A DNA stretch of 64,000 bases. Source: Candidatus Omnitrophota bacterium. GTDB taxonomy: Bacteria > Omnitrophota > Gorgyraeia > Pluralincolimonadales > Pluralincolimonadaceae. The position numbers and the translations under genes were made by a program. The notes under the pieces were generated by a model, which saw only the letters and a list, made by a program, of their open reading frames with translations, searched no databases and was not told the origin of the DNA. Within the stretch, counting starts at the first letter, position 1; each line of letters starts with the position of its first letter. The stretch lies in NCBI GenBank assembly GCA_028716565.1, contig JAQUPL010000008.1, forward strand, positions 13,067 to 77,066. Reading direction: 5' to 3'. Of the stretch, positions 1-64,000 are shown piece after piece.

Positions 1-865
1 GAAAATAATCGATGAAACGGCCCCCGGATGCCAGGCAGTAGCTGAACGCGACCATTTTCTTATCCGTCCGCCATAAGAAAAACTTCGTCTCTTCGGGCAT
101 ATTCCCCGATATGTTCCTGAAAAAATCCACCGGCACTTTCTCGAGCCCCACCTCTTTCCTGCCGAACGTCTGGAGGTATAGGGCGTACGCCTCTTTCAAT
201 TCGTCCTCTTCCAGCCTGCCCTTCACTTCCAGGTCGAACTTGACCTCCTCGTCGATCTTCTTGAACTTCCTCCTCAACCCGCTCCTGGACGCGTAACTTA
301 GCGTCCCGAGGTAGCCGTTAAAATCCCGGAAACGAATATCCATCTCCGTAAAAGGCAGGGACGCGGTCCTGAAAAAACCGTCTTCAAGGCATTTATCGAG
401 GATATCCCTGTACCTGAAGCTGAAATCCTTAAATACGACGACCTTCGCCTTTGCTTCCTTCGCTATCTGTTCCATGCCTTCGCATATGGCCTTGACCACC
501 ACCCCGGGTTCCGCGGCGGCGATCCCTATCCTGCCCTGCCCGTTAGGCAGGCCGCAGATCAGGATCCTCGGATTAAAAATAAAAGGGAAGATATTCTTGA
601 TGCACCTGGCGAACCCCTTGAGCTTTCCGGTAACGCCGAAATCCAGACCGAAATTCATTACGAAGCAGCTGGTCGCCCCGACCGGGATATCCTTGTCATA
701 AACCAGGATGTAAAAGAACGAGAATTGCGGCATCTTCGATTCGTCGAGGGTTTTTAGGAAAAAATAGTTCTCCCCCGCCGCCGGCATAAGTTTATTCCAG
801 TCCCCGACGGGGATCTCTTCGATCTTCCTAGCGATCTTAACATTAAATCCGGATCCCGCCGTCAT
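1..865 (-). CDS. GNAT-fold acetyltransferase, FemAB/BioF2-like (Acetyltransf_6-like); 5' complete, 3' end runs off window start
   Basis: My own translation of the reverse strand gives an uninterrupted frame from ATG at 865..863 to coordinate 1, about 288 aa. No ORF-track entry exists because there is no in-window stop. Motifs resemble FemAB-like GNAT proteins. Confidence 0.45.
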   Translation of the reverse strand, partial: MTAGSGFNVKIARKIEEIPVGDWNKLMPAAGENYFFLKTLDESKMPQFSFFYILVYDKDIPVGATSCFVMNFGLDFGVTGKLKGFARCIKNIFPFIFNPRILICGLPNGQGRIGIAAAEPGVVVKAICEGMEQIAKEAKAKVVVFKDFSFRYRDILDKCLEDGFFRTASLPFTEMDIRFRDFNGYLGTLSYASRSGLRRKFKKIDEEVKFDLEVKGRLEEDELKEAYALYLQTFGRKEVGLEKVPVDFFRNISGNMPEETKFFLWRTDKKMVAFSYCLASGGRFIDYF

Positions 866-876
866 GTCGTATAGCC

Positions 877-1251
877 CTACTTTTTCCCGGCTAAGATATC
901 CTTGACCCGCGCGATGAATTTGTCTTTAGGCGTGGATTTGGATATGTAATCCAGCCCGCCTATCTTCCAGCCGCTTGCCGCGACCTCCTCTTCCCTAACG
1001 AGCGCCGTCAGGAATACCACAGGAATATCCTTTGTTTTGTCATTTTGCGAGAGGGCCTCGTGCACGCGCGTCCCGTCGACCGTCGGCATCATGATATCGA
1101 GGAGGACGAGGGACGGGGACTGTGATACGGCCATGTCGAAACCTTCCTTCGCGTCGCTGGAGGTCAGGACCTCGAAACCCTCCTTCGATAATATCTCCGA
1201 ATAAAGTTTAAGCACCATCGCATCATCGTCTATCATAAGGATCTTCGCCAT
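877..1251 (-). CDS. single-domain response regulator (CheY-like receiver)
   Basis: Receiver-domain motifs are present (MAKILMIDDD ... LLDIMMP ... K). The internal ATG at 1251 is preceded by GGAGG. The track ORF begins at an upstream TTG and overlaps the kinase gene. Confidence 0.8.
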   Translation of the reverse strand: MAKILMIDDDAMVLKLYSEILSKEGFEVLTSSDAKEGFDMAVSQSPSLVLLDIMMPTVDGTRVHEALSQNDKTKDIPVVFLTALVREEEVAASGWKIGGLDYISKSTPKDKFIARVKDILAGKK

Positions 1252-1267
1252 CTTGTACCTCCTCTTC

Positions 1268-2395
1268 TTAACCGGTGTTAAGCGGCAGGGTGAAATAAAA
1301 ACGCGTGCCTTTGCCCTTGCCTTCGCTCTCAAACCACATCTTGCCTCCGTGCAGCTCCACGAATTTCTTGCTTAACGGCATGCCGAGGCCGGTACCCGCG
1401 TATTTACGCGAATATTCGCTGTCGACCTGCTCGAATTCCGAAAATATCTTATGGTTGTCCCTGGCTTCTATGCCTATGCCGGTATCCCAGACGCAGACCA
1501 GGATCTCTCTTTTGTCGGTTTTTTTGGCGTCAATGCCGATCTTACCGCCGTCCGGGGTGAATTTCATCGCGTTTGAGAGAAGGTTGAAGATGACCTGTTT
1601 GATTTTCCTCTCGTCCGCTTTTATTACCCCCACCCCTTCACTGACGTCCGCGGAGAGGGTTATGCCGTGCTTTGTCGCTTTTTCCGATATAAAGATAAAA
1701 CTCTTCTTTAAAAGTTCCTTCAGGTCGAACTCTCCCAGTTCCAGTTCCATCTTCCCGGCTTCGACTTTTGAGAGGTCGAGTATATCGTTTATCAGCGAGA
1801 GCAGGTGCTTTCCGCTCTCCCAGACGTAATCGAGGTATTCTTTCTGTTTATCGGTCAACGGGCCGACGCTCCCGTCTTTCATTAATTCTGAAAAACCTAT
1901 TATCGCGTTAAGCGGCGTCCTTAATTCATGCGACATATTCGCCAAAAACGAGCTCTTCGCCTTATTAGCGCTCTCGGCCGCCTCCTTCGCCCTGACTATC
2001 TCTTGCTCGGCCTCTTTAAGCCTTGTTATATCGTTGCCGATGCAGAGTATCTCCCTGACGAGGCCGTCCTCGTCGAGGATCGACTTATTGGTCCAGGCGA
2101 TCCACACGCGCGTGCCGTTACGCATCACGTTCTCGTTCTCGTTGCTCACGTAGCTCGACGGGTGGAGCGCCATGTCGTCTATCATCGCCTTAAGGTCGCG
2201 GCCCGAGGAATCTGTCGGGGCCACTATCGTACCGACGACATTCTTCCCCAGTATCTCCTCCTGCCTGTACCCAAAAAAATTCTGGGCGAACCTGTTGAAG
2301 TAAGTGACATCGCCCCTCATATCCATGCGCAGGATGATGCTGTTGGCGTTCTCCACGAGTTCGCGGTACTGGATCTCAAGTTCGTCCCGGCTCAT
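1268..2395 (-). CDS. PAS-domain sensor histidine kinase (HisKA + HATPase_c)
   Basis: A PAS region is followed by the H-box MSHELRTPLN and N, G1 and G2 boxes (GTGLGM). 375 aa. Confidence 0.85.
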   Translation of the reverse strand: MSRDELEIQYRELVENANSIILRMDMRGDVTYFNRFAQNFFGYRQEEILGKNVVGTIVAPTDSSGRDLKAMIDDMALHPSSYVSNENENVMRNGTRVWIAWTNKSILDEDGLVREILCIGNDITRLKEAEQEIVRAKEAAESANKAKSSFLANMSHELRTPLNAIIGFSELMKDGSVGPLTDKQKEYLDYVWESGKHLLSLINDILDLSKVEAGKMELELGEFDLKELLKKSFIFISEKATKHGITLSADVSEGVGVIKADERKIKQVIFNLLSNAMKFTPDGGKIGIDAKKTDKREILVCVWDTGIGIEARDNHKIFSEFEQVDSEYSRKYAGTGLGMPLSKKFVELHGGKMWFESEGKGKGTRFYFTLPLNTG

Positions 2396-2769
2396 GAGGA
2401 TAGGTAGTCCTTTATCTTTTTTACCAGCCCTTTCGTGTCGATCGGCTTCGGGACGAAATCGTCGAACCCCGCGGCCCTTATCCTCTCCTCGTCCTCTTTC
2501 ATCACCGACGCGGAGAGCGCTAGGACCCTTACGCGGTCGAGGCGGCGGTCCTCCCTTATCTTTTTATGGACCTCGAACCCGTTCATCTTAGGCATATTGA
2601 TATCGAGGAGGATGATATCCGGGATGGCATTCTTTAAGGTCTCGAGTGCGGCTATGCCGTCACAACAGCTTAACGTATTAAAACCGTTGATCTCGAGGAG
2701 ATCAACGGTAAGTCTCATATTCAGGGGTTCATCCTCTACTATAAGTACCGTCTTCTTATCGTCGGTCAT
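2392..2769 (-). CDS. response regulator receiver protein
   Basis: VLIVEDEP ... LLDINMP motifs. It overlaps the kinase start by 4 nt, which suggests translational coupling. Confidence 0.85.
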   Translation of the reverse strand: MTDDKKTVLIVEDEPLNMRLTVDLLEINGFNTLSCCDGIAALETLKNAIPDIILLDINMPKMNGFEVHKKIREDRRLDRVRVLALSASVMKEDEERIRAAGFDDFVPKPIDTKGLVKKIKDYLSS

Positions 2770-2805
2770 CTTAAGCCAATATGTTAAATCTTTATCACCC
2801 CCGTG

Positions 2806-5800
2806 TCAAGGCGGATAACTGAACGGCAGGCTCTGGAAAGTCACTTCTCCGCCGGAAGACCCCCTGAAAACAAAACCTTTCGGAGGGTGCGCAGTACCCC
2901 AGGCCTTGATCTTCAGGGCGCCGTCCTCTTCCTTTACGGAATAACTGATATTACCGTAAAATGTCGGGAAATTCCCTATCGAGACGCCTTCTTTGTCCGA
3001 TAGCCATTTTTCCGGTAGGCCCGCCCCGAGGACCAGCAAACCGTCATCTTCATACACAAATAAGCTCCTGAACGCATTTATGAATATGGAGGCGACCCAG
3101 GTGTGGGGCAGGTCGCCGACAAACCACGGCCTCCGGTCATCGGCTAATATCCCTTCCGCCCACTGGTTCCAGGCAAGCGGCCTGCGCATCCTCATGAATT
3201 CCTCGAGCATCTTTACGGCCTTATCCCTCTGGTCCGACAGGACGAATACCTGGGCTATCCTGAAGGCATACGGCGAATATGACCATTTTGGCCCGCTCGC
3301 CAGGCTCGGCAGGAATTGCTTCGTCCAGAATATCCCGAAAGTATCGTCAAGGGAAGGCTGCGGCAGGTACTTCGATTCCTCGATCGGCCAGACCGCGATA
3401 GCGGTTGACGGCGCGTCAAGGTCAGCCCTTTCGGCGCAACCTGGTATAAAGTTTATCTTTGCCGACTGCTGCACGGCAACAATAGAATCGTTGACACATT
3501 TTCTGAAATCGGCTGTCTCCTTTTCCGCGCGGCCAGCCAGTTCCTTATCGCCTAAAATATCCGCGATGGATGCGGCGTCTTTCCATCCTTTTATCCCCCA
3601 GAAATCATCCCAATAACTGTGCACGCCCGGCGCAGGGAAATAACCCTCGTGGCTGACCGACCGCGGGAAGAGGCCGTAAAACTTTCTTTTGCCGGGCGGG
3701 CCGTTCTTGTATTCGTCGGTCATCTCTTTCTTCCTCAGCGCCTCGGTAAAATCAAGGACGCGCTTGACGGCAGGTAATTTGCCCTGCAGCCACGTCTTAT
3801 CGCCGGTGAAGAGATAATATTCAAGGACCGAATAGACATACTGCCCCTGGCTGTCGTATTCCTCGAATTCACTCTCCCACGCGGGTTCGGCGGCAGTCTC
3901 GGAGACCATTATAGGCGGGACCTTGCCGTCCGCCTTTATACGGCCGGTAAACCAATCGATATATTCTTTTACTTCCTCCGTGTGCCCCATCCTCATCATT
4001 GCGGCCGAGGCGGAACAGGTATCGCGTATCCACGACTTCTTATAGGCGCCGGAACCGGCCTGCAGCATCGGCCCGTCTTTATTAATTAAAATATATGCCA
4101 GGCTGCTCTTGACGGCATCTGACATCTCTTTATCCGGGATATTTATCTGGACGCGGTCCAGTTTTTCTTCCCAAAACTCTCTCGTTTTCACCTGCATCAC
4201 CTCAAAATCCTTTTCCGGGCCTTTGCTGTTCAATACTTTTAATGCCGCTTCAGCGCCATGAAGGGGTATGATGAAAAAATATTCTTTTTCGTCCTTTGGC
4301 TTGATCCTGAAATCATACTCAAGGACGCCTGATGCGTAGTCAAAAGGATCTTTAATTGACGGCCTGGCGGCTATCGTCCCGGTCTTCAGCGCGTCGACGA
4401 GGCCGTCTTCCATATACGTAGAACCGCCGAACCTGTCCGGGGCCCGAAGAGAGATCAACCGGTCTTTCCCGTCGATCCTCACCGTATGCCTGCCTTTCGT
4501 ATCGTATTCCAGGCTCCTAATCATCGCCATACCGCCGCTCCATTGCCAGGACGGATAGACCTGGAAAGGCCTTATTGTAAGGAACAGTTTCCCCTTTAAT
4601 ACTTTCTCGCTTTTATTTTTCAGCGAATAACGGACACAGGTAAGAGATTCATCCGGCTTGCCGTAGCCGAATGATCTCTGGGAAAAAACCAGATCATTGT
4701 TTTCCCAAATCACCTCCGGCATGGGAAGATAACCTTTTTCGAGGGATTGGGATATCCGGAAGTCATCACGGGTAAGAAGTTTGTTGTCGAGGTAAATGAA
4801 CGGCATCAGGGAGGGGCCCCAATTATACAACTGAAGTTGCCCGTCTTCGCAGAAACAGCTCTCCGCTTTATCCCCTTCTACGCCGATCACGGTCCAGTAG
4901 GCCTGGCGGCCTCCTATCCATTCGGGATAATACTTCCTTTCCGAGGGTCTCGCTTTCATCTGGTAATAACTTTGCGCATCCAGGCGTTTCTTGATCTGCG
5001 GGACCGTGCCTACGTCATGCACGAGGACCATAGGGGGTTTGGATATGCCGCCGCCGCCCCAATCATCGAAGACACGGAAAGTAAAATTATTCTGTTTGCC
5101 CGGTACCAGGTATTTCCCGACGGTCGAGACGGTCAGGGTTTGGTTTACGCTTCCCGGGATCGTCGAGTTCGTGACCCTGGGGCCGTATGAGGCGACGAAT
5201 TGGCCGTTAACGTACAACTCGTAAGCGTCATCTACTCCGCCGGCCATCAGGACGGCCTTGCCGTCATTCCAGTTCCCGGGAATTAAAATATCTTTCTTAT
5301 ACCAGGCGTAACCGTCGTAGCCCGGAAAACCCTGGTCTTCCCAAAACCGCCCTGTCTCGATCTGCTCCCAGCCTCCCGGAGCGCCGGCGGCCGTAAACCA
5401 TTTATCCTTGACCCCGATGTTGCGGGGATCTGTCTTAAAATCCCATTTACCTTCGAGAGGTATGATCTCTCCCTCGTTTATTTTGCCGGAATTATCAACG
5501 CCGGGCCCGATTATGGAAATCTCGAAGAGCGAATATCCCCATTTTGTGGCCCTCTTTTTAAAAACCAGCTTTATATACCTTGCCGCGGTCTTCTCGAAAG
5601 AGATCTCCTCGCTCCCGCCGGCGGCTTTATCCTGCTTATACGCGCTCCTCCACTCTTTACCGTCCGAAGACAACAGTATCTCGTAAGAGGAGGCGTATGC
5701 CGTCTCCCAGAAGAGCGTCAGGCCGGATATTTCTTTGGCCTCCCCGAGGTCTATCTCAAGCCATTCATTGTCGGAAAATTTGCTGCTCCAACGGGTGGCC

Positions 5801-5946
5801 ATATTGCCGTCGAGGAGGTTCTCAGGGCTTAATGCGGCCTCGGATGAGGAAGCCGTTATCTTTATTTCCGAGGAAAAACCGTTGGAAGGAAAAAATAGAA
5901 GGGAGGCCGCCGATAAAATAATGCTGAGTTTTACCCTGATAGCCAT
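2806..5946 (-). CDS. secreted multidomain glycoside hydrolase: signal peptide, F5/8 type C (discoidin) domain, beta-sandwich sugar-binding domain, (alpha/alpha)6-type catalytic region
   Basis: N-terminal signal peptide, then the discoidin motif (ATRWSS ... WLEIDLG). A GH2-like sugar-binding segment follows (WEDQGFPGYDGYAWYKK). The C-terminal half looks like a six-hairpin glycosidase. The exact GH family cannot be assigned by eye. Confidence 0.55.
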   Translation of the reverse strand: MAIRVKLSIILSAASLLFFPSNGFSSEIKITASSSEAALSPENLLDGNMATRWSSKFSDNEWLEIDLGEAKEISGLTLFWETAYASSYEILLSSDGKEWRSAYKQDKAAGGSEEISFEKTAARYIKLVFKKRATKWGYSLFEISIIGPGVDNSGKINEGEIIPLEGKWDFKTDPRNIGVKDKWFTAAGAPGGWEQIETGRFWEDQGFPGYDGYAWYKKDILIPGNWNDGKAVLMAGGVDDAYELYVNGQFVASYGPRVTNSTIPGSVNQTLTVSTVGKYLVPGKQNNFTFRVFDDWGGGGISKPPMVLVHDVGTVPQIKKRLDAQSYYQMKARPSERKYYPEWIGGRQAYWTVIGVEGDKAESCFCEDGQLQLYNWGPSLMPFIYLDNKLLTRDDFRISQSLEKGYLPMPEVIWENNDLVFSQRSFGYGKPDESLTCVRYSLKNKSEKVLKGKLFLTIRPFQVYPSWQWSGGMAMIRSLEYDTKGRHTVRIDGKDRLISLRAPDRFGGSTYMEDGLVDALKTGTIAARPSIKDPFDYASGVLEYDFRIKPKDEKEYFFIIPLHGAEAALKVLNSKGPEKDFEVMQVKTREFWEEKLDRVQINIPDKEMSDAVKSSLAYILINKDGPMLQAGSGAYKKSWIRDTCSASAAMMRMGHTEEVKEYIDWFTGRIKADGKVPPIMVSETAAEPAWESEFEEYDSQGQYVYSVLEYYLFTGDKTWLQGKLPAVKRVLDFTEALRKKEMTDEYKNGPPGKRKFYGLFPRSVSHEGYFPAPGVHSYWDDFWGIKGWKDAASIADILGDKELAGRAEKETADFRKCVNDSIVAVQQSAKINFIPGCAERADLDAPSTAIAVWPIEESKYLPQPSLDDTFGIFWTKQFLPSLASGPKWSYSPYAFRIAQVFVLSDQRDKAVKMLEEFMRMRRPLAWNQWAEGILADDRRPWFVGDLPHTWVASIFINAFRSLFVYEDDGLLVLGAGLPEKWLSDKEGVSIGNFPTFYGNISYSVKEEDGALKIKAWGTAHPPKGFVFRGSSGGEVTFQSLPFSYPP

Positions 5947-5949
5947 GAT

Positions 5950-6918
5950 TTATACCGCTTCCATAGTTGAAGGCGGCTTGGGAGCTATATTATATGTGAC
6001 ACTGACCACACCCGGCACTTCCGCAAGTATGCGGTTTGCCAGCTTCTCCAGCGTGCCGAAAGGCAGCTGCGTCGGGCGCGCCTGGCGCGCGTCGACGCTG
6101 TCCCAGCAGCGTATCTCGATCTGCTGCCCGAATTCCCTCTTATTGTTGCGCATCCCGGTAACGCGGTCGTTATGCAGTATGGCCATATATTGGAACGCCT
6201 TGACAGAGGCCAGCTCCTGCTCGAGGATAACGGTCGCTTTACGCACAAGCTCTATGCGTTCCCTCGTAGCTTCCCCGATCACGCGCGCGGAGAGCGCAGG
6301 CCCGGGGAACGGCATCCGGTTAAAGATCGACGCGGGCAATCCCGCCGTCTCGGCTACCTTACGGACCCCGTCTTTCCTCAACTGCACCAACGGCTCGATT
6401 ATCTTGTATCCGAACGCTTCCTGCGGGTCGATGCCCAGCTGTTCAAAGACATTATGCTGGCGCTTTATCCCGGCAACAGTCTCGTCTATATCGGTAAGTA
6501 TCGTCCCCTGCAAAAGATATTTAGCGCCGCTTTTTTTCACCAGGTCGCCGAATACTTTTTTGTAAAAGGTCTGGGTGATCGCCTCGCGTTTCTCTTCGGG
6601 ATCGGTAATACCCTTGAGCGCGCCAAAAAACGCTTCCTGCGCGTCGATTATCTCCACTTTCACTCCCAGTTTCTTGAAGACCGACGCTATCAGCTCGGGC
6701 TCCCCCTCGCGCATTATCCCGTTATCGATGAAATATGTCTTTAACCTCTCACCCAGCGCCTTGTGGCCGAGCATGGTCACCGCCGAAGAATCAACCCCTC
6801 CGGAAAGCGCGTTGATCGCTATCCCGCTGCCCACCGTGCGTGAGATCTCAGCCGCTTTTTCCTCGATAAATTTTTTTGCGTCCAATTCATTCGCGGTTAT
6901 CTCCTTAACTTCCGGCAT
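5950..6918 (-). CDS. guaA: GMP synthase ATP-pyrophosphatase subunit (GuaA C-terminal / GuaAB-type), standalone
   Basis: PP-loop SGGVDSS and a GMP synthase C-terminal dimerisation region. There is no glutamine amidotransferase domain in the ORF. It overlaps the carB start by 14 nt. Confidence 0.7.
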   Translation of the reverse strand: MPEVKEITANELDAKKFIEEKAAEISRTVGSGIAINALSGGVDSSAVTMLGHKALGERLKTYFIDNGIMREGEPELIASVFKKLGVKVEIIDAQEAFFGALKGITDPEEKREAITQTFYKKVFGDLVKKSGAKYLLQGTILTDIDETVAGIKRQHNVFEQLGIDPQEAFGYKIIEPLVQLRKDGVRKVAETAGLPASIFNRMPFPGPALSARVIGEATRERIELVRKATVILEQELASVKAFQYMAILHNDRVTGMRNNKREFGQQIEIRCWDSVDARQARPTQLPFGTLEKLANRILAEVPGVVSVTYNIAPKPPSTMEAV

Positions 6919-9900
6919 CTGCCCCTCCTTTTATTAATAATTCATGATATTCCTGCAATGACCTCGGCTGGCTTTGTTTATGTTTTACCGAATCGATCCC
7001 GTCGACCGTCGCCTTGGCCGCGGCGATCGTCGTCACATAAGGGATCTTATACTGGATCGCGAGCATGCGGATGTAACTGTCGTCGTGGGCGCTCAACCTT
7101 CCGATAGGAGTATTGATGACAAGGCTTATCTCCCTGTTCCTGATCGCGTCGGCGATATTGGGCCTGCCCTCGTGCATCTTCTTGATAGGCGCCGCCTCCA
7201 CTCCCTTCCCTTTAAGGAAACGGGCGGTATTTTCGGTGGCGAGTATTTTAAAACCCATTTGCGATAATTTCGCGGCGATCGGGAAGAGGTCCTCCTTATC
7301 CGTGTCTGCTACCGTGATAAGTACGTTTCCCTCAGTCGGCAATTTTGTCCCTGCGGCTTCCTGCGCCTTAAAGAACGCCAGGCCGAAGTCCTGGTCGATA
7401 CCCATAACCTCTCCTGTCGCTCGCATCTCCGGGCCCAATACCGGGTCGACTTCAGGGAACATATTAAAAGGGAATACCGCCTCTTTTACGGAGACATACG
7501 GGAGTTTCCTGTGAATAAGCTCGGGAAAATCGGTTAATTTTTTTCCTAACATCAAAAGTGTCGCGATGCGCGCCAGCGGTATGCCGACGGTCTTGGAGAC
7601 GACCGGTACGGTGCGCGAGGCGCGGGGGTTCGCTTCCAATATATATACCTTATCTTCGCAGATCGCGAACTGTATATTGATCAGCCCCCTCACTTTTAAT
7701 TCTTTAGCTATCTTCTTTGTCCATTCGTCGATGGTCTTCAGGTGCTCCGGCTTTATAGTGCGCGACGGGATCGAGCAGGCGGAATCCCCCGAATGTATCC
7801 CGGCGTGTTCTATATGCTCCATCACCGCGGCCGTAAAAATCTCTTGTCCGTCGCAAAGCGCGTCCACTTCGCATTCCGTGGCGTTCTCCAGGAAGCGGTC
7901 GATGAGCATCGGGTGCTCGGGGCTGACCTGGATCGCGTCTTTCGCGTATTTGACCAGCATCTGTTCGTCGTAGATCACTTCCATCCCGCGGCCGCCCAGC
8001 ACAAAAGAGGGCCTGACCATGAGGGGATAGCCGATCTTCTTGGCAACCTTTACCGCCTCTTCCATAGAAAATACCGTCGCGCCGTCCGTCTGCCGGATCC
8101 CCAACTCGATCATCTTCTGCCTGAACAATTCCCTGTCTTCGGCAAAGGCGATGCTTTTCGTGCTCGTGCCGAGGATCCTTACCCCGTTCTCCTCGAGCTC
8201 GGCGGCAATATTGAGCGGCGTCTGACCTCCGAACTGCACGATCGCGCCCTCCGGCTTCTCCTTCTCCCAAATTGCCAATACATCCTCGACGGTCAGCGGC
8301 TCGAAATAAAGCTTGTCGGAAGTGTCATAATCGGTGGAAACGGTCTCGGGGTTGCAATTTATCATGATCGTCTCAATACCTTCATCGCGCAAGGCGAACG
8401 CGGCATGGACGCAGGTATAATCAAACTCGATCCCCTGGCCGATACGGTTCGGCCCGCCACCTAAGATAAGGACCTTCTTTTTGCCGGAGACCGGCACAAG
8501 GTCTTTTCCCGCCGTATAAGTGGAATAATAATATGCCGCCTCTTTCACGCCGCTCACCGGAACAGGTTCAAACCGCGCGTTGCCGGTGACTTTCTTCCTG
8601 CGGGCGCGCACTTCCTTTTCTTTCACCTTGAATATCTTCGCCAGGTATTTATCGCTGAACCCCCACTCCTTGGCTTTCTTTAAGGAAGCGTCGGATAGCC
8701 CGGCCCAGCCGGATTTCAGCATCTCCTCCTCAAACTCCACCATCTCTTTCATTTCCTTGATGAACCACCTGCCGATGTATGTAAGGCCGTAAAGCTCTTC
8801 CACGCTTATGCCTTTCCGCAACGCCTCATACATCAGGAAGGCGCGCTCACTGGATGGATAGGCAAGGCGGGATTTTAATTCAAGTAACGACAAATTATGG
8901 AAATCCCTGGCGAACCCCAATCCATGCCTGCCTATCTCCAGGGAACGTATGGATTTCTGGAACGCCTCCTTGAAATTCTTGGCGATAGACATCACTTCGC
9001 CTACCGCCTTCATCTGCGTCCCCAGCACGTCTTTCGCCTGGCGGAATTTCTCAAAAGCCCAGCGGGCAAATTTGATGACCACATATTCGCCCCACGGCTC
9101 ATATTTTTCCAGCGTTCCCTTCCTCCAGTAAGGTATCTCGTCGAGGTTAAGGCCCGCGGCTAATTTCGTGGATACGCGCGCGATGGGAAAACCCGTCGCC
9201 TTGGAGGCAAGGGCCGAGGAGCGCGAGGTGCGCGGGTTGATCTCGATGACCACCAGCCGGTCATCTTTCAGATTATGCGCGAATTGTATGTTCGTGCCGC
9301 CCACCACCCCGATAGCATCGACTATCCTGTAGGAAAAATCCTGCATCCTCTTCTGGAGTTCCTGCGGGACTGTCATCATGGGTGCGACGCAAAAACTGTC
9401 GCCGGTATGCACTCCCATCGCGTCTATATTCTCGATGAAACAGACCGTGATCTTTTGGTCTATCTCGTCGCGCACGACTTCCAGCTCCAGCTCTTCCCAC
9501 CCGATAACCGCTTCCTCGATCAAGACCTGGTGTATGAGGCTCGCGTTCAGGCCGCGGCGGGATAGGGTACGCAGCTCCTCTTCGTTATAAGCGATGCCGC
9601 CGCCTGTGCCGCCCAATGTGTATGCCGGGCGCACGACGACCGGATACCCCAATTTCTGCGCGATCCTTAATGCATCTTCCTCTGAAAGGCAGATCTCGGA
9701 AGCCGGCACCGGGATACCCAGCTTCTTCATCGTATCCTTGAACGCCTCACGGTCTTCCCCGCGCTCGATGGCATCGGCCTTTACGCCGATTATCTTGACG
9801 TTATACTTATCCAGGACCCCGGCCTTATTCAACGCGGAAGAGAGGTTCAAGCCGGTCTGCCCGCCTAAATTCGGCAGCAGCGCATCCGGCCTCTCCTTGG

Positions 9901-10135
9901 CGATTATCTTGGTCAAACTTTCGACGGTCAAAGGCTCGATATAAGTGTGGTCGGCCATCCCGGGATCGGTCATTATCGTGGCGGGGTTTGAATTTACCAG
10001 GACGATCTCATAACCTTCTTCGCGCAGGGCTTTACACGCCTGGGTCCCGGAATAGTCGAATTCGCAGGCCTGGCCGATGATTATGGGACCGGAGCCGATG
10101 ATCAATACTTTTCTGATGTCTTTGCGTCTTGGCAC
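6905..10135 (-). CDS. carB: carbamoyl-phosphate synthase large subunit
   Basis: 1076 aa with two duplicated ATP-grasp halves plus an MGS-like C-terminal domain. Classic CarB motifs throughout. Confidence 0.95.
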   Translation of the reverse strand: MPRRKDIRKVLIIGSGPIIIGQACEFDYSGTQACKALREEGYEIVLVNSNPATIMTDPGMADHTYIEPLTVESLTKIIAKERPDALLPNLGGQTGLNLSSALNKAGVLDKYNVKIIGVKADAIERGEDREAFKDTMKKLGIPVPASEICLSEEDALRIAQKLGYPVVVRPAYTLGGTGGGIAYNEEELRTLSRRGLNASLIHQVLIEEAVIGWEELELEVVRDEIDQKITVCFIENIDAMGVHTGDSFCVAPMMTVPQELQKRMQDFSYRIVDAIGVVGGTNIQFAHNLKDDRLVVIEINPRTSRSSALASKATGFPIARVSTKLAAGLNLDEIPYWRKGTLEKYEPWGEYVVIKFARWAFEKFRQAKDVLGTQMKAVGEVMSIAKNFKEAFQKSIRSLEIGRHGLGFARDFHNLSLLELKSRLAYPSSERAFLMYEALRKGISVEELYGLTYIGRWFIKEMKEMVEFEEEMLKSGWAGLSDASLKKAKEWGFSDKYLAKIFKVKEKEVRARRKKVTGNARFEPVPVSGVKEAAYYYSTYTAGKDLVPVSGKKKVLILGGGPNRIGQGIEFDYTCVHAAFALRDEGIETIMINCNPETVSTDYDTSDKLYFEPLTVEDVLAIWEKEKPEGAIVQFGGQTPLNIAAELEENGVRILGTSTKSIAFAEDRELFRQKMIELGIRQTDGATVFSMEEAVKVAKKIGYPLMVRPSFVLGGRGMEVIYDEQMLVKYAKDAIQVSPEHPMLIDRFLENATECEVDALCDGQEIFTAAVMEHIEHAGIHSGDSACSIPSRTIKPEHLKTIDEWTKKIAKELKVRGLINIQFAICEDKVYILEANPRASRTVPVVSKTVGIPLARIATLLMLGKKLTDFPELIHRKLPYVSVKEAVFPFNMFPEVDPVLGPEMRATGEVMGIDQDFGLAFFKAQEAAGTKLPTEGNVLITVADTDKEDLFPIAAKLSQMGFKILATENTARFLKGKGVEAAPIKKMHEGRPNIADAIRNREISLVINTPIGRLSAHDDSYIRMLAIQYKIPYVTTIAAAKATVDGIDSVKHKQSQPRSLQEYHELLIKGGADAGS

Positions 10136-10169
10136 GCTAATCTTCTCCGATGGGTGGGTAATTTATAGT

Positions 10170-10210
10170 ATTATAGAGATAATGGCTTGCTATTTCAAGG
10201 ATTTTTGAGG
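10170..10210 (-). promoter_or_regulatory. sigma70-type promoter for carB (TTGAAA-17-TATAAT) with upstream A-tract; short copy of the window-wide repeat motif
   Basis: Minus-strand -10 TATAAT at 10175..10170 and -35 TTGAAA at 10198..10193, with a 17-bp spacer. Upstream is CCCTCAAAAATCC. Confidence 0.6.
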
Positions 10211-10229
10211 GCTGATTTCTTTCCGGTGA

Positions 10230-11471
10230 TCACCTGCGGCGGCCGCGGCGTCTCGGCGCGAAATGATACGATCTCCCCAGGCCTGAAGATTTGTCGAACT
10301 GCTCCTGCGGGATCTCCGGATGTTTCGCGATAGGAAGCGAAGCCCTGATGAGCTTTTCAATGCTCCTGACATCGCTGCTTTGGTCCGGCGTGGCAAAAGA
10401 GATCGCGTGCCCCTTATGGCCTGCCCGGCCCGTGCGTCCGATGCGGTGCACGTAATTCTGCGCGTCGTCCGGCAGGTCGTAATTAATGACCAGCTCGATG
10501 CCGGTGACATCTATGCCCCTAGCGGCTATATCTGTAGCGACGAGCACCTTGTATTTGCCCGACTTGAACCCTCCGAGCGCTTCGCGGCGCTGGCCCAACG
10601 AACGGTCCGAGTGTATCTCGGCCGCGCTGTGCCCCATATCCCTTATCGAGTGAGCGATCTTCCTCGCGTTATGCTTGGTGCGGGAGAATAACAGCACCGC
10701 GCCGTGGTATTGCGCGAGCAGCTTACGGAGAAGCTGTGATTTTGCGTCTTTCCTGACAATGAATAATTCCTGCGTCACATGCTCGGCCGCTGTCCCGGAA
10801 GGCGCGATCTCTATGCTCACAGGGAGTTTCATATACTTGGCGGCTATAACCATAACTTCCCTCGGGATAGTCGCGGAAAAGAGCATCGTCTGCCTTTCCT
10901 TCGGGACAAAACGCAGGATCTTGTCGACCTGCGGCGCAAATCCCATATCGAGCATCCGGTCCGCCTCGTCTAGGACCAGCATCGCGACCCCGCCGAGCGA
11001 TACGTTGCGCTGCTCGACATGGTCGATAAGCCTGCCCGGCGTAGCGATGATCACGCGCGGCCCTTTGCGCAGGGATTGTATCTGCTCGTACATGGAAGCG
11101 CCGCCTATAAGGCATGCCGTCTTTATCCCGAACGGGCGCGCTATCGCCTGGAAGGCCTCGTCGATCTGTATGGCCAATTCTCTCGTAGGGGCCAGCACCA
11201 GGCCCGCCCCCTTCTTCTGCGCAAGAAGCTGTACCATAGGGATGGCGAATGAATGTGTCTTGCCGGTGCCGGTCTGGGCCACGCCGACTATATCCTTGCC
11301 CTGCATCGCTATCGGGATCGCCTTCAGCTGGATCGGCGTTGGCACCTTGAACTTTATCCGTTCGAGGATATCGAGGATCTTAGGCGCGATGCCCAGCCCG
11401 TAAAAACCGTCAGCGGCATGGTTATTGGCCGGTTGCGGCAGGTCCTTATCGTTTATTTTATGCGTCATCAT
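10230..11471 (-). CDS. DEAD-box ATP-dependent RNA helicase with Arg-rich C-terminal tail
   Basis: Motifs Q, I (AQTGTGKT), DEAD and SAT, plus a helicase C domain (HRIGRTGRAG). The preferred start is MMTHK at 11471, preceded by AAGGA. The track ORF extends to 11528. Confidence 0.85.
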   Translation of the reverse strand: MMTHKINDKDLPQPANNHAADGFYGLGIAPKILDILERIKFKVPTPIQLKAIPIAMQGKDIVGVAQTGTGKTHSFAIPMVQLLAQKKGAGLVLAPTRELAIQIDEAFQAIARPFGIKTACLIGGASMYEQIQSLRKGPRVIIATPGRLIDHVEQRNVSLGGVAMLVLDEADRMLDMGFAPQVDKILRFVPKERQTMLFSATIPREVMVIAAKYMKLPVSIEIAPSGTAAEHVTQELFIVRKDAKSQLLRKLLAQYHGAVLLFSRTKHNARKIAHSIRDMGHSAAEIHSDRSLGQRREALGGFKSGKYKVLVATDIAARGIDVTGIELVINYDLPDDAQNYVHRIGRTGRAGHKGHAISFATPDQSSDVRSIEKLIRASLPIAKHPEIPQEQFDKSSGLGRSYHFAPRRRGRRR

Positions 11472-11635
11472 GGCTTTTAGTCCTTTGCCCTTCGTTCTTG
11501 AGGCACCTGTCCGAGGTGGACATGGCAATAACCCTCATGGTTATAGATACTCAAAATCTGCTTACAATGCAGGTATTTACATTTCCTGCCTTTAGATGAA
11601 GTCCTTACTTTTTTGATAAGTACTCCTTGTGTTGA

Positions 11636-13081
11636 TCAAGCCCTGTTAACTACAAACGTCCTTTTAAGCGAATCCATCAGCCTGCCCCTTTTTATCTCCC
11701 TCGCGAAGACGCCGGCAAGCAGGCGGGGTATTACGCAAATAAACGAGATGACCTCTCCGAAGGTCAAAACCCTGTTTTTAAAGGCGCCCTTACAGAATAT
11801 CTTAAAATAGCGCTGGGGGGTGTAGAAAGAGAATTTTATCGTCCTGCCTATATTCTTCAGCGCCGGATAGTCATATGTATCGGAATAAAGCTCTCCCTTT
11901 TCGGTAATATGGTAACCGGGCGTTTTCTCCGCCAACTCCCTTATTGGGGAATACTTCTCTATCCTTAGTTTATTGCAGGTAATAAAATCCAGGCCTAACT
12001 CTTTGGCGAATTCGGGTATGTAGAGCATCTCTTCTTTGCTCTCGCCTATATTGCCGTAGATGAAATAACCGTTATAAAATATCGGGTATTTTGTCAGTAC
12101 CTTAAACGCTTCCCTGACCGTGGCGGAATCAAAACCCTTGTTCAGCTGCGCCAATATGCGATCGTGGGGGGACTCTATCCCGACCAGTAACGCCTTGAAT
12201 CCCGCCTTGACCATCTTGCTTAGAAGGCGGGGATGTTTGAATAACTCGATGCGGGCCTGGGCGATAAAACGTTTCTTTATCTTGCGCTTGATTATCTCAT
12301 CGCATATCTTTTCCGCCCTGCCCGCGTCGGCAAAAAGGTTATCATCGCTGAACAGGACTATCTTGGCGGTTATCCCTTCCAGTTCCCTGATCACCGAGTC
12401 GACGCTGCGCGCCGTATAAGCCCGTCTTTGGCCGAGGGGATTCATGTTGAATGTGCAGAATTTGCAATTGTGGGGACATCCCCTAGCGGAGAGGATCGAG
12501 TCAAACGTCAGGTTCATCATTTCGATCCCGTTCACGGCAAGGCTGTATTTATTATTCCTTAAAGAACGGCGCGGGGCAGGCATATCCTCTATATCCAGCA
12601 GGGGCCTGTTCTTATTGTGGACCACGACGCCTTTTTCCACATAAGAGATACCGAGGATATCTTTCAGGGGCAGGCCCTTGAGTATATCCCGTATCGTCTC
12701 TTCCCCTTCGCCGCGGACGACAATAGTGACATTCGGGCAGATCTTGAAAAATTCATCCGCCATCTCCGTCGCCTTATACCCTCCGACAACCACCGGTATA
12801 TTGGCGGGGAAACGATTAAGGAGCTCGCATATCTCCTTGAACTGACGGTCCCAGCCGATAGTTACGCAGACGATATCGATCTCTTTTGCTATAAAATCCA
12901 GCAGTTTAGCCGGATCGGAGAGCTCTTTTTCGTACCTAAGATCGATGAGCGTCAGCTTCTCAACTAGCCCTTCGGCGCTGCTCGCGACATACTCGAGGCC
13001 GGTCGGAGGGAAGAGTTTCATGACGCTCGTATTGCTGCTTTCGATATAGGGATTCAGGAATAAGGCGTGCTTGTATTTCAC
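11636..13081 (-). CDS. B12-binding domain radical SAM protein (class B rSAM)
   Basis: An N-terminal cobalamin-binding region is followed by the CPHNCKFC radical SAM cluster motif. It has a GTG start. Confidence 0.8.
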   Translation of the reverse strand: MKYKHALFLNPYIESSNTSVMKLFPPTGLEYVASSAEGLVEKLTLIDLRYEKELSDPAKLLDFIAKEIDIVCVTIGWDRQFKEICELLNRFPANIPVVVGGYKATEMADEFFKICPNVTIVVRGEGEETIRDILKGLPLKDILGISYVEKGVVVHNKNRPLLDIEDMPAPRRSLRNNKYSLAVNGIEMMNLTFDSILSARGCPHNCKFCTFNMNPLGQRRAYTARSVDSVIRELEGITAKIVLFSDDNLFADAGRAEKICDEIIKRKIKKRFIAQARIELFKHPRLLSKMVKAGFKALLVGIESPHDRILAQLNKGFDSATVREAFKVLTKYPIFYNGYFIYGNIGESKEEMLYIPEFAKELGLDFITCNKLRIEKYSPIRELAEKTPGYHITEKGELYSDTYDYPALKNIGRTIKFSFYTPQRYFKIFCKGAFKNRVLTFGEVISFICVIPRLLAGVFAREIKRGRLMDSLKRTFVVNRA

Positions 13082-13092
13082 TCGGATATTAT

Positions 13093-13115
13093 AACATAAA
13101 ATACCCCCTTTGGGG
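13093..13115 (-). terminator. intrinsic terminator-like hairpin (GCCCC-AAA-GGGGG followed by a U-rich tract), 20 nt upstream of the rSAM start codon
   Basis: Read on the minus strand from 13116 down to 13093, there is a GCCCC stem half, a 3-nt loop and a GGGGG stem half (the plus-strand complements lie at 13112..13115 and 13104..13108), followed by U-rich UAUUUUAUGUU at 13103..13093. Confidence 0.5.
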
Positions 13116-13137
13116 CATAAATATGGCCGGCGTTCCT

Positions 13138-13293
13138 TTATGCTACAGTGACGTCCTCATTCGGAGCCTTCTCCGGCTCCGCTTTAGCTTCTGCGGCTTT
13201 TTTATCCAGCTTGTGCTGCCTCTTCTCTTCTTTCTTCTTTTTATTCGCCATTTCCCTCTGGTACTTTTTAAATGAATAATTATCTCTTGCCAT
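13138..13293 (-). CDS. small Lys/Glu-rich protein (51 aa), unknown function
   Basis: Internal ATG at 13293 preceded by GGGGAG. The sequence MARDNYSFKKYQREMANKKKKEEKRQ... is highly charged. The track ORF is longer (78 aa). Confidence 0.35.
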   Translation of the reverse strand: MARDNYSFKKYQREMANKKKKEEKRQHKLDKKAAEAKAEPEKAPNEDVTVA

Positions 13294-13645
13294 TATCTCC
13301 CCTTTTCTTTTTTCTTTTTGATTTGACCCGCGAGCATAATACGTCCGCAAACGGCGATAATTTCCCTTTTTCATACGGGAATTCTTTGCAATGGGCCGGC
13401 TTCAAGCCATAATTAACTTTGTGGATAGAACACAACCCTTGCGGAGTAAGGAAAGAGCAGCGGTTATCTTCGTAGCTCGTCCCGACCCTGTATCCGGAAG
13501 GGAAATCCTTATCCTTCTCAAGATGGTAAAAATCCCCTTTTAGCTTAAGGGATAATATTTTTTTAGCCTCTTCCAGGTCTACCCATGCCCCGAAATCACA
13601 ACAGGAATGTTGCTTTTTGCATTTCAGGCAATCGATCTTCTTCAC
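13280..13645 (-). CDS. Cys-rich YkgJ/UPF0153-like putative Fe-S or Zn-binding protein
   Basis: CLKCKKQHSCC plus additional Cys and His residues. 121 aa with a basic C-terminus. Confidence 0.45.
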   Translation of the reverse strand: MKKIDCLKCKKQHSCCDFGAWVDLEEAKKILSLKLKGDFYHLEKDKDFPSGYRVGTSYEDNRCSFLTPQGLCSIHKVNYGLKPAHCKEFPYEKGKLSPFADVLCSRVKSKRKKKRGDNGKR

Positions 13646-13685
13646 TTTTTCCCCTTCAATTATTTACCCGGTTTCGTTATATCCG

Positions 13686-14489
13686 TTACGCGCGCTGCGC
13701 GGGATGGCAATAAAGCAGTTCCCACACTTTTACCCATTTAATAAAATGGACCCACGCGAAGAGGCAGGAAAAGATAAATCCGTATATGCCTTCTTTATAA
13801 CCTTTTTTCTTGACGTAAAATTTCCAAAAAAGCTTTGCCGTCTTTATGCGTATTTGGTACCGGACGTTTTTTTCGTCCCCGAACCGCTTCAGATCGACTA
13901 TTTCTTCCGCCTCAAGGCTCGTATAGCGGTTATGCCGTTCGATGAATTGTGAGAAATTGTCGAAGGGGCGGTGCTCGATCTCGGCGTCGAGTACGCCGAT
14001 CTTACCGTCAACGATAAGCTCGTGGTGGACTTTGCCCTGGTAGCGGGCAAATCCTTTTTTTAAGAAATGAAGGGAATAATGGTACCATCCGCCGTAGCGC
14101 ATGAAGTGCCCCATGAAGAAATTTTTGCGCAGGAACTTATAGGCGGCGAACTCCCCTTCCCGTTCTAAAATACCGGTGATGGCGGCGCGAAGCCCTTCGG
14201 TGACGACCTCATCGGCATCGAGCTGCAGTATCCAGTCTCCCGAAGAATTATCGATGCCGATATTCCTTTCCTGGCCGAAATCCCCCTCAAAACGGTGCTG
14301 GACGACCTTTGCTTTATGCCTCTCGCAGATCTCCACGGTCTTATCCGTGCTGAAACCGTCCACTACCACGATCTCGTCCGCCCAGGCGACGCTTTCCAGG
14401 CATTTCTCTATTTTTTCTTCTTCGTTCTTGGCCAGTATCACTACCGATAACTTTTTGCGCAAGCGCCCCCCTGTTACCTCCTGTCGCAT
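13686..14489 (-). CDS. family 2 glycosyltransferase
   Basis: LSVVILAKNEE ... DGFSTD ... DADE (DxD) signature of GT2. It overlaps the gmd stop. Confidence 0.75.
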   Translation of the reverse strand: MRQEVTGGRLRKKLSVVILAKNEEEKIEKCLESVAWADEIVVVDGFSTDKTVEICERHKAKVVQHRFEGDFGQERNIGIDNSSGDWILQLDADEVVTEGLRAAITGILEREGEFAAYKFLRKNFFMGHFMRYGGWYHYSLHFLKKGFARYQGKVHHELIVDGKIGVLDAEIEHRPFDNFSQFIERHNRYTSLEAEEIVDLKRFGDEKNVRYQIRIKTAKLFWKFYVKKKGYKEGIYGFIFSCLFAWVHFIKWVKVWELLYCHPAQRA

Positions 14490-15460
14490 CCGGCTTTCTT
14501 AAGGTTTAAATCCGAATCTACCATCATCTTGACTAATTCCTTGAACCTTACTTTCGGCTCCCAACCTAATTTCTTCTTCGCTTTAGAATAATCGCCCTTT
14601 AAAATATTGACCTCGGCCGGCCTGTAGAATTTCTTGTCGACCTTTACGTACTTTTTCCAATCGAGCCCGGCATGGCCAAAAGCCAGTTTGGCGAATTCTT
14701 TTATCGAGTGTGTTTCCCCCGTAGCGATGACATAATCGTCCGGCTTATCCTGCTGCAGCATAAGCCACATCGCCTCTATATAATCCCCGGAAAAACCCCA
14801 ATCCCTTTTCGCGTCTAAATTGCCCAGCTTGAGCTCGTCAGCCAATCCGAGCTTGATCTCAGCCACCGCGTTAGTTATCTTGCGCGTGACAAATTCAAAC
14901 CCTCGCCTGGGAGACTCGTGGTTAAAAAGTATGCCGTTACAGGCGAACAAACCATACGCTTCGCGGTAATTACGCGTTAAGTCAAAACCGGCGACCTTGG
15001 ATATTCCGTAGGGAGACCTGGGATGGAACGGTGTATTCTCATTTTGCGGGGTTTCCTCGGCCTTGCCGAACATCTCGCTGGAAGCGGCAAAATAGAACTT
15101 ACAGCGCGGGGCCAATTCCTTGACCGCGGCGAGGATATAATGCGTGCCGTTGATATTCGTATTAATGGTCGAGAACTCATCTTCGAAAGAATAGCTGACA
15201 AAACTTTGGGCCGCCAGATGATAGCACTCGTCGGGCTTCATCTTATGCACGACTTTGAACAGGCTCGCGAAACTTTCAAGAGAGCCGGGATGCAGGGTGA
15301 TCTTCTTCAGGATATGCCTTATCCGCCAAAGCTGGTGTTCGGGATCCTCTAAAGCCACCCTCCTGACGATACCATGGACCTGATAGCCTTTCTTAAGCAA
15401 GAATTCCGTCAGATATGAGCCGTCCTGCCCGTCTATCCCGGTAATAAGCGCTTTCTTCAT
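14474..15460 (-). CDS. gmd: GDP-mannose 4,6-dehydratase
   Basis: ITGIDGQDGSYLTEFLL Rossmann motif and a YxxxK catalytic region. 328 aa, typical Gmd length. Confidence 0.9.
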   Translation of the reverse strand: MKKALITGIDGQDGSYLTEFLLKKGYQVHGIVRRVALEDPEHQLWRIRHILKKITLHPGSLESFASLFKVVHKMKPDECYHLAAQSFVSYSFEDEFSTINTNINGTHYILAAVKELAPRCKFYFAASSEMFGKAEETPQNENTPFHPRSPYGISKVAGFDLTRNYREAYGLFACNGILFNHESPRRGFEFVTRKITNAVAEIKLGLADELKLGNLDAKRDWGFSGDYIEAMWLMLQQDKPDDYVIATGETHSIKEFAKLAFGHAGLDWKKYVKVDKKFYRPAEVNILKGDYSKAKKKLGWEPKVRFKELVKMMVDSDLNLKKAGCDRR

Positions 15461-15489
15461 ATTGTCATTATCTCCTTCGCGGTGGAAAT

Positions 15490-15530
15490 ATTATAAGGGT
15501 AATGTCTTACTATATCAAGGATTTTTGGGT
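15490..15530 (-). promoter_or_regulatory. sigma70-type promoter for gmd (TTGATA-17-TATAAT plus A-tract); short copy of the repeat motif
   Basis: -10 at 15495..15490, -35 at 15518..15513, then CCCAAAAATCC. Confidence 0.6.
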
Positions 15531-16342
15531 ATCGGGGATAACGGCATATCAAGTAATTTTCGCCACTTATCTTCCCACCCTGAATGATGTGTAGTGCCCT
15601 TGACTACCGTAATACTCTCATGTTTATCATCTCCGGTCTTACCGGCAAACGATTTCGCGACAGACGCCGGGATGGTCCTGTCGCCGGAGGCGACAAAATG
15701 GCGCTGTGGAATGGCCCTGATCTTGGCCGCGTAATCTATAGGATTCAGGGACCCGTTAAGCGGGCTTACTTTATTCCAATCACTGACAGCACTCCAATCC
15801 AAATTGCCGGCGATAGTACGTAAGCTTATGACGTCATCACGGCGCGCGGCGACAAGAACGGCCACTGCCCCTCCTCCCGAATACCCGACAAGCGATACCG
15901 ACCGCGCTCCGGCCATATCGCGCAAACGGCTGACCGCGAGATCCATATCTTTTATCACTTCGGGTGAAAAGCGTTTCGCCGTCCAGTATTTCGCGTCACA
16001 CTGCGAGGCGCCCAGGGAAACATATTGTCCGGGGCGCGCGAGATATGCAACATTCGGGGACGGGTCCAATGAAGCCAGCCGCATGACAAGGCGATCCGTC
16101 GGGGTGGGGTCGGAAGACGGGCGCGAACGGGATCTCCATGCCAAGCCGTCTCCCTCGATGTAGATTACGAGCGGCTCCCCCCTCCTGTTTATTGTAATGT
16201 ACGAAAGCAGCGTGAAATTGCGCCCGCGTATAAGATTTTTAGTGAACCCGTTATTTTTTTCCAGGAAAAAGGACTGAGCAGCGCAACCTGTCAGGCAAGA
16301 TACCAAAAACAGGGCCGCTAAAGGCCTTCTTATACTGAACAT
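15515..16342 (-). CDS. alpha/beta-hydrolase (esterase/dienelactone-hydrolase-like) lipoprotein
   Basis: Lipoprotein signal (LVSCLTGC), GYSGGG nucleophile elbow and a C-terminal His. Confidence 0.6.
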   Translation of the reverse strand: MFSIRRPLAALFLVSCLTGCAAQSFFLEKNNGFTKNLIRGRNFTLLSYITINRRGEPLVIYIEGDGLAWRSRSRPSSDPTPTDRLVMRLASLDPSPNVAYLARPGQYVSLGASQCDAKYWTAKRFSPEVIKDMDLAVSRLRDMAGARSVSLVGYSGGGAVAVLVAARRDDVISLRTIAGNLDWSAVSDWNKVSPLNGSLNPIDYAAKIRAIPQRHFVASGDRTIPASVAKSFAGKTGDDKHESITVVKGTTHHSGWEDKWRKLLDMPLSPIPKNP

Positions 16343-16366
16343 AGGATTCCTTGAGGGCAGATAACC

Positions 16367-19300
16367 TTAAAACTTATACCTTACATCGGCCCAACCCGTA
16401 TGGGAGGTATAATCCTGCTTGTACTCGAAGTCGTAGTTGGCGTCGAGGCTCCAGTTGCCTCTCGTCACCAGCGTCAGTTTGCTCCCGACGTTCAGGGAAT
16501 TCTGGGCGGGATCAAACCCGTTAGTGGCGAACGAACCGCCACCTCCGGAGAAGGTCGAAGTCGTTTCCTGTTTATCCCCTATGAAGTCATACAGCCACTT
16601 CGCATGGATCTCGGGGATGACAAAGCCGGATTCAACTTCGAAAGTGTGGTCGAGTTTCATACCAAGCCCTGATTGGAGCATGTCGTAGTCCTGGCTGGTT
16701 ACGCTTAAGTTGAGGGCATCTGCTCCTGTTTCGGTATAGCTCTGCAGGTGCAGGCGGACATATTCTAATGAAGCAACAGGTGTTATGTTGACATTCTTTG
16801 TCTTAAAGGTATAGCCGCCGTCCACTAACACGGCATACTGCTGGCCTCTATAGTTTGAGTCGGCTCTCCTCTGGATGGCGCCTACGGTGATATTTCTCTT
16901 ACCCTTGTATGTGTTATAGGCGAATGAGAAGGCGCCGTTTAAGTAGTAGGGTTTCTCGGCATCTATGTAGCCGCCGTATAAGGTCGTCTGGTAGCTGTTG
17001 ATATTAGTCTTTCCGCTGTTGTCCTTGGAGTTGACGTTGGAGGCCGCGTAGCCGCCGGAGGCGCCGAAGCGGGCTCTATTGTTAAATGCCGGCAGATCGC
17101 CTCCTATGGCCGTCCCCCAGATGGTTGCGCGATAACCGTTACTTAGCCCTCGCGCGTCCTGTCGGACGTATTCGCCGAAGCCCCTGCCCCATGCCTCGAC
17201 GCCGTTAAGCCCCTCGCTTCCGGTGGATACGCCGGTATCGCCGGTGTCTTCGTCATGCGCCCGGGCAAAGAGGTCTTCCAGCCTGTCGGTAGTGGTCGCC
17301 ATGAACTGGTTGATCGCGGTATTGCTGATGTTGGTCACTCCGCTGTCGACGACCGGGGTGACGGTTTCGAGAGATTGCTCGACCTGTGCCGGCGTCATAA
17401 CATCGAGAGCGTCCAGGACGGTGGTCATATCGGCGGACGGATTTGTGACGTTATCGAGAGCGGCGCCGACTGCGGAAGTGTTGGAATTCGTGCCTGAACT
17501 GGAGAAACCGGTACCTGAGCGGTTAACGGTCAAGATCAGGTCGCCGGCTGAGCTTGAACCTATGAATGTATATTTGGAATTAGAGGACGTAATAGTTGCC
17601 GGTACGTTGACACCTGCACCGCCTGCGCCGTCGATTATCTTAAGGGTCGCGTTATTGGGTATGTAACCGCTGACGGTGACATTGACGGTACTTCCGGCAT
17701 CTACAACGGCATCGGCGACGGAGGTAATATTACCGAAAGCAGAGGATGAATTCGCGGTAAGGTCCAATGCCGAACCTGCGTTCTGGGTGTAGATGCCGGG
17801 AACCGAAAGACTGATCGTGCCCACGCTTAAGGTAGCGCTATTTGTAAGGGCTCCCCCGCCTACGGCATTGGCATTAGAGACCTGCAGGGTACCGGTGTTT
17901 ATCTCAGTGAGCCCTGTATAGGTGTTGGCGCCGCTTAAGGTAAGGACGCCTAGACCTTCCTTGATAAATAGGGTCTTATTTGTTCCGCCGTCCTTGATGA
18001 TACCGGAGAATGTCGTTGAAGTAGCGTCTCCCGCTGTCAAGGCCCCGTCTGCCAGTCCTCCGTTAGTTACGGTGCCGTCGCCTGAAAGAGAGCCTATAGT
18101 CTCATCGAAACCGTTTAGATCCAGGTTCGCGCCTGTGGCGACTGAGACCGCAGAACCGATGCCGAAGGCCTGATCCACGGCACCTGCCTTGAGGGTGCCG
18201 GCATTGACTTCCGTCGGGCCGGTGTAGGTGTTAATACCGCTTAAGGTGGTCGTGCCGGTACCGTCTTGCCTGAGGATGCCGGTTCCGGATAACACCGCGG
18301 CCGCATCCAGATTAGTAGTGCGGTTAAATGACAGCGTGGCATTATTCAGAATATTGCTTGCGCCGCTGAAGCCATCGCCGAGTTGCAGCGTGCCCGCGGT
18401 GATCGTTGTAAGCCCGGTATTTGTGAAGGCACCTTTTAAAACAAGGGTGCCTGCGCCGGTCTTGGTTACGGCGCCATTTCCGCCAAGCCCGGTGTCGCCG
18501 CCGGTCATCGTAAGGGTGTTGACGGTTATATCGATTAAGGTTGTCTTGGCGGCATTGATGGTGACATTGCGATCCGTACTGGCGTCAAGGCCGGTGTACC
18601 GCAGGGTGCCGCCGTCTAATACGAGGTTAGCGGCGGCGTTTGTAGCGGCACCGAGATTGCTCGCCTCGCCGCCGTTTCTGATGGTGGCAACACTGACGGT
18701 ACCGCCGCTGATGGTAGTAACTCCGGTGTAGGTATTATTACCTGAAAGGGTCGTGGTACCGCTGCCGGTATGCTGTACGTTTAAGCTGCCGGTGAGAAGA
18801 GGAGCAAAGGCATAAGCCGCGTCAGTATGGTTGAATTTGACGGTCGCCCCGCCGTCGCCTCCGTTTACTTCCGCGGTATTTAAAGTACCGGCAGCCCCGC
18901 CTTCTCCTATATTGAGTGTACCGGTAGAACCGACATCGCTGCCAATTGTAGTTGTTCCTGCGCCGCCCGCGACATTTACCGTACCTCCGTCTGAGATAGT
19001 CAGGTCACCGGTCGCCGCGCCGCCGTTTTGGGTCCTGCCGACATAAAGTCCGTTGGTATCGGTATTGGTCCAGGTGGAATCTGCGCCGGTTACCTTGACG
19101 GTACCGTTACCTCCTGCGTAACCGCTGACATTCCCGGTCGCGTCGCTTACCAAACCGCCGTCGGAAATGGTCAACGAGCCGGTTGCTCCGGAGCCGACAT
19201 ATAGATCGTCGCTGTGGGTCCATTTAGAATTAGCCCCTGTTACCGTGGCTATGCCGGAGGAACCCGCATTGGCACCGACCCATGAGGTAGCGTCGCTCAC

Positions 19301-20755
19301 TTCGCCGCCATTCTGGATTGTCAACTCAGCTTCGCCGTTAGTGCCGACGACCAGGTTGTCGGTTATGGTCCACTTGGAGTCCGCATCCTCAACGGTAACG
19401 GTGCCGTCTCCAGCGGCGTCCTTGCCTATATAACCATTACTGCTGCTTACCGTGCCGCTGTTGCTGATTTCTAATGTGCCTATTGCGGCCTGGCCGACAT
19501 TAACGTCGCCGCTGTTGGTCCATTTAGAATTCGCATCCTCAACGTAAACATGACCCACAGCATTGTTGCCCACATTTGCCCAGGTGTTGCTCACTTCCCC
19601 ACCGTTGGTGATATGTAATTCGCCCGTGCCGTTATCAGCGACGATGAGCTCCTCGCTGCAGGTCCATTTAGAATTCGGGTCGTCAACGGTAGCGATGCCG
19701 TCTCCGGTGGCGTCCTTGCCGATATATCCTTTAGTACTGGTCACGGTTCCGCCGCTGGTGACGGTCAATGTGCCGGTATGGGCTTTGCCGATATTAACTT
19801 CGCTGCTGTTGGTCCAGGTGGAGGTAGAACCATCAACCGTTACGGTACCGTCATCATTGTAACCTATATCTGCGTAGGTATTGCTCATGGCGCCGCCGTT
19901 GGTGATATGTAATTCGCCGGAGTCGTTATTACCGACGGTTAGCGCGGTGCAGTCCACGGTGCCGCCGTCGGAAATAGTCAGCGTGCCGGTGCCGGAATTG
20001 CCGACTAACATGCCGCCGCTGTTGGTCCAGGTGGAATGGTTTCCGAATGAGTCAATGCCGGTAACGGTAACGGTACCGGTTGAGCCAGCTTCACCGCCGA
20101 TATTACCCCAGGTATCGCTTACCAAGCCGCCGTCGGAAATGGTCAACGAGCCGGTGCCGTGGTTGCCGACAAAAATGTCGACGTTGTTGGTCCAGGTGGA
20201 ATCGGTGCCGGTAACGGTTATAGCGCCCTCGGAGGTTGCAAGGTCACCGATAAATGAATGCCGACCGCCCCCGCCGGTTACCGAAAGTGAGCCTCCGCCG
20301 GAGATTACCATTCGGCCCTCGCCTTCGTAGCCGACGGCGAGGCCGCCGCCGACCGACCATACAGTGCCGGCACCGAAAGTGAATGTGCCGGTATCTGTCG
20401 CCCCGTTGTCAAATTTTAGCCATACTCCGTCGGCAGTGTCGCCGCCAAAACCCGTCACCGTGACATCGTTATTGGAGAGGTTGAAGATCGTCTCGAAATT
20501 CAGGGTGGGCAGGGCACCCGCCAATGGGATCGTGCCCGCCGCGCCCGCATCAAACTGGATCGTGCCGGCACCGCTTGCATTCAGACCTGTTATCGCGGTC
20601 CTAAGCGTGCCCGGGTCGAGGGTATCGGCTCTGTTATCAACGGAAAAGGTATCGGCATGGGATGGCGTAATAGAAAAAAACAGGACGGCATAAAAAACAA
20701 GCAGAAAACCAACGGCCCTAAAATGACGGCAAGAAATCTTTTTTTGCGCATGCAT
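16367..20755 (-). CDS. autotransporter outer membrane protein 1: long repetitive beta-helical passenger (autotransporter-associated beta-strand repeats) plus C-terminal beta-barrel translocator
   Basis: Start MHAQKK at 20755 follows AGGAGGGTG, then a signal peptide. About 10 tandem 40-aa repeats follow (TGTLTISDGG..V...W.N). The C-terminal roughly 280 aa form a beta-barrel ending in YKF. Confidence 0.8.
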   Translation of the reverse strand: MHAQKKISCRHFRAVGFLLVFYAVLFFSITPSHADTFSVDNRADTLDPGTLRTAITGLNASGAGTIQFDAGAAGTIPLAGALPTLNFETIFNLSNNDVTVTGFGGDTADGVWLKFDNGATDTGTFTFGAGTVWSVGGGLAVGYEGEGRMVISGGGSLSVTGGGGRHSFIGDLATSEGAITVTGTDSTWTNNVDIFVGNHGTGSLTISDGGLVSDTWGNIGGEAGSTGTVTVTGIDSFGNHSTWTNSGGMLVGNSGTGTLTISDGGTVDCTALTVGNNDSGELHITNGGAMSNTYADIGYNDDGTVTVDGSTSTWTNSSEVNIGKAHTGTLTVTSGGTVTSTKGYIGKDATGDGIATVDDPNSKWTCSEELIVADNGTGELHITNGGEVSNTWANVGNNAVGHVYVEDANSKWTNSGDVNVGQAAIGTLEISNSGTVSSSNGYIGKDAAGDGTVTVEDADSKWTITDNLVVGTNGEAELTIQNGGEVSDATSWVGANAGSSGIATVTGANSKWTHSDDLYVGSGATGSLTISDGGLVSDATGNVSGYAGGNGTVKVTGADSTWTNTDTNGLYVGRTQNGGAATGDLTISDGGTVNVAGGAGTTTIGSDVGSTGTLNIGEGGAAGTLNTAEVNGGDGGATVKFNHTDAAYAFAPLLTGSLNVQHTGSGTTTLSGNNTYTGVTTISGGTVSVATIRNGGEASNLGAATNAAANLVLDGGTLRYTGLDASTDRNVTINAAKTTLIDITVNTLTMTGGDTGLGGNGAVTKTGAGTLVLKGAFTNTGLTTITAGTLQLGDGFSGASNILNNATLSFNRTTNLDAAAVLSGTGILRQDGTGTTTLSGINTYTGPTEVNAGTLKAGAVDQAFGIGSAVSVATGANLDLNGFDETIGSLSGDGTVTNGGLADGALTAGDATSTTFSGIIKDGGTNKTLFIKEGLGVLTLSGANTYTGLTEINTGTLQVSNANAVGGGALTNSATLSVGTISLSVPGIYTQNAGSALDLTANSSSAFGNITSVADAVVDAGSTVNVTVSGYIPNNATLKIIDGAGGAGVNVPATITSSNSKYTFIGSSSAGDLILTVNRSGTGFSSSGTNSNTSAVGAALDNVTNPSADMTTVLDALDVMTPAQVEQSLETVTPVVDSGVTNISNTAINQFMATTTDRLEDLFARAHDEDTGDTGVSTGSEGLNGVEAWGRGFGEYVRQDARGLSNGYRATIWGTAIGGDLPAFNNRARFGASGGYAASNVNSKDNSGKTNINSYQTTLYGGYIDAEKPYYLNGAFSFAYNTYKGKRNITVGAIQRRADSNYRGQQYAVLVDGGYTFKTKNVNITPVASLEYVRLHLQSYTETGADALNLSVTSQDYDMLQSGLGMKLDHTFEVESGFVIPEIHAKWLYDFIGDKQETTSTFSGGGGSFATNGFDPAQNSLNVGSKLTLVTRGNWSLDANYDFEYKQDYTSHTGWADVRYKF

Positions 20756-20783
20756 GGCATCACCCTCCTGCTTATTGGGTATC

Positions 20784-20811
20784 ATTATACTATATATTAA
20801 TATTTTCTCAA
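20784..20811 (-). promoter_or_regulatory. sigma70-type promoter for autotransporter 1 (TTGAGA-16-TATAAT)
   Basis: -10 at 20789..20784 and -35 at 20811..20806, about 25 nt upstream of the RBS. Confidence 0.5.
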
Positions 20812-20877
20812 TAAAATTATGTGAGCACAACAGGCAGGGCGGTTAATTTCATGCGCTTGACAAACAAAAATGGATCC

Positions 20878-23733
20878 CTAGAACTTATACCTTATATCAG
20901 CCCAACCCGTATGGGAGGTGAAATCCTGCTTGTATTCAAAGTCGTAGTTTACATCGAAACTCCAGTTGCCTTTCGTGACCAGGGCGAGCTTTGTCCCTAC
21001 ATTTAAGGAATGTTGTGCGGGATCGAATCCATCGGTGGCGAATGAGCCGCCTCCTCCGGAGAATGTTGAAGTCGTCGCCTGCTTGTCGCCTATGAAGTCA
21101 TAGAGCCAGCGGATGTGGACCTCGGGGGTTAAGATGCCGTAGTTTGACTCGAAGGAACGGTCGAATTTTGCTCCCAGGCCTGACTGAAGCATGTCGTAAT
21201 CCTGGCTTGCCACACTTAGGTTTAAGGCGCCTGCTCCTGTCTCGGTGTAGCTCTGGAGGTGCAGATGCAGGTATTGGAGCGAGGCAACTGGGGTAATGTT
21301 TACTTGTTTGGTTTTGAAGGTATAACCTCCGTCGAATAAGACCGAATACTGCTGGCCGCGATAGCTTGAGTCGGCTCTCCTCTGGATGGCGCCTACGGCG
21401 ATGTTACGCTTGCCCTTGTATGTGTTATAGGCGAATGAGAAGGCCCCGTTTATGTAGAAAGGGTTGTTTGCATCCATGTAGCCGCCGTAGAAGGCCGATT
21501 GATAGCTGTTGATGTAGGTTCTTCCGCTGTTGTCCTTGGAGTTTACGTTAGATGCCGCGTAGCCGCCGGAAGCGCCCATACGGACCTTGTCGTTAAAGGC
21601 TGGGATATCGGCTCCTAAGGCCGTGCCCCAGATGGTGGCGGAATAGCCGTTACTTAGCCCTCTGGGGTCTTGGTGTGCGTATTCACCGAATCCCCTGCCC
21701 CAGGCCTCAAAGCCGCTTGATCCTTTGCTTCCGGTTGAAACGCCGCTCTCCCCTGTTTCTTCATTATGCGCCCGGGCAAAGAACCCTCCCAATCTGTCGG
21801 TAGTGGTCCCGACGAATTGGTTGATGGCGGTATTACTGACGTTAGTCACTCCGCTGTCAACGACCGGGGTCACGGTCGCGAGAGCCTGGCCAGCCGCGGT
21901 TGAGCCCAAGGCATCAAGCGTGTCCAAAACAGTAAGCATATCGCCCGAGGGATTTGAAATATTATCAAGGACCGCGCCTGCGGCGGATGAATTACCGTTA
22001 GTGGCAGTGCCCGCGAAACCGTTGCCTGCGCCGGAACGGATTATAGTCAGGATGAGGTCGCCGTTTGAGCTTGTGCCCGAGAATGAATATTTCGAGTTGT
22101 TGGACGTGATGGTAGTCGGGACATTGACGTTTGTGCCGCCCGGGCCGTCGACCACCTTAAGGGTCGTATTATTAGGCATGTAACCGCCGACAGTGACATT
22201 GACAGCGCTTCCGGTGGCCACAACGGCATTACCTGCAGACGTAACATTACCGAAATTTGAGGAAGAGTTCGCAGTAAGCATCAAGGTGGTTCCCGTGCCC
22301 TGGGAATATATACCTCCGTCGCTTAACGCAACATTCCCGGTGCCCACATCCAGGGCTGCCGTCGTATCGGCTTTCAGGATGAGGTTGCCTGATATCGTAC
22401 CGTTATTCGTCAATGCGGTGGTCCCGCCGTCGAGCTGGATGGCAGCCGTAGTTCCGGTTATCGTCCCGCCGGCATTATTGATAATAACGGTATCGCCGTT
22501 GTCGACCCGGATACCGGTTGCCGGGCCGGAGATCGTCCCCGAATTAGTAAGTTTGTTTATGCCGCTTGTCACGGGCGTGCCGAGCGAAGTATCACCTCTA
22601 AAAAGAATGCCTATGCTCGCGGTATCGGCGAGCCCGAACTTCTTCGAAGTAGTGGCGTCGCCGTTTGTCGTGACGGTACGGCCTGTCCCGACTGTGACAT
22701 CATAGTTCAACGACCAGACAAGGATCCCCTGCCCGCCGGATACGTCGCCTGCCCCGGTAACGTTTATCACATTAGGCGCGGCGGCGGTACGGCTGACGTT
22801 CTTCTGGAAACGGGAACCGGCCCAGAGGGTATCGCACGGCCCGGTCACATCGAAACTCGCGAAACCGTTGCCGTATTGCGAGTCCGCATCCGAGCTGAAA
22901 CTGCCGTTCTTGTTTTTAGTGTATATGTACGAGACGGTCGAATAGATGCCGTAGATATTCGCTGAGGTCCCGCCCAAGGCGATGAATTCGCTCATCCCCT
23001 GGACATCGGCAAGTACTGTCTTGTCGCCGTGTCCCCAGAAATAGGTATACCCCAATTGCCCGAAAGGAAAACGCTTAGTCGGGTCGGCGCCATATGACGC
23101 GTTCCTGAACTGCGTATAGTATGCCTGGAAGTCGGACCAGACTTGATCGTCAGTAATACCGGCAGGCCGGACGAAAGGAAGCAAGTCGCCGTAAGCGTCT
23201 TTTACGCCGGCGTAATCGGCTATATCGGGGTTCTTTGCCGGACGCATTATGGTATTGTTATTCGCGTCCAACGCGAATTCAACTATGGCGTTGTGCGTCC
23301 CGGAATTGTCCATGCCGAGCCCTCGCTCGGTGACCTTTATAAGATCGGAGTTAGTGACCCCGCCGCCTTTGTTATCGTAGAATTTCGTGAAATCGTTGCC
23401 GGTAGTCAGCCATGCGGCATCGGTCGTAGGATTGCCGTGGATCGTATAACCGGCCTGGTCGACATAGTTGCCGCTGTAAAACGAGGCATATGTCGCCGTC
23501 CTGGTGATAAGGTTCCCGCTCGCGTCGTATTGGAGCCCGAACGTGCCGCCGGTATCGGGTATTATAACGATTGAAGCGTCGGCGGCAAGATGACCGGCGG
23601 GAGTAGTGGCATTGCTTATTGCCTGGGTTATGCCATCGCTATAATCATAGGTAGGACTGTCCGCCAAGACAAAGGGCTGTGCGGCGAAAGATAGAAAAAA
23701 TGCAGCTGCGAAAATAAGTAGTTTGCGCGTCAT
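20878..23733 (-). CDS. autotransporter outer membrane protein 2: unique roughly 330-aa N-terminal passenger domain plus beta-strand repeats plus beta-barrel paralogous to autotransporter 1
   Basis: Signal peptide MTRKLLIFAAAFFLSFAAQPFVLA. The C-terminal roughly 450 aa are about 75-80% identical to autotransporter 1 at both protein and DNA level. Ends in YKF. Confidence 0.8.
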   Translation of the reverse strand: MTRKLLIFAAAFFLSFAAQPFVLADSPTYDYSDGITQAISNATTPAGHLAADASIVIIPDTGGTFGLQYDASGNLITRTATYASFYSGNYVDQAGYTIHGNPTTDAAWLTTGNDFTKFYDNKGGGVTNSDLIKVTERGLGMDNSGTHNAIVEFALDANNNTIMRPAKNPDIADYAGVKDAYGDLLPFVRPAGITDDQVWSDFQAYYTQFRNASYGADPTKRFPFGQLGYTYFWGHGDKTVLADVQGMSEFIALGGTSANIYGIYSTVSYIYTKNKNGSFSSDADSQYGNGFASFDVTGPCDTLWAGSRFQKNVSRTAAAPNVINVTGAGDVSGGQGILVWSLNYDVTVGTGRTVTTNGDATTSKKFGLADTASIGILFRGDTSLGTPVTSGINKLTNSGTISGPATGIRVDNGDTVIINNAGGTITGTTAAIQLDGGTTALTNNGTISGNLILKADTTAALDVGTGNVALSDGGIYSQGTGTTLMLTANSSSNFGNVTSAGNAVVATGSAVNVTVGGYMPNNTTLKVVDGPGGTNVNVPTTITSNNSKYSFSGTSSNGDLILTIIRSGAGNGFAGTATNGNSSAAGAVLDNISNPSGDMLTVLDTLDALGSTAAGQALATVTPVVDSGVTNVSNTAINQFVGTTTDRLGGFFARAHNEETGESGVSTGSKGSSGFEAWGRGFGEYAHQDPRGLSNGYSATIWGTALGADIPAFNDKVRMGASGGYAASNVNSKDNSGRTYINSYQSAFYGGYMDANNPFYINGAFSFAYNTYKGKRNIAVGAIQRRADSSYRGQQYSVLFDGGYTFKTKQVNITPVASLQYLHLHLQSYTETGAGALNLSVASQDYDMLQSGLGAKFDRSFESNYGILTPEVHIRWLYDFIGDKQATTSTFSGGGGSFATDGFDPAQHSLNVGTKLALVTKGNWSFDVNYDFEYKQDFTSHTGWADIRYKF

Positions 23734-23826
23734 TAGGTCTCGTTTTCGGGAAAAACCGCGGAAGGGATAGAGATGCGGAAGGAAAAAAAAGTCAGAATGG
23801 AAAGGAATTTTCTCATTTTTGCATTG

Positions 23827-23870
23827 ATTATAGCGGAGATTATTTGTTAAATCAAGGATTTTTGGGGACT
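23827..23870 (-). promoter_or_regulatory. sigma70-type promoter for autotransporter 2 (TTGATT-17-TATAAT plus A-tract); short repeat-motif copy
   Basis: -10 at 23832..23827, -35 at 23855..23850, then CCCCAAAAATCC. Confidence 0.55.
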
Positions 23871-23900
23871 AGGCGGGGATCTCCGTTTTGTCCGGCCGTT

Positions 23901-24581
23901 TTACAGCCCGGAAGAGTGGCTTTGCATCGACATGCTGCATCCGACTGTCCCCTTGATCAGGACAGGCAGGCGGTCCTTGTCTTTGCTGATCCATATTTCG
24001 AACTTGCCGGGCTTGCTGGTGAAGTGATAGGCCGTTATCTTATTGTCATTTACCCTAACGTCTTCGATACCGACCAGCGTAACGGTGAACACTTCTCGAA
24101 GGCGCACGACCATGCTCCACCCTGTGTCAAGGTCATCGACCTGGCGCAGGTAGAAAGGCAGCAACACGGCATTATGGTAGGGGCTGTCGGATTTATATCT
24201 GTATTCGTCGGCAAGTTTATCGTTCATGAATTTCTTGATAACGAGGGAATTTTTTTGAGGGTCATACTCCTCGACGAGGAACTCTTTCGATAACGGCCAA
24301 CTGATATGCCGCTCAACTATCAACGGCAGGCCTGTTTTGGGATCGGCATAGATTTTTTCAAGGTCGCTGAACCCGGTGAGTTCGGTGCGAAAGGTCACAA
24401 GCCAATACTCCCTTCCCTGATAATCTACCAGCCCTATATCCTCGTATTCGGCTCTCCCTGCGGGGCTGACATTGTAGACTATTTTCTCGCCTTGGGATAC
24501 CGCGGCAAAAGCCGCATTGCATAAAATGAGTAACGACACCGCCAACAAAATATTAAATACTCCCTTACCCAACATAGCCAC
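23901..24581 (-). CDS. secreted hypothetical protein (possibly DUF3108-like)
   Basis: N-terminal signal peptide. No recognisable catalytic motifs. Confidence 0.4.
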   Translation of the reverse strand: MAMLGKGVFNILLAVSLLILCNAAFAAVSQGEKIVYNVSPAGRAEYEDIGLVDYQGREYWLVTFRTELTGFSDLEKIYADPKTGLPLIVERHISWPLSKEFLVEEYDPQKNSLVIKKFMNDKLADEYRYKSDSPYHNAVLLPFYLRQVDDLDTGWSMVVRLREVFTVTLVGIEDVRVNDNKITAYHFTSKPGKFEIWISKDKDRLPVLIKGTVGCSMSMQSHSSGL

Positions 24582-24589
24582 GGGCCTTT

Positions 24590-24829
24590 CTAGCCGACAC
24601 AGCGCCTCACCTTAACGAGCTCGACCAATTCTCCCACAGTCTCTACTATCCCGACCTCTTCATCGGATATTTTGATATTATACCTCTCTTCCAGGTCGAT
24701 TGCCAGCCTTACCAAGTCCACGAAATCCATATACAGATCCCCTATCAGCCGGGACCCGGGCGTGATCCTTTCGAGCGGCATTTTTATCTGGTCGTTTATC
24801 AACTCCCTTATCTCTTCGAATAGGCTCAT
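24590..24829 (-). CDS. acyl carrier protein-like protein lacking the conserved phosphopantetheine-attachment Ser (DLYMDFVDL instead of DLGxDSLD)
   Basis: ACP-like length and helix pattern. Its start ATG overlaps the patatin stop as ATGA at 24829..24826. Confidence 0.5.
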   Translation of the reverse strand: MSLFEEIRELINDQIKMPLERITPGSRLIGDLYMDFVDLVRLAIDLEERYNIKISDEEVGIVETVGELVELVKVRRCVG

Positions 24830-25992
24830 TGCATCATTCCCGGAGGAACTTTCTTCCAATCGTATCCCTGTAATGCCTCCTTAAATCCCAAATCAAAAAG
24901 TCCACGCATTTCGATGGGATCGAAAGGTTCCTTCGCTTTGGACACATGGGTCGCCGGTATATAGGCCAGGTTGAAATCCCCCTTGCCCAATTCCGTAAAA
25001 GCATACAACTGATATATATCCCCGACGCCCTGGGCGTTCACCATTGTATCTACCGTGCGCTCCGCAATGGCAGACATCCTGTCCGGGACTTCTTTCCAGA
25101 TCGCGTCCGCATAGCCGTTCCTTATCACGTATATCTTGTACCGCAGGTTGCGGATACCTATCCCCTTCTGTTTCATGGCTTCTTCTATACCCTGGACAGC
25201 ATCATAAAGAAAGAACACCTGCTTCGCTACCCCGCCGTCGACATGCATCTCGTCATACGTCTTATCGCCAACCTGTACCTTTAAATACACCGGAGGAAAA
25301 GCTATCGGGATGGATGCCGATGCCAGTATTACCTTGCGGAATAACATTAGGGCCCTCTCATCGCCTATTGAAGCGATCTTCCCCATATCCCATATTACGA
25401 GACGCTGGGCGTCAAGGTTGGTGGTGCCCACATAAAGCCTGCGGCCCTTGTCATATTCGGAGGCTATTTCCTTTAATAATCGCCCGTCAAAATATTTTTC
25501 GATACGGCGTTTCAGCGGCCTGGGGCTCGCGAAGGAATTCACGAACGGGATGCTTATATTCATGATATCTTTTGTCGAATACTTCGTGTAAAATTCCTCC
25601 AACTCGCCGTCATATTTATTTCCGAGGAAGGCGAAAGGCGCTATGATCGCTCCGGTGCTTATACCGGTAACGACCTTAAAGACCGGCCGTGTCCCGGACT
25701 GTGTCCATCCGCTGAGTAAACCCGCGCCGTATGCGCCGTTAGCGCCCCCGCCCGAAACCGCAAGCATCGAATACGTCGCGCCTATCCCGCCCGCGTCGAC
25801 CAAACCAATCATATCTTTCTTGAAATACTCGGTCGGGACGCCGCTATAGACCCTGATATTGCTCATGCCGGATATGCTGGCATCATTCAGCATCTTTTCC
25901 GGGACGGCATGGCGTACGCTCGCGCAGCCGGATACAAGGAAGATAGCGGCCGTTATTACGCAAAACTGGTTTACCCTTTGGAAGTTTCTCAT
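24826..25992 (-). CDS. patatin-like phospholipase lipoprotein
   Basis: Lipobox (LVSGC), oxyanion GGGANGAYGAG, GISTG (GxSxG) and a DGG catalytic Asp motif. Confidence 0.8.
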   Translation of the reverse strand: MRNFQRVNQFCVITAAIFLVSGCASVRHAVPEKMLNDASISGMSNIRVYSGVPTEYFKKDMIGLVDAGGIGATYSMLAVSGGGANGAYGAGLLSGWTQSGTRPVFKVVTGISTGAIIAPFAFLGNKYDGELEEFYTKYSTKDIMNISIPFVNSFASPRPLKRRIEKYFDGRLLKEIASEYDKGRRLYVGTTNLDAQRLVIWDMGKIASIGDERALMLFRKVILASASIPIAFPPVYLKVQVGDKTYDEMHVDGGVAKQVFFLYDAVQGIEEAMKQKGIGIRNLRYKIYVIRNGYADAIWKEVPDRMSAIAERTVDTMVNAQGVGDIYQLYAFTELGKGDFNLAYIPATHVSKAKEPFDPIEMRGLFDLGFKEALQGYDWKKVPPGMMQ

Positions 25993-27528
25993 TTAATGGA
26001 TCATGACCGTCCCTTTATTCTTGACCTCCCTGAAAATAAACACCAGGAACACGCAAGAGAAAGCGATGATCCCGTAATAGCGGAAACAATCGATATATGA
26101 AAGAAGGGCGGACTGGCGTAATAATTCCCTGTAAAGCAGGCCGTCCGCGAGGCCGGCATACGCCTTCGATACCTGCTGATACAGCTGATTAAAAGGGTTC
26201 AACTGGCCTACAAGTATCGCCTGGTGCGTCTGCGCCATTCGGGAAAGTATCGTCGTCGATACCGCGATGCCGACGCTGCCCCCGATATTCCTCATGAGGT
26301 TAAAAAGCCCGGAGCCGTTTCCAATATCCTTGGCATGCAACGTCCCGAAAGCCACGATCGACAACGGCACAAAGACCATCATCGTGCCAAAACCCAGGAC
26401 AAAAAGCGGGATCACCCTCGAATCCATGGAGATCTGCAGGTTAATATTGCCGAGAGACAGCGCCGCAATCCCGATCATGGCCAGGCCCACGGCCATCAAC
26501 ACCTTATTTTCAAAGTATTTACATAAACGCGAGACTGACAGGGCCCCGGTAAAAGCCCCTATCCCAAGCGGGACCAGTATAAGCCCGCTTAAATAGGCCG
26601 TATACCCCATCATCGTCTGGTAAAAGAGCGGCATGAGCGCCATCACTCCGTACATGATCGAACCGATCATAAAAGCGATTATCATGCCTCCGGTAAGGTT
26701 CCTGTCCTTAAGGATACGCAGATCGACCACCGGATGCTTTACGCGGAATTCCCATAAAATGAACGCGACAAGAGAAATGACGACAATGATCGATGTCCAA
26801 CATATCCAGGACGCCTGGAACCAATCCGCCTCCTGGCCTTTATCAAGAACGAGCTGCAGCGCGCCCAAGCCGATAGCCATCAACGCGAACCCGTAATAAT
26901 CGATGCCGGTCCTGATCTTCCGGATGTACGGCGGGTCTTCAACGAACACCTTAGACATCAGGATGGCGATGATCCCGACAGGCACATTGATGAAGAAGAT
27001 CCACCGCCATGAGAAATTATCGGTAAGCCAACCGCCGAGGACGGGGCCTATAATAGGCGCCACGATGACTCCCATCGCGAAAACCGCCATGGCTGAAGTG
27101 CGCTTCTCCTTCGGAAAACTTTCCAGCAGTATTGCCTGGGAGATCGGCTGGAGGGCCCCTCCTCCTATTCCCTGGAATATCCGGAACAGGACCAATTGAC
27201 TGAGGCTGCCAGCTATGCCGCAAAGGACGGAGGATAGGGTGAACAGGGATATGCAGATAAGAAGCACCCTTTTACGGCCGAAAAAACCGCCAAACCATGC
27301 CGAAGCGGGCAAAATAATCGCATTGGCGACAAGATAACTTGTTAAGACCCAGGTCCCCTCGTGAGTAGTCGCGGAAAGGTTTCCCGCGATCTGCGGCAAA
27401 GCCACATTCGCAATGGAGGTGTCCAGGACTTCCATGGTCGCGGCCAACATGACTGCGATACAGATCAGCCAAGGGTTGCTTTTAGGGCGCCATTCTTCGG
27501 ATTGAATAGCGTTGCTTCCCTTATCCAT
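25993..27528 (-). CDS. MFS drug:H+ antiporter, DHA2 (EmrB/QacA) family, 14 TMS
   Basis: 511 aa with conserved MFS motifs (GGFFGRKR). It follows an HlyD-family gene. Confidence 0.85.
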   Translation of the reverse strand: MDKGSNAIQSEEWRPKSNPWLICIAVMLAATMEVLDTSIANVALPQIAGNLSATTHEGTWVLTSYLVANAIILPASAWFGGFFGRKRVLLICISLFTLSSVLCGIAGSLSQLVLFRIFQGIGGGALQPISQAILLESFPKEKRTSAMAVFAMGVIVAPIIGPVLGGWLTDNFSWRWIFFINVPVGIIAILMSKVFVEDPPYIRKIRTGIDYYGFALMAIGLGALQLVLDKGQEADWFQASWICWTSIIVVISLVAFILWEFRVKHPVVDLRILKDRNLTGGMIIAFMIGSIMYGVMALMPLFYQTMMGYTAYLSGLILVPLGIGAFTGALSVSRLCKYFENKVLMAVGLAMIGIAALSLGNINLQISMDSRVIPLFVLGFGTMMVFVPLSIVAFGTLHAKDIGNGSGLFNLMRNIGGSVGIAVSTTILSRMAQTHQAILVGQLNPFNQLYQQVSKAYAGLADGLLYRELLRQSALLSYIDCFRYYGIIAFSCVFLVFIFREVKNKGTVMIH

Positions 27529-28430
27529 TACCGGACCTTTATCTCGGCAATGACCGACATGCCTACGCCAAGATCATACTTATTGTAGGGTTGGCCGTCA
27601 AAAACGATCTTTACCGGTATGCGCTGGACCACCTTTACAAAATTCCCCGAAGCGTTTTCGGGCGGGAACATGCTGAATTTTGCTCCGGTGCCGCGCTGGA
27701 TACTGTCCACATGGCCCTCGAAGATCTTACCGGGATACGTATCTATCTTTATCCTGACCTCCTGTCCGGGCCTGACATTTTTAAGCTGGGTCTCTTTATA
27801 ATTGGCGATTACCCACATATCATTCGAAACAACCGCCATAAGCCCCTGCCCCGGCTGTATCTGGTTTCCCGCCTCGACGGACCTTTTTGCCACATGGCCG
27901 TCCGAAGGAGCGCATATCTTCGTATATTCCAGGTTGCGCTGCGCGATCTTGAACTGCGCTTCGGCAGCCTCGGCCTGCGCTTTCGCGAGGTTATACGCGG
28001 TAACGGCATTCTCGAACCTCTCCTTCGGGTATACTTCTTCTTTATATAATGCCTCGGCGCGATCCCTGTCGCGAGATGCCTGCTCAAAAGCTACCTTTCG
28101 TATATCCAGGGCCGCCTGTGCCCCGTTCACCCTTAATTCGTAATCTATCGGGTCTATCTCGACCAGGACGTCCCCTTCTTTCACGATGCGGTTATCTTCC
28201 GCATTCACTGTCTTGACCGTCCCCGGGATCTTGGCCGCGATGCTATGGATCCTGCCTTCGATGTATGCGTCATCGGTGGACACGCGGCTGATGCCGCCAA
28301 TGATGAAGAGGATGAATACCACGGCGGCAGCGCCGCCTGCCGCTAAAAATATTCCCAACAATTTCGTCTTCTTAACGTTTTTCAGGTTCATTTTTGTTCT
28401 CCATTGTTTCGTAGATGAGCGCGAGGTCAA
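27528..28430 (-). CDS. HlyD/EmrA-family membrane fusion protein
   Basis: N-terminal TM helix, coiled-coil, and a lipoyl/beta-barrel membrane-fusion-protein architecture. Confidence 0.8.
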   Translation of the reverse strand: MTSRSSTKQWRTKMNLKNVKKTKLLGIFLAAGGAAAVVFILFIIGGISRVSTDDAYIEGRIHSIAAKIPGTVKTVNAEDNRIVKEGDVLVEIDPIDYELRVNGAQAALDIRKVAFEQASRDRDRAEALYKEEVYPKERFENAVTAYNLAKAQAEAAEAQFKIAQRNLEYTKICAPSDGHVAKRSVEAGNQIQPGQGLMAVVSNDMWVIANYKETQLKNVRPGQEVRIKIDTYPGKIFEGHVDSIQRGTGAKFSMFPPENASGNFVKVVQRIPVKIVFDGQPYNKYDLGVGMSVIAEIKVR

Positions 28431-29733
28431 TACCCATCGAATACATAAGTTTTGCGTAATTACGCTTCAGTTCGTAATCCGCGCCGTAATAATTTGTCTG
28501 CGCCCTCGTCTGCAGCGTTATCGCTTCAAGCACATCCGTAGATGTGGCGGCTCCGGCCGTATATTTCACGCGGTATGCGCGGACGTTCTCACCCGCCTGC
28601 TCGAGCGCTTCCGAGGCGACGGAGACCTTTTCGCAGGCATCCTTAAGGCTCAAATGGCTGTTTTCAACCTCGAATTTTATATCCTCGATAAGTTTGTCTT
28701 TTTGTTCTTTTATCTGCTTTTGCAGAGCGCGCTCCTTGAGCAGGTCGGCCCGGGCTGCGCCGCCGTCATACAGGTTCATCTTGACCCCCAGGTTGACCGA
28801 CATGTTGTCTTCGTGCACTTGGTACCTGTTTTTAGTATGGTTATAACCGCCGTCGGCATAAAGAACCGGAAGGTTTTCTACCGCCTTTGCTTTTTCGCTC
28901 GAGACAGACGCTTTTATCCTGCTTTCATAGAAAACTATCTCCGGCCTCTGTTCCTGCGCCGTGATCCAGGCATCCTCTATCTCGGGGAACTGCGGCAACT
29001 GCATATTTATATCCTGCGCGATGAGCTTCTCTCTCAGCGAGAGGGCCAGGATATTATTCAAGCGCGCGGCGGCGACTTCTTTCCCATTGCGTGCCGCTAT
29101 CAATTTCTGCTTCGCGTCGGCAAGCTTGACCTTAGCGGGAAGCAGGTCATTCTTTACTATAACCCCCTGCTCAAACAGATGTTCCATATCTTTAATATAA
29201 GAGGTGAGGCTTTCGACTTCCTTCTCCGCGACATTTATAAACTTCTCCGCTTCCAGCAGGTTGAAGTAAGCCACAACAAACTCCAGCGTAGCTACCCGCT
29301 TGACGCTTTCGCTGCGGGCCTTTACCGCCTCGACCATCTCCTTTGACGCATGGTAGTTAGAGAGGCTCTTGCCGAAGTCGAATAAAGTCTGATAGACATT
29401 GGCCCCGAAGGAATACGGGTTTTGGTCCGAGGTCGGTACCACCATGCCGCCGAATTTCATCTCGGGCTTGTTATTATTGAAGGTCTGCGCAGCGCCTATA
29501 TTAAGGTGCGGCAGCAGCACGGAGCGGGCGATCATCGAGTCCTGGAAAGCCATGTCATTATCAAAGGAAGATATTTTAACCAGGCGGCTGTCCTTTTGCA
29601 CTATCGAAATTCCTTCCTGGATAGTGAGGAGCCTGCCGTCCTTTCCCGCGGCCTGCTCCGCATAGGTAAGGTGGCCCGCACAGGCCACCATGGCGCAAAC
29701 CGCCGCAACCGCAAATACATTCTTAGTTGCCAT
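28372..29733 (-). CDS. TolC-family outer membrane efflux protein
   Basis: Two repeat halves of the OEP family. Start MATKN at 29733 follows AAGGA. The track ORF starts at 29778. Confidence 0.75.
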   Translation of the reverse strand: MATKNVFAVAAVCAMVACAGHLTYAEQAAGKDGRLLTIQEGISIVQKDSRLVKISSFDNDMAFQDSMIARSVLLPHLNIGAAQTFNNNKPEMKFGGMVVPTSDQNPYSFGANVYQTLFDFGKSLSNYHASKEMVEAVKARSESVKRVATLEFVVAYFNLLEAEKFINVAEKEVESLTSYIKDMEHLFEQGVIVKNDLLPAKVKLADAKQKLIAARNGKEVAAARLNNILALSLREKLIAQDINMQLPQFPEIEDAWITAQEQRPEIVFYESRIKASVSSEKAKAVENLPVLYADGGYNHTKNRYQVHEDNMSVNLGVKMNLYDGGAARADLLKERALQKQIKEQKDKLIEDIKFEVENSHLSLKDACEKVSVASEALEQAGENVRAYRVKYTAGAATSTDVLEAITLQTRAQTNYYGADYELKRNYAKLMYSMGIDLALIYETMENKNEPEKR

Positions 29734-29790
29734 ATTTAATCCTTCCCGTCGCATTTGTATGTTTTCTTGAATGAACACTAATATCTTAAT

Positions 29791-29841
29791 ATGAACGTAT
29801 GTTCATTTATGAATGATATCATTCATTTTGGGTTTTGTCAA
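29791..29841 (-). promoter_or_regulatory. efflux operon promoter (TTGACA-17-TATCAT) overlapped by two palindromic operators: TGAATGATATCATTCA (29810-29825) and ATGAACGTATGTTCAT (29791-29806)
   Basis: -35 at 29841..29836 and -10 at 29818..29813. Palindrome 1 covers the -10. Palindrome 2 lies just downstream of the transcription start. Confidence 0.6.
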
Positions 29842-29868
29842 GATGGATATTTCAGGCGGGATTACGTA

Positions 29869-30486
29869 CTATTTATCTTCGGAGATGCCTCTTAACAGGC
29901 ACTTTAATATGACGCCGGACACGCCAACCAGGCTCTTCTTGTTTTTGCTGTTTTCCTTGAACCATTTCAGGACAAAAGATTTCATGATCGAGGTCAATAT
30001 ATCCAGGACTTGTACGGGCTCAAAATCCCTGCTTATGACCCCCTCCTTCTGGCCCTGCTTGACTATATCTTCCATATATTTTTCGAACTTTTGGCCGGCA
30101 GGGGTGTTCCTGATGCTCTTCTCCGCAAGCATCATATCGTCGGATTCCGAAACGAATATGCGGAAGAAGTCCAGGTTCTCCTCGAAATACGCGAGTGATT
30201 CGCGCACGAATACCCCCAGCTTGCCTTTCGAGTCCTTTGCCGATGCCATCTTCTCTTCGACTACAGACAGCATACCCTTTAACTTTTCCGTAAAAAGCGA
30301 CCGGTACAGTTCATCCTTATCCTTGAAATGCAGGTATACAGTGCCTGTCGCGTACTGGGCTTCCTTGGCGATATCCCTTATCGTCGCCTTGTGGTATCCC
30401 TTCAGCGCGAAGATATGCTCTGCAGCCGCGAAGATATCCGACCTCCGTAACTGCCTGTCCCTTTCTCTCCTGTTCAATACAGCCAT
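29869..30486 (-). CDS. TetR/AcrR-family transcriptional repressor
   Basis: TetR N-terminal HTH (ATIRDIAKEAQYATGTVYLHF). The start is set at MAVLN because the operator and promoter occupy the longer-ORF region. Confidence 0.8.
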   Translation of the reverse strand: MAVLNRRERDRQLRRSDIFAAAEHIFALKGYHKATIRDIAKEAQYATGTVYLHFKDKDELYRSLFTEKLKGMLSVVEEKMASAKDSKGKLGVFVRESLAYFEENLDFFRIFVSESDDMMLAEKSIRNTPAGQKFEKYMEDIVKQGQKEGVISRDFEPVQVLDILTSIMKSFVLKWFKENSKNKKSLVGVSGVILKCLLRGISEDK

Positions 30487-30516
30487 TTCGCCTCGTCTAG
30501 AATTGTATCTAATTAA

Positions 30517-30565
30517 TGAACGTATGTTCATAAATTATATACCATCTATTCTCGCCTATGTCAAG
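30517..30565 (-). promoter_or_regulatory. tetR promoter (TTGACA-17-TATATA) with operator ATGAACGTATGTTCAT immediately downstream of the -10 (autoregulation)
   Basis: -35 at 30565..30560, -10 at 30542..30537, operator at 30517..30532. Confidence 0.6.
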
Positions 30566-30749
30566 CCAATTACTTTAACGGCCCCTGAATAAATAAAAAG
30601 GGATTACCGGGGCTTTCTCCTACGCACGCCGGATGCTCTTCAATCAACAGTTACCTTAAAAGCTGTCAATTCCGAGGACCCGGTCCATTCCCCTTTAAGG
30701 CACGCCCTCCTTTTTTGTTAAAACAAAAAACCGGTGCGATTTTCTAGGC

Positions 30750-31574
30750 CTAGAATCTGTATGTTGCTCCGACGCTCATTGCCGTTTCATCCACAAACCT
30801 GCCCTCTACGTTCAATTTAAAGTTTTTCCCGAAATTCCAATCCGCTCCCGTAAATACGCCGATATTACGGTCGGCGTTAAATATTAAATTATCCCACCGC
30901 CTTGAGTCGTTTGGGTTTTTCTGGTCCATCCTGAGATCGGAGTATCTTGCGCCCAGATACGGCGTAAAATCCGCGATCTTTTTGGCGATATAAGGGGCCG
31001 CGTGCCATTCTTGTATCCTGCAGTCGGCATATTTTGCGGTAGTGACTGCCCCTGAAGCCACATTAACGGCGCGAAAATCTAATTCATGGTCTGACGTAAG
31101 ATATTGTGCGTCGCAACCGATAATCCATCCGTCATTTAATTCATAAGCCAATTTAACGCCTCCGCCATAAAGAAAAGAATCTCCTGCCGACAGATCTTCT
31201 TCGACTCTCTTAGTGTCCCCCACGAAAACATCCCCTTTGAGATCGTAATTCGCAACCCCTAGTTTTACATATATATCCATAGCGTTAAATATGCCGTAAG
31301 AAACCTTGCCCGCAACATTGTACCCTCTATTTATCCTGAAATTTACCGGCCTGTCATTATCGTGTCCGGGAGGGCGTGTCGCTTTTTTAAAATCCAGGTC
31401 TCTGCCAAAAACATAGGACCATTCTGCCGTCGCTGCGATCTTCCCCCGCCCCTGAGTCCTCGGGCTTCCCGCGCTGGCAGCCCCGGCAGGGACCGTTGTC
31501 ATAACTACCATTCCTATCAAGACAAATATTGCATATTTCTTCGTATGGTGTGCCATGATTAATATTCTTACCAC
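30750..31574 (-). CDS. outer membrane beta-barrel protein (porin/OmpA-like), signal peptide, C-terminal Phe
   Basis: Signal peptide, alternating amphipathic beta-strands, ends in YRF. Confidence 0.5.
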   Translation of the reverse strand: MVRILIMAHHTKKYAIFVLIGMVVMTTVPAGAASAGSPRTQGRGKIAATAEWSYVFGRDLDFKKATRPPGHDNDRPVNFRINRGYNVAGKVSYGIFNAMDIYVKLGVANYDLKGDVFVGDTKRVEEDLSAGDSFLYGGGVKLAYELNDGWIIGCDAQYLTSDHELDFRAVNVASGAVTTAKYADCRIQEWHAAPYIAKKIADFTPYLGARYSDLRMDQKNPNDSRRWDNLIFNADRNIGVFTGADWNFGKNFKLNVEGRFVDETAMSVGATYRF

Positions 31575-31775
31575 TAATAAGGTATAAAATCAAGGGTAGG
31601 CAGGTTGATATTACGGGGAAAATCTACAACCGGATCGGCGAGTATGGCGCCGGGGCTATGTCCAGCGCACTGGGCATGGGAATTTTAAGATAAAAAATCA
31701 GATTAAAAGCGGTACAAATTTCAACTGGGACAGTCCAATAACATATTCCGCCTCCTTTCTATTTAACTTTTAACT

Positions 31776-32396
31776 CTACTTTAGATTATTTTCTGCAAAA
31801 CTCCAATTGATCAGCTTGTCGAGGACGGCGTTAACGTAATCCGCGCGGCGGTTCTGATAATCCAGGTAGTAAGCGTGTTCCCATACGTCGATGGTCAATA
31901 GCGGCTTCAAGCCCTTAGTCAAAGGTGAATCCGCGTTGCCGGTCTTGGCCACATTAAGCTTATCGCCATCCAGCACAAGCCACGCCCAGCCGCTGCCAAA
32001 TTGAGTAGTCGCCGCGGCCGCCAGTTCCTTCTTGCATGCATCCACGGTCCCGAAAGAAGCCTCGATCTTTGTTTTCAATGCTGCGGGTACTTCGCCGCCA
32101 TTCGGAGTCAAACTATTCCAGTAAAACGCGTGGTTCCACGCTTGCGATGCATTATTGAAGACCGCGGCTTTTTCCGCTTTGCCGGCTGTCGCGGCGATGA
32201 TTTGGTTTAACGCCATACCGGCAAATCCAGTTCCTGCAACCAGCTTGTTCAGATTGTCGACATACCCTTTATGATGCTTGCCATAGTGGAAACTGACCGT
32301 ATTCGCGGAGATCACGGGAGAAAGCGCGTCTTGCGCATATGGTAAAGGCGGCAAAACATGCGCAGTTGCACTTTCAATCTTGTCATTGCTCTCCAT
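31776..32396 (-). CDS. Fe/Mn superoxide dismutase
   Basis: HHxx[17 protein letters not shown] signature. Start MESNDK at 32396 follows AAAGGAGG. The track ORF is N-terminally extended. Confidence 0.9.
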
Positions 32397-32433
32397 TATT
32401 CCTCCTTTGTTAGGGCTACTCTCCTTAGATATA

Positions 32434-32464
32434 AAATGTCCGCCCCTGCTAGAGGCGGACATTT
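32434..32464 (-). terminator. 11-bp-stem hairpin (AAATGTCCGCC / GGCGGACATTT, 9-nt loop) between the SYLF gene stop and the sod RBS
   Basis: Perfect inverted repeat, followed on the minus strand by UAUAUCU and then the SD AAAGGAGG of sod. Confidence 0.45.
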
Positions 32465-32519
32465 GCGCCGATCGCATAAATACCATTTATGATTCTTATC
32501 GTGAGAGCCAATTATATTT

Positions 32520-33080
32520 CTATCTTTGGAGCTTAGTGACCTTCGCGCCGTTCAGGCTAAGGTCATACATCAGCCCTTTCTCGCCGAACACGAACGCGAC
32601 GATCGGCTTGTTGGAAATAGCGCTGCTCATCTGGGTGCCCGCCCCGAGCGCTATGACAGCTACGGATGCGTCAGCGCCGATCTTCCAGCCCTGGCTATCC
32701 CTGAAATTCTTCAAAGCCTCATCGGTCATGAACGCGATTATAATAGTCTTCTTCTGCCCTCCCAGTTGGAATCCTATCGAAGCGGCGGCAGTGCTGTAAT
32801 AACCGGCCGTCTTTCCGTGTATCCTGAGGGCCCCTTCCCCGTATTCTCCGCCTATTCCAATAGCCCCTTTAAAGACTGACGGAAAAATAAGCAGACCCTT
32901 CGCCTTATCTATGACGTCACCGCCTCCTTTTATATCCCGAAGGGTTTTAAGCGATACATCCACTCCTGCATCTATATCCTTTGCGCTTACGGCGTACGAA
33001 TACGTCTCCAGGCAAAACATTACCGCAAAAGCCATGCATAAAACAGCCAACGCTCCCCTTACCATACGCATTTTTTCCAT
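32520..33080 (-). CDS. SYLF (Ysc84/DUF500) lipid-binding domain protein, secreted
   Basis: Signal peptide. GIGGEYGEGAL and FQLGGQ motifs are typical of the SYLF domain. Confidence 0.5.
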   Translation of the reverse strand: MEKMRMVRGALAVLCMAFAVMFCLETYSYAVSAKDIDAGVDVSLKTLRDIKGGGDVIDKAKGLLIFPSVFKGAIGIGGEYGEGALRIHGKTAGYYSTAAASIGFQLGGQKKTIIIAFMTDEALKNFRDSQGWKIGADASVAVIALGAGTQMSSAISNKPIVAFVFGEKGLMYDLSLNGAKVTKLQR

Positions 33081-33241
33081 CTTCGGCTCCTTTCTATTAT
33101 TTTTGGCCGTATTGCTTCAGAACTTCATCTTCGTCTTGACCTATCTCTCCGGATATACGTAATTATAAACGCATAAAAAATATTGGAATTGGCTAATTCA
33201 CCTTTTTATTGACTTTTTTCCACCGAGCACGCCGCGAATCG

Positions 33242-33793
33242 TTACATAGGGGGCAAGGAGCTGAAATCGGCATCATCAAAATAGCAGCACCCCCCTGTCT
33301 TCTTTTTGGCAGCCTGGATCATTACTTTGATCTTTGCTTTAGCGGCGCCTGAGGGCGCAATAACCGCCGGAGTTGATAAAAGCTTCCAAGTGTCGCTGGC
33401 GGCGGTAAGCGGAGGACTCTTTATCGGCTCGCTTATTATGACATTATCAATAGTGCACCATTCTATCTGTATCCACGCTTTAGAATCGCCGGAAATAGGG
33501 TCGCCGGGCTTGCCTAAAACATAGACGCTAGCTTTATACTGCATGCCGGGAATTACATCGACATACTGTTCAAATAATCCATCGCCATAATCCCAAACCC
33601 AAGCCTTTCCGGATTGTTTGCCGCTTCTGTATGTTCCCGTATCATATGTAGAGTCGCCGTACGCACCCCATCCAAGCGGATCAACTTTTTCAAAACCCGG
33701 GTTGACAAGCAAATTACCTTGCTCAGCGAACGAGGACAAACTAACAGAGCTCAAAGCAAGGACAAGAAAATAAATAAGACATGATCTTCTCAT
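33242..33793 (-). CDS. secreted carbohydrate-binding-module-like (CBM4/9-like beta-sandwich) protein, paralog 1, with decayed PEP-CTERM tail
   Basis: Signal peptide plus LLVNPGFE ... YFDDADF. It ends SSLPPM. A frameshifted remnant (GVLGGKKSIKR) of the PEP-CTERM TM/basic tail lies just 3' of the stop. Confidence 0.5.
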   Translation of the reverse strand: MRRSCLIYFLVLALSSVSLSSFAEQGNLLVNPGFEKVDPLGWGAYGDSTYDTGTYRSGKQSGKAWVWDYGDGLFEQYVDVIPGMQYKASVYVLGKPGDPISGDSKAWIQIEWCTIDNVIISEPIKSPPLTAASDTWKLLSTPAVIAPSGAAKAKIKVMIQAAKKKTGGCCYFDDADFSSLPPM

Positions 33794-33825
33794 CCTTCTG
33801 TTCCTCCTTTTATTTAGCTGGTTTT

Positions 33826-33900
33826 ATTATAGGGGTAATGTCTTACTATATCAAGGATTTTCAGGGATCAGGGAGGGATTTACTCGCGGGATTTGAGGCC
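33826..33900 (-). promoter_or_regulatory. repeat-element copy carrying a TTGATA-17-TATAAT promoter for CBM paralog 1
   Basis: -10 at 33831..33826, -35 at 33854..33849. Flanking sequence is homologous to the copies at 36341, 39925 and 61192. Confidence 0.6.
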
Positions 33901-33959
33901 ATTACTAATATAATTTTGGGGCAGGGATCTTGGACCCCTGCCCCATCACTAAACGAAAC

Positions 33960-34550
33960 TTACTTAACTGACTTTTTTCTGCTGAAACCAAACAAACCAG
34001 CCAATCCTGAACCGAGCAAAAGCATACTTGCCGGTTCCGGAACTGCCTGCGCATCAAAGTTAGCATTGTCAAAGTAGACATCATTGCCGCTATGGCTTGT
34101 AGGAGATACCAGAACATAACCCAGCTTTGCCGTCGTGGCACCGTCCGGCGCTACCGTCCACGGAGTTTCAAAGTACGTCCAATCGGTATTCGCGGTTGTA
34201 AGCTTGGCGCTCTCTACGGCCGTTCCCGCGCCATCCCACTGGAACTGTATCCAAGCGCTACCGGTATCTAAACCGGCAGATTTCAGATAGCCGCTTGCCT
34301 TATAGGCAACACCCCCCGTCACATCAACCGTCTGTTCGAACTTCCCATCGGCGTAGTTCCATGACCAAGCATGCGCTGACTGGACGCCGCTCATTTTTAC
34401 CTCTGTAACATAGTTGCTATCACCCCAGTTGCTCCAACCAGTGCCGGTTTCAAACCCAGGGTCGCTGAGCAAGTTAGCGGATACTGTTGACGGCGTTGAG
34501 ATAAGCGCGGCTGCCATGATCACCAAAGTTGCAAAATAGAATTTCTTCAT
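33960..34550 (-). CDS. CBM-like secreted protein paralog 2 with intact PEP-CTERM sorting signal
   Basis: C-terminus VPEPASMLLLGSGLAGLFGFSRKKSVK, that is a PEP motif, a TM helix and a basic tail. Confidence 0.6.
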   Translation of the reverse strand: MKKFYFATLVIMAAALISTPSTVSANLLSDPGFETGTGWSNWGDSNYVTEVKMSGVQSAHAWSWNYADGKFEQTVDVTGGVAYKASGYLKSAGLDTGSAWIQFQWDGAGTAVESAKLTTANTDWTYFETPWTVAPDGATTAKLGYVLVSPTSHSGNDVYFDNANFDAQAVPEPASMLLLGSGLAGLFGFSRKKSVK

Positions 34551-34677
34551 TTAACTATTTCACCTCCTTTCTTTTCTTTTATTCTTGTATGTTTCTGCTC
34601 ACGAGAGCAGAAACATTAAAAAACTATCTCTAATATCCTTCTCTTCGGGAATAAGATCTGTTGCTTACATTAATATA

Positions 34678-35271
34678 TTACGGGACCGTCCGGAAATCGG
34701 CATCGTCAAAATAGCAAGACCCTGGAGTGTTCTTTTGTGCAGCCTGGATCACTACCTTGATCTTTGCTTTAGCGGCGCTTGGGGGCGCAATAGCCGTCGG
34801 AGTCGATAAAATAGCCCAAGTGTCGCTGGCGCCTGCAAGCGGAGAACTCTTTACCGGGTCACCTATTACGGCGTTCTCAGCAGTGAACCATTCTATCTGT
34901 ATCCACGCTTTAGAATCGCCGGAAATAGGGTCGCCGGGTTTGCTTAAAACAGAGACGCTTGCTTTATACTGCGTGCCGGGAATTACATCGACATACTGTT
35001 CAAATAATCCATCGCCATAATCCCAAACCCAAGCTTTTCCGGATTGTATACCGCTCTTATAGGTTTCCGTATCATATGTAGAATCGCCGTACAGATCCCA
35101 TCCAAGAGAATCAGCTTTTTCAAAACCCGGGTTGACAAGCAGGTTACCGCCTTCCGCAGCGAATGAAGACAAGGTGAAGAAAGTCAAGACTAAAACAAGA
35201 ATGCAGCCTACGCACACCCCTTTCATGCTTCCCTTCCTCCTTTTTTGATGCCTATGCTCTCGTGAGCACAA
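34678..35271 (-). CDS. CBM-like secreted protein paralog 3 (no PEP-CTERM tail)
   Basis: About 90% nucleotide identity to paralog 1 over roughly 270 bp. Ends ...DADFRTVP. Confidence 0.5.
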   Translation of the reverse strand: MCSREHRHQKRRKGSMKGVCVGCILVLVLTFFTLSSFAAEGGNLLVNPGFEKADSLGWDLYGDSTYDTETYKSGIQSGKAWVWDYGDGLFEQYVDVIPGTQYKASVSVLSKPGDPISGDSKAWIQIEWFTAENAVIGDPVKSSPLAGASDTWAILSTPTAIAPPSAAKAKIKVVIQAAQKNTPGSCYFDDADFRTVP

Positions 35272-35323
35272 ACATAGGTTACCATATAGGCTTTATAATG
35301 TCAAGCCGATTTTATTGCTTTTT

Positions 35324-36313
35324 TTAGGTTGATTTTCTAATAACAAGTTTTGGCTCAAAAAAACGCGTGTAGTCCTTATTTTTGCCTTGGGGGATGACAT
35401 TTTTGATCAATGTCTCGGCAGCCGCAAAGGCCATATCTTTTACCGGCTGAGAAACCGTAGATAAGGAAGGAGAAAAATTTTCACAGCTCGGTATATTGTC
35501 AAAGCCGATCACAGCTATATCTTTGGGTATATCCCTGCCTGCTTGTTTAATAGCTGACATTGCCGCAAGGGCCATCCTGTCGTTTGCGGCAAAAACAGCG
35601 TCGGGAGGTTCTTTTAATGATAACAGCCTTTCTATGGTCAGTTTCTCATAATTAATATGATTATTATCATCGTTATATTCTATTATTACCTGTTTGTCCG
35701 CCTCTTGTAAAGCTTTTTTGTATCCTTTAAACCTATCTTCGGCATCCACCCAGTTCTTGTGGCCATGAATGAACGCTATCCTCTTGCGGCCGGAATCCAA
35801 TAAATACTTTGTTGCCAGATAGCCTCCCGTAACATTATCGCAGTCGAAAGAAGAAAGATCCTTAAGATGCGAACATAAAAGGACTAAAGGTACTTTTTTA
35901 TCCTGCAATCCAAGCACGTCTTTATAATTGTCTTTTCCGATAGCCGGCAAGATAAAACCTGATACTGATTTATTCAGATATGTATTCAAGCATTCAAAAC
36001 TATTAAATTTATCCTGGGTAAATAACATGACTTGATAGCCTTCTTTCTTGGCGGCTTCACTTACACCTTTGATTATTTCCTGGACATAAGGCTCCATACT
36101 AAAAAGGCCTCCTCCAAAGAAAAGAAGCCCAAGGACGTTTATTTTTCCGGAAAGAAGTCTGGCGGAATGGATATTAGGAGCGTAGGGTTCTTTTTTAAGG
36201 TAATCCAGTACCAAGGCACGGGTTTTTTCCGAAACATATTTGTCTTCCCTTAAGACCCGCGCTACGGTAAACCTTGATACCTTTAATTTTTTTCCTATTT
36301 CCCTAAGGGACAT
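35324..36313 (-). CDS. LacI-family transcriptional regulator
   Basis: N-terminal HTH (KLKVSRFTVARVLR) and a periplasmic-binding-protein-like sugar-binding core. Confidence 0.85.
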   Translation of the reverse strand: MSLREIGKKLKVSRFTVARVLREDKYVSEKTRALVLDYLKKEPYAPNIHSARLLSGKINVLGLLFFGGGLFSMEPYVQEIIKGVSEAAKKEGYQVMLFTQDKFNSFECLNTYLNKSVSGFILPAIGKDNYKDVLGLQDKKVPLVLLCSHLKDLSSFDCDNVTGGYLATKYLLDSGRKRIAFIHGHKNWVDAEDRFKGYKKALQEADKQVIIEYNDDNNHINYEKLTIERLLSLKEPPDAVFAANDRMALAAMSAIKQAGRDIPKDIAVIGFDNIPSCENFSPSLSTVSQPVKDMAFAAAETLIKNVIPQGKNKDYTRFFEPKLVIRKST

Positions 36314-36340
36314 TGAAGCCTTAATCTCTTTCTCTCCTTA

Positions 36341-36385
36341 ATTAGCTGGTTTTATTATAGGTATAATATCTTGCTATATCAAGGA
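36341..36385 (-). promoter_or_regulatory. repeat-element copy carrying a TTGATA-17-TATAAT promoter for the LacI gene
   Basis: -10 at 36359..36354, -35 at 36382..36377. Confidence 0.6.
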
Positions 36386-36388
36386 TTT

Positions 36389-39025
36389 TTAGGGATTAAA
36401 GGCGGCATCTCCCTGCCGCGCCGCATACGCAAAGCGGGCCTGGAGCCGGATGTCGCGGGATGAACTGCCGACGAGGATGTCGAATTCGCCGGGTTCGGCG
36501 ACCCAACCCTTCGCCTCAGCGTCGTAGAACGCGAGGGCTCGCTCGTCCAAACGGAAGATGACCTGCTTCGTTTCGCCCGGGGCCAACTCCACCTTCTCGA
36601 ACCCCTTGAGCTCCTTCACTGGGCGGGGCAGGCGGGACTCGACATCGTGGACGTAGAGTTGCACGACTTCCTTGCCCTTGCGCTTGCCCGTGTTCGTGAT
36701 GTCCACGCGAGCGACAAGGGTCTTGGGGTCCACGTTCAGGTTGCTGTACTTGAATGTCGTGTAGGACAATCCGTGCCCGAACGGGAAAAGGGGTTCCACG
36801 TTCCGAGTGTCGTAGTAACGGTAGCCAACCAGCAGGCCCTCCTTGTACTCGCAGTCCTTATCGTTGTACTGCCCGATTGCGTGGGCAGGACAGTCCTCGA
36901 GCCGCTTGGGAAACGTGATCGGCAGCTTTCCGGAGGGGTTGATGTCACCGAATACGATGTCGGCCACGGTGTTTCCGACTTCCATGCCGGCGTACCACGC
37001 CTGGACCACGCAGGGCACTTTGTCGATCCACGGCATCTCGACGGCGCTGCCGGAGACCAGGAACACGGCGGTGCGCGGATTGGCCGCCGCGACTGCCTCG
37101 ATCAACTCGTTCTGCCGCCCGTGCAGCCGGATGTCGCGACGGTCCTCACCCTCCTTGTCGTACTGATGGTTCTGGCCCGCGAACACCAACACGGCATCGG
37201 CCGCGCGAGCCGCTTTGATCGCCTCGGCAAATTCGACTTCGGGGCCGACGCGGGAGTCCGGCCTAACCCAACCCAGTTTAACCATTGCATCGCCGCTGGA
37301 TTCGTAGTACTCCACCTCGAAGTGGTAGGTCTGGCCCGCGGTCAACTCGATCTTCGCGTCCTTACGTTCCTCGGCATGGTCGGCCCAGTTGTCGATCACC
37401 ACCTTGCCGTTGATCTTCAGCCTTGAACCGTCGTCGCTCGTAAGGCCCAAGTGATAGATCCCGCTGGCAGTCGGCAGGATATCGGCCGTCCACCGCGCGG
37501 AGAAGTTATCCTTGGGTACACCTGCGGCCGGACCCAGATCCTTCCAGTTAAAGTCCATGGCCTTCTCATACCGGATCTCGACCGGCTGACCGTTCAGATT
37601 ACGGTCGTTGAAGTACTCACCCTTCCAACTCCGGATGCCGGACTTGGGATCTGTGGTCTGCACATACGTGTCGCTGATCGCCTCGAAAACCGTGGTGTCG
37701 CCCGTGTCCCGGTAACCCTCCACGTACGTGATCTTAACCATTCCCCCGCCCTTGCGTTTCAGCCCCTCGAGCGGGGTGATCTCATAAAGCGCGCGGATCG
37801 CCGAACTGCCGCCTTGATTCGCATGCTGTATGACAGCGTTCTCGCCGATCACAGCGAGCTTCAGTGTCTTGTTAATGTCGAGCGGCAGGACGCCGTCGTT
37901 CTTCAGCAGCACCATCGCCTCGCCGGCGACATCCCGGACCGCCTGCTGGTTTGCGGCGGTATTGCGCGATCCGGTCTTGCGTGTCGATGGATCAATCATA
38001 CCGGCCCGGATCATGAAGCGGAGGATCCGCCGGACCTTGTCGTCGACGACGCTCTCCGGAATCTCCCCGCGCTCGACGGCCTGCCGAAGGGGATTCGCAA
38101 AGAAGAAGGTGTCGTAGTTGTCCGACGTGCCCATCTCTATATCGAGCCCGTTCACCGCGGCATCGCGCGTGCTGTGCGTTCCGCCCCAGTCCGAAATACA
38201 GACACCGTCGAACCCCCACGCCCCCTTGAGAATGTCGTTCATTAGGTACTTGTTCTCTCCGCACCACTGTCCCCGGAACTTGTTGTAGGAGGTCATTACC
38301 GTCCAGGCACCCGCGCGGACGGCCGCCTCGAACGCCGGCAGGTAAATTTCGCGCAGGGTGCGCTCGTCGGCCACCACGTTGACCCAGCCGCGGTTCCACT
38401 CCTGGTTGTTCAGCGCGTAGTGCTTCACGCACGCCGCCACATCGTTGCTCTGGATGCCGCGCACCACCTCGGACGCCATCTGGCCGACTTGGTACGGGTC
38501 CTCGCCGTAATACTCGAAATTGCGGCCACAGACTGGAGTGCGGACGATGTTGATGCCTGGGCCCAGGAGGATGTCCTTGTTACGATGACGCGCCTCCGCG
38601 CCCAATGTTTCGCCGAATCGGCGTCCCATTTCCCGATTCCAAGTCGACGCCAGCGCAGAGCCGGTCGGGAGATAGGTCACGTAGTCATCCTCCCACCCCG
38701 CAGGCTCCCAGGAGTTGGCGGCGGTTTCGCGCCGTACTCCGTGCGGGCCGTCAGACATCGCCACACGGGGAATCCCCAGCCGTTCGATCCCAGCGGTATT
38801 GAACTTCGAGTTGGCGTGGCAAAGCGAAAGCTTTTCGGCCAGCGACATCTGCTTCAGCAGGTCGTTGATGCGTGTTTCAATTGCCGGCACCGGCGCGAGG
38901 TTCTCAGCTTTGTCAATAGCGGTCGCGGCAACAGCTTGAGTTTCTGATTGAAAACCCTGGAGTCCGCCGCATGATATAGTGAATGTTACCAGAAGTGTGA
39001 CGAAAACGTACTTAAACATATTCAT
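36389..39025 (-). CDS. bglX: GH3 beta-glucosidase with inserted PA14 domain, lipoprotein/secreted
   Basis: GH3 N- and C-terminal domains (catalytic region around SDW), a PA14 segment (YHLGLTSDDGSRLKINGK) and a fibronectin-like C-terminus. Start MNMFKY at 39025 follows AAAGGAG. The gene is visibly more GC-rich than its neighbours. Confidence 0.85.
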   Translation of the reverse strand: MNMFKYVFVTLLVTFTISCGGLQGFQSETQAVAATAIDKAENLAPVPAIETRINDLLKQMSLAEKLSLCHANSKFNTAGIERLGIPRVAMSDGPHGVRRETAANSWEPAGWEDDYVTYLPTGSALASTWNREMGRRFGETLGAEARHRNKDILLGPGINIVRTPVCGRNFEYYGEDPYQVGQMASEVVRGIQSNDVAACVKHYALNNQEWNRGWVNVVADERTLREIYLPAFEAAVRAGAWTVMTSYNKFRGQWCGENKYLMNDILKGAWGFDGVCISDWGGTHSTRDAAVNGLDIEMGTSDNYDTFFFANPLRQAVERGEIPESVVDDKVRRILRFMIRAGMIDPSTRKTGSRNTAANQQAVRDVAGEAMVLLKNDGVLPLDINKTLKLAVIGENAVIQHANQGGSSAIRALYEITPLEGLKRKGGGMVKITYVEGYRDTGDTTVFEAISDTYVQTTDPKSGIRSWKGEYFNDRNLNGQPVEIRYEKAMDFNWKDLGPAAGVPKDNFSARWTADILPTASGIYHLGLTSDDGSRLKINGKVVIDNWADHAEERKDAKIELTAGQTYHFEVEYYESSGDAMVKLGWVRPDSRVGPEVEFAEAIKAARAADAVLVFAGQNHQYDKEGEDRRDIRLHGRQNELIEAVAAANPRTAVFLVSGSAVEMPWIDKVPCVVQAWYAGMEVGNTVADIVFGDINPSGKLPITFPKRLEDCPAHAIGQYNDKDCEYKEGLLVGYRYYDTRNVEPLFPFGHGLSYTTFKYSNLNVDPKTLVARVDITNTGKRKGKEVVQLYVHDVESRLPRPVKELKGFEKVELAPGETKQVIFRLDERALAFYDAEAKGWVAEPGEFDILVGSSSRDIRLQARFAYAARQGDAAFNP

Positions 39026-39089
39026 ACCTTTGCTCCTTTTTATATAGATCATTTAATGATACCTCCTTTTTCATTGTTTCTCCTTATAT

Positions 39090-39135
39090 TGCCCACGTGG
39101 GCAGAGTTTAACACATAATTACCCTTTTTCAAGAT
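39090..39135 (-). promoter_or_regulatory. bglX promoter (TTGAAA-16-TAAACT) followed by a perfect 14-bp LacI-type operator TGCCCACGTGGGCA (39090-39103)
   Basis: The palindrome fits the LacI-family pattern TG....ACGT....CA. It sits at the transcription start, and a LacI gene is adjacent. Confidence 0.55.
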
Positions 39136-39181
39136 AAATTTACCGCTTTTTTTATGGGAATTCTTGGCAAGGTTATACCAA

Positions 39182-39886
39182 TTACACGATTTTTCCAAAA
39201 AGGGCACCCACGGCGGCCGTCAACGCCATTGCTAATGCTCCCCAAAACGTAACGCGAACAGCTGCTCTCGCTATGGGTGCTCCGCCGGCGAATGCCGCCA
39301 GCGCCCCTAACACCGCGAGAAAAACAAGCGTGACCCCAAAAACAACGGGAACCAATTTCGTTCCCGGTACTACAAACACGATGAGAAGCGGCATCGCTGC
39401 GCCGATAGAAAAACTCGCTGCCGATGCCCACGCGGCTTGTAACGGGTGAGCGATGAAATTAAGAGAGATGCCGAGTTCGTCACGGGCGTGTGCCGACAAT
39501 GCGTCATGGGCCATCAATTGCTCGGCGACCTGTTTTGCGAGCGGCGGATCCAGTCCCCGGCCCTCGTAGATTGACGCCAGCTCCCTGTGCTCGTTTTCAT
39601 TATCTACATCGAGTTCCTTGCGCTCGCGCGCCAGGTCTGCTCTTTCGGTATCGGCCTGTGAGCTTACCGATACGTACTCGCCGGCCGCCATTGACATCGC
39701 CCCTGCGACCAAACCGGCGACGCCGGCGACCAATACTGAACCTCTGGACGCGTGAGCTGCAGCTACGCCCACAATGAGGCTTGCGGTCGACACTATCCCA
39801 TCGTTCGCACCCAAAACTGCGGCACGTAACCAACCAATCCGGTACGTACGATGATGTTCCCTATGACTACTTTTGGCCGCAACCAT
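39182..39886 (-). CDS. VIT1/CCC1-family iron/manganese transporter
   Basis: GANDGIVSTASLIVGV motif, two blocks of TM helices, and an acidic middle loop. Confidence 0.75.
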   Translation of the reverse strand: MVAAKSSHREHHRTYRIGWLRAAVLGANDGIVSTASLIVGVAAAHASRGSVLVAGVAGLVAGAMSMAAGEYVSVSSQADTERADLARERKELDVDNENEHRELASIYEGRGLDPPLAKQVAEQLMAHDALSAHARDELGISLNFIAHPLQAAWASAASFSIGAAMPLLIVFVVPGTKLVPVVFGVTLVFLAVLGALAAFAGGAPIARAAVRVTFWGALAMALTAAVGALFGKIV

Positions 39887-39924
39887 TATATCTTCCTTTC
39901 AGCCGAGGGGAAACCTTTCTAATT

Positions 39925-40010
39925 TAGCCGGTTTTATTATAAAGGTAATATTTTACCATATCAAGGATTATTGGGGATCAGGGAGGGATTTCCTTGCGGA
40001 ATTTGAGCAC
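39925..40010 (-). promoter_or_regulatory. repeat-element copy carrying a TTGATA-17-TATAAT promoter for the VIT gene
   Basis: -10 at 39941..39936, -35 at 39964..39959. The right end GGGGATCAGGGAGGGATTTCC is homologous to other copies. Confidence 0.6.
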
Positions 40011-40084
40011 CTTGAGCTTTTATCTGGCGAAATCCTGTGAAGCAGGACGTCCGTTTTGTCCGGGCATCGGCCGATCATTATATC

Positions 40085-40240
40085 TTATTTCTTTTCTTTG
40101 GTCTCCTCTTTTTCTTTATCTTGATTTTTCTTATCTTTCCTAGCGTCAAGATTACCTCTAACTATTACATAGATAAAAAATAATGCTGCAAAGCCCAAAA
40201 GAACATAAACCGGCCAATCTTTTGATAAATTAATTCCCAT
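40085..40240 (-). CDS. small membrane peptide (51 aa: one TM helix plus K/E-rich tail), not in ORF track
   Basis: ATG at 40240 preceded by AAAGGAGG. Sequence MGINLSKDWPVYVLLGFAALFFIYVIVRGNLDARKDKKNQDKEKEETKEKK. Confidence 0.3.
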   Translation of the reverse strand: MGINLSKDWPVYVLLGFAALFFIYVIVRGNLDARKDKKNQDKEKEETKEKK

Positions 40241-40255
40241 AGATAAATACCTCCT

Positions 40256-40390
40256 TTATTTTGATCTTTTCTTTGTCTTCTTCCCTTCTCCGTCAAGACC
40301 TTTTTCAAATATTCTTCTAAAGCAGAAAACCCCCAAGCCTAAAATGAATGTCCAGGAAATAATTAGAAATATCCAACCGCTCGGTTTCAA
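40256..40390 (-). CDS. small membrane peptide (44 aa, TTG start: one TM helix plus basic tail)
   Basis: GGAGGA lies 7 nt upstream of TTG at 40390. Sequence ..KPSGWIFLIISWTFILGLGVFCFRRIFEKGLDGEGKKTKKRSK. The track's longer version overlaps treT and is unlikely to be real. Confidence 0.3.
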   Translation of the reverse strand: MKPSGWIFLIISWTFILGLGVFCFRRIFEKGLDGEGKKTKKRSK

Positions 40391-40410
40391 ATATAGGTCC
40401 TCCTTATTAT

Positions 40411-41622
40411 TTATAAATAAACTATATCCTCCGGATGATATAACGAAAGAAATAATAACATATACTCTTTCAAATGGCGCGTTATCAGAAAATTGTTCCT
40501 TACGTGCTCTTTTCCGTTCTCGCCTAATTTGCGGGCATAATCCGGGCTGCTCAAGAGCTGTTTTACGGCAAAACTCGCCCCTTCGACGGAATGACAAAGT
40601 AGTCCCGAATATTTATGCGTTATCTGCAATGGTATGCCGCCGACGTTGGATGCTACAACCGGTTTCGCTTTCCATAAGGCTTCGGAGACTGTAAGGCCAA
40701 AACCTTCTCTTAAAGATTTCTGCAAGATCACCGCTGAAGCTCTTTGAAGCGCGTTTATTTCAATATCGTTCTGCGCAAGCAAAAGCACATGTATATCTGG
40801 GTCGCCTTTTGCGGCCTCTTTTACTTCAAGCAGAACTTCCGCGCTCTCCGGGTCATCCGAGGCCCCTCCTCCCGCAAGAATTAGCCGGCAATCGGCGTAT
40901 CTCTTTACCTGCCTGTATACCTTTAAAACTCCCAGAGGATCCTTCAACCTGTCAAAACGCGATATCTGCGTGATTATAGGCTTATCTTTCGGAATTTCGT
41001 ATTTATTTAATACCGAATCTATCGTCTCCTGTGAAAGCTCCTTATTTTTGTCGCTTAACGGATCGATCGAGGGAGATATCAGAAATTGCCTTATTGGCAA
41101 TTTCTGGGAGAAGGCCGGAGCTGAAAAGACTGCCGCATCATATTTATCGATATAACCCCTAAGAAATCCCCAGACATCCTGATTCGGCTCGGAGACATCT
41201 ACGTGGCAACGCCAGACCCATTTATTTTCCTTCCTCTTGTCAACCAGGACCACGGGCTGGGGATCGTGAATAAATACGATGTCTCCGTAAGTATCCAGCT
41301 CTTCCATATTCATGCGGCTTGTTTCCAGGAATATATCGAAATCCTTTTTTGAAATTTCCACGTTGACTCCGTGAAGAGCATTGTGGAAATTCTTGGTGAC
41401 CTCGAAAAACTGCTCTCCCCCTTTTATCAGGTCCCACCGCGCGTCTACCCCGAGCTCTTTTAAGAGGGGTATCATCCTGTTCAGTATCTCCGCCACGCCT
41501 CCGCCGACCGAGGTTGAATTGATATTCTGGATCACCTTGCCTCTTAACCTCTCGGCAAGAAGCCTTAGGTCGTCTATTGTCGGCTGTCCCACGATAGGGA
41601 TATATTCGTCTATTTTCCCCAT
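40411..41622 (-). CDS. treT: trehalose glycosyltransferring synthase (TreT-type, GT4)
   Basis: Strong similarity to archaeal and bacterial TreT: NSTSVGGGVAEIL, WRCHVDVS, PSIDPLSDKN, IITQISRFD, DDPES, ILQKSLREGFGLTVSEALWKAKPVV. Confidence 0.8.
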   Translation of the reverse strand: MGKIDEYIPIVGQPTIDDLRLLAERLRGKVIQNINSTSVGGGVAEILNRMIPLLKELGVDARWDLIKGGEQFFEVTKNFHNALHGVNVEISKKDFDIFLETSRMNMEELDTYGDIVFIHDPQPVVLVDKRKENKWVWRCHVDVSEPNQDVWGFLRGYIDKYDAAVFSAPAFSQKLPIRQFLISPSIDPLSDKNKELSQETIDSVLNKYEIPKDKPIITQISRFDRLKDPLGVLKVYRQVKRYADCRLILAGGGASDDPESAEVLLEVKEAAKGDPDIHVLLLAQNDIEINALQRASAVILQKSLREGFGLTVSEALWKAKPVVASNVGGIPLQITHKYSGLLCHSVEGASFAVKQLLSSPDYARKLGENGKEHVRNNFLITRHLKEYMLLFLSLYHPEDIVYL

Positions 41623-41623
41623 A

Positions 41624-42295
41624 TCAGGCCGGCATCCTTCTCTTGATTATCCCGATCACTTTATCCCTTAAACCCTCCAGGGTAAAAGTATAAGGATCAA
41701 GCTGAGATATCTCCCTTGCCATCCGCTCATCGCCGACCGAATTCATTATCCAATTCGAAAAATCGTTCGTATTTTTTTCAAGCCTCAGGCGCGCCTCAAA
41801 GACGTGATAATAAATGGAATCTATGGTTATCTTATCTAAAATATCTATGAAATCCTTCAAATCATACGCTTCATATTTGGTCGGAAGCACGAAGCTTACC
41901 GACTTCACGAAATGGAATTCGTCGCCTTCCCCCGCGAACCTGATCTTTGCCGTCGGGTTCTCGGCCAGATACGACTCGATCACCTCGACCAGCTTCTCCC
42001 TTAAGCTGCGGATAGTATTAAACTGTATGACGTCTATGCTCGCCAGCTTCTCTCCTAACTCATCATCGCCCATTACCTCTGTCACCCAATACGCAAAATC
42101 GTTCGGCGGTTCCGGCGAAAGGTGCTGGTGCTGCTGCAGGAACCTGTGAGTATGGTGATATATGCAGGAACCGTTCACCACTTTCATAAGCTCGAGCAAT
42201 TGCCCTAAGGTCGAGGCCCTCAATCCGGTTAACTCGGAAAGATGCATCCTCGTATAGAATCTAAAGGATTCTCTTGCTTTCCGTATCTCTGCCAT
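41624..42295 (-). CDS. hypothetical protein conserved within the trehalose cluster (223 aa)
   Basis: No recognisable motifs. It is tightly packed between otsB and treT, with a 1-nt gap to treT. Confidence 0.45.
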   Translation of the reverse strand: MAEIRKARESFRFYTRMHLSELTGLRASTLGQLLELMKVVNGSCIYHHTHRFLQQHQHLSPEPPNDFAYWVTEVMGDDELGEKLASIDVIQFNTIRSLREKLVEVIESYLAENPTAKIRFAGEGDEFHFVKSVSFVLPTKYEAYDLKDFIDILDKITIDSIYYHVFEARLRLEKNTNDFSNWIMNSVGDERMAREISQLDPYTFTLEGLRDKVIGIIKRRMPA

Positions 42296-43097
42296 GTTCC
42301 TGTTCCTTCTTTAAACCGTTAACCATCCTTAAGAACTTCAATACATCCTTGTGGCTCTTAAGATAATATTTCGCTTTGGACTTCTTAGGCATGCCTACAA
42401 ATATGGTCAAACTCTTTTTCCTTAAGGCCGAAAAAGCGTCCTCGTCGGTCACGTCATCGCCTATATAAACCGGCAATACCGGATCCCCTCCCGACACGAA
42501 TACCTGCCTTGCGAGAAGCCACATCACAGATCTCCCCTTGTCCCATTCAATGGGAGGCCTTACTTCCAGTATCATCTTCCCGGTATTTATCTTTATCTTA
42601 TTGCCGACCAAATAATATATTATCGCCTCGTGGAACGCCGTTTTGACTAAATGGATATTATCCTCATTTACCAGGCGGTAATGCACGCTTAACGTACAGC
42701 CCTTGTCTTCCAGTATGACGCCTTTTATATGAGCGAGCCTTCTGAGCAGATCGAGTTTTATTTTCCTGACTATCTTTTTAAAGCCCGAGGGGACGACGCT
42801 TTCGAATTTCAATTTAGGCCCTTCGATCTCCAGGCCATGGTTGCCGGAATAGATGATGTTTTTTAAGCCGACGACGCTCTTTATGTCCTTCAATGACCGG
42901 CCGCTGATTACGGCAAGCTTACACCCCCGGTTCTTTGATAATTCATACAATATATCCCTGGCTTCTTTAGAAAGAACTGCTCTATCCGGAGTGTCTGCGA
43001 TGGAGGTCAATGTTCCATCGTAGTCTAAAAAAAGTATAATGCGGCTATTTCTCAGATCTTCCTTTAAATGACCCCAATGATTAAAAAGATACTTCAT
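42261..43097 (-). CDS. otsB: trehalose-6-phosphate phosphatase (HAD superfamily)
   Basis: ILFLDYDGTLT (DxDGT), SGRS and GDDVTDED HAD motifs. Start MKYLF at 43097 overlaps the upstream stop as ATGA. Confidence 0.8.
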   Translation of the reverse strand: MKYLFNHWGHLKEDLRNSRIILFLDYDGTLTSIADTPDRAVLSKEARDILYELSKNRGCKLAVISGRSLKDIKSVVGLKNIIYSGNHGLEIEGPKLKFESVVPSGFKKIVRKIKLDLLRRLAHIKGVILEDKGCTLSVHYRLVNEDNIHLVKTAFHEAIIYYLVGNKIKINTGKMILEVRPPIEWDKGRSVMWLLARQVFVSGGDPVLPVYIGDDVTDEDAFSALRKKSLTIFVGMPKKSKAKYYLKSHKDVLKFLRMVNGLKKEQEHGRDTESKRIL

Positions 43098-44149
43098 ATC
43101 CAGAAAACCGCTAAAAAATATCCCAGCATTAGTATGAGCCCTAAGGGTATCCCTAATCTGGCCCAAGCCCGGCTGGGGATATTTAGCTTTCCCGCTGCGA
43201 TGATATTAGGGATATTCCCGGGGATAAGCATCCCTCCTGAGACCAGCAAGCCCATAAGTATCGCCCGAATATGTCCTATATCCATCTTTGGCGTGATCTC
43301 GGCGGCGGTTAAGGTCGCGTTATCCAGAATAGCCGAAACGATGTTGAGCCAATACAGCCCTTTAGCCGACATCTGGACTACATAGGCGTCTATAATAGGC
43401 TTAAATCCCTTGCCTAAAAAAATCAAAGCCATCACAAAAAGATAAACTTTACCCGCGCGGATAAAAATGTCTTTTACTATCTCCGGCCTGTCTTCGGCTA
43501 AGGTCGTCTTTTCGGAGATTTTGGGTCTTATAAATGTGGCCAAAAAACCCAGGACCAGGATTCCCGGTAAAATATATAATCCCAGTAATTTCACCAAAAA
43601 CCAAAAATCGGCATTAAAAGGGGGCCCTTTCAATTTGGATATAGCGATCGTAGACAAAGGTTCGCCGATCGGAGTGAGGGCGGCTCCCAATCCTATGGAA
43701 AAACAGGCTATGACCACAAAATTAGTTTCGGTCTTTTTGTCAAATTTCATCCCGGTAACCAGTTCCACTAAAACCAAAGAAGCGATGATCGCAGTGATCG
43801 CGCTTGACATGACCCCCAATAATACCACGACCAAAAAGAATACCCATTTAACCCCTATTTGACGGATAACTTTACTAATTGTCGACCGTATGCGGTCCCT
43901 GACATAACGGAAGAGCAACCCGGCCACCAGTACCGCAACGCTGATCTTTATCGGCTCGACCAATGCCTCATAGACCAAATGTTTACTCCACAATTGAGAG
44001 ATCGTCACCGCCGATAAACCCATGACAAAAAGAAAAATCTCTAAATCCCGCTCTATTCTCTTTACCAGGAAAGGCAGGACAAATACCGTTACGATTATCC
44101 CGGCAAGCCCCCACATGATCCAGGCAGATAAGACTATTTTTTCGGTCAA
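43094..44149 (-). CDS. DUF1646-like polytopic membrane protein (predicted cation transporter)
   Basis: About 10 TM helices. The family assignment comes from general resemblance only. Confidence 0.4.
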   Translation of the reverse strand: MTEKIVLSAWIMWGLAGIIVTVFVLPFLVKRIERDLEIFLFVMGLSAVTISQLWSKHLVYEALVEPIKISVAVLVAGLLFRYVRDRIRSTISKVIRQIGVKWVFFLVVVLLGVMSSAITAIIASLVLVELVTGMKFDKKTETNFVVIACFSIGLGAALTPIGEPLSTIAISKLKGPPFNADFWFLVKLLGLYILPGILVLGFLATFIRPKISEKTTLAEDRPEIVKDIFIRAGKVYLFVMALIFLGKGFKPIIDAYVVQMSAKGLYWLNIVSAILDNATLTAAEITPKMDIGHIRAILMGLLVSGGMLIPGNIPNIIAAGKLNIPSRAWARLGIPLGLILMLGYFLAVFWI

Positions 44150-44173
44150 TTTATTCTCCCGGTGCGCCTATTT

Positions 44174-46408
44174 CTAACTTTTTTTCAGCGCCGTCAGTTC
44201 TGTAATTATATTGCCTGCCCAGCGGTACACGTTATTTTCTGTAACTATTTTACGCATGTTTTCCATGCGTTTTTTCCTCTCTTCGGCAGGCATTTCCACC
44301 GCAAATTTTATGGCGTCGGCGAATTCTTCTATAGAATAAGGATTTATCTGGACCGCGTCTGTCAGTTCCCTCGCGGCCCCCGTAAAACGGCTCAGGACCA
44401 AAACGCCGTCCAGATTCTTATTTGAGATAACATATTCCTTTGCTACCAGATTCATCCCGTCATGCAGGGAACTCACGATGCAAACATCCGCTAAAGCATA
44501 ATACGGCTTGATCTCTTCCGGAGAAAAATGCCTCTTTAAGTATATGATCGGTTTCCAGTTCCCGTCATAATGCTTCCAGTTGACTTTCTCGACCGCCTCA
44601 TCTATCTCCGCCATCAGGTCATGGTAGCGCTTTATATGGATCCTGCTTGGAGCTGCCAATTGAAGAAAAACAAACTTACCTTTATATTGAGGATATTTCT
44701 CCAAAAACCTGTCTATGGCGGACATCCTTTCTATTAGTCCCTTCGTGTAGTCGATCCTCTCCACCCCGACAGCGACTATCTTGCCTTCCAGCTCAAATTC
44801 CTTAGATAATTCGTCTATTTCAGCTAAATCCTGCTTAGTAGTCTCACCCATATAAGTATCTACGCTTATCGGGAAGGCGCGGACAAAAGTCTCTTTTCCG
44901 GCCCGTACTATGCTAAATTTTTCCGTGTCAACGCGGGATTCGAGAAGCCTGTTTGCAGTATCGAGAAAATTATTGCAGTGATATTGCACATGAAAACCTA
45001 TCAAATCACAAGCTAACATTCCATCCAGAATTTCTTTTTGATAGGGGCAGGTAGCGAATATCTCGGGATTCGGCCACGGTATATGCCAGAATAGCGCTAC
45101 GGTCGCGTTAGGTTGTTTTTCCTTTATCATCTTAGGAAGAAGCGTAAAATGATAATCCTGAATAAAGACAAGGGGATTTTTCGCGGGCAACTCTTCCAAG
45201 ACGGCGTCGGCAAATTTCTGGTTTACTTCCTTGTACATCTGCCAGTCGGACTCCCGAAATAGGGGCCGAGTATGGGTAATGTGACAAAGCGGCCATAATC
45301 CTTCATTGGAAAAACCATAGTAATAACCCTGCTCTTCCTCTTTTGTCAGCCAGACTCTTTTGAGAATATAACGGTTATCTTCAGGCGGAACGGCTAGTTT
45401 GTTCTTGGAGTTTACAAATTTTCTGTCCGCATTCCCGCTTCCGTGAGCGATCCATGTCCCGCCGCAAGCCTGCAATATGGGGTCTACGGCGGTAACAACG
45501 CCGCTTGCAGGCCTAATACACCTGGTTTCCCCGCTTGTGTCCTCGATGACATGCATATAAGGTTCCCTGTTTGAGACCACGCATAAAGCGTTTTCGCCTA
45601 ACTTGGCAAGGACAACGTTTCGGAGCTTTGCTTCTGTCCACAAATCCTCATTCTCTAAGCGAACTTGAGCTTCACCGGAGATTGTTTTACGCGCGATCCT
45701 TAAACTCAAAGCTATCTGCTCGACTTCACTGGCAAGTTTTCCAAACGCGCCTTTTTCTTTCGTTATCGGATGCTGTTTGTCTATCTCGCCTTTTTGAAAA
45801 AGATGGAACCACTCGGTAAGCTGGAGAACGGGCAAAATAAATATCCGCCTCTGCAGCAACACCATGATTAACGTGATAGATACGACCAAAATTATCAGGG
45901 CAGTGCTTACATGCCTCCATAGCTCCGTCAGCGTCGTAAAAACATACGAGGTATCGTAAACAACCTCTACCACACCCAAAACATTTTTTTCGTCATCCAG
46001 AACAGGAAGGACGTAGCTGTACACGGAATATTCCTTGAATTTTTCCAGCGCTCCGCGGGGATTTTTCGTCTCCAATGCTTCTTTAATATAAGGCTTGTCT
46101 TTCTGTCCCCAATCGGATATCCTGGAGGTGATCGACAATACTTTGCCATCCTTGTCGTAAATCACGCATCCCTGGAGCCTTTCTCTCTTTTGAAAGCTTT
46201 CCGTAAGACGGTTAGTCGATCTTAAGTCGTTGTTGATCAAAACGTACTTTACGGATAATTCGGTGCTTTCGGCAACAGTTTTTGCCTTTCTTTGAAGGTC
46301 ATCCATCAACTTGCCTTCTTCAAAATTAACTTGCACTATGCCGAATACCGTAAAGACCAAGGCAACGATGATCAGGATCGGTAAAATAAACAATAGTATT
46401 CGTCTCAT
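44174..46408 (-). CDS. otsA: membrane sensor-HAMP-OtsA fusion: TM1, roughly 140-aa extracytoplasmic domain, TM2, HAMP-like linker, then alpha,alpha-trehalose-phosphate synthase (GT20)
   Basis: Residues 1-190 carry two hydrophobic helices flanking a periplasmic-type domain. Residues 190-250 form an amphipathic HAMP-like segment. From about residue 330 there are classic OtsA motifs (GFSNEGLWPLCH, FIQDYHFTLLP, LHDGMNLVAKEY). Confidence 0.8.
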   Translation of the reverse strand: MRRILLFILPILIIVALVFTVFGIVQVNFEEGKLMDDLQRKAKTVAESTELSVKYVLINNDLRSTNRLTESFQKRERLQGCVIYDKDGKVLSITSRISDWGQKDKPYIKEALETKNPRGALEKFKEYSVYSYVLPVLDDEKNVLGVVEVVYDTSYVFTTLTELWRHVSTALIILVVSITLIMVLLQRRIFILPVLQLTEWFHLFQKGEIDKQHPITKEKGAFGKLASEVEQIALSLRIARKTISGEAQVRLENEDLWTEAKLRNVVLAKLGENALCVVSNREPYMHVIEDTSGETRCIRPASGVVTAVDPILQACGGTWIAHGSGNADRKFVNSKNKLAVPPEDNRYILKRVWLTKEEEQGYYYGFSNEGLWPLCHITHTRPLFRESDWQMYKEVNQKFADAVLEELPAKNPLVFIQDYHFTLLPKMIKEKQPNATVALFWHIPWPNPEIFATCPYQKEILDGMLACDLIGFHVQYHCNNFLDTANRLLESRVDTEKFSIVRAGKETFVRAFPISVDTYMGETTKQDLAEIDELSKEFELEGKIVAVGVERIDYTKGLIERMSAIDRFLEKYPQYKGKFVFLQLAAPSRIHIKRYHDLMAEIDEAVEKVNWKHYDGNWKPIIYLKRHFSPEEIKPYYALADVCIVSSLHDGMNLVAKEYVISNKNLDGVLVLSRFTGAARELTDAVQINPYSIEEFADAIKFAVEMPAEERKKRMENMRKIVTENNVYRWAGNIITELTALKKS

Positions 46409-46412
46409 ATGA

Positions 46413-47438
46413 TTATCCCTTCATTTCAATGCGTGTCCGCGGTAAACATTCGGGGAAGCGTCGTTGTAAAAACTCCACAAGATTTTCCCTGACTTCACAA
46501 CGTAAGTCCCACATAGCGGGAGAATCCGCTGCGCTCATAAGCGCCCGCAACTCGACTGTTTTGTCAGTTACATTGGTAACCTGCAGCGCATCGACCTTTT
46601 TATCCCACTTTGTGCTGTTTTTGAGAATACGCGTTAATTCATTACGGACTTCTTTCACGGGTACGGTGTAATCGGTATAGATAAGAACAGTTCCCAGTAA
46701 ATCTGCTGAAGTCCGCGTCCAATTCTGAAATGGTTTTTCGAGAAAATATGATATGGGGACTACCAAACGCCTCAGGTCCCAAATACGCACTACCACAAAA
46801 GTGAGGGTAATTTCCTCGATCCAGCCCCATTCATCCTCGATAATGACCACATCATCCAGCCTAATTGGCTGGGCAATGGCTATCTGAATGCCGGCGATGA
46901 GATTCCCCAGCGTTTTTTGCGCGGCAAAACCTATAACTACCCCGACAATTCCTGCCGAGGCCAATATGCTTACACCTATATGCCTGACTTGCGGGAAACT
47001 CATCAGCATAAAGGAAACGGTTAACAAAACTATGACCACGATCATGATATTGGCGATCACGCGCATTTGCGTATGCATACCACGAGCACGCACATTGTCC
47101 CGAACCGTGATATCATAACGGTTCAAAAACGCATCGCGAAGAATATAGACAATCTTAATAGCGACCCAACCAAACAACGCAATAAGCAGGATATAGATAA
47201 AATGGCCGATAAAGCCGCGCGCCTTTTCCGGTAGACGTAATAAAGGGATGACCCCCGCGATACATAAAGCTGGTATCAAAAAACGTAACGGACTTTTGAG
47301 AAGCCCCAGGTTGACCTTAAACAATTTTAAGGAAATAGTATCCCGCCGTTTAATTAAAAATGCAGCAAAAAAATAAATTATACAACCGACAATAAAGCTA
47401 GAGGCTATTAAAATGCCCGAAAACAAATAATCATTCAT
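46413..47438 (-). CDS. small-conductance mechanosensitive channel (MscS family)
   Basis: Three TM helices, then the conserved MscS beta-domain (GNLIAGIQIAIAQPIRLDDVV). Confidence 0.85.
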   Translation of the reverse strand: MNDYLFSGILIASSFIVGCIIYFFAAFLIKRRDTISLKLFKVNLGLLKSPLRFLIPALCIAGVIPLLRLPEKARGFIGHFIYILLIALFGWVAIKIVYILRDAFLNRYDITVRDNVRARGMHTQMRVIANIMIVVIVLLTVSFMLMSFPQVRHIGVSILASAGIVGVVIGFAAQKTLGNLIAGIQIAIAQPIRLDDVVIIEDEWGWIEEITLTFVVVRIWDLRRLVVPISYFLEKPFQNWTRTSADLLGTVLIYTDYTVPVKEVRNELTRILKNSTKWDKKVDALQVTNVTDKTVELRALMSAADSPAMWDLRCEVRENLVEFLQRRFPECLPRTRIEMKG

Positions 47439-47442
47439 GATT

Positions 47443-48897
47443 TTAAATCCTTTCTCGAGTCAGTCTGTCGAGGATCGCACGCAGCGATACCAGCCCGATA
47501 GTCGTCTGTTGGTCGTTTAACGCGTAAGGGATAATAAGCGTATCGCTATGGACCATTGCTCCGCACGAATAGACGACGTTCGGAACATACCCCGAACGAC
47601 TATTATCCTCCCAATGAATAAGCGGTTCGCTCAACCGGCCAATTACACGCGAAGGATCTTCGCGGTCAAGCAGGGCAGCGCTGATCGAATATTGGCGCAT
47701 CGGCCCGACGCCGTGGGTTAGGAGCAGCCACCCGCGGTCGGTCTCTATCGGAGAACCGCAATTCCCTATCTGCACGAACTCCCATGGATATAATGGACTC
47801 ATTAATGGAACGGCCTCATGCCAGAAATGGATATTATCGGAATACATAAGGAAAAGGTTCTCGTTATCGTTCCGGGAAACCATCGCGTAACGGCCATTTA
47901 TCTTGCGCCGGAACAAAGCCATCCCCTTATTGACCGCCGCCCTGCCGTTCAAGGTGATCATTTTAAAACGGATAAAATCTTCCGTCTCCATTATTTGCGG
48001 CAGGATAACCCTGCCGTCATACGCCGTATATGTGGCGTAATATTTCCCGCTTCCATCATCATTCTTAAAATATACGAAACGCGCATCCTCCATACCGTTC
48101 TGCTCGCTTGGAGAAAGCGGGAACAGGACGCGTTCTGAAAGCGGGAACTTCGGATCGAAAGTAGCTTCATAATTACATCGTGCCAGCCACAAGATCTTTT
48201 CGCAGGTAAGTTTGTCTGTCTGGGTTATCGGATGATGGCCTGCAGTGTAATCCCTGACCTTCTCTTCCAGCTGCTCCATGGTAAACTTTTCCGGTAACGG
48301 GTCCGTAATGTATTTTGAGCAGTTATTCTCCAGCCCCATTTCATAGAGTTTTCCGATGAAACACATCTTATCATAAAGAGCGCTCGGTTTCGGTTCGGCG
48401 GTACACGCGAGACCGGAAGTTTTGTCAATCGATACAGTTCCATATTTGTCTATGAGCCCCGAACGGAACACTAATGTAGATATCTGCCCCTCGCCTGTGG
48501 CGCGCAAAGAAATAATAAAACGCAGGGATCCTTCGGAAACCCCGGATTGGTCGGGATGCGCTACAATAGAAGGATTGAAGAGACCCGTTGATTCATATGA
48601 ACGCTCGCCGATGAAGTACGCTCCTATGAGAAGCCTGCGCGTTTTAGAGGGTGCAAAATCGGGAGGCATATATGCGCAGATGACCTCGAACTGGCGCTCA
48701 AGGATAGAATCAAAATTATGGTGTCGCGCTGAAAAATCCCGTACGGTCTTCTTCAATTCTTCTTCCGCGGCGGACTCGTCAAGAGCCATAATGCGCGAGA
48801 CGATCCCCGGGACGCGTGATTGATTCCCTGGAATGTACGGCCTGATGATGACGCGCCCGCTATCAGGGGCGATGACTATACCGGTATTCTTTATCAT
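47443..48897 (-). CDS. two-domain protein: unknown roughly 250-aa N-terminal domain plus GH130-family (beta-propeller glycoside phosphorylase/transferase-like) C-terminal domain
   Basis: C-terminal DARFVYF ... YYATYTAYDG and further GH130-like motifs. Confidence 0.6.
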   Translation of the reverse strand: MIKNTGIVIAPDSGRVIIRPYIPGNQSRVPGIVSRIMALDESAAEEELKKTVRDFSARHHNFDSILERQFEVICAYMPPDFAPSKTRRLLIGAYFIGERSYESTGLFNPSIVAHPDQSGVSEGSLRFIISLRATGEGQISTLVFRSGLIDKYGTVSIDKTSGLACTAEPKPSALYDKMCFIGKLYEMGLENNCSKYITDPLPEKFTMEQLEEKVRDYTAGHHPITQTDKLTCEKILWLARCNYEATFDPKFPLSERVLFPLSPSEQNGMEDARFVYFKNDDGSGKYYATYTAYDGRVILPQIMETEDFIRFKMITLNGRAAVNKGMALFRRKINGRYAMVSRNDNENLFLMYSDNIHFWHEAVPLMSPLYPWEFVQIGNCGSPIETDRGWLLLTHGVGPMRQYSISAALLDREDPSRVIGRLSEPLIHWEDNSRSGYVPNVVYSCGAMVHSDTLIIPYALNDQQTTIGLVSLRAILDRLTRERI

Positions 48898-51173
48898 TCC
48901 TCCAAGGGCTCCTTAAGACTTTCGAGAACATTTTCCATCTCTGTCATCTCGGTCAGGGAAAGAAGAAATGAAAGCGTAGATTCAGCGCCTTGATTGCGGT
49001 TCACCCTGTTAATGTGAAGCCCGTCGCAGCATCCGCCCGTCACCGGGTCATATAGTGAAATGCCGAGATCGTTGCTACCGAGGAACCACTGAAAAACATT
49101 TAAGGCTTCCTCGTACCACATCTTGTCTTTTGTTACGCGATAGGCATCGAGGCATGCCGAAACGGTAGCATAGGCTTCCACCGGTTGCTGGTCAAAGACA
49201 GGCTTGACCCCGCCGCGAATGTATTCGCCATCCGTGCCTACCGGCTGGAAATGGCCGCGGGACGAGGTCTGTACCTTCGTAAGCCAACTTAAAGACTCAA
49301 CCCCGGATCTCAGCATCTCTTCGTTATCGAGATCGTGTCCGCTTAACAAAAGGGCATGGGGTAATTTGGCGTCGCAATACGTCAGGGATGATTCAAACCA
49401 TCGCCATTCCGCATCGCTATTTGCCTTGTAAAGATCGTGAAGCCGAGCAGCGAGTGTCTGCAGGCAGTTGCGTGCGAGCCTGTCCCCGTGAAAACGCTGC
49501 AGATATTCATGTATACCTAGCAATATGAAAGCCCATGCGCGCGGCGAAGTAAACGACACCGAAGGGGCAAGCGCCTTTTCGAATAACTCGACCGACATCT
49601 GGGTAAAACCTTCATTTTTTGACCGCCCGATGCAGGTACCGATAGCCCATATCGCCCTACCGTGGCAATCTTCGCTGGACGTTTCTTCTTTCCAATTTCG
49701 CTGGAAGGTCAGGAAATTCCTGAACCGTACCATGGAGGGATCCCACGCGTATTTGACAAACCCGAGGTAACGGCTCGAGAGATCGTTGATCTTAAGAGGA
49801 TTTATGGTACCGAGGTTCTCAAGCAGGACGGTCAGGATGAGCGCCCGCGCATTGTCGTCTGTGCAATACCCTTCGGAAAAGTTGGGGACATTGAACGTGG
49901 CATGCTGGAAGATCCCGATGGAATCGGTCATCCTTACGAGATGATCTAGCTTGATATCGGGCAATACGGGAACCTGTTGTTCAAGAGGATACATCGTCAC
50001 CTTCTTTTGCGTCGCTGGAGAACGTTTCATTTTTGCTTCTTCAAAGATCGACGTATATTTTGACGCAACATTGCTCCATATCATCTCGCGGCCTAAAAGA
50101 TAGGCATTCTTGCGCATCGTATTACGTTCGTTTTCATTGACGATAAGCCTTGTAACCGCCTGCCCTATCGCTTCCGGATCGTTGAACGGTACAAGAATGC
50201 CCCTGCCGTCGCTGAGCAGTTCGGCGGCATGCCAGTATGGGGTCGAGATTACCGCGTTTCCTACGCCGAACGAATAGGCAAGGGTCCCGGAAACTACCTG
50301 CGCTTCTTCAAAATACGGGGTAATATAAATATCGGCGAGCACGAGCAACTCTTTAAGTTCTTCAGAAGATACGAAACGATTATGAAAAATGACATTACGC
50401 GAGATCTCAAGCTCATCGCAAAGACGTTGTAAAAAAAGCCTGTATGATTCACCCTCGTGTCTTAATAGATTGGGATGCGTAGCGCCGACGACTATGTATA
50501 CGGTGCTCGGACGCTCTTTTATGACTTTGGGAAGTGCGCGCAGGACTACCTCTATCCCCTTGCGCGGAGAAAGCAGCCCAAACGTAAGGAGCACGGTCTT
50601 GCCCTCAACCCCATACTGGTCTTTATAGAAATTCGGGTCGATGAAAGAAACGTCGGGTATCCCGTGCGGGACCAGCCGTATCTTAGATCCGTGTATCTTA
50701 TTTACTGCCTGAAGGATGTCGGCAGCCTTTTGCGTCATTACGACCGCATAATCAGACAGGCCAAGCAATTCATCCATAACGCGTCTCTGGCGCGCGGACG
50801 GATTTTTCAGTACCGTATGCAGGGTCGTTATTATGGGCATCTTCAATTGGCGTAATAAAGCCAATATATAACCGCCTGCGTCGCCTCCAAAAATACCGAA
50901 TTCGTGCTGAAGACAGACAACATCGATGTCGTTGAGGTTGAGGAAATCCGCTGCGGCTTTGTACGAGTCTATATCCTGCTCCTTGATCTCGAAACGTACG
51001 CGTTCCGGATAATCGTAACCTTCCTCGATATCCGTGACAGGTATCGCGAATACCTGGACAGAAGGGTTCAAGGCCGCGAACGCCTCGCAGATATCCGTGG
51101 TAAAAGTCGCGATGCCGCAGCGTCTGGGAAGATAATTTCCTATGAACGCTATCTTTTTGATATCATTGGCCAT
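48894..51173 (-). CDS. GT4-family glycosyltransferase fused to a C-terminal (alpha/alpha)6 glycosidase-like domain
   Basis: The N-terminal roughly 390 aa carry GT4 motifs (E-x7-E region, GGIPE-like). The C-terminal roughly 370 aa form a six-hairpin-like domain. The gene overlaps the GH130 start by 4 nt. Confidence 0.7.
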   Translation of the reverse strand: MANDIKKIAFIGNYLPRRCGIATFTTDICEAFAALNPSVQVFAIPVTDIEEGYDYPERVRFEIKEQDIDSYKAAADFLNLNDIDVVCLQHEFGIFGGDAGGYILALLRQLKMPIITTLHTVLKNPSARQRRVMDELLGLSDYAVVMTQKAADILQAVNKIHGSKIRLVPHGIPDVSFIDPNFYKDQYGVEGKTVLLTFGLLSPRKGIEVVLRALPKVIKERPSTVYIVVGATHPNLLRHEGESYRLFLQRLCDELEISRNVIFHNRFVSSEELKELLVLADIYITPYFEEAQVVSGTLAYSFGVGNAVISTPYWHAAELLSDGRGILVPFNDPEAIGQAVTRLIVNENERNTMRKNAYLLGREMIWSNVASKYTSIFEEAKMKRSPATQKKVTMYPLEQQVPVLPDIKLDHLVRMTDSIGIFQHATFNVPNFSEGYCTDDNARALILTVLLENLGTINPLKINDLSSRYLGFVKYAWDPSMVRFRNFLTFQRNWKEETSSEDCHGRAIWAIGTCIGRSKNEGFTQMSVELFEKALAPSVSFTSPRAWAFILLGIHEYLQRFHGDRLARNCLQTLAARLHDLYKANSDAEWRWFESSLTYCDAKLPHALLLSGHDLDNEEMLRSGVESLSWLTKVQTSSRGHFQPVGTDGEYIRGGVKPVFDQQPVEAYATVSACLDAYRVTKDKMWYEEALNVFQWFLGSNDLGISLYDPVTGGCCDGLHINRVNRNQGAESTLSFLLSLTEMTEMENVLESLKEPLEE

Positions 51174-51237
51174 CTTGTCTATCTCCGGCTACAAATAAAG
51201 AACCATCTGATTTTTCGTCAGATGGCGGCCCGACCAT
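51163..51237 (-). promoter_or_regulatory. leader ORF (24 aa, SD GGAGGA) spanning a terminator-like hairpin (CCATCTGA-7 nt-TCAGATGG plus U-tract, 51193-51225) and ending inside the GT4 start: candidate attenuator
   Basis: Hairpin stem at 51203-51210 and 51218-51225. The U-tract UUCUUUAUUUGU follows on the minus strand, and the GT4 SD GGAGAU and ATG come immediately after. Leader ATG at 51237, stop TGA at 51165..51163. Confidence 0.4.
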
Positions 51238-51354
51238 CAAAAATCCTCCGAAAATATGTTTTCTATTCTCGGACCCTTTTAATTACTTCATAAGTATAAC
51301 ATATTTTTTTTGAAAAACAACCTTTAATCGCGGCGTGGACGGAAGAAATAAAGG

Positions 51355-52698
51355 CTATATTCTCCCCTTGATGATTTTGATTATTCTCAATAACATCCCC
51401 GTAAGACTCTTCCTTCTCGGATGGTATTCAGGATAAAGCTCTTCGATAACCTTCCCCGTTTCCACTTCTATGGATGAGGATTTCTTTACAGCGAGGACTT
51501 GGGACGGGTAAACACTTCTATGGCCGGTCATCAGAAAGCTTATAATACACCCTAGAGTGGCGTAAGGAGCTACGGTGGGCCCAAAGAGTTCGACCGCCAT
51601 AATACTTGCCGCTATAGGCGTATTAGCTGCCCCCGCTAATAGGCTGACCATGCCGATCGCGGCGAAAGTCGCTACATCAAGGCCTAAGAATTTCGCAAAT
51701 ACCACCCCTGCTGCCGAACCGACAAAAAATATCGGCGTAACTATGCCGCCGCTTCCGCCAAAATTAAGCGTAACGCTTGTGAAAATTATCTTTAATATAA
51801 ACGCGTACCAGATAATATTCACCCCTTGCAGGCAGGATTGGATTGTATCCAAGCCGAGGCCGAGATATTGTTTCGAAAATATCAGCGCCAGGACTACAAT
51901 GGCAAAACCGCCGATAAGACCTTTTAACGGCTTCCATACCCTGACCTTATTCGAAAGCTTTTCGGCTAATTTCAATATCTCTATCATGAACGCGGCGCAT
52001 AAGCCGAAAAAGATTCCGGATAAGACTACTTTAATAAAAAATGCGTTGCTGAAGATGGGAATGAGATTTATCTGGCCATGAAAATAAGTTATTCCAAGGG
52101 ACGAGGAAACGTGGTAGCTGATTATTCCTGCTATAAAAGAGGGCAAAAGGACGTCATATAATATACTGCCTACAAAAAGCACTTCGACGCCGAATATAGC
52201 GCCGGCTATGGGTGTGCCAAAAACCGAAGCGAAACCGGCGCTTATGCCGCATATGACCAGTTTTCTCCTGTCTTTGTCGTCAAATCTAAAAATATCCGCG
52301 GCAACGGAGGAAAGCCCGCCTCCTATTTGAGCGCACGGTCCTTCCTTCCCCGCCGAGCCCCCTGCCGCTATAGTAATGATCGTCGTGATAAGCTTGACGG
52401 GGATGACCGCTGCTTTTATCTTTCCTGCGTGCTTATGTACAGCTTCGATAACCTTCTCTGTCCCATGGCCTTCGGCGTCAGGCGCCAGATATTTGATCAT
52501 TAGGGCACTTAAAAACAACGCGAGTGGCAGTATAAGGAAATAATAGTTATACTTCCCGCTAAATGCCGTGCTCCAGTTCAGCATCTTCAAAAACAGGGTC
52601 GTAGACAAGCCGACAATGATCCCTATGAATGTCGCAAGGACGACCCATTTTATGATACTGATAAAAAGGACTGTTTCTTCCGCTAATCTTCTTCTCAA
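51355..52698 (-). CDS. ClC-family chloride channel / H+:Cl- antiporter
   Basis: GSGIP-like, GKEGP and GxFxP-type selectivity motifs. 447 aa with about 10-12 helices. TTG start. Confidence 0.8.
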   Translation of the reverse strand: MRRRLAEETVLFISIIKWVVLATFIGIIVGLSTTLFLKMLNWSTAFSGKYNYYFLILPLALFLSALMIKYLAPDAEGHGTEKVIEAVHKHAGKIKAAVIPVKLITTIITIAAGGSAGKEGPCAQIGGGLSSVAADIFRFDDKDRRKLVICGISAGFASVFGTPIAGAIFGVEVLFVGSILYDVLLPSFIAGIISYHVSSSLGITYFHGQINLIPIFSNAFFIKVVLSGIFFGLCAAFMIEILKLAEKLSNKVRVWKPLKGLIGGFAIVVLALIFSKQYLGLGLDTIQSCLQGVNIIWYAFILKIIFTSVTLNFGGSGGIVTPIFFVGSAAGVVFAKFLGLDVATFAAIGMVSLLAGAANTPIAASIMAVELFGPTVAPYATLGCIISFLMTGHRSVYPSQVLAVKKSSSIEVETGKVIEELYPEYHPRRKSLTGMLLRIIKIIKGRI

Positions 52699-52852
52699 CT
52701 TATCATGCCGCCCTATTTTGCTAATTTATTATTCCAAAAAACATGACCGAACCCCAAACAATACCTAATGCCAAACCGGATACCTCCAAATCTTGCTATG
52801 CCATGGCAATCTTTCTTTCCATTGGCCAAGAAATTCTATATACAGGTATTAA

Positions 52853-52879
52853 TTATAGTCCCGATGCGGGGATTATCAA
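52853..52879 (-). promoter_or_regulatory. TTGATA-16-TATAAT promoter (repeat-motif core) embedded in the 3' end of the thioredoxin-like gene, oriented toward the ClC gene (roughly 150-nt leader)
   Basis: -10 at 52858..52853. The -35 at 52879..52874 overlaps the trx-like stop codon. Confidence 0.45.
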
Positions 52880-53118
52880 GGGAATTTAACCAGGATTTTC
52901 TTTATTTCTTCCTTGCTCAATACCTTGCCAGCTGATACCACAGCACCATCTACCGCCAAAGCAGGTGTCGTCATTACGCCATATTCTACAATCTTTCCGA
53001 TATCTGACATTTTAGAGATCTCTGCGGAAATGTTTAGCTCTTTTACCGCTGCCTCGGCGTTTGCCGTAAGCTGTTTGCACTTCGGACAACCCATGCCTAA
53101 AATTTCTATTTTCATCAT
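52876..53118 (-). CDS. thioredoxin-family small redox protein (redox-active disulfide protein 2-like)
   Basis: 80 aa with a CPKC active site (GMGCPKCK). Confidence 0.7.
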   Translation of the reverse strand: MMKIEILGMGCPKCKQLTANAEAAVKELNISAEISKMSDIGKIVEYGVMTTPALAVDGAVVSAGKVLSKEEIKKILVKFP

Positions 53119-53124
53119 TTCTCC

Positions 53125-54075
53125 TTATTTCAGAATAAGATTAAACAGATACCCCGTAAATATAATTCCTATACCTACAACCGAAGCAAAAATTATAAGC
53201 AACTTCAGCTTCATGGCTTTTCGAAGTATTATAAACTCCGGCAGCGAAAGCGCGGTTACCGCCATCATAAAAGAGAGCGCCGTCCCCATAGCTACGCCTT
53301 TTTCGGTCAATGCACTGACGAGGGGGATAACGCCTGCTGCGTTGGAATAAAGAGGAATACCAATGAGCGTCACCAAAGGCACGGCAAACCAATTTCCCCT
53401 ACCCGCATACTTTGCAAGAAAATCCGCCGGGACATAGCCATGAATCCACGCCCCTAAACCGATGCCAAGAATGACATAGAGCCATATTCTTTTCAAGAGA
53501 TCCCCTGTGTATTCCTTGGCATAAGCGATCCTATCATTAAATGTCACCCCGATTGATTGAGCACAGCACGTTTGCTTTTTATGATCGAAATGTTCAACCA
53601 ACTCTTCGACTTTAAGCTTTCCGATCACTAATCCAGAAAAAATAGCTATAACAAGTCCGCTGCTAATATAGATAAAAGATATTTTCCATCCAAAAAGCCC
53701 CCACAACATAACCAGCGCCACTTCATTGATCATGGGCGAGGCAACTAAAAATGAGAATGTCACTCCCAAAGGAACTCCTGCCTCTACAAAACCCAAGAAT
53801 AAGGGAACTGCGCTACACGAACAAAATGGCGTTACGATCCCTAAAAGTGCCGCAAGTACGTTACCCCAATAACCTTTTTTTTGGCTTAAAATCGCCCGGG
53901 TTTTCTCTGGCGAGAAAAACGTCCGTATGATGGCGACAGCGAAGATAATGACGGTCAATAAGAAGAATATCTTGATCGTGTCATAAAGAAAAAAATTCAG
54001 GGCTTCGGTAAAAAGGGACCCTTGACGCATCTTAAAAATATCATAAACCAGCCGATCAATTATCGGTTTAATCAT
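53125..54075 (-). CDS. DUF318/ArsP-like permease (TPFCSCS motif)
   Basis: Signature TPFCSCSAVP and 8 TM helices. It sits immediately upstream of the thioredoxin-like gene. Confidence 0.75.
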   Translation of the reverse strand: MIKPIIDRLVYDIFKMRQGSLFTEALNFFLYDTIKIFFLLTVIIFAVAIIRTFFSPEKTRAILSQKKGYWGNVLAALLGIVTPFCSCSAVPLFLGFVEAGVPLGVTFSFLVASPMINEVALVMLWGLFGWKISFIYISSGLVIAIFSGLVIGKLKVEELVEHFDHKKQTCCAQSIGVTFNDRIAYAKEYTGDLLKRIWLYVILGIGLGAWIHGYVPADFLAKYAGRGNWFAVPLVTLIGIPLYSNAAGVIPLVSALTEKGVAMGTALSFMMAVTALSLPEFIILRKAMKLKLLIIFASVVGIGIIFTGYLFNLILK

Positions 54076-54084
54076 GGCTAATCC

Positions 54085-54399
54085 TCATCTTCTTTTCTTA
54101 ATAATCTCGCAACAGCCGCCTTCAATGCTTATGGTTTTAATATTCACTAATCCATCAGCTATCTTTCTATGAGCCGAAGTGACAATGCGAGAAAACGTGG
54201 GCCTGGAAATCTTCATTAATTTTGCAGCATCGACCTGCTTCAATCCTTCAAGGCAGGCCAGGCGCACGGCCTCAAACTCATCGAGCGTCAAATAAACGCC
54301 TTCCAGTTTATTTAAGGGTTTACAGAGCGGCTTAAAGCACCTTTCACCCGGAACACATTTTACCCATCTGGTTTTCTTAGGCCTCAAAATAGTCTCCAA
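54085..54399 (-). CDS. DUF134 (UPF0251) family predicted DNA-binding protein, paralog A
   Basis: Shared motifs with the ORF at 62383-62679 (LDE.E..RL.DLEGL.Q..AA..M.ISR.TF..IV.SAHKKIAD.L). TTG start. A start 12 nt downstream with SD GGAGA is also possible. Confidence 0.6.
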   Translation of the reverse strand: METILRPKKTRWVKCVPGERCFKPLCKPLNKLEGVYLTLDEFEAVRLACLEGLKQVDAAKLMKISRPTFSRIVTSAHRKIADGLVNIKTISIEGGCCEIIKKRR

Positions 54400-54402
54400 T
54401 TA

Positions 54403-54451
54403 TTATGAACATATGTTCATAATAATTTTAACATATTATTTTATTTCGTCA
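54403..54451 (-). promoter_or_regulatory. promoter (TTGACG-16-TAAAAT) with 18-bp perfect palindrome TATGAACATATGTTCATA (54404-54421) over the transcription start of the DUF134-permease-trx operon
   Basis: -35 at 54451..54446, -10 at 54429..54424. The palindrome core ATGAAC....GTTCAT matches the TetR operators at 29791 and 30517. Confidence 0.55.
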
Positions 54452-54507
54452 ATGAAAATTTAATAAGAAATTGGATTATACTATATCAAGGATTTTTGGG
54501 ACGTGAC

Positions 54508-55842
54508 CTAGAAATCAAAGCTTGCCTCGAACCCCAGGACCAGGGCATTGTCGACATCGCTTTTGCCGTCGGGATTAATTATATACTGTATATCGGGGGT
54601 GACGTAACACCACGGCCCCAGTTGGAACCTGTGGTCCAGTTCAAGGATCATTTCGTCGGTCTGGCCTTCCAGTTTGTCGCTGAAATGGCCGAGGATGAAA
54701 CAGAAAGCCGTGACATCGCGGTTGCGGTTGGGCGGCAGCCCCTGATAAACAAGGCCTGTGGCTATCTGATAGGTTTGCGGGTTTATGTCATCCTGCGGGG
54801 CCAGCATGCCGGCGCCCCATACCGTGAGCCCTTTAGGCCTGTCAAGCGGCAGGGCCGTCATCTGCGGGTCATGCGGTTTTTTGAGGCTCTCTGACATCTT
54901 CGCGCCCGATCTCAGATGGGACGGGCCTTCATATTCAGGCCACTCGCCTTTGTATATCATCTTGTCCGCCACGAGATAAAATCCGTAATTGCCGTGATTC
55001 CGGATATCAGGATTTGAGAGGTATGTAAAGCTGCTTGACTCATAGTAGCTTCCGAACGATATCCCCCCGGGAGTTATCAGGCCCTCCCTCTCCTGCCCAT
55101 GCCTGTAAGTTATCTGTCCGACGGTAAGATAGCCCTTATCCGTCCTCAAGCTGAAATCAGCTCCGTTTTTATTGGGTTCCGCTACGCTCGGGTCCGCGTC
55201 ATATAAACCGGTGATAACGCTCCAGTCTTTGTTTGGCTGGAAAGTGGCCCTTGTGCCCCATGCGGCAGTGCGATAATGCGGGAAAAAGATGTCGGAAGGG
55301 ATAGCACCCAACCTTCCGTCGACCGCGCTCGTCAGGTAATATTTGAACATCGGCGAGACGGCAAGGATATCTCCGGCAAAAATGCGGCCGGCCTCCAGGT
55401 TGAAAGTATCGTCAAGCACCGACTTCGAAAGTTTGAGCTCGCCGAAGTAGTAGTCGCCGGACGTAAATACCTGCTGCGGGCTGTAGAAAGACCCTATAGG
55501 GACCGTTATATCCCGGCCGCTCGCCAGGAAGTTGCTTACTTTAAGCGACAATCCCTGTATGGAAGCTATCTTCTCGAAATCCAGCACGGCAGCAAGCGAA
55601 ACAAATCCGGAATAATCCGTGGTCTGTTTGAGCCCGCCCGAAGGGTTACCTCCTGTATCCGTGGTGTAGTTCGAGGAAACGCTTATTCCGGATCTTTCTA
55701 GTGAATCGCGAAGGCCTCCCCAATTGCCCGTAGCGGTTTTTTGCGACAACCAGCCGTCGAGCGCCGAAGCGTTTGCGGCGGTTGCCGAAAGGACAAGCAA
55801 CAGTAAGATAACTGCCGCCGCTACTTTTTTATCCGGGATCAC
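54508..55842 (-). CDS. outer membrane porin (OprB-like carbohydrate/substrate-selective porin family)
   Basis: Signal peptide. 444 aa, beta-rich with a C-terminal Phe. Confidence 0.45.
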   Translation of the reverse strand: MIPDKKVAAAVILLLLVLSATAANASALDGWLSQKTATGNWGGLRDSLERSGISVSSNYTTDTGGNPSGGLKQTTDYSGFVSLAAVLDFEKIASIQGLSLKVSNFLASGRDITVPIGSFYSPQQVFTSGDYYFGELKLSKSVLDDTFNLEAGRIFAGDILAVSPMFKYYLTSAVDGRLGAIPSDIFFPHYRTAAWGTRATFQPNKDWSVITGLYDADPSVAEPNKNGADFSLRTDKGYLTVGQITYRHGQEREGLITPGGISFGSYYESSSFTYLSNPDIRNHGNYGFYLVADKMIYKGEWPEYEGPSHLRSGAKMSESLKKPHDPQMTALPLDRPKGLTVWGAGMLAPQDDINPQTYQIATGLVYQGLPPNRNRDVTAFCFILGHFSDKLEGQTDEMILELDHRFQLGPWCYVTPDIQYIINPDGKSDVDNALVLGFEASFDF

Positions 55843-56930
55843 CGTTTGAAATATCCCTTGATCTTAGATACGTCGCCTTTTTCTTTCGCGATCGCGAGCA
55901 TTAAAAGCAGCCGCGCCTTCGCGCCGGTAAGGTCGCCGCCTAATATGGCGCCGTCTTTTTCCATTGTCGCGCCACCGCCCTGGTCCCCGTACATCGGCCA
56001 GACGCCGCTGTGATATACGCTCGTGGTTATGACGACGGGTATGCCTTTTGCCATCGCGTATTTGACGGCTTCATAAACTTTCTCGTTGACATTGCCCGCG
56101 CCGACAGCATCCACCACTATCCCCTTTGAGCCGTGGTCCGCCGCGAAACGCACGAACGAGCCGTCATCGCCGGCAAACGTGCTTAAGAAAGCTACATCCG
56201 GCAATTTATCAGGAAGGGGAAGTTTTTGTTTTGCCGGGGCGACATTATAACGGATGACCTTTCCCATCACTATATAGCCGAGATAGCCCTTCTCTCCGGA
56301 ATCGAAAGTCTGGACATTTGTCGAATTGGTCTTTACCACGTTCCTCGCGGAATTTACATACTGATTAAGGGTAATGGTAACGCCCCAATCTTGCGCTTCT
56401 TTCGAGCATACCTGCGTCACGGCATTGAGTATGTTCGCAGGACCGTCGGGAGAAACGTCGGATGCGTCGCGCATAGCGCCGACAAATGCTACCGGTTTAT
56501 TGCTCTTCAACGTAAGTTCGAGGAAGTACGCCCCCTCGGCCATAGTGTCGGTGCCGTGAGTTACTACCGCTCCCTTGACCTTCGGGTCCGCGAGATGTGC
56601 GTCGACGGTCTTCGAAAGCTGGGCCCAGATCTCGGGCGTCATCTGGGAGCTGTCTATATTGCAGAGGTTGACCACTTCTATATTGGCGACCTTGCCAAGG
56701 CCGGGAACTGCAGCGATGAGGTCTTTGCCTGATACCGCGGGCACAGCGCCGCCGGTCTTCGTGTCTGTCTTTTCAGCTATAGTGCCGCCTGTAGTGACGA
56801 TCACCACCGTCGGCAATTCCGCGTGGCAACGCGCGGCAAAAACCGCCAAAACCGCGATGCAGCAGATCGAAATCGCCGCGTATCTCGCCGTCTTCATGGT
56901 TCCTCCTTTTGTATGCGTCGCCTCGTTCAC
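55839..56930 (-). CDS. ansB: periplasmic type II L-asparaginase
   Basis: Signal peptide. TGGTIAE (catalytic Thr), HGTDTM and further type II asparaginase motifs. Overlaps the porin start by 4 nt. Confidence 0.85.
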   Translation of the reverse strand: MNEATHTKGGTMKTARYAAISICCIAVLAVFAARCHAELPTVVIVTTGGTIAEKTDTKTGGAVPAVSGKDLIAAVPGLGKVANIEVVNLCNIDSSQMTPEIWAQLSKTVDAHLADPKVKGAVVTHGTDTMAEGAYFLELTLKSNKPVAFVGAMRDASDVSPDGPANILNAVTQVCSKEAQDWGVTITLNQYVNSARNVVKTNSTNVQTFDSGEKGYLGYIVMGKVIRYNVAPAKQKLPLPDKLPDVAFLSTFAGDDGSFVRFAADHGSKGIVVDAVGAGNVNEKVYEAVKYAMAKGIPVVITTSVYHSGVWPMYGDQGGGATMEKDGAILGGDLTGAKARLLLMLAIAKEKGDVSKIKGYFKR

Positions 56931-58612
56931 ATCAGGTTTACGATAAGCGTCCCCCAGACTGTCAGGAGGACGTTCGCAAATGCATAAGGGGCTGCATATC
57001 CCAATACGGCCAATGGGCTGCCGGACGCTTCGATGACCACGTTAAGCGAGGCGGTACAGTTATGCGAACCTGTCGCCGCGCCTAATAACAATATCGGATT
57101 CACCTTCAGGACCTTCAGCCCTAAAATCATTACCACGATGATAGGCAGGGTCGTTACAGCGATACCTCCCATGAAAACCGAAAGGCCTGTTGTCTTGATC
57201 GCCTGCAGCGCCTGCGGCCCGGCAGCGACTCCCACACAGGCCACGAAAAGATTCAACCCAAGATCCCCAAGTATCCACTGCGCGCCGCCGGGGATCTGCC
57301 CGAAGGTGGGATGCAGCGACCTGAGCCACCCGCATAAAAGCCCGGCGACAAGGACGCCGCCGCCCGTGCCCAGCGTGATCGGAATGCCTAATATAGGAAC
57401 GACTATAAGCCCTATGAGGGTACCTACTATACAGCCGACAGCCACGGTGACCAGGTCCGTCACGGTAGTAGGCCGCTCGGGGTATCCCAGGAACGCGATA
57501 GTCTTTTCGACATCTTCTTTCGCGCCGGTGATCTGCAGTATATCGCACTTATGCACAACCGTCCCAGGCATGATGGGCAGTTCATGGCCCTGCCTTATAG
57601 CCTTACGCAGGAATACCCCGTGCGCAAGCTTTAATTTTCCGAGCTCCCCCAGCGTTTTGCCCGCTACATTCTTATTCAGGACACAGACATCTATGACCTC
57701 GCCGGTCACGTCGATTACAGTCGCGCGGTCGACTTCCGGCCCTATAAGGTCCCCGGCATTTACCAAACGGGCTGTCGGGCCCATCACCAGCAAAGTATCA
57801 TCGCGCGAGATGACTGTCTCCGGAGTGCTCTCAATGGCCTGGCCGCCTCTCATTATCTTATCTATCGCCGCTCTATTAGGTAAAAGAGACTCGACCTGGG
57901 AAATGCTCTTGCCCACTACCGCTCCGTTCAGGGCCCTGTAAGCCCTCATATCGAGCCGCTGCGTCCACGAGAAAGTCCCCTGGTTCTCCTCATCGGAGCC
58001 GGAACCGCCCATCTGTTCTTCCAGTTTTTTTGCTTCAGCCTTAAGGTCTATCTTGAACAGGACAGGCGCCAATTTAACGAGGACTATCGTACCGGCGGTG
58101 CCGAATATATACGTGATCGCGTATGCGATCGCCATATTGGAATCGAGCGCGTTCTTTTCGTCCGGCGTTACATCGAGGCGTTTGACGGCATCGCCTCCCG
58201 TACCCAGGGCTGCCGAGGTCGTCATCGAACCGGCGAACATGCCCGCGGTAGTGCCCTTGTCAAAATGGGCGGCCTTACCGATGAAGATCGCCGTCGCCAA
58301 CGATGTTATAGCCACTGCGATCGTCAGCCAAAGATAATTCATGCCGTCCTTCTTGAGCGAGCCGAAGAACTGGGGCCCGACCTTGTAACCTACGGTAAAT
58401 ATGAACAGCGCGAAGCTTATGCTCTTCAGGATCGGCGGGATCGTTATGCCGACCTGGCCGACCACGATGGCAGCCAGCAGGATCGAGGCGGTCGAGCCGA
58501 GGGTGAAACCGAAGATTTTGAGCCTCTTTCCCGCAAAATATCCGATGGCAAGCGCCAGGAAGAGCACCAGTTCGGGATTGTTACGCATCGTCTCCAGGAT
58601 ATCATGCACCAT
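56927..58612 (-). CDS. AAE-family (AspT/YidE/YbjL) aspartate:alanine-type exchanger with central tandem TrkA-C (RCK_C) domains
   Basis: Duplicated 5-6 TM halves separated by two RCK_C-like cytoplasmic domains. 561 aa. Overlaps ansB by 4 nt. Confidence 0.8.
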   Translation of the reverse strand: MVHDILETMRNNPELVLFLALAIGYFAGKRLKIFGFTLGSTASILLAAIVVGQVGITIPPILKSISFALFIFTVGYKVGPQFFGSLKKDGMNYLWLTIAVAITSLATAIFIGKAAHFDKGTTAGMFAGSMTTSAALGTGGDAVKRLDVTPDEKNALDSNMAIAYAITYIFGTAGTIVLVKLAPVLFKIDLKAEAKKLEEQMGGSGSDEENQGTFSWTQRLDMRAYRALNGAVVGKSISQVESLLPNRAAIDKIMRGGQAIESTPETVISRDDTLLVMGPTARLVNAGDLIGPEVDRATVIDVTGEVIDVCVLNKNVAGKTLGELGKLKLAHGVFLRKAIRQGHELPIMPGTVVHKCDILQITGAKEDVEKTIAFLGYPERPTTVTDLVTVAVGCIVGTLIGLIVVPILGIPITLGTGGGVLVAGLLCGWLRSLHPTFGQIPGGAQWILGDLGLNLFVACVGVAAGPQALQAIKTTGLSVFMGGIAVTTLPIIVVMILGLKVLKVNPILLLGAATGSHNCTASLNVVIEASGSPLAVLGYAAPYAFANVLLTVWGTLIVNLM

Positions 58613-58621
58613 GCAGGCCTC

Positions 58622-60211
58622 CTACTTTTTGGATTCTTTCCACGTATTGTAATAATCCTCGAGCAGTTCGCTTATGCCTTTGCCGATCTCCGTATAGGCG
58701 CTGTCGTCGAGATTGGCCAGCGACACCCTGATCGACATGTTCGGCGCATCGAAACCGCCGCCGTCCATAAGGACTATCGACTTTTCGTCCGCCAGCCTCC
58801 AAACGAAGTCTATCGGCTCAAAATTCTTGACCAGATAGTCCGCGAAATCCGCGTTATAGCGCGTCTTGGCGAGCTCCGGTATATCGATAGTCGCGTAGTA
58901 ACGGGCGTCGTATTCATCATCCGGGGCTTTTACTCCGACGGCGGAGTAGAGGGCCTCGAAGCGCTTCTTGACGATATCCTGCGCCATCTTCTTGTAATCG
59001 CCCTTCTTGTCCATGAGGCAGTGCAGCGAAAACATCACCATCATCACCTGCTGCGGCGTCGAAAGCCCGGCGGTATGGTGCAGCGCTACCGAACGCGAAT
59101 CGGCGACCATCCGGTCGATCAGTTTCATGTGGTCCGGGCCGAGCTCGACGGTGCAATAACGGGCGTGCAGCTCTTCCTTGTCGTCCGGCGGCAGGGCCGC
59201 TATGCGCTTATCGAAGACATTATCCTCGTGTATGCCTATTACGCCGAGGCGCCATCCGGTCGCCCCGAAATACTTGGAAAAAGAATACACGAGGACCGTG
59301 TTGCGCGGGGCTGCGGCGGCAAGCGACTTGAAACCGTTGACGAACGTGCCGTACACGTCATCGGTAAGTATTATGAGGTCTTTCCTGCGCGTCTCAACCA
59401 ACTCCGTTATCTTATCGAGCGACTTCTGCTGGATGCTGACCGATGTGGGATTGGAGGGATTAACAAGGAAGAACGCCTTGACGGCGGGGTCGGCCAGTTT
59501 TTCAAGCTCCGAGTCCGGATACTGCCAGTCCGAATTCTCGTCCTGTTTCACCTCCAGCTCGATGAGTTCATAGTCGTTGAGCCTGGGTATTTCCAGGTAA
59601 GGCGTGAATATCGGCGTACCGATCGCGATCTTGTCGCCCTTATGTATCAGTTTATTTTCCGACAGGCTCGTAAAGATATAATCCATCGCAGCGGTGCCGC
59701 CTTCCGTGGCGAAGAGGTCGAATTTCCCTATCGGCGCGAGGCCGAACATCTCCTGCTCAAGATATTTGTGCACTATCTTTTCGCAGATCTCGAGCATCCT
59801 GTCGGGCGTGGGATAATGGTCGCCGAGGACGGCGTCCACCATCTCGTTTAAGAAATCATCGCCATCTATCTTCATGACCACGCAGACATAGTCAAATGCC
59901 TGGGCCAGGAACGCGGCGCCGGGCGCGCCGGAATTCTTGGCGAGATAATCCTTGAACCTTTTGGATAGCCCTTCCTTCTGCGCGACCGTCCCAAGGCCGG
60001 GCCTGTGGGGAGAGCGCTGGGATTCTGACAAGGCGAACATGCCGAACTGCAGGAAAGCTTCCCTCGGCGCTATGGCGACCCAGTTCGGGTTGCCCCTTCC
60101 GGCATTCAGCATGATCTTCTCGCGGCGCGTCTCGGCCATGCTGATCAGCTTATTCTTCAGTTCAAACGGGCTCAGGGCTTCATAACCTTTTTCTTCTTCC
60201 GAACGCTGCAT
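58622..60211 (-). CDS. aspD: L-aspartate 4-(beta)-decarboxylase (PLP fold type I, AspD/AsdA)
   Basis: 529 aa aminotransferase-fold protein of the characteristic AsdA length with N-terminal motif NAGRGNPNW. It is adjacent to an AspT-type exchanger, as in the aspD-aspT operons of Tetragenococcus and Pseudomonas. Confidence 0.75.
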   Translation of the reverse strand: MQRSEEEKGYEALSPFELKNKLISMAETRREKIMLNAGRGNPNWVAIAPREAFLQFGMFALSESQRSPHRPGLGTVAQKEGLSKRFKDYLAKNSGAPGAAFLAQAFDYVCVVMKIDGDDFLNEMVDAVLGDHYPTPDRMLEICEKIVHKYLEQEMFGLAPIGKFDLFATEGGTAAMDYIFTSLSENKLIHKGDKIAIGTPIFTPYLEIPRLNDYELIELEVKQDENSDWQYPDSELEKLADPAVKAFFLVNPSNPTSVSIQQKSLDKITELVETRRKDLIILTDDVYGTFVNGFKSLAAAAPRNTVLVYSFSKYFGATGWRLGVIGIHEDNVFDKRIAALPPDDKEELHARYCTVELGPDHMKLIDRMVADSRSVALHHTAGLSTPQQVMMVMFSLHCLMDKKGDYKKMAQDIVKKRFEALYSAVGVKAPDDEYDARYYATIDIPELAKTRYNADFADYLVKNFEPIDFVWRLADEKSIVLMDGGGFDAPNMSIRVSLANLDDSAYTEIGKGISELLEDYYNTWKESKK

Positions 60212-60228
60212 GATGCGCTCCTTTCCAA

Positions 60229-60255
60229 TAAAAAAGCGGCCCGTTTCCGAGCCGC
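60229..60255 (-). terminator. strong intrinsic terminator (GCGGCUCG-GAAA-CGGGCCGC followed by U6) 18 nt upstream of the aspD start codon
   Basis: 8-bp stem with a GNRA tetraloop at 60236..60255, and an A6 run on the plus strand at 60230..60235. Confidence 0.6.
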
Positions 60256-60256
60256 C

Positions 60257-60289
60257 TTAAAATTTATACTTCTTTTTTATCCCCTCCAT
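60257..60289 (-). CDS. 10-aa leader peptide MEGIKKKYKF (candidate attenuation leader)
   Basis: ATG at 60289 preceded by GAGAGGAAG. The UAA stop lies 1 nt before the terminator stem. Confidence 0.35.
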   Translation of the reverse strand: MEGIKKKYKF

Positions 60290-60315
60290 CGCGCTTCCTC
60301 TCTATAAGCGAATTC

Positions 60316-60344
60316 AATATATCTTAAACGTAGAAAATTGTCAA
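60316..60344 (-). promoter_or_regulatory. sigma70-type promoter for the aspD leader (TTGACA-17-TATATT)
   Basis: -35 at 60344..60339, -10 at 60321..60316. Confidence 0.5.
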
Positions 60345-60427
60345 ATTATAATTCGAAAGCGGCGGGCAAGACTAGCGATATTATCGCTAACATTTATTTG
60401 ATTATAGCTGAGAGTGGATATAATTAG

Positions 60428-60464
60428 AGGCCTTGCTTCTTATAAATTTAAAAACAAGGCCTCT
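60428..60464 (-). terminator. 9-bp-stem hairpin (GAGGCCTTG ... CAAGGCCTC) 28 nt downstream of the small membrane protein gene
   Basis: Perfect inverted repeat with a 19-nt AT-rich loop. Confidence 0.35.
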
Positions 60465-60491
60465 TCTTGACAGCTCTAATACAGTTTCTAA

Positions 60492-60803
60492 TTACGCCCC
60501 TGCATACTTTGCTCTCTTACGCTTTCTTGCAGCTACTGCTACCATTACCCCCCATATTAGGAAAATGGACAGGGTCATCGGAACGCCAACCCTCAACATT
60601 TCCGGGAAGACTTCGGTAAGGCCAGCGGTCAGGAATGGCGGATAAAGAACAATTTCTCCGTGGGAGATATGTTCGACTGCTAACATTACCACTCCTCCCC
60701 ACAACATCGAATTTAACCAATTGAAATGGTATTTTTCACTAGCTTTTTTCCCTACAGTAGTTGTCACTATTGCCGCGGCCGCTGGGACAAGAAAACAAGC
60801 CAT
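60492..60803 (-). CDS. small integral membrane protein (103 aa, 3 TM), paralog of the next gene
   Basis: Shared pattern with 60807-61085 (..LWGG.VM.L.EHI.HGE..), hydrophobic helices and a basic C-terminus. Confidence 0.4.
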   Translation of the reverse strand: MACFLVPAAAAIVTTTVGKKASEKYHFNWLNSMLWGGVVMLAVEHISHGEIVLYPPFLTAGLTEVFPEMLRVGVPMTLSIFLIWGVMVAVAARKRKRAKYAGA

Positions 60804-60806
60804 CGG

Positions 60807-61085
60807 TTACCTCCTTTTTAAGTTTGAGATTAGAAGTAAAATTCCCCAGGTCATAAACACAGGCGCCAACATTGCTATTCCTAACATAACACCATTTTTG
60901 ATCATTCCGTCTGTAGTCTTCTCCAAAAACGCTCCGCCTTCATATCCTAATATATGGTCGGTAAGAATCATTGCTGCCGCTCCCCAGAGCATTAAAGCTA
61001 GAAAACCTAACTTGTAATCCTTGGGTAAAACAAACTTACCTAAAGTCGCGCCCGCTGCCGCGATAGAAGTCGTTACTAACCACAT
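60807..61085 (-). CDS. small integral membrane protein (92 aa, 3 TM), paralog
   Basis: See above. It is preceded by the full-length repeat element carrying a promoter. Confidence 0.4.
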   Translation of the reverse strand: MWLVTTSIAAAGATLGKFVLPKDYKLGFLALMLWGAAAMILTDHILGYEGGAFLEKTTDGMIKNGVMLGIAMLAPVFMTWGILLLISNLKRR

Positions 61086-61153
61086 CTCTTGCCTCCTCTC
61101 ATTTTTTTAAACTTCCTTGTCTTATAATAGGACTAAATAACTGATTATATTTT

Positions 61154-61263
61154 GGGGTCCCTCTCCTGTTTCATGAGGGAAACCTCTCTTATTTAGCTGG
61201 TTTTATTATAAAGGTAATATTTTACCATATCAAGGATTATTGGGGATCGGAGAGGGATTCCCC
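61154..61263 (-). repeat. full-length roughly 110-bp repeat element with imperfect terminal inverted repeats (GGGGTCCCTCTCC ... GGAGAGGGATTCCCC) and an internal TTGATA-17-TATAAT promoter (-10 at 61210..61205, -35 at 61233..61228)
   Basis: Homologous to copies at 33826-33900, 36341-36385, 39900-40010 and 63631-63700, plus shorter core copies at 10170, 15490, 23827, 52853 and 54483. Confidence 0.6.
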
Positions 61264-61423
61264 TGCGGAATCGATATTAAACTTTCGCATATTGTGTAAA
61301 AGCGCGTCCCGGTCACCAAAAGTATCAAAAAGCACATCTTGGTTGATTAAAAATGAGACGCCCCACATACGGATAAAACGCTCCCATTTTGTTGAACCAA
61401 CTGCAATAACTTGTACTTGCAAA

Positions 61424-61789
61424 CTAATGGCAACCGTGCTGGGCGCAGGCGTTCTGCGCGGTTATCTCTTCGAGCTCGTTGCCTTTGAATTTCTTGATAA
61501 TATCTGCAACGGTTTCCGCCGATGCCTTATAGGCCTTTATATTGGCTTCGTTTAATTTCTGCACCGCCCTCATTCCCATGCCCTGGCAGACAACCGCATC
61601 GATAGATGACAACCCTATTACGCCTAAAGGATGGCATGTGCCATGTGAATGATGGGCGTTGGTATTGTCAACGGTCTTCGCTTCATCCTTCTCGGTATCG
61701 TAAATGGTAAAATACGGTGCGCTGCCGAAATGCCCGTGGACTTTGGCGTTCAAGCCTTCCTTGCTTTCCGTCGGTATACATATCCTCAT
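61424..61789 (-). CDS. NifB/NifX-like dinitrogenase FeMo-cofactor-binding family protein (PF02579-like)
   Basis: MRICIPTES ... VHGHFGSAPYFTIYD, typical of this small-domain family. Confidence 0.65.
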   Translation of the reverse strand: MRICIPTESKEGLNAKVHGHFGSAPYFTIYDTEKDEAKTVDNTNAHHSHGTCHPLGVIGLSSIDAVVCQGMGMRAVQKLNEANIKAYKASAETVADIIKKFKGNELEEITAQNACAQHGCH

Positions 61790-62382
61790 TTTACTTCTCC
61801 TTTTGTCGCTATCAGGACATACTGACAGCTGTCGTTGTGTTTTATTACGGCCATCCCGGACCTCTTTAACAATGCCACTATTGCGCCCAAAGACAATTTT
61901 GAACGCGGATGCGTATGGCCTTCCATCCCGTGTATCTTTTCCGCTATCCGTTCGCCTTTCCTGTTGAAATCCGTGATCACCAGCTTATTTTTGACCACCC
62001 TGGCCATCTCCTTAAGGCATTTTACTGGAGCTTTCGCGTGATGAAGAAAGTTCACGGAGATTACATTGTCAAATGCCATATCTTTAAATTTTAACCGCTC
62101 CGCGTTCATGATCTTAAGGGTTACCAGCTTATCAATCCCGAGCGCCTTGAGTCTTGACTTAGCGGTTTTCTGGGCTTTCCTGTCTACGTCTATCGAGACC
62201 AGGCTAAAGCCCCTTCTCGCCAAGGCAATAGCCATATGGCCGCTTCCCGTGCCGACCTCTAAAATGCTGCCATTGGCAAATCCGGCTTTTCTTAAAATGA
62301 ACCTCCTTGCTTTAGGGATATCGTAACCGTGCCTCTTAAAAAACTTCAGCCTATCCTGGCTCTGTTTTAATAGATTATCCAT
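61786..62382 (-). CDS. class I SAM-dependent methyltransferase
   Basis: Motif I LEVGTGSGHMAIALARRG, a D-acidic motif II, and a VNFLHH region. Confidence 0.75.
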   Translation of the reverse strand: MDNLLKQSQDRLKFFKRHGYDIPKARRFILRKAGFANGSILEVGTGSGHMAIALARRGFSLVSIDVDRKAQKTAKSRLKALGIDKLVTLKIMNAERLKFKDMAFDNVISVNFLHHAKAPVKCLKEMARVVKNKLVITDFNRKGERIAEKIHGMEGHTHPRSKLSLGAIVALLKRSGMAVIKHNDSCQYVLIATKGEVK

Positions 62383-62679
62383 TTAACCAACCTTCTTTAC
62401 GGAGCCGCCTTCAATCTTTAGCGCCTTGCCGTTCAAAAGGGCATCCGCAATCTTTTTATGCGCTGAATTAACGATATTGCCGAAAGTTTGGCGCGAGATG
62501 TCCATCTTTTTCGCGGCGTCCTCCTGATATAGTCCCTCTAAATCCGCGAGCCTGACCGACTCTAATTCATCCAGAGCAAGATTCACCTCTTCAAGCATAT
62601 CCAAAGGGATGCCGCGGGGTTTGAAGTAATTCGTATCCGGGCTGCATCTTATTCTTCTGCATCTACATGGCCTAGGCAT
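62383..62679 (-). CDS. DUF134 (UPF0251) family predicted DNA-binding protein, paralog B
   Basis: Cys-rich N-terminus (CRCRRIRC) plus the conserved DUF134 core. It abuts the methyltransferase start. Confidence 0.6.
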   Translation of the reverse strand: MPRPCRCRRIRCSPDTNYFKPRGIPLDMLEEVNLALDELESVRLADLEGLYQEDAAKKMDISRQTFGNIVNSAHKKIADALLNGKALKIEGGSVKKVG

Positions 62680-62820
62680 ATACTTTCCTTTCAGTTAGTT
62701 ATTGGCATATGCTATATATTATCATGCCCCGCAGAACTTGTCAAGTCTTTCATTAAAATAAAAAGGCGCTGATACTGTCAGCGCCTGGGACCGTCGGCTA
62801 AATGTTCTGCTGTTATTTTT

Positions 62821-63579
62821 TTACATCAAGATAAGGCTTGTGGCCATTATAGCCATGCCTGTTATTACCCCTAATATAGATACATGATAGCCGTCGCTTT
62901 GGCAGGATAAAGGAAGTAGTTCATCAAAACTGATAAAGACCATGATTCCCGCGACAAACGCAAGCGAGAAAGATAAAACTGTCGGGTTTAAAAACGGCAT
63001 TAACACCAATATCGCTATGACGGCACCGGCAGGCTCCGCGAAACCCGACAGAAAAGAATACCAGAATGCCTTTTTTCTGCTTTTTGTAGCGTAGAAGATC
63101 GGCATAGCAACGGCGATCCCCTCGGGTATGTTATGCAAGGCTATCGCGATGGCTAATGCAACGCCTAACTTAATATTTACCAGGGCGCTTATGAAGACCG
63201 CCATTCCTTCAGGAAAATTATGTATCCCTATGCCTATAGCGGTAAATATTCCTGCGGTCATGAGTTTTTTATCGTGTGTATCCGGCTTTATCCGTTCCGC
63301 GATATATTCGTGAGGGATAAGAAAGTCTAAGAGCATGACCAAGATAATTCCGCCGAAAAACGCGACATTGGCCTTAAGAGCACCTATATTGTTAATGGAT
63401 GATGGCAGGAGCTCGACAAAAGAAACATATATCATTACCCCGCCCGATAATCCCAAGAAAAACTGAAGATAGCTTTTCTTGAAATCCCGGATAAAAAAAG
63501 TAATAAGCGAGCCTACTACCGTAAAAATACCGGCTAAGAAGCTTAATAATAAAGGCAGCCAAATTTTTGTATTATCCAT
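62821..63579 (-). CDS. zupT: ZIP-family zinc transporter
   Basis: HNFPEG and HNIPEG metal-binding motifs, 8 TM helices. Confidence 0.85.
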   Translation of the reverse strand: MDNTKIWLPLLLSFLAGIFTVVGSLITFFIRDFKKSYLQFFLGLSGGVMIYVSFVELLPSSINNIGALKANVAFFGGIILVMLLDFLIPHEYIAERIKPDTHDKKLMTAGIFTAIGIGIHNFPEGMAVFISALVNIKLGVALAIAIALHNIPEGIAVAMPIFYATKSRKKAFWYSFLSGFAEPAGAVIAILVLMPFLNPTVLSFSLAFVAGIMVFISFDELLPLSCQSDGYHVSILGVITGMAIMATSLILM

Positions 63580-63630
63580 ATCCTTTTGAGCCTGTTTACT
63601 TAGAACCGCACGGTATAAGTATTATACCTT

Positions 63631-63700
63631 GGGATCCCTCTCCTATTAGCCGAGGGGAAACCTCTCGCATATGCAGATATGGATTATAGCCCAAATACAG
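63631..63700 (-). promoter_or_regulatory. repeat-element copy with a TTGATA-16-TATAAT promoter for zupT
   Basis: Left terminal repeat GGGATCCCTCTCC at 63631-63643 and the conserved leader TAGCCGAGGGGAAACCTCTC. Confidence 0.55.
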
Positions 63701-63728
63701 GGATTATCAAGGAAATTTAGCCGGTCGA

Positions 63729-64000
63729 TCAAATGGCCAAAAGTTTCTTTGCCAGAGCCGATACGACGAAAGTCATGCCAAAGGCACAAACAATACTTGC
63801 TCCGGTCGGAAGGTCGAAAAAGTAAGAGATAGCCATACCTAACGCACTGACAAAAAACCCCATCCCCCAGCCGAACATCAACCTTATTTTTGCATCATTC
63901 GAGAAGAGAATGGCGCAAGTTGACGGAACAATCAAAAAAGCGAACACTACCAGCACCCCGGCTATTTTGACAGAACTTGTGACAACGAATCCGAAAGATA
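63729..64000 (-). CDS. metal ABC transporter permease (ZnuB/MntB-like), C-terminal part; gene continues past the window end
   Basis: C-terminal TM segments with the YFFDLPTGASIV motif typical of ABC-3 permeases. Open to the window edge. Confidence 0.55.
   Translation of the reverse strand, partial: SFGFVVTSSVKIAGVLVVFAFLIVPSTCAILFSNDAKIRLMFGWGMGFFVSALGMAISYFFDLPTGASIVCAFGMTFVVSALAKKLLAI

Follow-up and report, generated by a model that had tools for sequence, protein, structure and literature searches.

A predicted ten-gene osmoadaptation operon headed by an nhaA-I-class cation riboswitch in an Omnitrophota bacterium

The window analyzed here is a 64,000-nucleotide stretch from a contig of an Omnitrophota MAG. 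Ten tightly packed, co-directional genes occupy positions 40085–51173 on its minus strand. An earlier sequence-only reading had described eight genes in this interval: all eight open reading frames were recovered on the minus strand with the boundaries it gave, and its gene identities proved essentially right when compared with family matches, but two small genes, smA and sm51, raise the count to ten, and the left border it drew at 40085 is the end of sm51. From the GT4 fusion gene to TreT, in transcription order, the junctions measure -4 (ATGA), +4, +4, +24/+57, -4 (ATGA), -35 and +1 nt; the earlier description of 4-nt or ATGA junctions thus fits five of the seven and fails for two. Junctions ranging from -35 to +57 nt leave no room for internal signals. 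A terminator scan and inspection of the sequence found no clear terminator 3' of sm51. The riboswitch, the Cache–HAMP sensor on OtsA, the identity of OrfY and the two small trailing open reading frames were absent from the earlier reading, which also did not separate the GT4/GH130-like pair and the DUF1646 gene, as recent additions, from the conserved parts.

A riboswitch with a terminator platform (51276–51202, minus strand) lies directly 5' of the first gene, just outside the interval considered earlier. Its aptamer, with stems P1 and P2 (51220..51276), matches the nhaA-I class (Li+-I/Na+-II-like; Rfam RF03057) over the full model length, scoring 53 bits where the gathering score is 37 (window-wide E = 1e-7), and this is the sole Rfam match in the 64 kb; the Rfam search returned no Na+-I riboswitch in the window. 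With a covariance model built in this analysis the aptamer scores 66.9 bits, and 42 homologous riboswitch copies reveal compensatory changes at 10 of 14 pairs. The terminator scan placed an intrinsic terminator at 51192..51226 (minus strand), comprising a 9-bp stem (51226–51202) and a U-tract. Its 5' arm shares sequence with the 3' arm of P2, which indicates an ON-switch expression platform. The full leader folded into P1 plus the terminator and the aptamer alone into P1 plus P2, two mutually exclusive folds. A putative promoter was read from the sequence at 51293..51320 (minus strand), with TTGTTT (51320–51315), a 16-nt spacer and TATACT (51298–51293); a consensus promoter scan did not list this site, its -35 hexamer being too weak.

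The triggering cation is probably Na+. In aptamer architecture, conserved core GGUCGGGCCGCC and ON-switch design the window RNA matches the Li+-I (nhaA-I) and Na+-II riboswitches described by White et al. (2022, PMC9646797), and its lower P1 (UCC...GGA) and terminator platform agree with the Na+-II example of that study, the Na+-responsive D. propionicus RNA. Terminator-type nhaA-I variants, including the D. propionicus variant with the same terminator/P2 design, are Na+-activated and were reported only from Deltaproteobacteria (PMC9646797), whereas the present variant is in Omnitrophota. Unlike the published classes, the window RNA mixes these Na+-II-like features with a U at the published specificity position, as in Li+-I RNAs. 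Since a D. propionicus C-to-U mutant RNA responds to Li+, Na+ and NH4+ (PMC9646797), the ligand is not readable from the sequence. The locus might accordingly be viewed as a lithium-toxicity response under a genuine Li+-I riboswitch, with trehalose synthesis and transporters countering Li+ damage: the Rfam class, nhaA-I, was validated as Li+-selective, the U is that of Li+-I RNAs, and White et al. raised Li+-regulated trehalose synthesis as a possibility. We regard this as very unlikely, because the same authors gave Na+ or osmotic stress as the alternative (PMC9646797), the Na+-responsive variant has a similar P1 base and terminator platform, nhaA, the hallmark Li+ exporter gene, is not attached, and MscS, ClC, DUF1646, two trehalose routes and envelope proteins correspond to the needs of a salt or osmotic response.

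The covariance model detected 52 riboswitch copies in 1.23 Mb of related loci, every one on the gene strand. In 18 loci a copy lies directly 5' of a sensor-OtsA gene, and in 11 a single MscS gene intervenes between the two; others precede ClC, small TM open reading frames and a stand-alone GT4/GH130 cassette (L086, L087 and L090). No riboswitch was found within reach in about 20 of the 53 sensor-OtsA loci, including the MscS–OtsA loci L032 and L037; the link between this riboswitch and sensor-OtsA is frequent, not obligatory. Genes already tabulated with the riboswitch include otsA (16), glycosyl transferase (5), DUF1646 (4) and mscS (3) (PMC9646797), rare associations there that are all present here. 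Beyond what was published, the riboswitch in this lineage would head a ten-gene operon and form a multi-locus regulon. That the unit is headed by a cation-sensing riboswitch is independent evidence for a salt-stress response and adds support to the earlier proposal, itself upheld, that solute synthesis and solute release are encoded in one unit.

On sequence comparison, the first two genes constitute a self-contained, lineage-specific cassette. The first (48894..51173, minus strand) encodes a 759-aa fusion of a PimA-like GT4 glycosyltransferase (residues 1–385; Pfam GT4/GT1) with an (alpha/alpha)6-barrel (~395–759); PDB sequence matches were PimA and YPO2471, and the AF2 model of the C-terminal half, with 7tem as best Foldseek match followed by the AGE family, GH9 and GH76, bears out the earlier barrel assignment. 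The second (47443..48897, minus strand) encodes a 484-aa GH130-like protein (Pfam PF04041, 95 bits) whose C-terminal GH130 domain (~250–480) matches the beta-1,2-(oligo)mannan phosphorylases 9fj8 and 7fip in the PDB at E ~ 1e-31; its equivalog score is far below the cut-off (135.9 vs 450). The ED motif and aligned basic residues of GH130 beta-1,2-mannoside phosphorylases (Teth514_1788/1789, Lin0857; PMC4264767) are kept. Unlike those enzymes, the protein carries an extra 250-aa N-terminal domain, for which the domain search returned no family match, and is always paired with the GT4-(alpha/alpha)6 fusion. The pair has counterparts of ~70% identity in Chlorobi, Kiritimatiellae and Thermoplasmatales archaea. 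The cassette probably acts on mannosides. The earlier guess that it serves a second glycosidic solute is strengthened, while still a guess, by the stand-alone Omnitrophota pair being preceded by the same riboswitch.

The two genes might instead be an unrelated, horizontally mobile glycan cassette, of envelope or storage function, linked to the trehalose genes by adjacency only. The pair is missing from 79 of 80 related trehalose loci and has unrelated neighbors in Chlorobi, Thermoplasmatales, Kiritimatiellae and other Omnitrophota, which is consistent with that explanation. We nevertheless consider it unlikely: the riboswitch on the stand-alone cassette in L086, L087 and L090 points to the same regulon even when the genes are unlinked, the gap between the GH130-like gene and MscS is just 4 nt, no separate leader precedes the trehalose module in the window, sister species L089 retains the fused order, and signal peptides are absent from the sequences of both cassette proteins.

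Downstream of the cassette, a 341-aa MscS-family mechanosensitive channel (46413..47438, minus strand) was assigned by Pfam MS_channel_2nd (E = 2e-13), with NCBIfam MscS models matching below their cut-offs; in at least 13 other loci an MscS of the same or a second subfamily lies between the riboswitch and OtsA. The next gene (44174..46408, minus strand) encodes a 744-aa receptor-type trehalose-6-phosphate synthase, in which a 270-aa N-terminal membrane part (residues 1–~270; 45599–46408) of the order TM, single Cache, TM, HAMP precedes a GT20 OtsA domain (44174–45598). Pfam gave 408 bits for GT20 and 28–31 bits for dCache_3, and the OtsA domain matched PDB OtsA structures at E = 3.5e-82. Pfam returned no HAMP match in the window protein; its HAMP assignment comes from records of homologues and from the fold. 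An AF2 model (pLDDT 84) matched WalK, DcuS, CitA and KinD in Foldseek. The input module is like that of the WalK/DcuS/CitA sensor histidine kinases, but the output is a GT20 glycosyltransferase and not a kinase core; among ten long relatives, nine carry GT20 and one HisKA-HATPase.

Both enzymes of the OtsA–OtsB route proposed earlier are present, although they are not adjacent: a DUF1646 membrane protein (43094..44149, minus strand; Pfam PF07854, 394 bits) is encoded between them, an arrangement found only in the window, L002 and L089. Its start is either TTG 44149, with a GGGAGA ribosome-binding site, or ATG 44116, and the family is a proposed Na+/H+ antiporter (PMC9337991, PMC9646797). OtsB, a 278-aa trehalose-6-phosphate phosphatase (42261..43097, minus strand; TIGR00685, 175.8 bits vs a cut-off of 68; Pfam Trehalose_PPase), joins the DUF1646 gene by an ATGA overlap and overlaps OrfY by 35 nt. 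OrfY (41624..42295, minus strand; Pfam PF19027, 231.7 bits) had been called an unknown 223-aa protein; it is instead OrfY/DUF5752, the known partner of Thermoproteus-type TreT, matching PDB 4cso over its full length (E = 1.6e-23). The 4cso depositors labelled their entry 'OrfY protein, transcription factor'. Across 80 Omnitrophota loci OrfY is 64–84% identical, with OtsB before it in 79 and TreT after it in 74. TreT, a 403-aa trehalose glycosyltransferring synthase (40411..41622, minus strand; Pfam TreT_GT1, 182.8 bits, plus GT1), matches 6zj4 (E = 1e-124) and P. horikoshii TreT 2x6q (E = 4e-102), both over the full length, and is closest to the Thermoproteus type (6zj4). Neither OtsA nor TreT reached its NCBIfam equivalog cut-off. 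Two single-TM proteins, both with strong ribosome-binding sites, follow: smA (44 aa, lysine-rich tail; 40256..40390, minus strand), with a TTG start 8 nt after AGGAGG, kept just 3' of TreT in 21 other loci and in some preceded by its own riboswitch copy; and sm51 (51 aa, lysine/glutamate-rich tail; 40085..40240, minus strand), annotated in the source record, with an AGGAGG ribosome-binding site and homologues downstream of TreT in 11 loci.

Thermococcales TreT is reversible. Given the TreT family match, the enzyme here might run in the degradative direction (trehalose + NDP -> NDP-glucose + glucose), making the operon a synthesis/recycling cycle for trehalose as a carbon reserve or cold/desiccation protectant; according to genome descriptions, Omnitrophota use sugars to make trehalose or glycogen (PMC8542988). 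This is highly improbable in our assessment: TreT is nearest the Thermoproteus type and paired with OrfY, and a cation riboswitch with MscS and DUF1646 as neighbors fits salt stress. That OrfY pairing is the signature of the T. tenax TreT–OrfY cluster, reportedly described by Kouril and colleagues in 2008 as unidirectional and synthetic.

A conserved core of OtsA (mostly sensor-bearing), OtsB, OrfY and TreT was present in 62 of 80 species-level Omnitrophota trehalose loci, commonly headed by the same riboswitch and often with MscS in between. The ten-gene order is identical in L089, and this, with the recurrence of the core, indicates that the arrangement is not due to chance. By the same comparison, DUF1646 and the GT4-(alpha/alpha)6/GH130-like pair are lineage-specific additions.

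The msc-gt-tpsp operon of T. tenax, called unique to Thermoproteales by its authors, has been studied experimentally as a 'synthesize, then release' system, the proposed model being synthesis during stress and exit through the channel once the stress eases (Zaparty et al. 2013, PMC3634074). As in that co-transcribed operon, a trehalose-6-phosphate synthase route, a GT4 protein and an MscS-type channel occur together here; the GT4 likeness is a shared family label that does not imply kinship to its activator GT. Unlike the fused TPS-TPP of the archaeon, OtsA and OtsB are separate, and the window adds the OtsA membrane sensor, the TreT–OrfY pair, DUF1646 and the riboswitch. TreT adjoins OrfY/DUF5752 as in the Thermoproteus cluster (6zj4, 4cso), but across a whole bacterial phylum this pair is joined to OtsA–OtsB, with OrfY overlapping OtsB. 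The logic also resembles that of Na+-I (DUF1646 motif) riboswitches (White et al. 2022, PMC9337991), which control osmoprotectant genes and, at high cytoplasmic Na+, switch on the synthesis of solutes together with Na+ transporters, DUF1646 among them; here the RNA class differs, and trehalose takes the place of beta-lysine or beta-glutamate as the solute.

Taken together, we think it likely that a single osmoadaptation operon of ten genes, controlled by a cation riboswitch, occupies the region. Transcription would begin ~100 nt ahead of the first gene and continue into the nhaA-I-class aptamer. In the ligand-free state, the 3' strand of P2 would pair downstream, forming the intrinsic terminator and stopping transcription; a rise in cytoplasmic cation, most likely Na+ and possibly Li+ or NH4+, would stabilize P2 and block the terminator, so that all ten genes are read. 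OtsA and OtsB would then convert UDP-glucose and glucose-6-phosphate to trehalose-6-phosphate and trehalose, while the Thermoproteus-type TreT, with OrfY, would form trehalose from NDP-glucose and glucose. Membrane-anchored OtsA, behind its WalK-like sensor, is probably also gated by an extracytoplasmic or membrane signal. DUF1646 probably exports Na+, MscS would act as an emergency release valve on down-shock, and two small membrane proteins would be made as well. A separate riboswitch-led cassette appears to have been fused in front of the trehalose module in this lineage, its most likely role being the synthesis or turnover of a second glycoside in the cytoplasm. The elements of this predicted operon are individually known, and the associations of otsA, mscS and DUF1646 with the riboswitch were already tabulated in 2022.

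The operon comprises ten minus-strand genes, all co-directional. From the first transcribed to the last, they encode a GT4 glycosyltransferase with a long C-terminal extension (759 aa, 48894-51173), a GH130-like protein (484 aa, 47443-48897), an MscS channel (46413-47438), the GT20 trehalose-6-phosphate synthase OtsA (744 aa, 44174-46408), a DUF1646 protein (43094-44149), the trehalose-6-phosphate phosphatase OtsB (42261-43097), the DUF5752 protein OrfY (223 aa, 41624-42295), TreT (40411-41622), and two single-TM proteins with lysine-rich tails, smA (44 aa, 40256-40390) and sm51 (51 aa, 40085-40240), each with a perfect AGGAGG ribosome-binding site. The successive junctions measure -4, +4, +4, +24/+57, -4, -35, +1, +20 and +15 nt. 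The sequence-only reading had proposed eight tightly packed genes in this direction; packing and direction were confirmed, and the number rose to ten with smA and sm51. Its interpretation of the stretch as one unit for solute synthesis and release was supported and sharpened. No terminator was found on the minus strand 3' of sm51 by terminator scan and sequence inspection, and the 3' end of the operon was placed solely by a VIT1 promoter-like site (39964-39936). Homologues of smA and sm51 lie 3' of TreT in 21 and 11 other Omnitrophota loci, respectively, and in some other Omnitrophota loci ORFs of this type have a riboswitch copy of their own. G+C content is 44-46% over most of the operon (40000-48000) and 55-57% in the flanking GH3/LacI (36000-40000) and asparaginase/Asp-Al exchanger (56000-60000) regions, indicating that the window is a compositional mosaic.

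The identities proposed for TreT and OtsA were upheld on alignment. The GT20 domain of OtsA is full-length (PF00982, 408 bits, profile positions 3-472 of 473), its best named models are OtsA or bifunctional TPS/TPP, and it scored 431.8 with TIGR02400 versus 319.5 with the glucosylglycerol-phosphate synthase model; OtsA structures in the PDB were matched at E = 3.5e-82. Its scores lie below the NCBIfam equivalog cut-offs (431.8 versus 564.85 for TIGR02400; 482.5 versus 634 for NF011071), and given this divergence from the equivalogs, we infer its trehalose-6-phosphate synthase activity. OtsB exceeds the TIGR00685 equivalog cut-off (175.8 versus 68.05). TreT combines the TreT-specific N-terminal domain (PF21269, 182.8 bits) with a GT1 C-terminal domain, and residues 3-394, effectively the full length, align with the Thermoproteus-type structure 6zj4 (E = 1e-124) and with P. 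horikoshii TreT, 2x6q (E = 4e-102). It scores below the Thermococcales TreT equivalog cut-off NF041139 (384.8 versus 775), and these matches are consistent with a predicted enzyme of the Thermoproteus rather than the Thermococcales type. The MscS protein, which falls below every NCBIfam MscS equivalog cut-off, is likewise a predicted channel, as proposed: its hydrophobic N-terminal half supplies TM helices that precede a beta-domain match (PF00924, E = 2e-13, residues 176-242).

A DUF1646 gene and an unknown 223-aa protein had also been placed within the trehalose module. Both are present, and the latter is now identified as OrfY/DUF5752 by Pfam PF19027 (231.7 bits versus a cut-off of 23) and by a full-length match to PDB 4cso ('OrfY protein, transcription factor'; E = 1.6e-23), with similarity to T. 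tenax OrfY. Work by Kouril in 2008 reportedly described a unidirectional TreT pathway in T. tenax, with TreT and OrfY as a gene pair. OrfY resembles an internal duplication (IYHHTHRF...PPNDFAYWV versus IYYHVFEARL...TNDFSNWI), and its HHTHR motif is invariant in 21 aligned homologues. A literature search for DUF5752 found no paper.

Scanning a DUF5752 alignment against one genome per GTDB species yielded at least 569 loci, and the best 80, all from Omnitrophota or mislabelled relatives, were analyzed. OtsB lies directly upstream of DUF5752 in 79 of these 80 loci and TreT directly downstream in 74; OtsA is present in 65, with an N-terminal sensor in 53, and all four of OtsA, OtsB, DUF5752 and TreT occur together in 62. 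Identity across the 80 loci is 64-84% for OrfY versus 39-84% for OtsB, and this stronger conservation indicates a constrained role for OrfY. DUF1646 separates OtsA from OtsB only in the window, in L002 and in L089, the locus of a sister species.

A gap of 181 nt separates the ClC gene (51355-52698) from the first operon gene and contains the window's sole Rfam match, an nhaA-I riboswitch (RF03057) on the minus strand at 51276-51220. It scores 53 bits, above the gathering score of 37, and the match spans positions 1-55 of the 55-position model. A plausible promoter, TTGTTT-16-TATACT, can be read from the sequence at 51320-51293. The riboswitch is followed by a terminator composed of a 9-bp hairpin and a U-tract (51226-51192), whose 5' arm doubles as the 3' arm of aptamer stem P2. 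The full leader folds into stem P1 plus the terminator, and the aptamer alone into P1 plus P2; these alternative folds around a shared arm indicate an ON-switch layout. A Na+-I riboswitch 5' of the DUF1646 gene was considered and rejected, the OtsA-DUF1646 gap of 24-57 nt giving no Rfam match even at E <= 10. The minus-strand ClC chloride channel gene directly upstream has its own strong promoter-like site (52879-52852); a ClC homologue in locus L032 would be directly riboswitch-controlled, judging from its position, and ClC adjoins the trehalose module in five other loci, among them L037, where the upstream copy is degenerate only.

White et al. (2022, PMC9646797) showed nhaA-I RNAs to be ON switches selective for Li+. 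Rare variants that use a terminator as platform are switched on by Na+ and only weakly by Li+; these were named Na+-II and, as published, occur in Deltaproteobacteria only (PMC9646797). The tested D. propionicus Na+ variant is set apart by a C at 'position 54', and changing this C to the usual U widened its response to Li+, Na+ and NH4+ (PMC9646797). Comparison with the published construct sequences showed that the window RNA has the P1 base (GGGUCC...GGAGG) and the terminator platform in common with the published Na+ variant. The intrinsic terminator overlapping P2, the expression platform of Na+-II, is present in the window and also in 44 related copies, namely those with downstream flank. 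The C found at nucleotide 54 in the D. propionicus construct (GCCGGGCC) is absent: the specificity position is a U in the window and in nearly all Omnitrophota copies (GUCGGGCC), as in Li+-I and in the D. propionicus C-to-U mutant M4, and at this position the window RNA (GGUCGGGCC) is Li+-I-like. Because Li+-I and Na+-II features are mixed, the sequence does not reveal the ligand, for which Na+ is the likeliest candidate in view of the genes controlled. A Li+-toxicity regulon, to which the U at the specificity position would be suited, is less well supported for a leader that heads these genes. The same mixture makes the Omnitrophota RNAs good material for mapping the determinants of ion selectivity.

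In an alignment of 42 copies, compensatory changes were found in 10 of 14 pairs, and there is little or no variation in the conserved GGUCGGGCCGCC core. Our own covariance model, built from these 42 copies and run over 1.23 Mb of related loci, recovered 52 riboswitch copies, every one on the gene strand. Copies lie directly 5' of a sensor-OtsA, that is, an OtsA with N-terminal TM, single Cache, TM and HAMP, in 18 loci and one gene upstream of it in 11, the intervening gene encoding an MscS of either of two subfamilies. About 20 sensor-OtsA loci have no copy within reach, so the riboswitch-OtsA link is frequent, not universal. Copies also precede genes for ClC, smA/sm51-type small ORFs, and P-II-like, OmpA-LysM, Band-7 and peptidoglycan-binding proteins, a distribution that suggests a putative multi-locus cation/envelope-stress regulon in Omnitrophota. 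Riboswitch-headed genes include L017 11901-12223, L029 43-462, L016 2528-3615, L079 615-1717, L030 228-707 and L032 11901-13417, with products comprising a P-II-like protein, OmpA-LysM, Band-7/SPFH, a peptidoglycan-binding lipoprotein and ClC. The sister-species locus L089 carries a single riboswitch further upstream, before CNNM-CBS (CorC-like) and DUF502 genes (129-1787); these are followed by the same ten genes, which would make a twelve-gene unit.

The first two operon genes form a pair. In the 759-aa protein, the N-terminal half is a PimA-like GT4, and structure prediction gave an (alpha/alpha)6 barrel for the C-terminal half (pLDDT 70.6, pTM 0.77), in agreement with the fusion proposed earlier. 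The closest fold match of the barrel is YPO2471, followed by cellobiose 2-epimerase/mannose isomerase (AGE family), GH9 and GH76; its placement is by fold search alone, and the fold gives no activity. No Pfam family was found for this domain or for the N-terminal 250 aa of the GH130-like protein. The C-terminal domain of the latter scores above the Pfam cut-off (95.3 bits versus 26) and can be aligned to beta-1,2-(oligo)mannan phosphorylases (E ~ 1e-31), supporting the predicted GH130 membership. Against 9fj8/7fip, the aligned motifs are GMEDARF/GLEDPRI, NKG/NKD, SR/HR and THGV/YHGV or YHAA. We take GMEDARF, NKG, SR and THGV to be the counterparts of the phosphorylase ED motif and basic residues. 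Equivalog scores are below cut-off (135.9 versus 450 for beta-1,2-mannobiose phosphorylase; 117.3 versus 550), and the window protein differs from the GH130 mannoside phosphorylases in its extra 250-aa N-terminal domain.

Genes unrelated to those of the operon flank the pair in one Chlorobiaceae and one Kiritimatiellae MAG, in a Thermoplasmatales archaeon and elsewhere, and its gene contexts indicate a self-contained cassette. Between the window pair (47443-51173) and loci L082, L083/L084, L085 and L088, the GT4 protein is 67-82% identical and the GH130-like protein 52-77%, values unusually high for an inter-domain comparison that imply recent horizontal transfer and strong constraint. The idea that the pair is a conserved component of the trehalose module was rejected: it adjoins the module only in the window and L089, and in the other 79 loci only one distant GT4f_C match, in L052, was seen. 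This distribution would fit an unrelated cassette that is merely adjacent to the trehalose module, a reading that is less well supported than joint control, given what precedes the cassette elsewhere. Stand-alone cassettes in other Omnitrophota (L090, L086 and L087) are preceded by the same riboswitch; in L086 and L087 a 92-aa mannose-6-P-isomerase-type cupin lies between riboswitch and cassette, L090 keeps a 14-aa cupin remnant, and the window contains no cupin gene. The window leader resembles the cassette leader of L086/L090, and the window riboswitch is thus probably the cassette's own. Under joint control, fusion of the cassette to MscS-OtsA through a 4-nt junction would have placed the trehalose module under the cassette riboswitch. 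The PimA-like GT4, the GH130 domain and the cupin are three independent hints of mannose chemistry.

OtsA itself carries a further putative control element. Its residues 1-270 form two hydrophobic helices flanking a domain with a weak Cache match (dCache_3, 31 bits). The AlphaFold model of this sensor (pLDDT 84) matches a model of full-length WalK (258 columns, E = 7e-11), as well as the extracellular domains of WalK/YycG, DcuS, CitA and KinD. Pfam HAMP was not detected in the N-terminus of the window's own OtsA even at E <= 10; a HAMP domain is predicted there from the Pfam HAMP records of homologues and from the fold. A HMMER search with the sensor domain against 1.84 billion representatives returned 505 clusters. 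A separate homologue search with this domain yielded mostly gene fragments, and full-length relatives became visible through the representative search; of ten long matches, GT20 is present in nine, and the tenth is a histidine kinase. A distant cluster bears the name of an Acidobacteriota trehalose-6-phosphate synthase. Acidobacteriota fusions (protein P0486 and the cluster of P0358) are ~760 aa long, have sensors 23-30% identical and are annotated simply as trehalose-6-phosphate synthase. With such relatives, the fusion is old and not confined to Omnitrophota. A literature search for an OtsA-HAMP fusion found no relevant paper.

Taken together, cation-triggered, probably Na+-triggered, anti-termination control of the operon is the best-supported reading. 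A cation, probably Na+, would trigger the switch heading the operon and thereby turn on trehalose synthesis by two routes (OtsA/OtsB and TreT), Na+ export, a release valve and the second glycoside pathway of the cassette; the membrane sensor on OtsA, if it gates enzyme activity, would add a post-translational layer. Trehalose made for storage or recycling, which the two routes could also serve, is less well supported for an operon that encodes the valve and the ion exporter alongside them. The closest precedents include the Na+-I riboswitch, which controls osmoprotectant genes, and the T. tenax msc-gt-tpsp operon with its stress model. MscS, GT4 and TPS genes are co-directional and tightly packed in the window, where they may form one transcription unit; unlike the fused TPS-TPP (TPSP) of T. 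tenax, OtsA and OtsB are encoded separately, with DUF1646 between them. A more ambitious proposal, which we regard as possible but rather unlikely, is that the cassette, with the cupin in some genomes, is a two-enzyme pathway to a cytoplasmic mannose-containing glycoside or short beta-mannan that serves as a salt-induced solute, was exchanged between Bacteria and Archaea (~70% protein identity) and was recruited under a cation riboswitch in Omnitrophota, and that the Cache-HAMP-OtsA is a one-component 'receptor enzyme' in which an external or membrane signal gates trehalose synthesis without a kinase.

The supplementary table of White et al. lists otsA 16 times among 944 associated genes, with glycosyl transferase 5, DUF1646 4 and mscS 3 times, and the authors raised the possibility that switches of this kind are Na+ variants with a role in trehalose-related osmotic stress (PMC9646797). 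The riboswitch-otsA association was thus already recorded, though not analyzed. The parts of the operon are individually known, and this link had been tabulated before; what sets the operon apart is how they are combined, together with the hybrid riboswitch, the receptor-OtsA and a cross-domain cassette linked to a riboswitch. The operon also bears on a question left by that study, namely why otsA lies behind some 'lithium' riboswitches. Two further leads are a membrane-receptor form of OtsA, widespread and carrying no annotation beyond 'trehalose-6-phosphate synthase', and a highly conserved cross-domain GT4/GH130 cassette tied to salt stress through a riboswitch. The operon offers a testable case of an RNA cation sensor placed over a whole osmoadaptation programme of solute synthesis, ion export and safety valve, in an uncultured phylum whose physiology is unavailable.

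Follow-up and report, generated by a model that had tools for sequence, protein, structure and literature searches.

The window analyzed here, a 64,000-nt stretch of a contig from Candidatus Omnitrophota bacterium, encodes a protein, referred to below as sensor-OtsA, in which the input half of a histidine kinase is fused to a complete GT20 (OtsA) catalytic domain. The protein is not itself a kinase: its N-terminal module shares homology with the input region of HAMP histidine kinases, and GT20 replaces the DHp-CA core. The fusion is not rare, being found in a large database family under a bland annotation. As far as could be judged from the literature searched, the architecture appears to be undescribed, and it falls within the known kind of HAMP-coupled receptor enzymes. 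The features of the locus are shown in Table 1.

Table 1. Coordinates in the window of the sensor-OtsA gene, its encoded domains, and the neighboring features
Feature	Position	Strand	Evidence or remark
nhaA-I (Li+-I class, Li+/Na+) riboswitch aptamer	51220..51276	-	RF03057, 53 bits (gathering threshold 37), model positions 1-55 of 55
Terminator-like hairpin and T-run, putative expression platform	51192..51226	-	Overlaps stem P2 of the aptamer (3′ arm)
GT4 glycosyltransferase, 759 aa, with extra C-terminal domain	48894..51173	-	Gene nearest the riboswitch
GH130-family glycoside phosphorylase-like protein, 484 aa	47443..48897	-
MscS-family mechanosensitive channel	46413..47438	-
Sensor-HAMP-OtsA fusion, whole ORF, 744 aa plus stop	44174..46408	-	Intact ORF
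TM1, approximately aa 3-25, preceded by cytoplasmic MRR	46334..46402	-	Hydropathy peak 3.26; AF2 helix 2-58
Periplasmic single Cache/PDC sensor domain, WalK-like, approximately aa 26-166	45911..46333	-	Pfam dCache_3, family profile, Foldseek
TM2, approximately aa 167-186, followed by cytoplasmic QRR	45851..45910	-	Hydropathy peak 2.87; AF2 continuous helix 154-205
HAMP, approximately aa 187-246 (AS1 with P193, connector from G207, AS2 221-246)	45671..45850	-	Homology, profiles, AF2 helix-loop-helix
Conserved fixed-length helical linker, aa 247-274	45587..45670	-	Invariant columns W257, T258, L262
GT20 (OtsA) catalytic domain, aa 275-744	44177..45586	-	PF00982, 408 bits; OtsA 5jij; Foldseek
DUF1646 membrane protein, proposed Na+/H+ antiporter family	43094..44149	-	394 bits; PMC9646797 supplement
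OtsB trehalose-6-phosphate phosphatase	42261..43166	-	TIGR00685, 175.8 bits (cut-off 68)
DUF5752/OrfY-like putative transcription factor	41624..42295	-	232 bits; T. tenax OrfY 4cso, E 1.6e-23
TreT-type trehalose synthase	40411..41622	-	PF21269, 183 bits; NF041139, 385 bits (below the 775 cut-off)

The ORF begins with ATG, contains no internal stop codons, and is preceded by a Shine-Dalgarno-like GAAGGGA approximately 10 nt 5′ of its start; 4 nt separate the stop codon of the MscS gene from this ATG. GC content was uniform across the sensor/GT20 junction (0.43-0.46). The encoded protein is 100% identical to a database entry (P0001, NCBI 'MAG: trehalose-6-phosphate synthase [Candidatus Omnitrophica bacterium]') located on a 126-kb MAG contig. 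Independent assemblies yielded over 120 homologues with lengths of 743-746 aa (73-94% identity), and collinear homologues of 739-763 aa numbered in the hundreds, from independent assemblies of Omnitrophota, Margulisiibacteriota, and Acidobacteriota, some of them on chromosome-scale contigs. A second clade, from Acidobacteriota, consisted of proteins of 760-763 aa that were approximately 46% identical. All of these proteins were annotated plainly as 'trehalose-6-phosphate synthase'. The carriers listed in the cluster were MAG or metagenome entries only, with none from a cultured organism. When cluster representatives extending past the sensor were considered, GT20 followed at the same junction in 34 of 45, and the spacing between W257 and R281 was 24 in all 37 sequences compared (37/37). 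The explanation that a frameshift or chimeric assembly joined a sensor gene to a separate otsA was therefore rejected: the single uninterrupted frame, the even composition, the independent collinear homologues, and the constant junction all but exclude it, and nothing was found in its favor.

Only two hydrophobic segments were detected in sensor-OtsA, within aa 1-31 and 163-198. The MRR ahead of the first membrane helix and the QRR after the second indicate, therefore, an N-in, loop-out, C-in topology. The segment between the helices matched Pfam dCache_3 at aa 37-175 (28-31 bits, cut-off 25.7), with the match covering only the first half of that double-Cache model. The double-Cache reading suggested by the model name was rejected, given a domain of approximately 140 aa, a half-model match, and a fold corresponding to a single PDC. 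The score of sCache_3_2 on sensor-OtsA was 18.6 bits, below the cut-off of 28.4; this model was matched by 7 of 28 family members. The family profile matched the WalK extracellular domain (E 9e-6), and Foldseek superposed the periplasmic domain on the WalK crystals 5is1 and 4ywz (TMt 0.72-0.76), on CitA 2j80 (TMt 0.76), and on DcuS 3by8 (TMt 0.71), with KinD also matched. The AF2 model (pLDDT 81-92 for aa 20-180) fulfilled the criteria of the PDC fold, with a long N-terminal helix, a five-stranded antiparallel sheet, flanking helices, and superposition on known PDC sensors. For the N-terminal module as a whole, the best Foldseek match was the WalK integrative model 9a5d_A (261 columns, TMq 0.67, E 4e-10). 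Single-sequence phmmer searches of the N-terminus against the PDB returned only nonsignificant matches, the best being MJ0922 CBS (E 0.07) and Af1503 (E 0.85); the first was dismissed as chance because it was not reproduced by the family profile.

Pfam HAMP (PF00672) was not matched by sensor-OtsA, either with the whole protein or with aa 167-273 alone, even at E ≤ 10. Because this direct scan found nothing, the HAMP domain was established indirectly, through transitive homology and profile comparisons. Pfam HAMP was matched by 4 of 28 family members (best E 1.7e-6). In BLASTP, aa 186-240 of the query aligned without major gaps to the Pfam-positive HAMP domains of two kinases (P0257 and P0249), the collinear segments of which score 1e-15 against Pfam HAMP. 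Alignment of the sensor-OtsA family with the set of uncharacterized HAMP kinases by hhalign extended over 262 columns (probability 99.9, E 1.7e-33), and the alignment of the N-terminal module with related HAMP histidine kinases stopped just before their H-box. The family profile also matched the TM2-HAMP region of Tsr (E 0.0026) and Af1503 (E 0.017-0.09) at positions 165-243. In the AF2 model, a helix reaching to residue 205, a loop (206-220), and a second helix (221-253) fit AS1, a connector of approximately 14 residues, and AS2. P193 in AS1 and G207 at the start of the connector were invariant in the family. Where AS2 begins, sensor-OtsA has A221-F222 in place of the canonical DExG glutamate; in some family members, DE[IL]G was present. 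AF2 confidence was low over HAMP and linker (pLDDT 52-65, monomer model); because of this, and with only a monomer modeled, the relative placement of the domains was not used to infer mechanism.

The AS2 helix runs through the linker into the first beta-strand of GT20. Within the N-terminal 273 aa, conservation was highest in AS2 and linker taken together (mean pairwise identity 0.38 vs. 0.25-0.27), with W257, T258, and L262 of the linker invariant, and linker residues 247-274 aligned with the stalk that precedes the H-box in the related kinases. The same input module was found on HisKA/HATPase outputs and on GGDEF outputs (P0145 and P0154) and therefore behaves as a portable signaling module.

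No HisKA or HATPase_c domain was detected in sensor-OtsA by Pfam scan. Pfam GT20 (PF00982) matched aa 275-739 almost end to end (profile positions 3-472 of 473; cut-off 32.5 bits). The OtsA of M. thermoresistibile (5jij) was matched at E 1e-81 with all motifs aligned (SNR, GG-loop, YYxGFSN..LWP, QDYH, HIPxP, R.DYTKG, APSR, and DGMNLVAKE), and these motifs were invariant in the family. Foldseek matches of this domain to 5l3k, 5jio, and 1uqu (TMt 0.89-0.90, E approximately 1e-35) corresponded to the two-lobe GT-B fold, and pLDDT was mostly 80-95. Residues invariant in 37 sequences were R281, G303, Y362-F366, W372, D418, H442, R551, K556, R589, D650, and E658, which we take to be Arg9, Gly22, Tyr76, Trp85, Asp130, His154, Arg262, Lys267, Arg300, Asp361, and Glu369 of E. 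coli OtsA (literature numbering; the mapping is inferred). Among these, R281, the Y362 region, and R589 are taken to be the glucose-6-P phosphate-binding Arg9, Tyr76, and Arg300. The GT20 domain is thus complete, with intact OtsA catalytic motifs; T6P synthase activity is inferred from sequence and operon context, without an assay.

The main claims of the initial annotation regarding architecture, made from the sequence alone, held. Its TM1, extracytoplasmic domain of approximately 140 aa, and TM2 correspond to the two hydrophobic segments and a 141-aa WalK-like single Cache/PDC domain; its HAMP-like linker after TM2 is supported by homology and profile evidence in the absence of a direct Pfam match; and its complete GT20 OtsA in place of a kinase core was confirmed by the catalytically intact motifs and the lack of HisKA/HATPase. 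Both outcomes that it had set as refutations failed: the N-terminus is not soluble or non-HAMP, being membrane-embedded and HAMP-like, and the fusion is not a frameshift or assembly artefact, as it recurs in hundreds of assemblies and several phyla.

Sensor-otsA lies in a tightly packed string of genes in the order GT4, GH130, MscS, sensor-OtsA, DUF1646, OtsB, OrfY-like, and TreT. The MscS gene was directly upstream of sensor-otsA in related loci too, and the synteny otsA-otsB-DUF5752(orfY)-treT was kept in three phyla. No paper on DUF5752 was found in the literature searched. For otsB, translation more likely starts from the ATG at 43097 than from the listed TTG, which overlaps DUF1646. T6P synthase activity is supported by the presence in the same operon, two genes downstream with DUF1646 between, of an OtsB scoring above its cut-off.

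That the GT20 domain, within the same architecture, does not make T6P but either makes another sugar phosphate (such as glucosylglycerol-phosphate, as in GgpS) or acts as a VldE-like pseudo-glycosyltransferase was considered unlikely. In its favor, the NCBIfam OtsA equivalog TIGR02400 scored 431.8 bits, under the trusted cut-off of 564.85, and the GgpS model TIGR02398 also reached 320 bits; in addition, the operon carries GT4 and GH130, glycosyl enzymes of unknown product. Against it, TIGR02400 was still the top single-function GT20 model, ahead of TIGR02398 at 319.5 bits, the top NCBIfam and PDB matches were all OtsA/Tps1, and the VldE match was far weaker (E 3e-25). A trehalose-6-P phosphatase is present in the same gene string and syntenic across phyla, and the glucose-6-P phosphate-binding positions are invariant.

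The gene string is headed by the nhaA-I aptamer, 46 nt upstream of the ATG of GT4. The terminator-like hairpin has a 9-bp stem at 51226-51202 followed by TCTTTATTTG, and the same arrangement of hairpin and P2 was repeated in related loci. Overlap of the hairpin with the 3′ arm of P2 is consistent with the ON-switch design described in PMC9646797; ligand specificity was not assayed. The Li+-I class turns genes on with Li+ and responds weakly to Na+, and its associated genes include otsA (16 cases), glycosyl transferase (5), DUF1646 (4), and mscS (3); a Na+/osmotic role was suggested by the authors for the otsA-associated members (PMC9646797). In a motif search, the riboswitch was directly upstream of sensor-otsA or mscS-sensor-otsA in 34 of 48 related loci, and it was upstream of sensor-otsA in all nine related loci scanned with Rfam (9/9). 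In the window, the riboswitch is 4.8 kb upstream of sensor-otsA with three genes between; in most relatives the two are adjacent. In the Acidobacteriota clade the fusion was present without the riboswitch, and the salt link may therefore be lineage-specific.

We interpret sensor-OtsA, with moderate confidence and in preference to the alternatives, as a dimeric receptor-enzyme that gives post-translational, phosphorelay-free control of T6P synthesis on top of transcriptional control by the riboswitch; the architecture and the gene context are shown by the data above, and both the allosteric coupling and the stimulus are inferred. The protein would work as a HAMP-mediated homodimer. A cue connected with salt or osmotic stress, and arising in the periplasm, envelope, or membrane, would alter the geometry of the HAMP bundle and stalk. 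This alteration would move the lobe of the GT-B enzyme that binds glucose-6-P (the N-terminal one) and so turn T6P synthesis on or off without a phosphorelay, after which OtsB would free trehalose from T6P. The riboswitch would represent a first layer, in which the operon is transcribed upon a rise in cytoplasmic cation, and the sensor a second, faster layer acting on enzyme activity. When external osmolality falls, solutes would be released through the co-transcribed MscS. Against this reading, no result shows that the sensor alters enzyme activity, neither the stimulus nor its sign has been identified, and the dimeric bundle and stalk are inferred, with only a monomer model at hand. The direct coupling of a signal to T6P synthesis without a phosphorelay, as initially proposed, thus remains an inference, as does any signal-dependent regulation of catalysis. 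The proposed osmotic link was strengthened, as an osmotic or salt connection, by context outside the view of the initial annotation: the nhaA-I riboswitch ahead of the operon, with MscS, DUF1646, OtsB, and TreT as operon partners.

In a bolder version, to which we give rather less credence and would not quite subscribe at present, sensor-OtsA would be the first case of HAMP directly gating a GT-B metabolic glycosyltransferase, a one-protein transmembrane osmostat in which a cue from the periplasm or membrane would switch production of the osmoprotectant precursor itself, without any kinase, response regulator, or second messenger. Under a cation riboswitch acting on transcription and paired with a co-transcribed MscS valve, it would form a one-operon, three-tier homeostat for sensing, synthesis, and venting of trehalose.

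It remains possible that the N-terminal module is a passive anchor, an evolutionary remnant of a kinase sensor that does no more than tether and dimerize OtsA at the inner membrane. In that case no signal would pass through it, and regulation would be wholly transcriptional, by way of the riboswitch. In variants of this explanation, the anchor would place OtsA beside MscS or transporters or would supply trehalose locally to the envelope. Direct evidence of allostery is absent, the HAMP domain is degenerate relative to Pfam, the sensor diverges fast between phyla (25-31% identity vs. 56-60% for GT20), and the riboswitch already gives stimulus-dependent control, all of which favor an anchor. However, a tether would need neither a folded Cache domain, which has been retained in three or more phyla, nor the invariant Pro and Gly of HAMP, nor a best-conserved linker of fixed length with invariant W257, T258, and L262. 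In other proteins this module serves as the input to kinase and GGDEF domains, quick divergence is typical of working sensors, and the Acidobacteriota clade retains the module without any riboswitch.

The reverse direction of signaling, in which GT20 would mainly detect sugar nucleotides or sugar phosphates in the cytoplasm and the periplasmic domain would be a LapD-like output that binds or releases a periplasmic partner, was judged very unlikely. HAMP in LapD can transmit either way, and the periplasmic domain was weakly similar to the LapD-type output domain 4u64. Against this explanation, the catalytic residues are all invariant and catalysis is therefore under selection, the best periplasmic matches were ligand-sensing Cache/PDC domains, and no conserved periplasmic partner gene was seen in the syntenic module.

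The receptor-enzyme reading can be compared with several known systems. TM1, single Cache/PDC, TM2, and HAMP are common to sensor-OtsA and to WalK (YycG) and other HAMP kinases with an extracytoplasmic Cache domain, but sensor-OtsA lacks the DHp/H-box, the CA domain, the cytoplasmic PAS, and a cognate response regulator, and its output is a metabolite rather than a phosphoryl group. With soluble OtsA/Tps1 enzymes (1uqu, 5jij, and fungal Tps1) it shares the GT20 GT-B fold, 30-34% identity, all donor and acceptor motifs, and the presence of otsB within its operon. Known OtsA/Tps1 enzymes are soluble, and their control lies in expression, in oligomeric state or feedback, or in regulatory subunits; to our knowledge, none has a transmembrane sensor-HAMP N-terminus. 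No OtsA fused to HAMP, Cache, or TM segments was found described in the full-text literature searched, and absence there is not proof; within that scope, no characterized example emerged, in line with the initial annotation, which knew of none.

HAMP-adenylyl cyclases (such as mycobacterial Rv3645) and HAMP-GGDEF cyclases follow the same logic of receptor, HAMP, helical stalk, and dimeric catalytic domain, and their outputs make second messengers for downstream effectors. Unlike these cyclases, the output of sensor-OtsA makes the osmoprotectant precursor itself and has a GT-B fold. Censuses of signal transduction give kinases, chemoreceptors, cyclases, and phosphatases as HAMP outputs, and no discussion of the GT-B fold in this role was found in the literature searched.

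The msc-gt-tpsp trehalose stress operon of T. tenax (Thermoproteus tenax; PMC3634074) resembles the window operon in that an MscS-type channel and a glycosyltransferase are co-transcribed with T6P synthesis, and its treT-orfY likewise places an OrfY homologue beside TreT. The T. tenax synthase, a soluble TPS-TPP fusion, is controlled post-translationally through activation by a complex with GT (PMC3634074); unlike the window operon, that system has no membrane sensor, HAMP, or riboswitch. The Li+-I regulon (PMC9646797) has the same aptamer and terminator ahead of the operon, and otsA, glycosyl transferase, DUF1646, and mscS are all listed there, without mention of the membrane sensor to which the associated OtsA is fused.

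If the receptor-enzyme reading is true, the rules of HAMP coupling would extend to the GT-B fold, with a compatible-solute enzyme as output. Sensor-OtsA is a tractable system for HAMP signaling to outputs other than coiled coils and a compact sensor-HAMP-enzyme chassis for engineering ligand-controlled glycosyltransferases. The otsA-associated Li+-I riboswitches, which were flagged as puzzling by Breaker and colleagues, gain a coherent salt-stress context. The large sensor-OtsA family is the dominant means of making trehalose in Omnitrophota and many soil Acidobacteriota, and almost nothing is known about the physiology of osmotic stress and desiccation in these groups; under the same reading, osmolyte synthesis would be adjusted within seconds, more quickly than transcription allows.

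The gene encoding the sensor-OtsA protein was an open reading frame of 744 codons with an ATG start and no internal stops. Its start codon lay 4 nt past the MscS stop codon, with a Shine-Dalgarno-like GAAGGGA motif ahead, and GC content remained at 0.43-0.46 throughout the proposed sensor/GT20 junction, without a step. The hydropathy profile contained two hydrophobic segments and no more (within aa 1-31 and 163-198); from the positive flanks (MRR ahead of the first, QRR behind the second), the N-terminus was placed in the cytoplasm, aa 26-166 outside, and the remainder in the cytoplasm. Pfam matched a Cache-family domain at aa 37-175 (dCache_3, 28-31 bits, cut-off 25.7) and a complete GT20 domain at aa 275-739 (408 bits), and found no HisKA or HATPase domain. 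The sensor-HAMP-OtsA architecture is very likely real.

An assembly artefact, in which two separate genes were joined, was all but excluded as an alternative. A 126-kb contig in the databases encodes a protein 100% identical to sensor-OtsA, and more than 120 clusters of homologues of 743-746 aa (73-94% identity), nearly all from Candidatus Omnitrophota, were found in independent NCBI, JGI, ENA, and Logan assemblies. Scanning GTDB with one genome for each species, we obtained 382 stretches encoding relatives. The alignments of the best 80 of these, some on megabase contigs, spanned residues 1-744 or 7-742, and their sources included Omnitrophota, Margulisiibacteriota (63-64% identity), many Acidobacteriota/Terriglobia (45-48%), and one MAG labelled Bacteroidetes. 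At least 120 more clusters (760-763 aa) were recovered when the search was seeded with a Terriglobales member. When aa 1-273 alone were searched against 1.8 billion cluster representatives, we obtained 505 matches at E ≤ 1e-3; among the best 150 listed, 45 matched through query residue ≥240 and continued ≥40 aa beyond, and 34 of these 45 carried GT20 at the same junction. Independent collinear homologues and the recurrence of the same junction excluded a chimeric join or frameshift. One homologue (P0141, 913 aa, from a Logan metagenome contig) had the sensor region in tandem (aa 5-167 and 180-430) before GT20.

A family profile of 28 diverse N-termini matched the extracellular domain of S. aureus WalK (5is1, 4ywz, 7dud; E 9e-6 to 9e-5) over positions 31-148. 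The AlphaFold2 model of aa 1-273 (mean pLDDT 79; 81-92 for aa 20-180) comprised a five-stranded sheet (78-152), two short helices, and two long ones (2-59 and 154-205). Its top Foldseek match in the PDB was the integrative model of WalK (9a5d_A; 261 columns, TMq 0.67, E 4e-10), followed by WalK extracellular crystals (TMt 0.72-0.76) and then by the PDC domains of KinD, DcuS, and CitA. Thus, the sensor domain has a single Cache/PDC fold. A double Cache, suggested by the Pfam name dCache_3, was rejected: the match covered no more than the model's first half. Because the similarity to WalK was remote (approximately 20% identity), the ligand cannot be transferred from it.

The Pfam HAMP model did not match sensor-OtsA, even at E ≤ 10. 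Despite this, four lines of evidence agreed on a HAMP domain after TM2. First, the non-GT20 proteins sharing the sensor included several ordinary histidine kinases (P0249, P0251, P0257, P0264), in which the Pfam HAMP (E 1e-12 to 1e-15) coincided with the segment aligned to query aa 186-240. Second, when the family profile was compared with these kinases by hhalign, 262 columns were collinear (probability 99.9%, E 1.7e-33). Third, positions 165-243 of the profile matched the Tsr TM2-HAMP (E 0.0026), the Af1503 HAMP (E 0.017-0.09), and NarQ, and 4 of the 28 family members had a direct Pfam HAMP match. Fourth, the model placed a helix to residue 205, a 15-residue loop (206-220), and a helix (221-253) directly behind TM2, and the canonical proline of the first HAMP helix (AS1; P193) and the connector glycine (G207) were invariant in the family. 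Sensor-OtsA lacks the glutamate of the canonical DExG motif with which the second helix (AS2) starts, and this is the probable reason why Pfam missed the domain. The kinase alignments extended through the post-HAMP helix (query LAKLG, P0249 LAALG, approximately 10 residues before the H-box) and ended just before the H-box; therefore, GT20 stands in place of the DHp-CA kinase core. Since the same sensor module was also found on GGDEF outputs (P0145, P0154), it acts as a portable signalling input.

The output domain (aa 275-744) matched M. thermoresistibile OtsA (5jij) domain-wide (E 1e-81), with E. coli OtsA and fungal Tps1 close behind, and when its modelled fold was superposed on those of known OtsAs, TMt reached 0.90. 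All donor and acceptor motifs of solved OtsAs were aligned (SNR, the glycine loop, YYxGFSN..LWP, QDYH, HIPxP, RxDYTKG, APSR, DGMNLVAKE) and were invariant in 37 sequences drawn from the two main clades. The catalytic positions we take to be those of the E. coli OtsA residue numbers, which is a literature reading and not a tool result. The NCBIfam OtsA equivalog was the best single-function GT20 match, yet its score (432 bits) was below the 565-bit cut-off, so the subfamily is divergent. OtsB, encoded two genes downstream with DUF1646 intervening, exceeded its own equivalog cut-off. Sensor-OtsA likely makes trehalose-6-phosphate (T6P), an activity inferred without an assay; a different GT20 product is very unlikely.

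The initial annotation had proposed, without database searches, a membrane sensor followed by a HAMP-like linker and a complete OtsA instead of a kinase core. Its coordinates, topology, and domain content all held (open reading frame, hydropathy, Pfam), as did the complete catalytic domain (full-domain match, all motifs, fold) and the replacement of the kinase core. The HAMP-like linker held through indirect evidence, a direct Pfam match being absent. Neither of the two findings it had named as refuting, a soluble or non-HAMP N-terminus and a fusion created by frameshift or assembly, was borne out.

AS2 is joined to the first GT20 strand by a linker of 27-28 residues, in which W257, T258, and L262 were family-invariant and R250 and L270 nearly so. 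AS2 and the linker were the best conserved part of the N-terminal 273 residues in 28 diverse representatives (mean pairwise identity 0.38 vs. 0.25-0.27 for TM helices and Cache), and the spacing from W257 to catalytic R281 was 24 residues in 37/37 sequences. The post-HAMP helix aligned to the pre-H-box stalk of the related kinases; the W257-T258...L262 motif had no kinase counterpart and is possibly an adaptor that lets HAMP drive the GT-B domain. A flexible tether would not be expected to keep both its length and its sequence; a register-dependent signalling helix would. This constraint, although indirect, is the main argument against a passive anchor or scaffold, in which the N-terminal module transmits no signal; we consider that alternative unlikely.

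Features of the sensor-otsA region (window positions, except the last row)
Feature	Position	Strand	Remarks
CLC-type chloride channel gene	51355-52698	-	Adjoins riboswitch on upstream side
nhaA-I RNA, Li+-I class riboswitch aptamer	51220-51276	-	Rfam RF03057, 53 bits vs. gathering 37, full-length
Terminator-like hairpin and T-run	51226-51192	-	5′ arm overlaps 3′ arm of aptamer stem P2
GT4 and GH130-family genes	47443-51173	-	759 aa and 484 aa; first two genes past riboswitch
sensor-OtsA gene	44174-46408	-	
Putative coupling linker	45587-45670	-	aa 247-274
OtsA/OtsB and TreT routes	40411-46408	-	
DUF5752 gene	41624-42295	-	Between otsB and treT
GH3/PA14 beta-glycosidase gene	36389-39052	-	887 aa
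Second nhaA-I copy, related locus L012	14987-15040	+	Downstream of treT

Sensor-OtsA was the fourth of eight genes in a packed minus-strand string (GT4 glycosyltransferase, GH130-family protein, MscS, sensor-OtsA, DUF1646, OtsB, DUF5752, TreT), with gaps of at most 24 nt or overlaps and no convincing intergenic terminator inside it. Two independent trehalose routes share an operon with MscS and a DUF1646 cation transporter. The nhaA-I RNA preceded the first gene by 46 nt. Riboswitch function has been validated for this class, in which Li+ turns genes on and Na+ is bound weakly; its occasional association with T6P synthase genes puzzled the authors, who suggested that these cases are perhaps Na+-sensing variants linked to osmotic stress (PMC9646797). 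Their supplementary table of 944 representatives lists otsA 16 times, glycosyl transferase 5, DUF1646 4, and mscS 3 (PMC9646797). We found nhaA-I upstream of sensor-otsA in 9/9 related loci scanned with Rfam. In a motif scan of 48 non-acidobacterial loci, it was ≤192 nt from the start codon in 23 and 0.5-1.3 kb upstream, mostly approximately 1.1 kb, in 11 more. The intervening gene was MscS in the only one of these 11 examined (L003), and tblastn placed an MscS homologue in the corresponding interval of L028. Most related Omnitrophota and Margulisiibacteriota loci had nhaA-I directly upstream of sensor-otsA or mscS-sensor-otsA; the element was looked for in Acidobacteriota loci and was absent. 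The order sensor-otsA, otsB, DUF5752, treT was kept in Omnitrophota and Margulisiibacteriota, and partly or wholly in many Acidobacteriota loci.

Second nhaA-I copies downstream of treT occurred in L012, where a CitMHS-family transporter gene followed the copy at a distance of approximately 600 nt, and similarly in L022, L023, L027, L028, L044, and L048; they suggest that cation riboswitches in Omnitrophota serve a regulon of several operons. More genes for ion and solute transport lay beyond the CLC gene, encoding an ArsP-type permease, an OprB porin, and an Asp-Al_Ex transporter with TrkA_C domains.

The two-route operon resembles the msc-gt-tpsp stress operon of T. tenax, the closest documented parallel in operon logic; there, the synthase is activated by the glycosyltransferase, and the channel is a proposed outlet for trehalose on downshift (PMC3634074). 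DUF5752 matched T. tenax OrfY (PDB 4cso, "transcription factor"; E 1.6e-23) and may regulate trehalose genes; the order otsB-DUF5752-treT was common to several phyla. The C-terminal 150 aa or so of GT4 resembled Yersinia YPO2471 (7tem, E 5e-10), and the GH130-family protein had an N-terminal extension of approximately 250 aa; the pair may yield a second salt-induced glycoside. The GH3/PA14 gene had a local GC content of 0.59-0.63 vs. approximately 0.45 around it, which suggests horizontal acquisition. Several long ORFs on the opposite strand, of a kind common in GC-rich DNA, overlap it.

What the analysis shows is the architecture with its homologies, a catalytic site that is intact, a linker under constraint, and a salt-stress operon headed by a cation riboswitch; how these act together is inferred. 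To our knowledge, every HAMP receptor studied dimerises through TM and HAMP helices, and sensor-OtsA would do so through the same elements. A cue from the periplasm or membrane would move the HAMP bundle, and the stalk would relay the movement to beta-1 and the SNR loop next to it, in the acceptor-binding lobe of the GT-B enzyme; altered glucose-6-P binding or lobe closure would then change the rate of T6P synthesis. A rising cytoplasmic cation would raise operon transcription through the riboswitch, and the sensor would adjust enzyme activity on a shorter time scale than transcription allows. The last step of synthesis would fall to OtsB, a second route to TreT, and the release of solutes on downshift to MscS. 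We lean towards the whole package of receptor-enzyme and riboswitch, in which dimerisation, cue, and coupling are inferred. Allosteric control of OtsA by the sensor, whose stimulus is unidentified, is an inference for which the balance is at best slightly favorable. Inside-out signalling of the LapD kind is very unlikely. Of the direct coupling of signal to T6P synthesis initially proposed, the architecture held and the regulation of catalysis remains inference.

The sensor-OtsA family is large in public databases, where all its entries are called simply "trehalose-6-phosphate synthase", with extra wording in one from JGI. Papers on Omnitrophota record trehalose synthesis genes and leave the fusion unmentioned, as does the riboswitch paper, which lists otsA (PMC9646797). 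No HAMP-, Cache-, or transmembrane-fused OtsA was described in the literature searched by full text, within which the earlier statement that no such OtsA had been characterised held. HAMP-coupled receptor enzymes, such as cyclases and GGDEF proteins, are already known. The sequence family itself is no discovery; a GT-B metabolic enzyme as a HAMP output appears undescribed. With its regulatory function still inferred, the fusion is directly testable and would surprise signal-transduction specialists.

Follow-up and report, generated by a model that had tools for sequence, protein, structure and literature searches.

A 64,000-nucleotide stretch of DNA from a Candidatus Omnitrophota bacterium (hereafter the window) carries a palindrome with ATGAAC and GTTCAT arms in front of a gene of the DUF134 family, and the same arms recur in front of a tetR gene and in front of the efflux operon downstream of tetR. 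Which protein recognises the palindrome at the DUF134 promoter, and do the three sites belong to one regulon? Two answers had been offered by the earlier note: one was a TetR regulon that reaches as far as the DUF134 operon, the other that the DUF134 protein engages in operator mimicry. We propose that the palindrome is, with good probability, the operator of the adjoining DUF134 protein, which would repress its own operon. DUF134 is favoured as the binder on account of its linkage to the site, the joint absence of gene and site in some relatives, the covariation of the site with the recognition helix, and the homology of DUF134 to DeoR. Conservation, linkage, covariation and homology are results of the sequence comparisons, from which binding, repression and the sensing of metalloids are inferred.

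The window contains three exact matches to ATGAACNNNNGTTCAT, at 29791, 30516 and 54405, where 100 dinucleotide-preserving shuffles of the same DNA gave a mean of 0.00, so that the recurrence of an ATGAAC-N4-GTTCAT core at all three sites is confirmed. Tolerating two mismatches yields one extra match, at chance level. The matches at 29791 and 30516 both read ATGAACGTATGTTCAT, while that at 54405 reads ATGAACATATGTTCAT. The sites had been described as differing in the central dinucleotides only; this is true of the 16-bp core, and over 20 bp the tetR-promoter site agrees with the DUF134 consensus at 18/20 positions. Similarly, the element in front of DUF134 is a perfect palindrome, as claimed, but its size of 18 bp was an underestimate, since the inverted repeat extends over 30 bp and the conserved core over 20 bp (Table 1). 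The gene identities proposed beforehand (DUF134, ArsP_1 permease, Thioredoxin_3, TetR and OEP-HlyD-MFS) were all recovered by profile matches.

Table 1. Features of the DUF134 and tetR regions, in window coordinates
Feature	Position	Strand	Details
30-bp perfect palindrome	54398..54427	.	site at 54405 is its centre
Conserved 20-bp core TTATGAACATATGTTCATAA, predicted DUF134-type operator	54403-54422		kept in 80/80 orthologous loci, unconserved DNA around
Promoter-like site	54425..54452	-	-35 TTGACG (54452..54447), 16-nt spacer, TG-extended -10 TAAAAT (54430..54425)
GGAG ribosome-binding site	54394..54397	-	6 nt ahead of TTG start codon 54387..54385
DUF134 (UPF0251) gene, 100 aa	54085..54387	-	Pfam PF02001, 72.9 bits vs cutoff 27, residues 2-92
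ArsP_1-family permease, operon gene 2	53125..54075	-	Pfam PF03773, 259 bits
Thioredoxin_3 protein, MTH895/ArsE family, operon gene 3	52876..53118	-	Pfam PF13192, 96.6 bits; NCBIfam TIGR00412, 106.9 bits vs cutoff 62
Predicted TetR-type operator, tetR promoter	30514..30533	-	TTATGAACATACGTTCATTA on coding strand; ~30 nt upstream of tetR ATG (30486)
Predicted TetR-type operator, OEP-HlyD-MFS promoter	29789..29808	-	AAATGAACATACGTTCATAT on coding strand; 6 nt past -10 of TTGACA-N17-TATCAT
FadR-like TetR-family repressor gene	29869..30486	-	Pfam TetR_N; best NCBIfam match Bacillus FadR
Efflux operon downstream of tetR	24826..29733	-	Pfam matches
OEP/TolC-like	29733..28372	-	Pfam
HlyD-type adaptor	28430..27528	-	Pfam
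MFS pump	27528..25993	-	Pfam
Patatin-like lipase	25992..24826	-	Pfam

The promoter-like site TTGACG-N16-TAAAAT shows 10/12 matches together with a TG extension, and the operator core starts 2 nt downstream of its -10 hexamer on the minus strand. The palindrome ends a few nucleotides ahead of the GGAG ribosome-binding site, and the TTG start codon of DUF134 is matched by orthologues which begin MRPKKTRW at the equivalent codon. Judged by position only, it is plausible that the palindrome overlaps the transcription start. An operator in this place points to autorepression of the DUF134-ArsP-thioredoxin operon, in which bound DUF134 would block RNA polymerase.

Conservation of the site and its linkage to DUF134

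Species-representative genomes were scanned, and 80 species-level Omnitrophota loci with a close DUF134 relative (77-93% identity) were taken as the comparison set. Every one of these loci has the 20-bp core, or a close variant of it, in the same position, downstream of a TTGACA/TGnTAAAnT promoter and ahead of the ribosome-binding site of DUF134. The upstream DNA outside promoter and palindrome is unrelated from locus to locus. Among the 72 distinct DUF134-linked sites the TTA/TAA flanks are near-invariant and the centre is preferentially ATAT; its first position is A in 70 of them, whereas G is often found there in the tetR sites of the window's lineage.

The loss of the gene is as informative as its presence. 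In the closest relatives of the window (L161/L082, L081, L083 and L084), tetR is immediately preceded by ars-type genes on the same strand. For instance, L161 carries DUF134-ArsP-ArsM-Trx-ArsF-DsbD-SBF, followed after 88 bp by tetR-OEP-HlyD-MFS; the window has its DUF134 and tetR operons in that order and strand, but 22 kb apart. In L081, L083 and L084, on the other hand, the ars-type genes stand before tetR while DUF134 and its palindrome are both absent. An ankyrin-repeat gene adjoins in these three loci, where DUF134 would stand.

The motif is also highly confined. In 778 kb of Omnitrophota DNA, TGAAC-N4-GTTCA was matched 137 times, against 0.84 expected from base composition, and all 137 matches fall at DUF134, tetR or OEP promoters, with none elsewhere. 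This distribution bears on a possible SOS regulon. GAAC-N4-GTTC, which is present at all three sites of the window, is the core of the Gram-positive-type LexA (Cheo) box. However, none of the 137 matches is linked to an SOS gene, the conserved unit is 20 bp long with flanks and a centre unlike those of a LexA box, and changes in the half-site accompany changes in the DUF134 helix (see below), which argues against LexA. The LexA reading, to which we give next to no likelihood, was dropped on the confinement of the motif to these promoters within the 778 kb.

Alternatively, the palindrome could act as an RNA element, that is, a hairpin in the 5' leader that affects stability or translation: a perfect 30-bp inverted repeat directly ahead of a ribosome-binding site is suited to such a role, and the symmetric variants GCAC/GTGC, GAGC/GCTC and GCAT/ATGC would retain pairing. 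Against this, the likely transcription start, as placed by position, lies within the left arm, and the transcript would therefore contain only part of the hairpin. Moreover, it is the sequence and not pairing alone that is kept across the 80 species, including the 4-nt centre which would form the loop, and hybrid sites such as GCAC/GTTC disrupt pairing. An Rfam scan of 54250-54600 returned a miRNA model only (E = 0.6, 18.8 bits vs a threshold of 70). A hairpin function is thus very improbable, and an operator bound by DUF134 is the reading that we retain.

Recognition helix, half-site and kinship to DeoR

The DUF134 family is large (3095 representatives, as clusters at 50% identity); a literature search for a function of DUF134, PF02001, UPF0251 or COG1342 gave unrelated mentions only. 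The protein of the window keeps the family helix-turn-helix motif vSRpTFxRI..sA..K.A, with ISRPTFSRI as recognition helix. The N-terminal family motif RPxxxR...FKPxGxP is kept as well, altered by two clade-specific replacements (Y/F17 to C and G22 to C). Other Pfam matches are to the PhyR sigma-like domain and to HTH_29, and an ArsR-type domain (HTH_5 or HTH_20) was not found by the Pfam profile search.

AlphaFold2 modelling with 89 diverse sequences gave a confident model (pLDDT 86.8) that has a three-helix head (residues 35-81) with short N- and C-terminal strands, on which the clade-specific cysteines are located. With a shallow alignment the pLDDT was 60 and the termini were disordered, and the Foldseek matches of that model had E values of 0.03 or worse. 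The fold matches found by Foldseek for DUF134 are sigma-70 region 4, KorA and the DNA-binding domain of DeoR, the last (7bhy and 8r7y) with an rmsd of 0.7-0.8 over 39-40 columns. A DUF134 profile matched the DNA-binding domain of Bacillus subtilis DeoR with E = 1.9e-7 (7bhy) and 3.1e-6 (8r7y); significance needed this profile search, as the single-sequence search of the PDB gave a weak DeoR match (E = 0.7). The two helices align as ISRPTVSRLL in DeoR and ISRPTFSRIV in DUF134.

Among solved structures, the helix-turn-helix of DUF134 is therefore closest to that of DeoR, a member of the SorC family, and the likeness extends to the DNA. The DeoR operator consists of ATTGAACAAAATTTCAAT...ACATATGTTCAA, with the base-specific contacts made within TTGAACA, and its OL18 operator has the geometry TGAA-N6-TTCA, as found at the DUF134 site (PMC11229326). 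Both arginines of the DeoR helix SRPTVSR, R34 and R39, make contact with base pairs that stand where half-site position 5 and the G do in the DUF134 site (PMC11229326), and they are aligned with R62 and R67 of DUF134. TTGAACA-type half-sites, the TGAA-N6-TTCA layout and two equivalent arginines would thus be common to both proteins. Unlike DUF134, DeoR (313 aa) forms a tetramer and possesses an effector domain for sugar phosphates; this SorC/DeoR domain of about 250 aa is absent from the 100-aa DUF134 (Pfam and AlphaFold2), which has instead N- and C-terminal cysteine-bearing strands of its own. The operators differ in their architecture too, since that of DeoR is a two-part element of 39 bp upstream of the -35, whereas that of DUF134 would be a single 20-bp palindrome downstream of the -10.

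These parallels suggest how DUF134 might read its site. A dimer would sit on two TTATGAAC half-sites, spaced as TGAA-N6-TTCA, and would engage each through its sigma-70-region-4/DeoR-like helix-turn-helix; Arg67 would contact the G, and Arg62 the last C:G pair of TGAAC.

If DUF134 is the binder, helix and half-site can be compared across lineages. We tallied 91 loci from the window's clade and a sister clade, and found that SRPT helices go with TGAAC, RST helices with TGCAC or a one-arm variant, and HQST helices with TGCAT. In the loci with an R-P helix, TGAAC/GTTCA is present 66 times out of 75, the other nine being single- or double-arm variants. By contrast, TGAAC/GTTCA is found in 0/13 loci with an R-S helix, which have TGCAC/GTGCA or GTGCG (nine loci), TGCAC/GTTCA (two) or TGAGC/GTTCA (two), and both loci with a Q-S helix have TGCAT/ATGCA. 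The single H-P locus (L004, R62H) keeps TGAAC/GTTCA. The association has a Fisher p of 3e-10, a value uncorrected for phylogeny; at least three lineages contribute, and the independent changes number some three or four.

Within the window's clade, the replacement of SRPTF by SRSTF at the start of the recognition helix is accompanied by TGCAC or TGAGC arms, and four SRSTF loci (L001, L002, L169 and L170) have the fully symmetric TTATGCACATATGTGCATAA. A further locus, L063, combines a symmetric GAGC/GCTC site with the unique helix SRIICAAHKK. The sister clade has a DUF134 about 55% identical, with the helix HRST[IV]SR, at the head of the same type of operon; TGCAC-ATAT-GTGCA or a close variant of it is present at 5/5 of its loci. 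TGCAT...ATGCA is found in two members with glutamine in place of the first arginine (HQST). The exchange of Arg62 for Gln together with that of C:G for T:A at position 5 fits the contact mapping of DeoR. A simple recognition code could account for these pairings, with Arg62 or Gln62 selecting C or T at half-site position 5, and Pro63 or Ser63 going with A or C at position 3.

TetR-linked sites and possible cross-binding

The two other sites of the window can be explained by TetR itself, given its kinship to FadR and the 6-4-6 layout that they have in common with the FadR operator. Full-length searches of the PDB with the window's TetR gave FadR of B. subtilis (3whb, 1vi0) and of B. halodurans (5gp9, 5gpc) as best matches; its NCBIfam FadR score, 84.6 bits, is far under the cutoff of 200. 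On GATGAATGAATACTCATTCAT, FadR of B. halodurans assembles as a dimer of dimers; the inverted repeat under each dimer measures 16 bp, the 4-bp spacer included (PMC5397183). Its ATGAAT-N4-ATTCAT is thus laid out as ATGAAC-N4-GTTCAT is here, where TGAAT/ATTCA-like half-sites are added on the outside. Unlike FadR, the TetR of the window is linked to OEP-HlyD-MFS efflux genes and a patatin-like lipase gene, and not to beta-oxidation genes.

Metagenomes yielded TetR orthologues with 50-83% identity, all of which have TGAAC-N4-GTTCA after the tetR -10 and again before the OEP gene. The equivalent site was found at all 28 distinct orthologous tetR promoters and at 24 distinct orthologous OEP promoters. 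The TGAAC/GTTCA pentamers are invariant in these 52 of 52 sites, as is the TetR helix-turn-helix across the orthologues; next to the pentamers the sequence is degenerate, with A or G ahead of the T and with T, C or A behind the A, and the centre varies from site to site. Furthermore, the TetR-type promoters contain a conserved TGAATGnTA at the extended -10 and a further (G/A)TTCA about 14 nt downstream. Four half-sites are in this way arranged as a roughly symmetric array, with the outer TGAAT and RTTCA about 20 bp to either side of the core, an arrangement which probably supports dimer-of-dimers binding as in FadR. Neither the DUF134 promoter of the window nor any of the 80 orthologous DUF134 promoters has the outer half-sites. 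A second palindrome next to the OEP-promoter site, ATGAATGATATCATTCAT (29809-29826), was considered as the true TetR site and rejected, as the orthologues keep its left part only (TGAATGnTA, overlapping the extended -10). It is better read as an outer half-site plus a promoter element than as an independent conserved palindrome.

Could the FadR-like TetR nevertheless bind all three sites, alone or beside DUF134, so that the DUF134 operon is co-repressed with the efflux operon? The 16-bp core is common to the three sites save the centre, and on a weight matrix of TetR sites the DUF134 site scores 30.0 bits, within the range of real TetR sites (18.6-32.7), as do 21/23 distinct DUF134 operators. 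The gene order is also suggestive, with ars-type genes directly upstream of tetR in the closest relatives and the same order and strand in the window. However, the palindrome follows DUF134 and not TetR, being gone from L081, L083 and L084 despite their TetR and ars genes. DUF134-linked half-sites shift to TGCAC or TGCAT with the helix while TetR-linked sites are always TGAAC, and the two classes differ in their flanks and centres, near-invariant in the one and degenerate in the other, as well as in the outer half-sites. Taken together, these data make binding of all three sites by TetR unlikely, and TetR as sole binder of the DUF134 site is disfavoured by the covariation.

The same comparison bears on the two answers of the earlier note. 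A TetR regulon spanning the DUF134 operon does not agree with the TGCAC or TGCAT operators of other DUF134 clades, since TGAAC is found at each of the 52 TetR-linked sites; that the operons were built as one regulon is accordingly unlikely. The other proposal, mimicry by DUF134, comes closest in pointing to DUF134 as the binder, but mimicry itself is needless, because FadR-like and DeoR-like heads would each inherit a preference of the TGAA-N6-TTCA type. Most likely, the DUF134 and TetR sites look alike because two unrelated regulators have similar preferences, and not because a common regulon has been conserved. This is a warning for the prediction of regulons, as unrelated regulators in one genome may have near-identical operators and a shared motif does not amount to a shared regulon.

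The converse cross-talk, in which DUF134 also binds the tetR-promoter site and couples the efflux operon to the DUF134 signal, has to be weighed as well. The tetR-promoter site scores 28.0 bits on the DUF134 matrix, where real DUF134 operators score 26.2-35.5, and nine of 48 TetR-linked sites reach this range, among them those of L081 and L083 (TTATGAACGCGTGTTCATAA); in addition, the DUF134 and tetR operons are adjacent in close relatives. On the other hand, the OEP-promoter site reaches only 19.4 bits, the bulk of the TetR-linked sites (median 20.9) stay far under the DUF134 operators, and the preference of DUF134 sites for A at the first centre position is often violated by G in the tetR sites of this lineage. 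Besides, L081 and L083 keep their DUF134-like tetR sites with no DUF134 gene at the locus. We regard this coupling as improbable, although the sequences in the window's lineage are compatible with cross-binding between TetR and DUF134. If the two circuits were cross-wired, arsenic detoxification could be coupled to the adjacent lipid or drug efflux operon in this lineage.

The operon behind DUF134 and its likely signal

If DUF134 represses its own operon, the genes that follow it may indicate the signal. An ArsP_1 permease comes after DUF134 in 71/80 loci. Further members are an ArsF-family protein (52/80; NF040494, 113.9 bits vs cutoff 60), an ArsE-family thioredoxin (46/80; TIGR00412, 106.9 bits vs cutoff 62), a DsbD_2 membrane protein (46/80), the arsenite methyltransferase ArsM (36/80; NF008823, 353.6 bits vs cutoff 263), ACR3 (19/80; TIGR00832, 409.9 bits vs cutoff 282.8) and an ArsC-like protein of the LMW-PTP type (6/80). 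The order DUF134-ArsP-(ArsM)-Trx-ArsF-DsbD-ACR3 is recurrent in the 80 loci and in the sister clade. The window has a minimal form of the operon, DUF134-ArsP-thioredoxin, and as ArsM and ACR3 are missing from it, the arsenic assignment of this copy is made by orthology. Detoxification of arsenic or organoarsenicals is the role that fits the operon best, DUF134 then occupying the position in which ArsR is usually found. Across Omnitrophota and the sister clade, the same regulator and operator would then stand at the top of ars-type operons with ArsP, ArsM, ArsE/ArsF-like, DsbD-like, ACR3 and ArsC-like proteins.

The cysteines of the protein are in keeping with such a role. C17, C22, C45, C92 and C93 are clade-specific and confined to the ars-linked clades, the wider family having Y/F, G, D and non-Cys residues at these five positions. 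C17, C22, C92 and C93 recur in the ars-linked sister clade, where position 45 is Y, H or D. A metalloid that reacts with thiols is the probable inducer, and C17, C22 and the C-terminal C92-C93 pair would sense it. We take the cysteines, including the vicinal pair, to be placed as in the As(III) S3 sites of R773, AfArsR and CgArsR. Metalloid sensing through the clade cysteines is a reasonable deduction from the protein sequences, with about an even chance of being correct.

By functional analogy only, DUF134 resembles autorepressors of the ArsR/SmtB type, which are small helix-turn-helix proteins encoded at the head of ars-type operons, with a palindromic operator lying across the promoter or transcription start. 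The folds are unrelated, that of DUF134 being a sigma-70-region-4/DeoR-like three-helix head with flanking short beta strands. A control logic like that of ArsR would therefore be run by an unrelated, uncharacterised family. A precedent for the control of ars genes by other proteins than ArsR is offered by a MarR subfamily regulating arsenic genes (bioRxiv 10.1101/2021.08.12.456183); these regulators differ from DUF134 in belonging to another protein family and in being experimentally supported.

More tentatively, the cysteine-bearing DUF134 clade might constitute a new class of metalloid-sensing repressors, responsive to As(III) or organoarsenicals, that replaces ArsR in Omnitrophota and neighbouring candidate phyla, with cross-wiring to TetR as a possibility; as a whole, this wider proposal is somewhat doubtful. 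DUF134/UPF0251 is widespread, and the analysis offers for it a predicted role as an autorepressor of ars-type operons, a 20-bp operator, a recognition code and candidate sensor cysteines. If confirmed, this would add one more protein family to the arsenic regulators and improve the annotation of ars islands in uncultured phyla, and the design of biosensors would gain a compact repressor of 100 aa together with its 20-bp operator. At one locus, L062, an ArsR-like gene is also present at the end of the operon.

Operator specificity within the DUF134 clade

Among the proteins nearest to the window's DUF134, the predicted repressor that leads the ars-type operon, most combine the recognition-helix variant SRSTF with TGCAC operators (89-95% identity; P0001-P0020; loci L001, L002, L169 and L170). 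Unlike most of them, the window protein carries SRPTF and is paired with TGAAC. Given this difference at such high identity, the switch in specificity seems to be recent, and possibly recurrent, inside one shallow DUF134 clade. Hybrid operators, with one GCAC and one GTTC arm, occur in L007, L025 and L027 and look like intermediates of the switch. The DUF134 of L004 does not fit the proposed recognition code: it is the sole protein with SHPTF, in which His replaces the predicted base-contacting Arg62, and its operator keeps the TGAAC/GTTCA arms around an unusual centre, CGTT. As for the window itself, its sole further GAAC-N4-GTTC (CGAACCTGCGTTCT, 17772-17783) stands without the T and A flanks.

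DUF134 operons, paralogues and co-occurring regulators

Two or three DUF134-led ars-type operons are found per MAG in several cases, namely L009/L011/L043 (MAG JAZDPX), L007/L030, L012/L065 and L026/L031. Since the same operator precedes every such operon of a MAG, one pool of DUF134 repressor could serve several operons. Alternatively, mixed bins may be the source of the multiple operons. In L062, the last gene of the DUF134-led operon chain is ArsR-like and bears an ELCVCE motif; regulators of both types can thus coexist.

DUF134 loci with an intact operator are also present in bins labelled as Patescibacteria (L059), Deltaproteobacteria (L072) and Planctomycetes (L010/L012/L016 and others). 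These occurrences could be due to mis-binning, to mislabelling or to horizontal transfer of a regulator-operator-ars cassette.

The cysteine-free DUF134 paralogue of L031 is followed by the gene of a small protein whose sequence (MRKEKAKNHFLGKNECVRLNCGQ...) looks like that of a C_GCAxxG_C_C-family member. Upstream of the paralogue lies TTGGCATATGCTAA, with the CATATG centre in common, and it may be that autoregulation through related palindromes extends to other DUF134 subfamilies.

TetR-type promoters and the surroundings of tetR

In the window, the OEP operator is adjoined by ATGAATGATATCATTCAT (29809-29826), which closely resembles the FadR site of B. halodurans. Across the tetR and OEP promoters of the orthologous loci (L081-L116), the only conserved parts of this region are TGAATGnTA, which overlaps the extended -10, and a downstream (G/A)TTCA. 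With these elements the promoters have four half-sites about 20 bp apart, an array which suggests that TetR would bind as a dimer of dimers.

Of the TetR orthologues, the four most similar to the window's protein (L161, L081, L083 and L084; 79-83% identity) share a layout in which ars-type genes immediately precede tetR-OEP-HlyD-MFS and have its orientation. In L161, a complete DUF134-ArsP-ArsM-Trx-ArsF-DsbD-SBF set ends 88 bp before tetR. L081, L083 and L084 lack both DUF134 and its operator, and there the remaining ars genes are adjoined by an ankyrin-repeat gene. In the window, about 22 kb (30600-52870) lie between tetR and the DUF134 operon, and the large ORFs of this interval are all on the minus strand.

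Coordinates of the features in the window and in the compared loci
Feature	Sequence	Coordinates	Strand	Remark
DUF134	L004	4001-4300
Locus L161	L161	1357-12230		same contig as L082 and L038
DUF134 paralogue, typical cysteine-free, 40% identical	L031	7309-7605		downstream of ars-type operon
CLC channel	window	51355-52698	minus	Pfam Voltage_CLC
759-aa ORF, glycosyltransferase-like	window	48894-51173	minus	by eye from translation
Superoxide dismutase-like ORF	window	31776-32486	minus	by eye from translation
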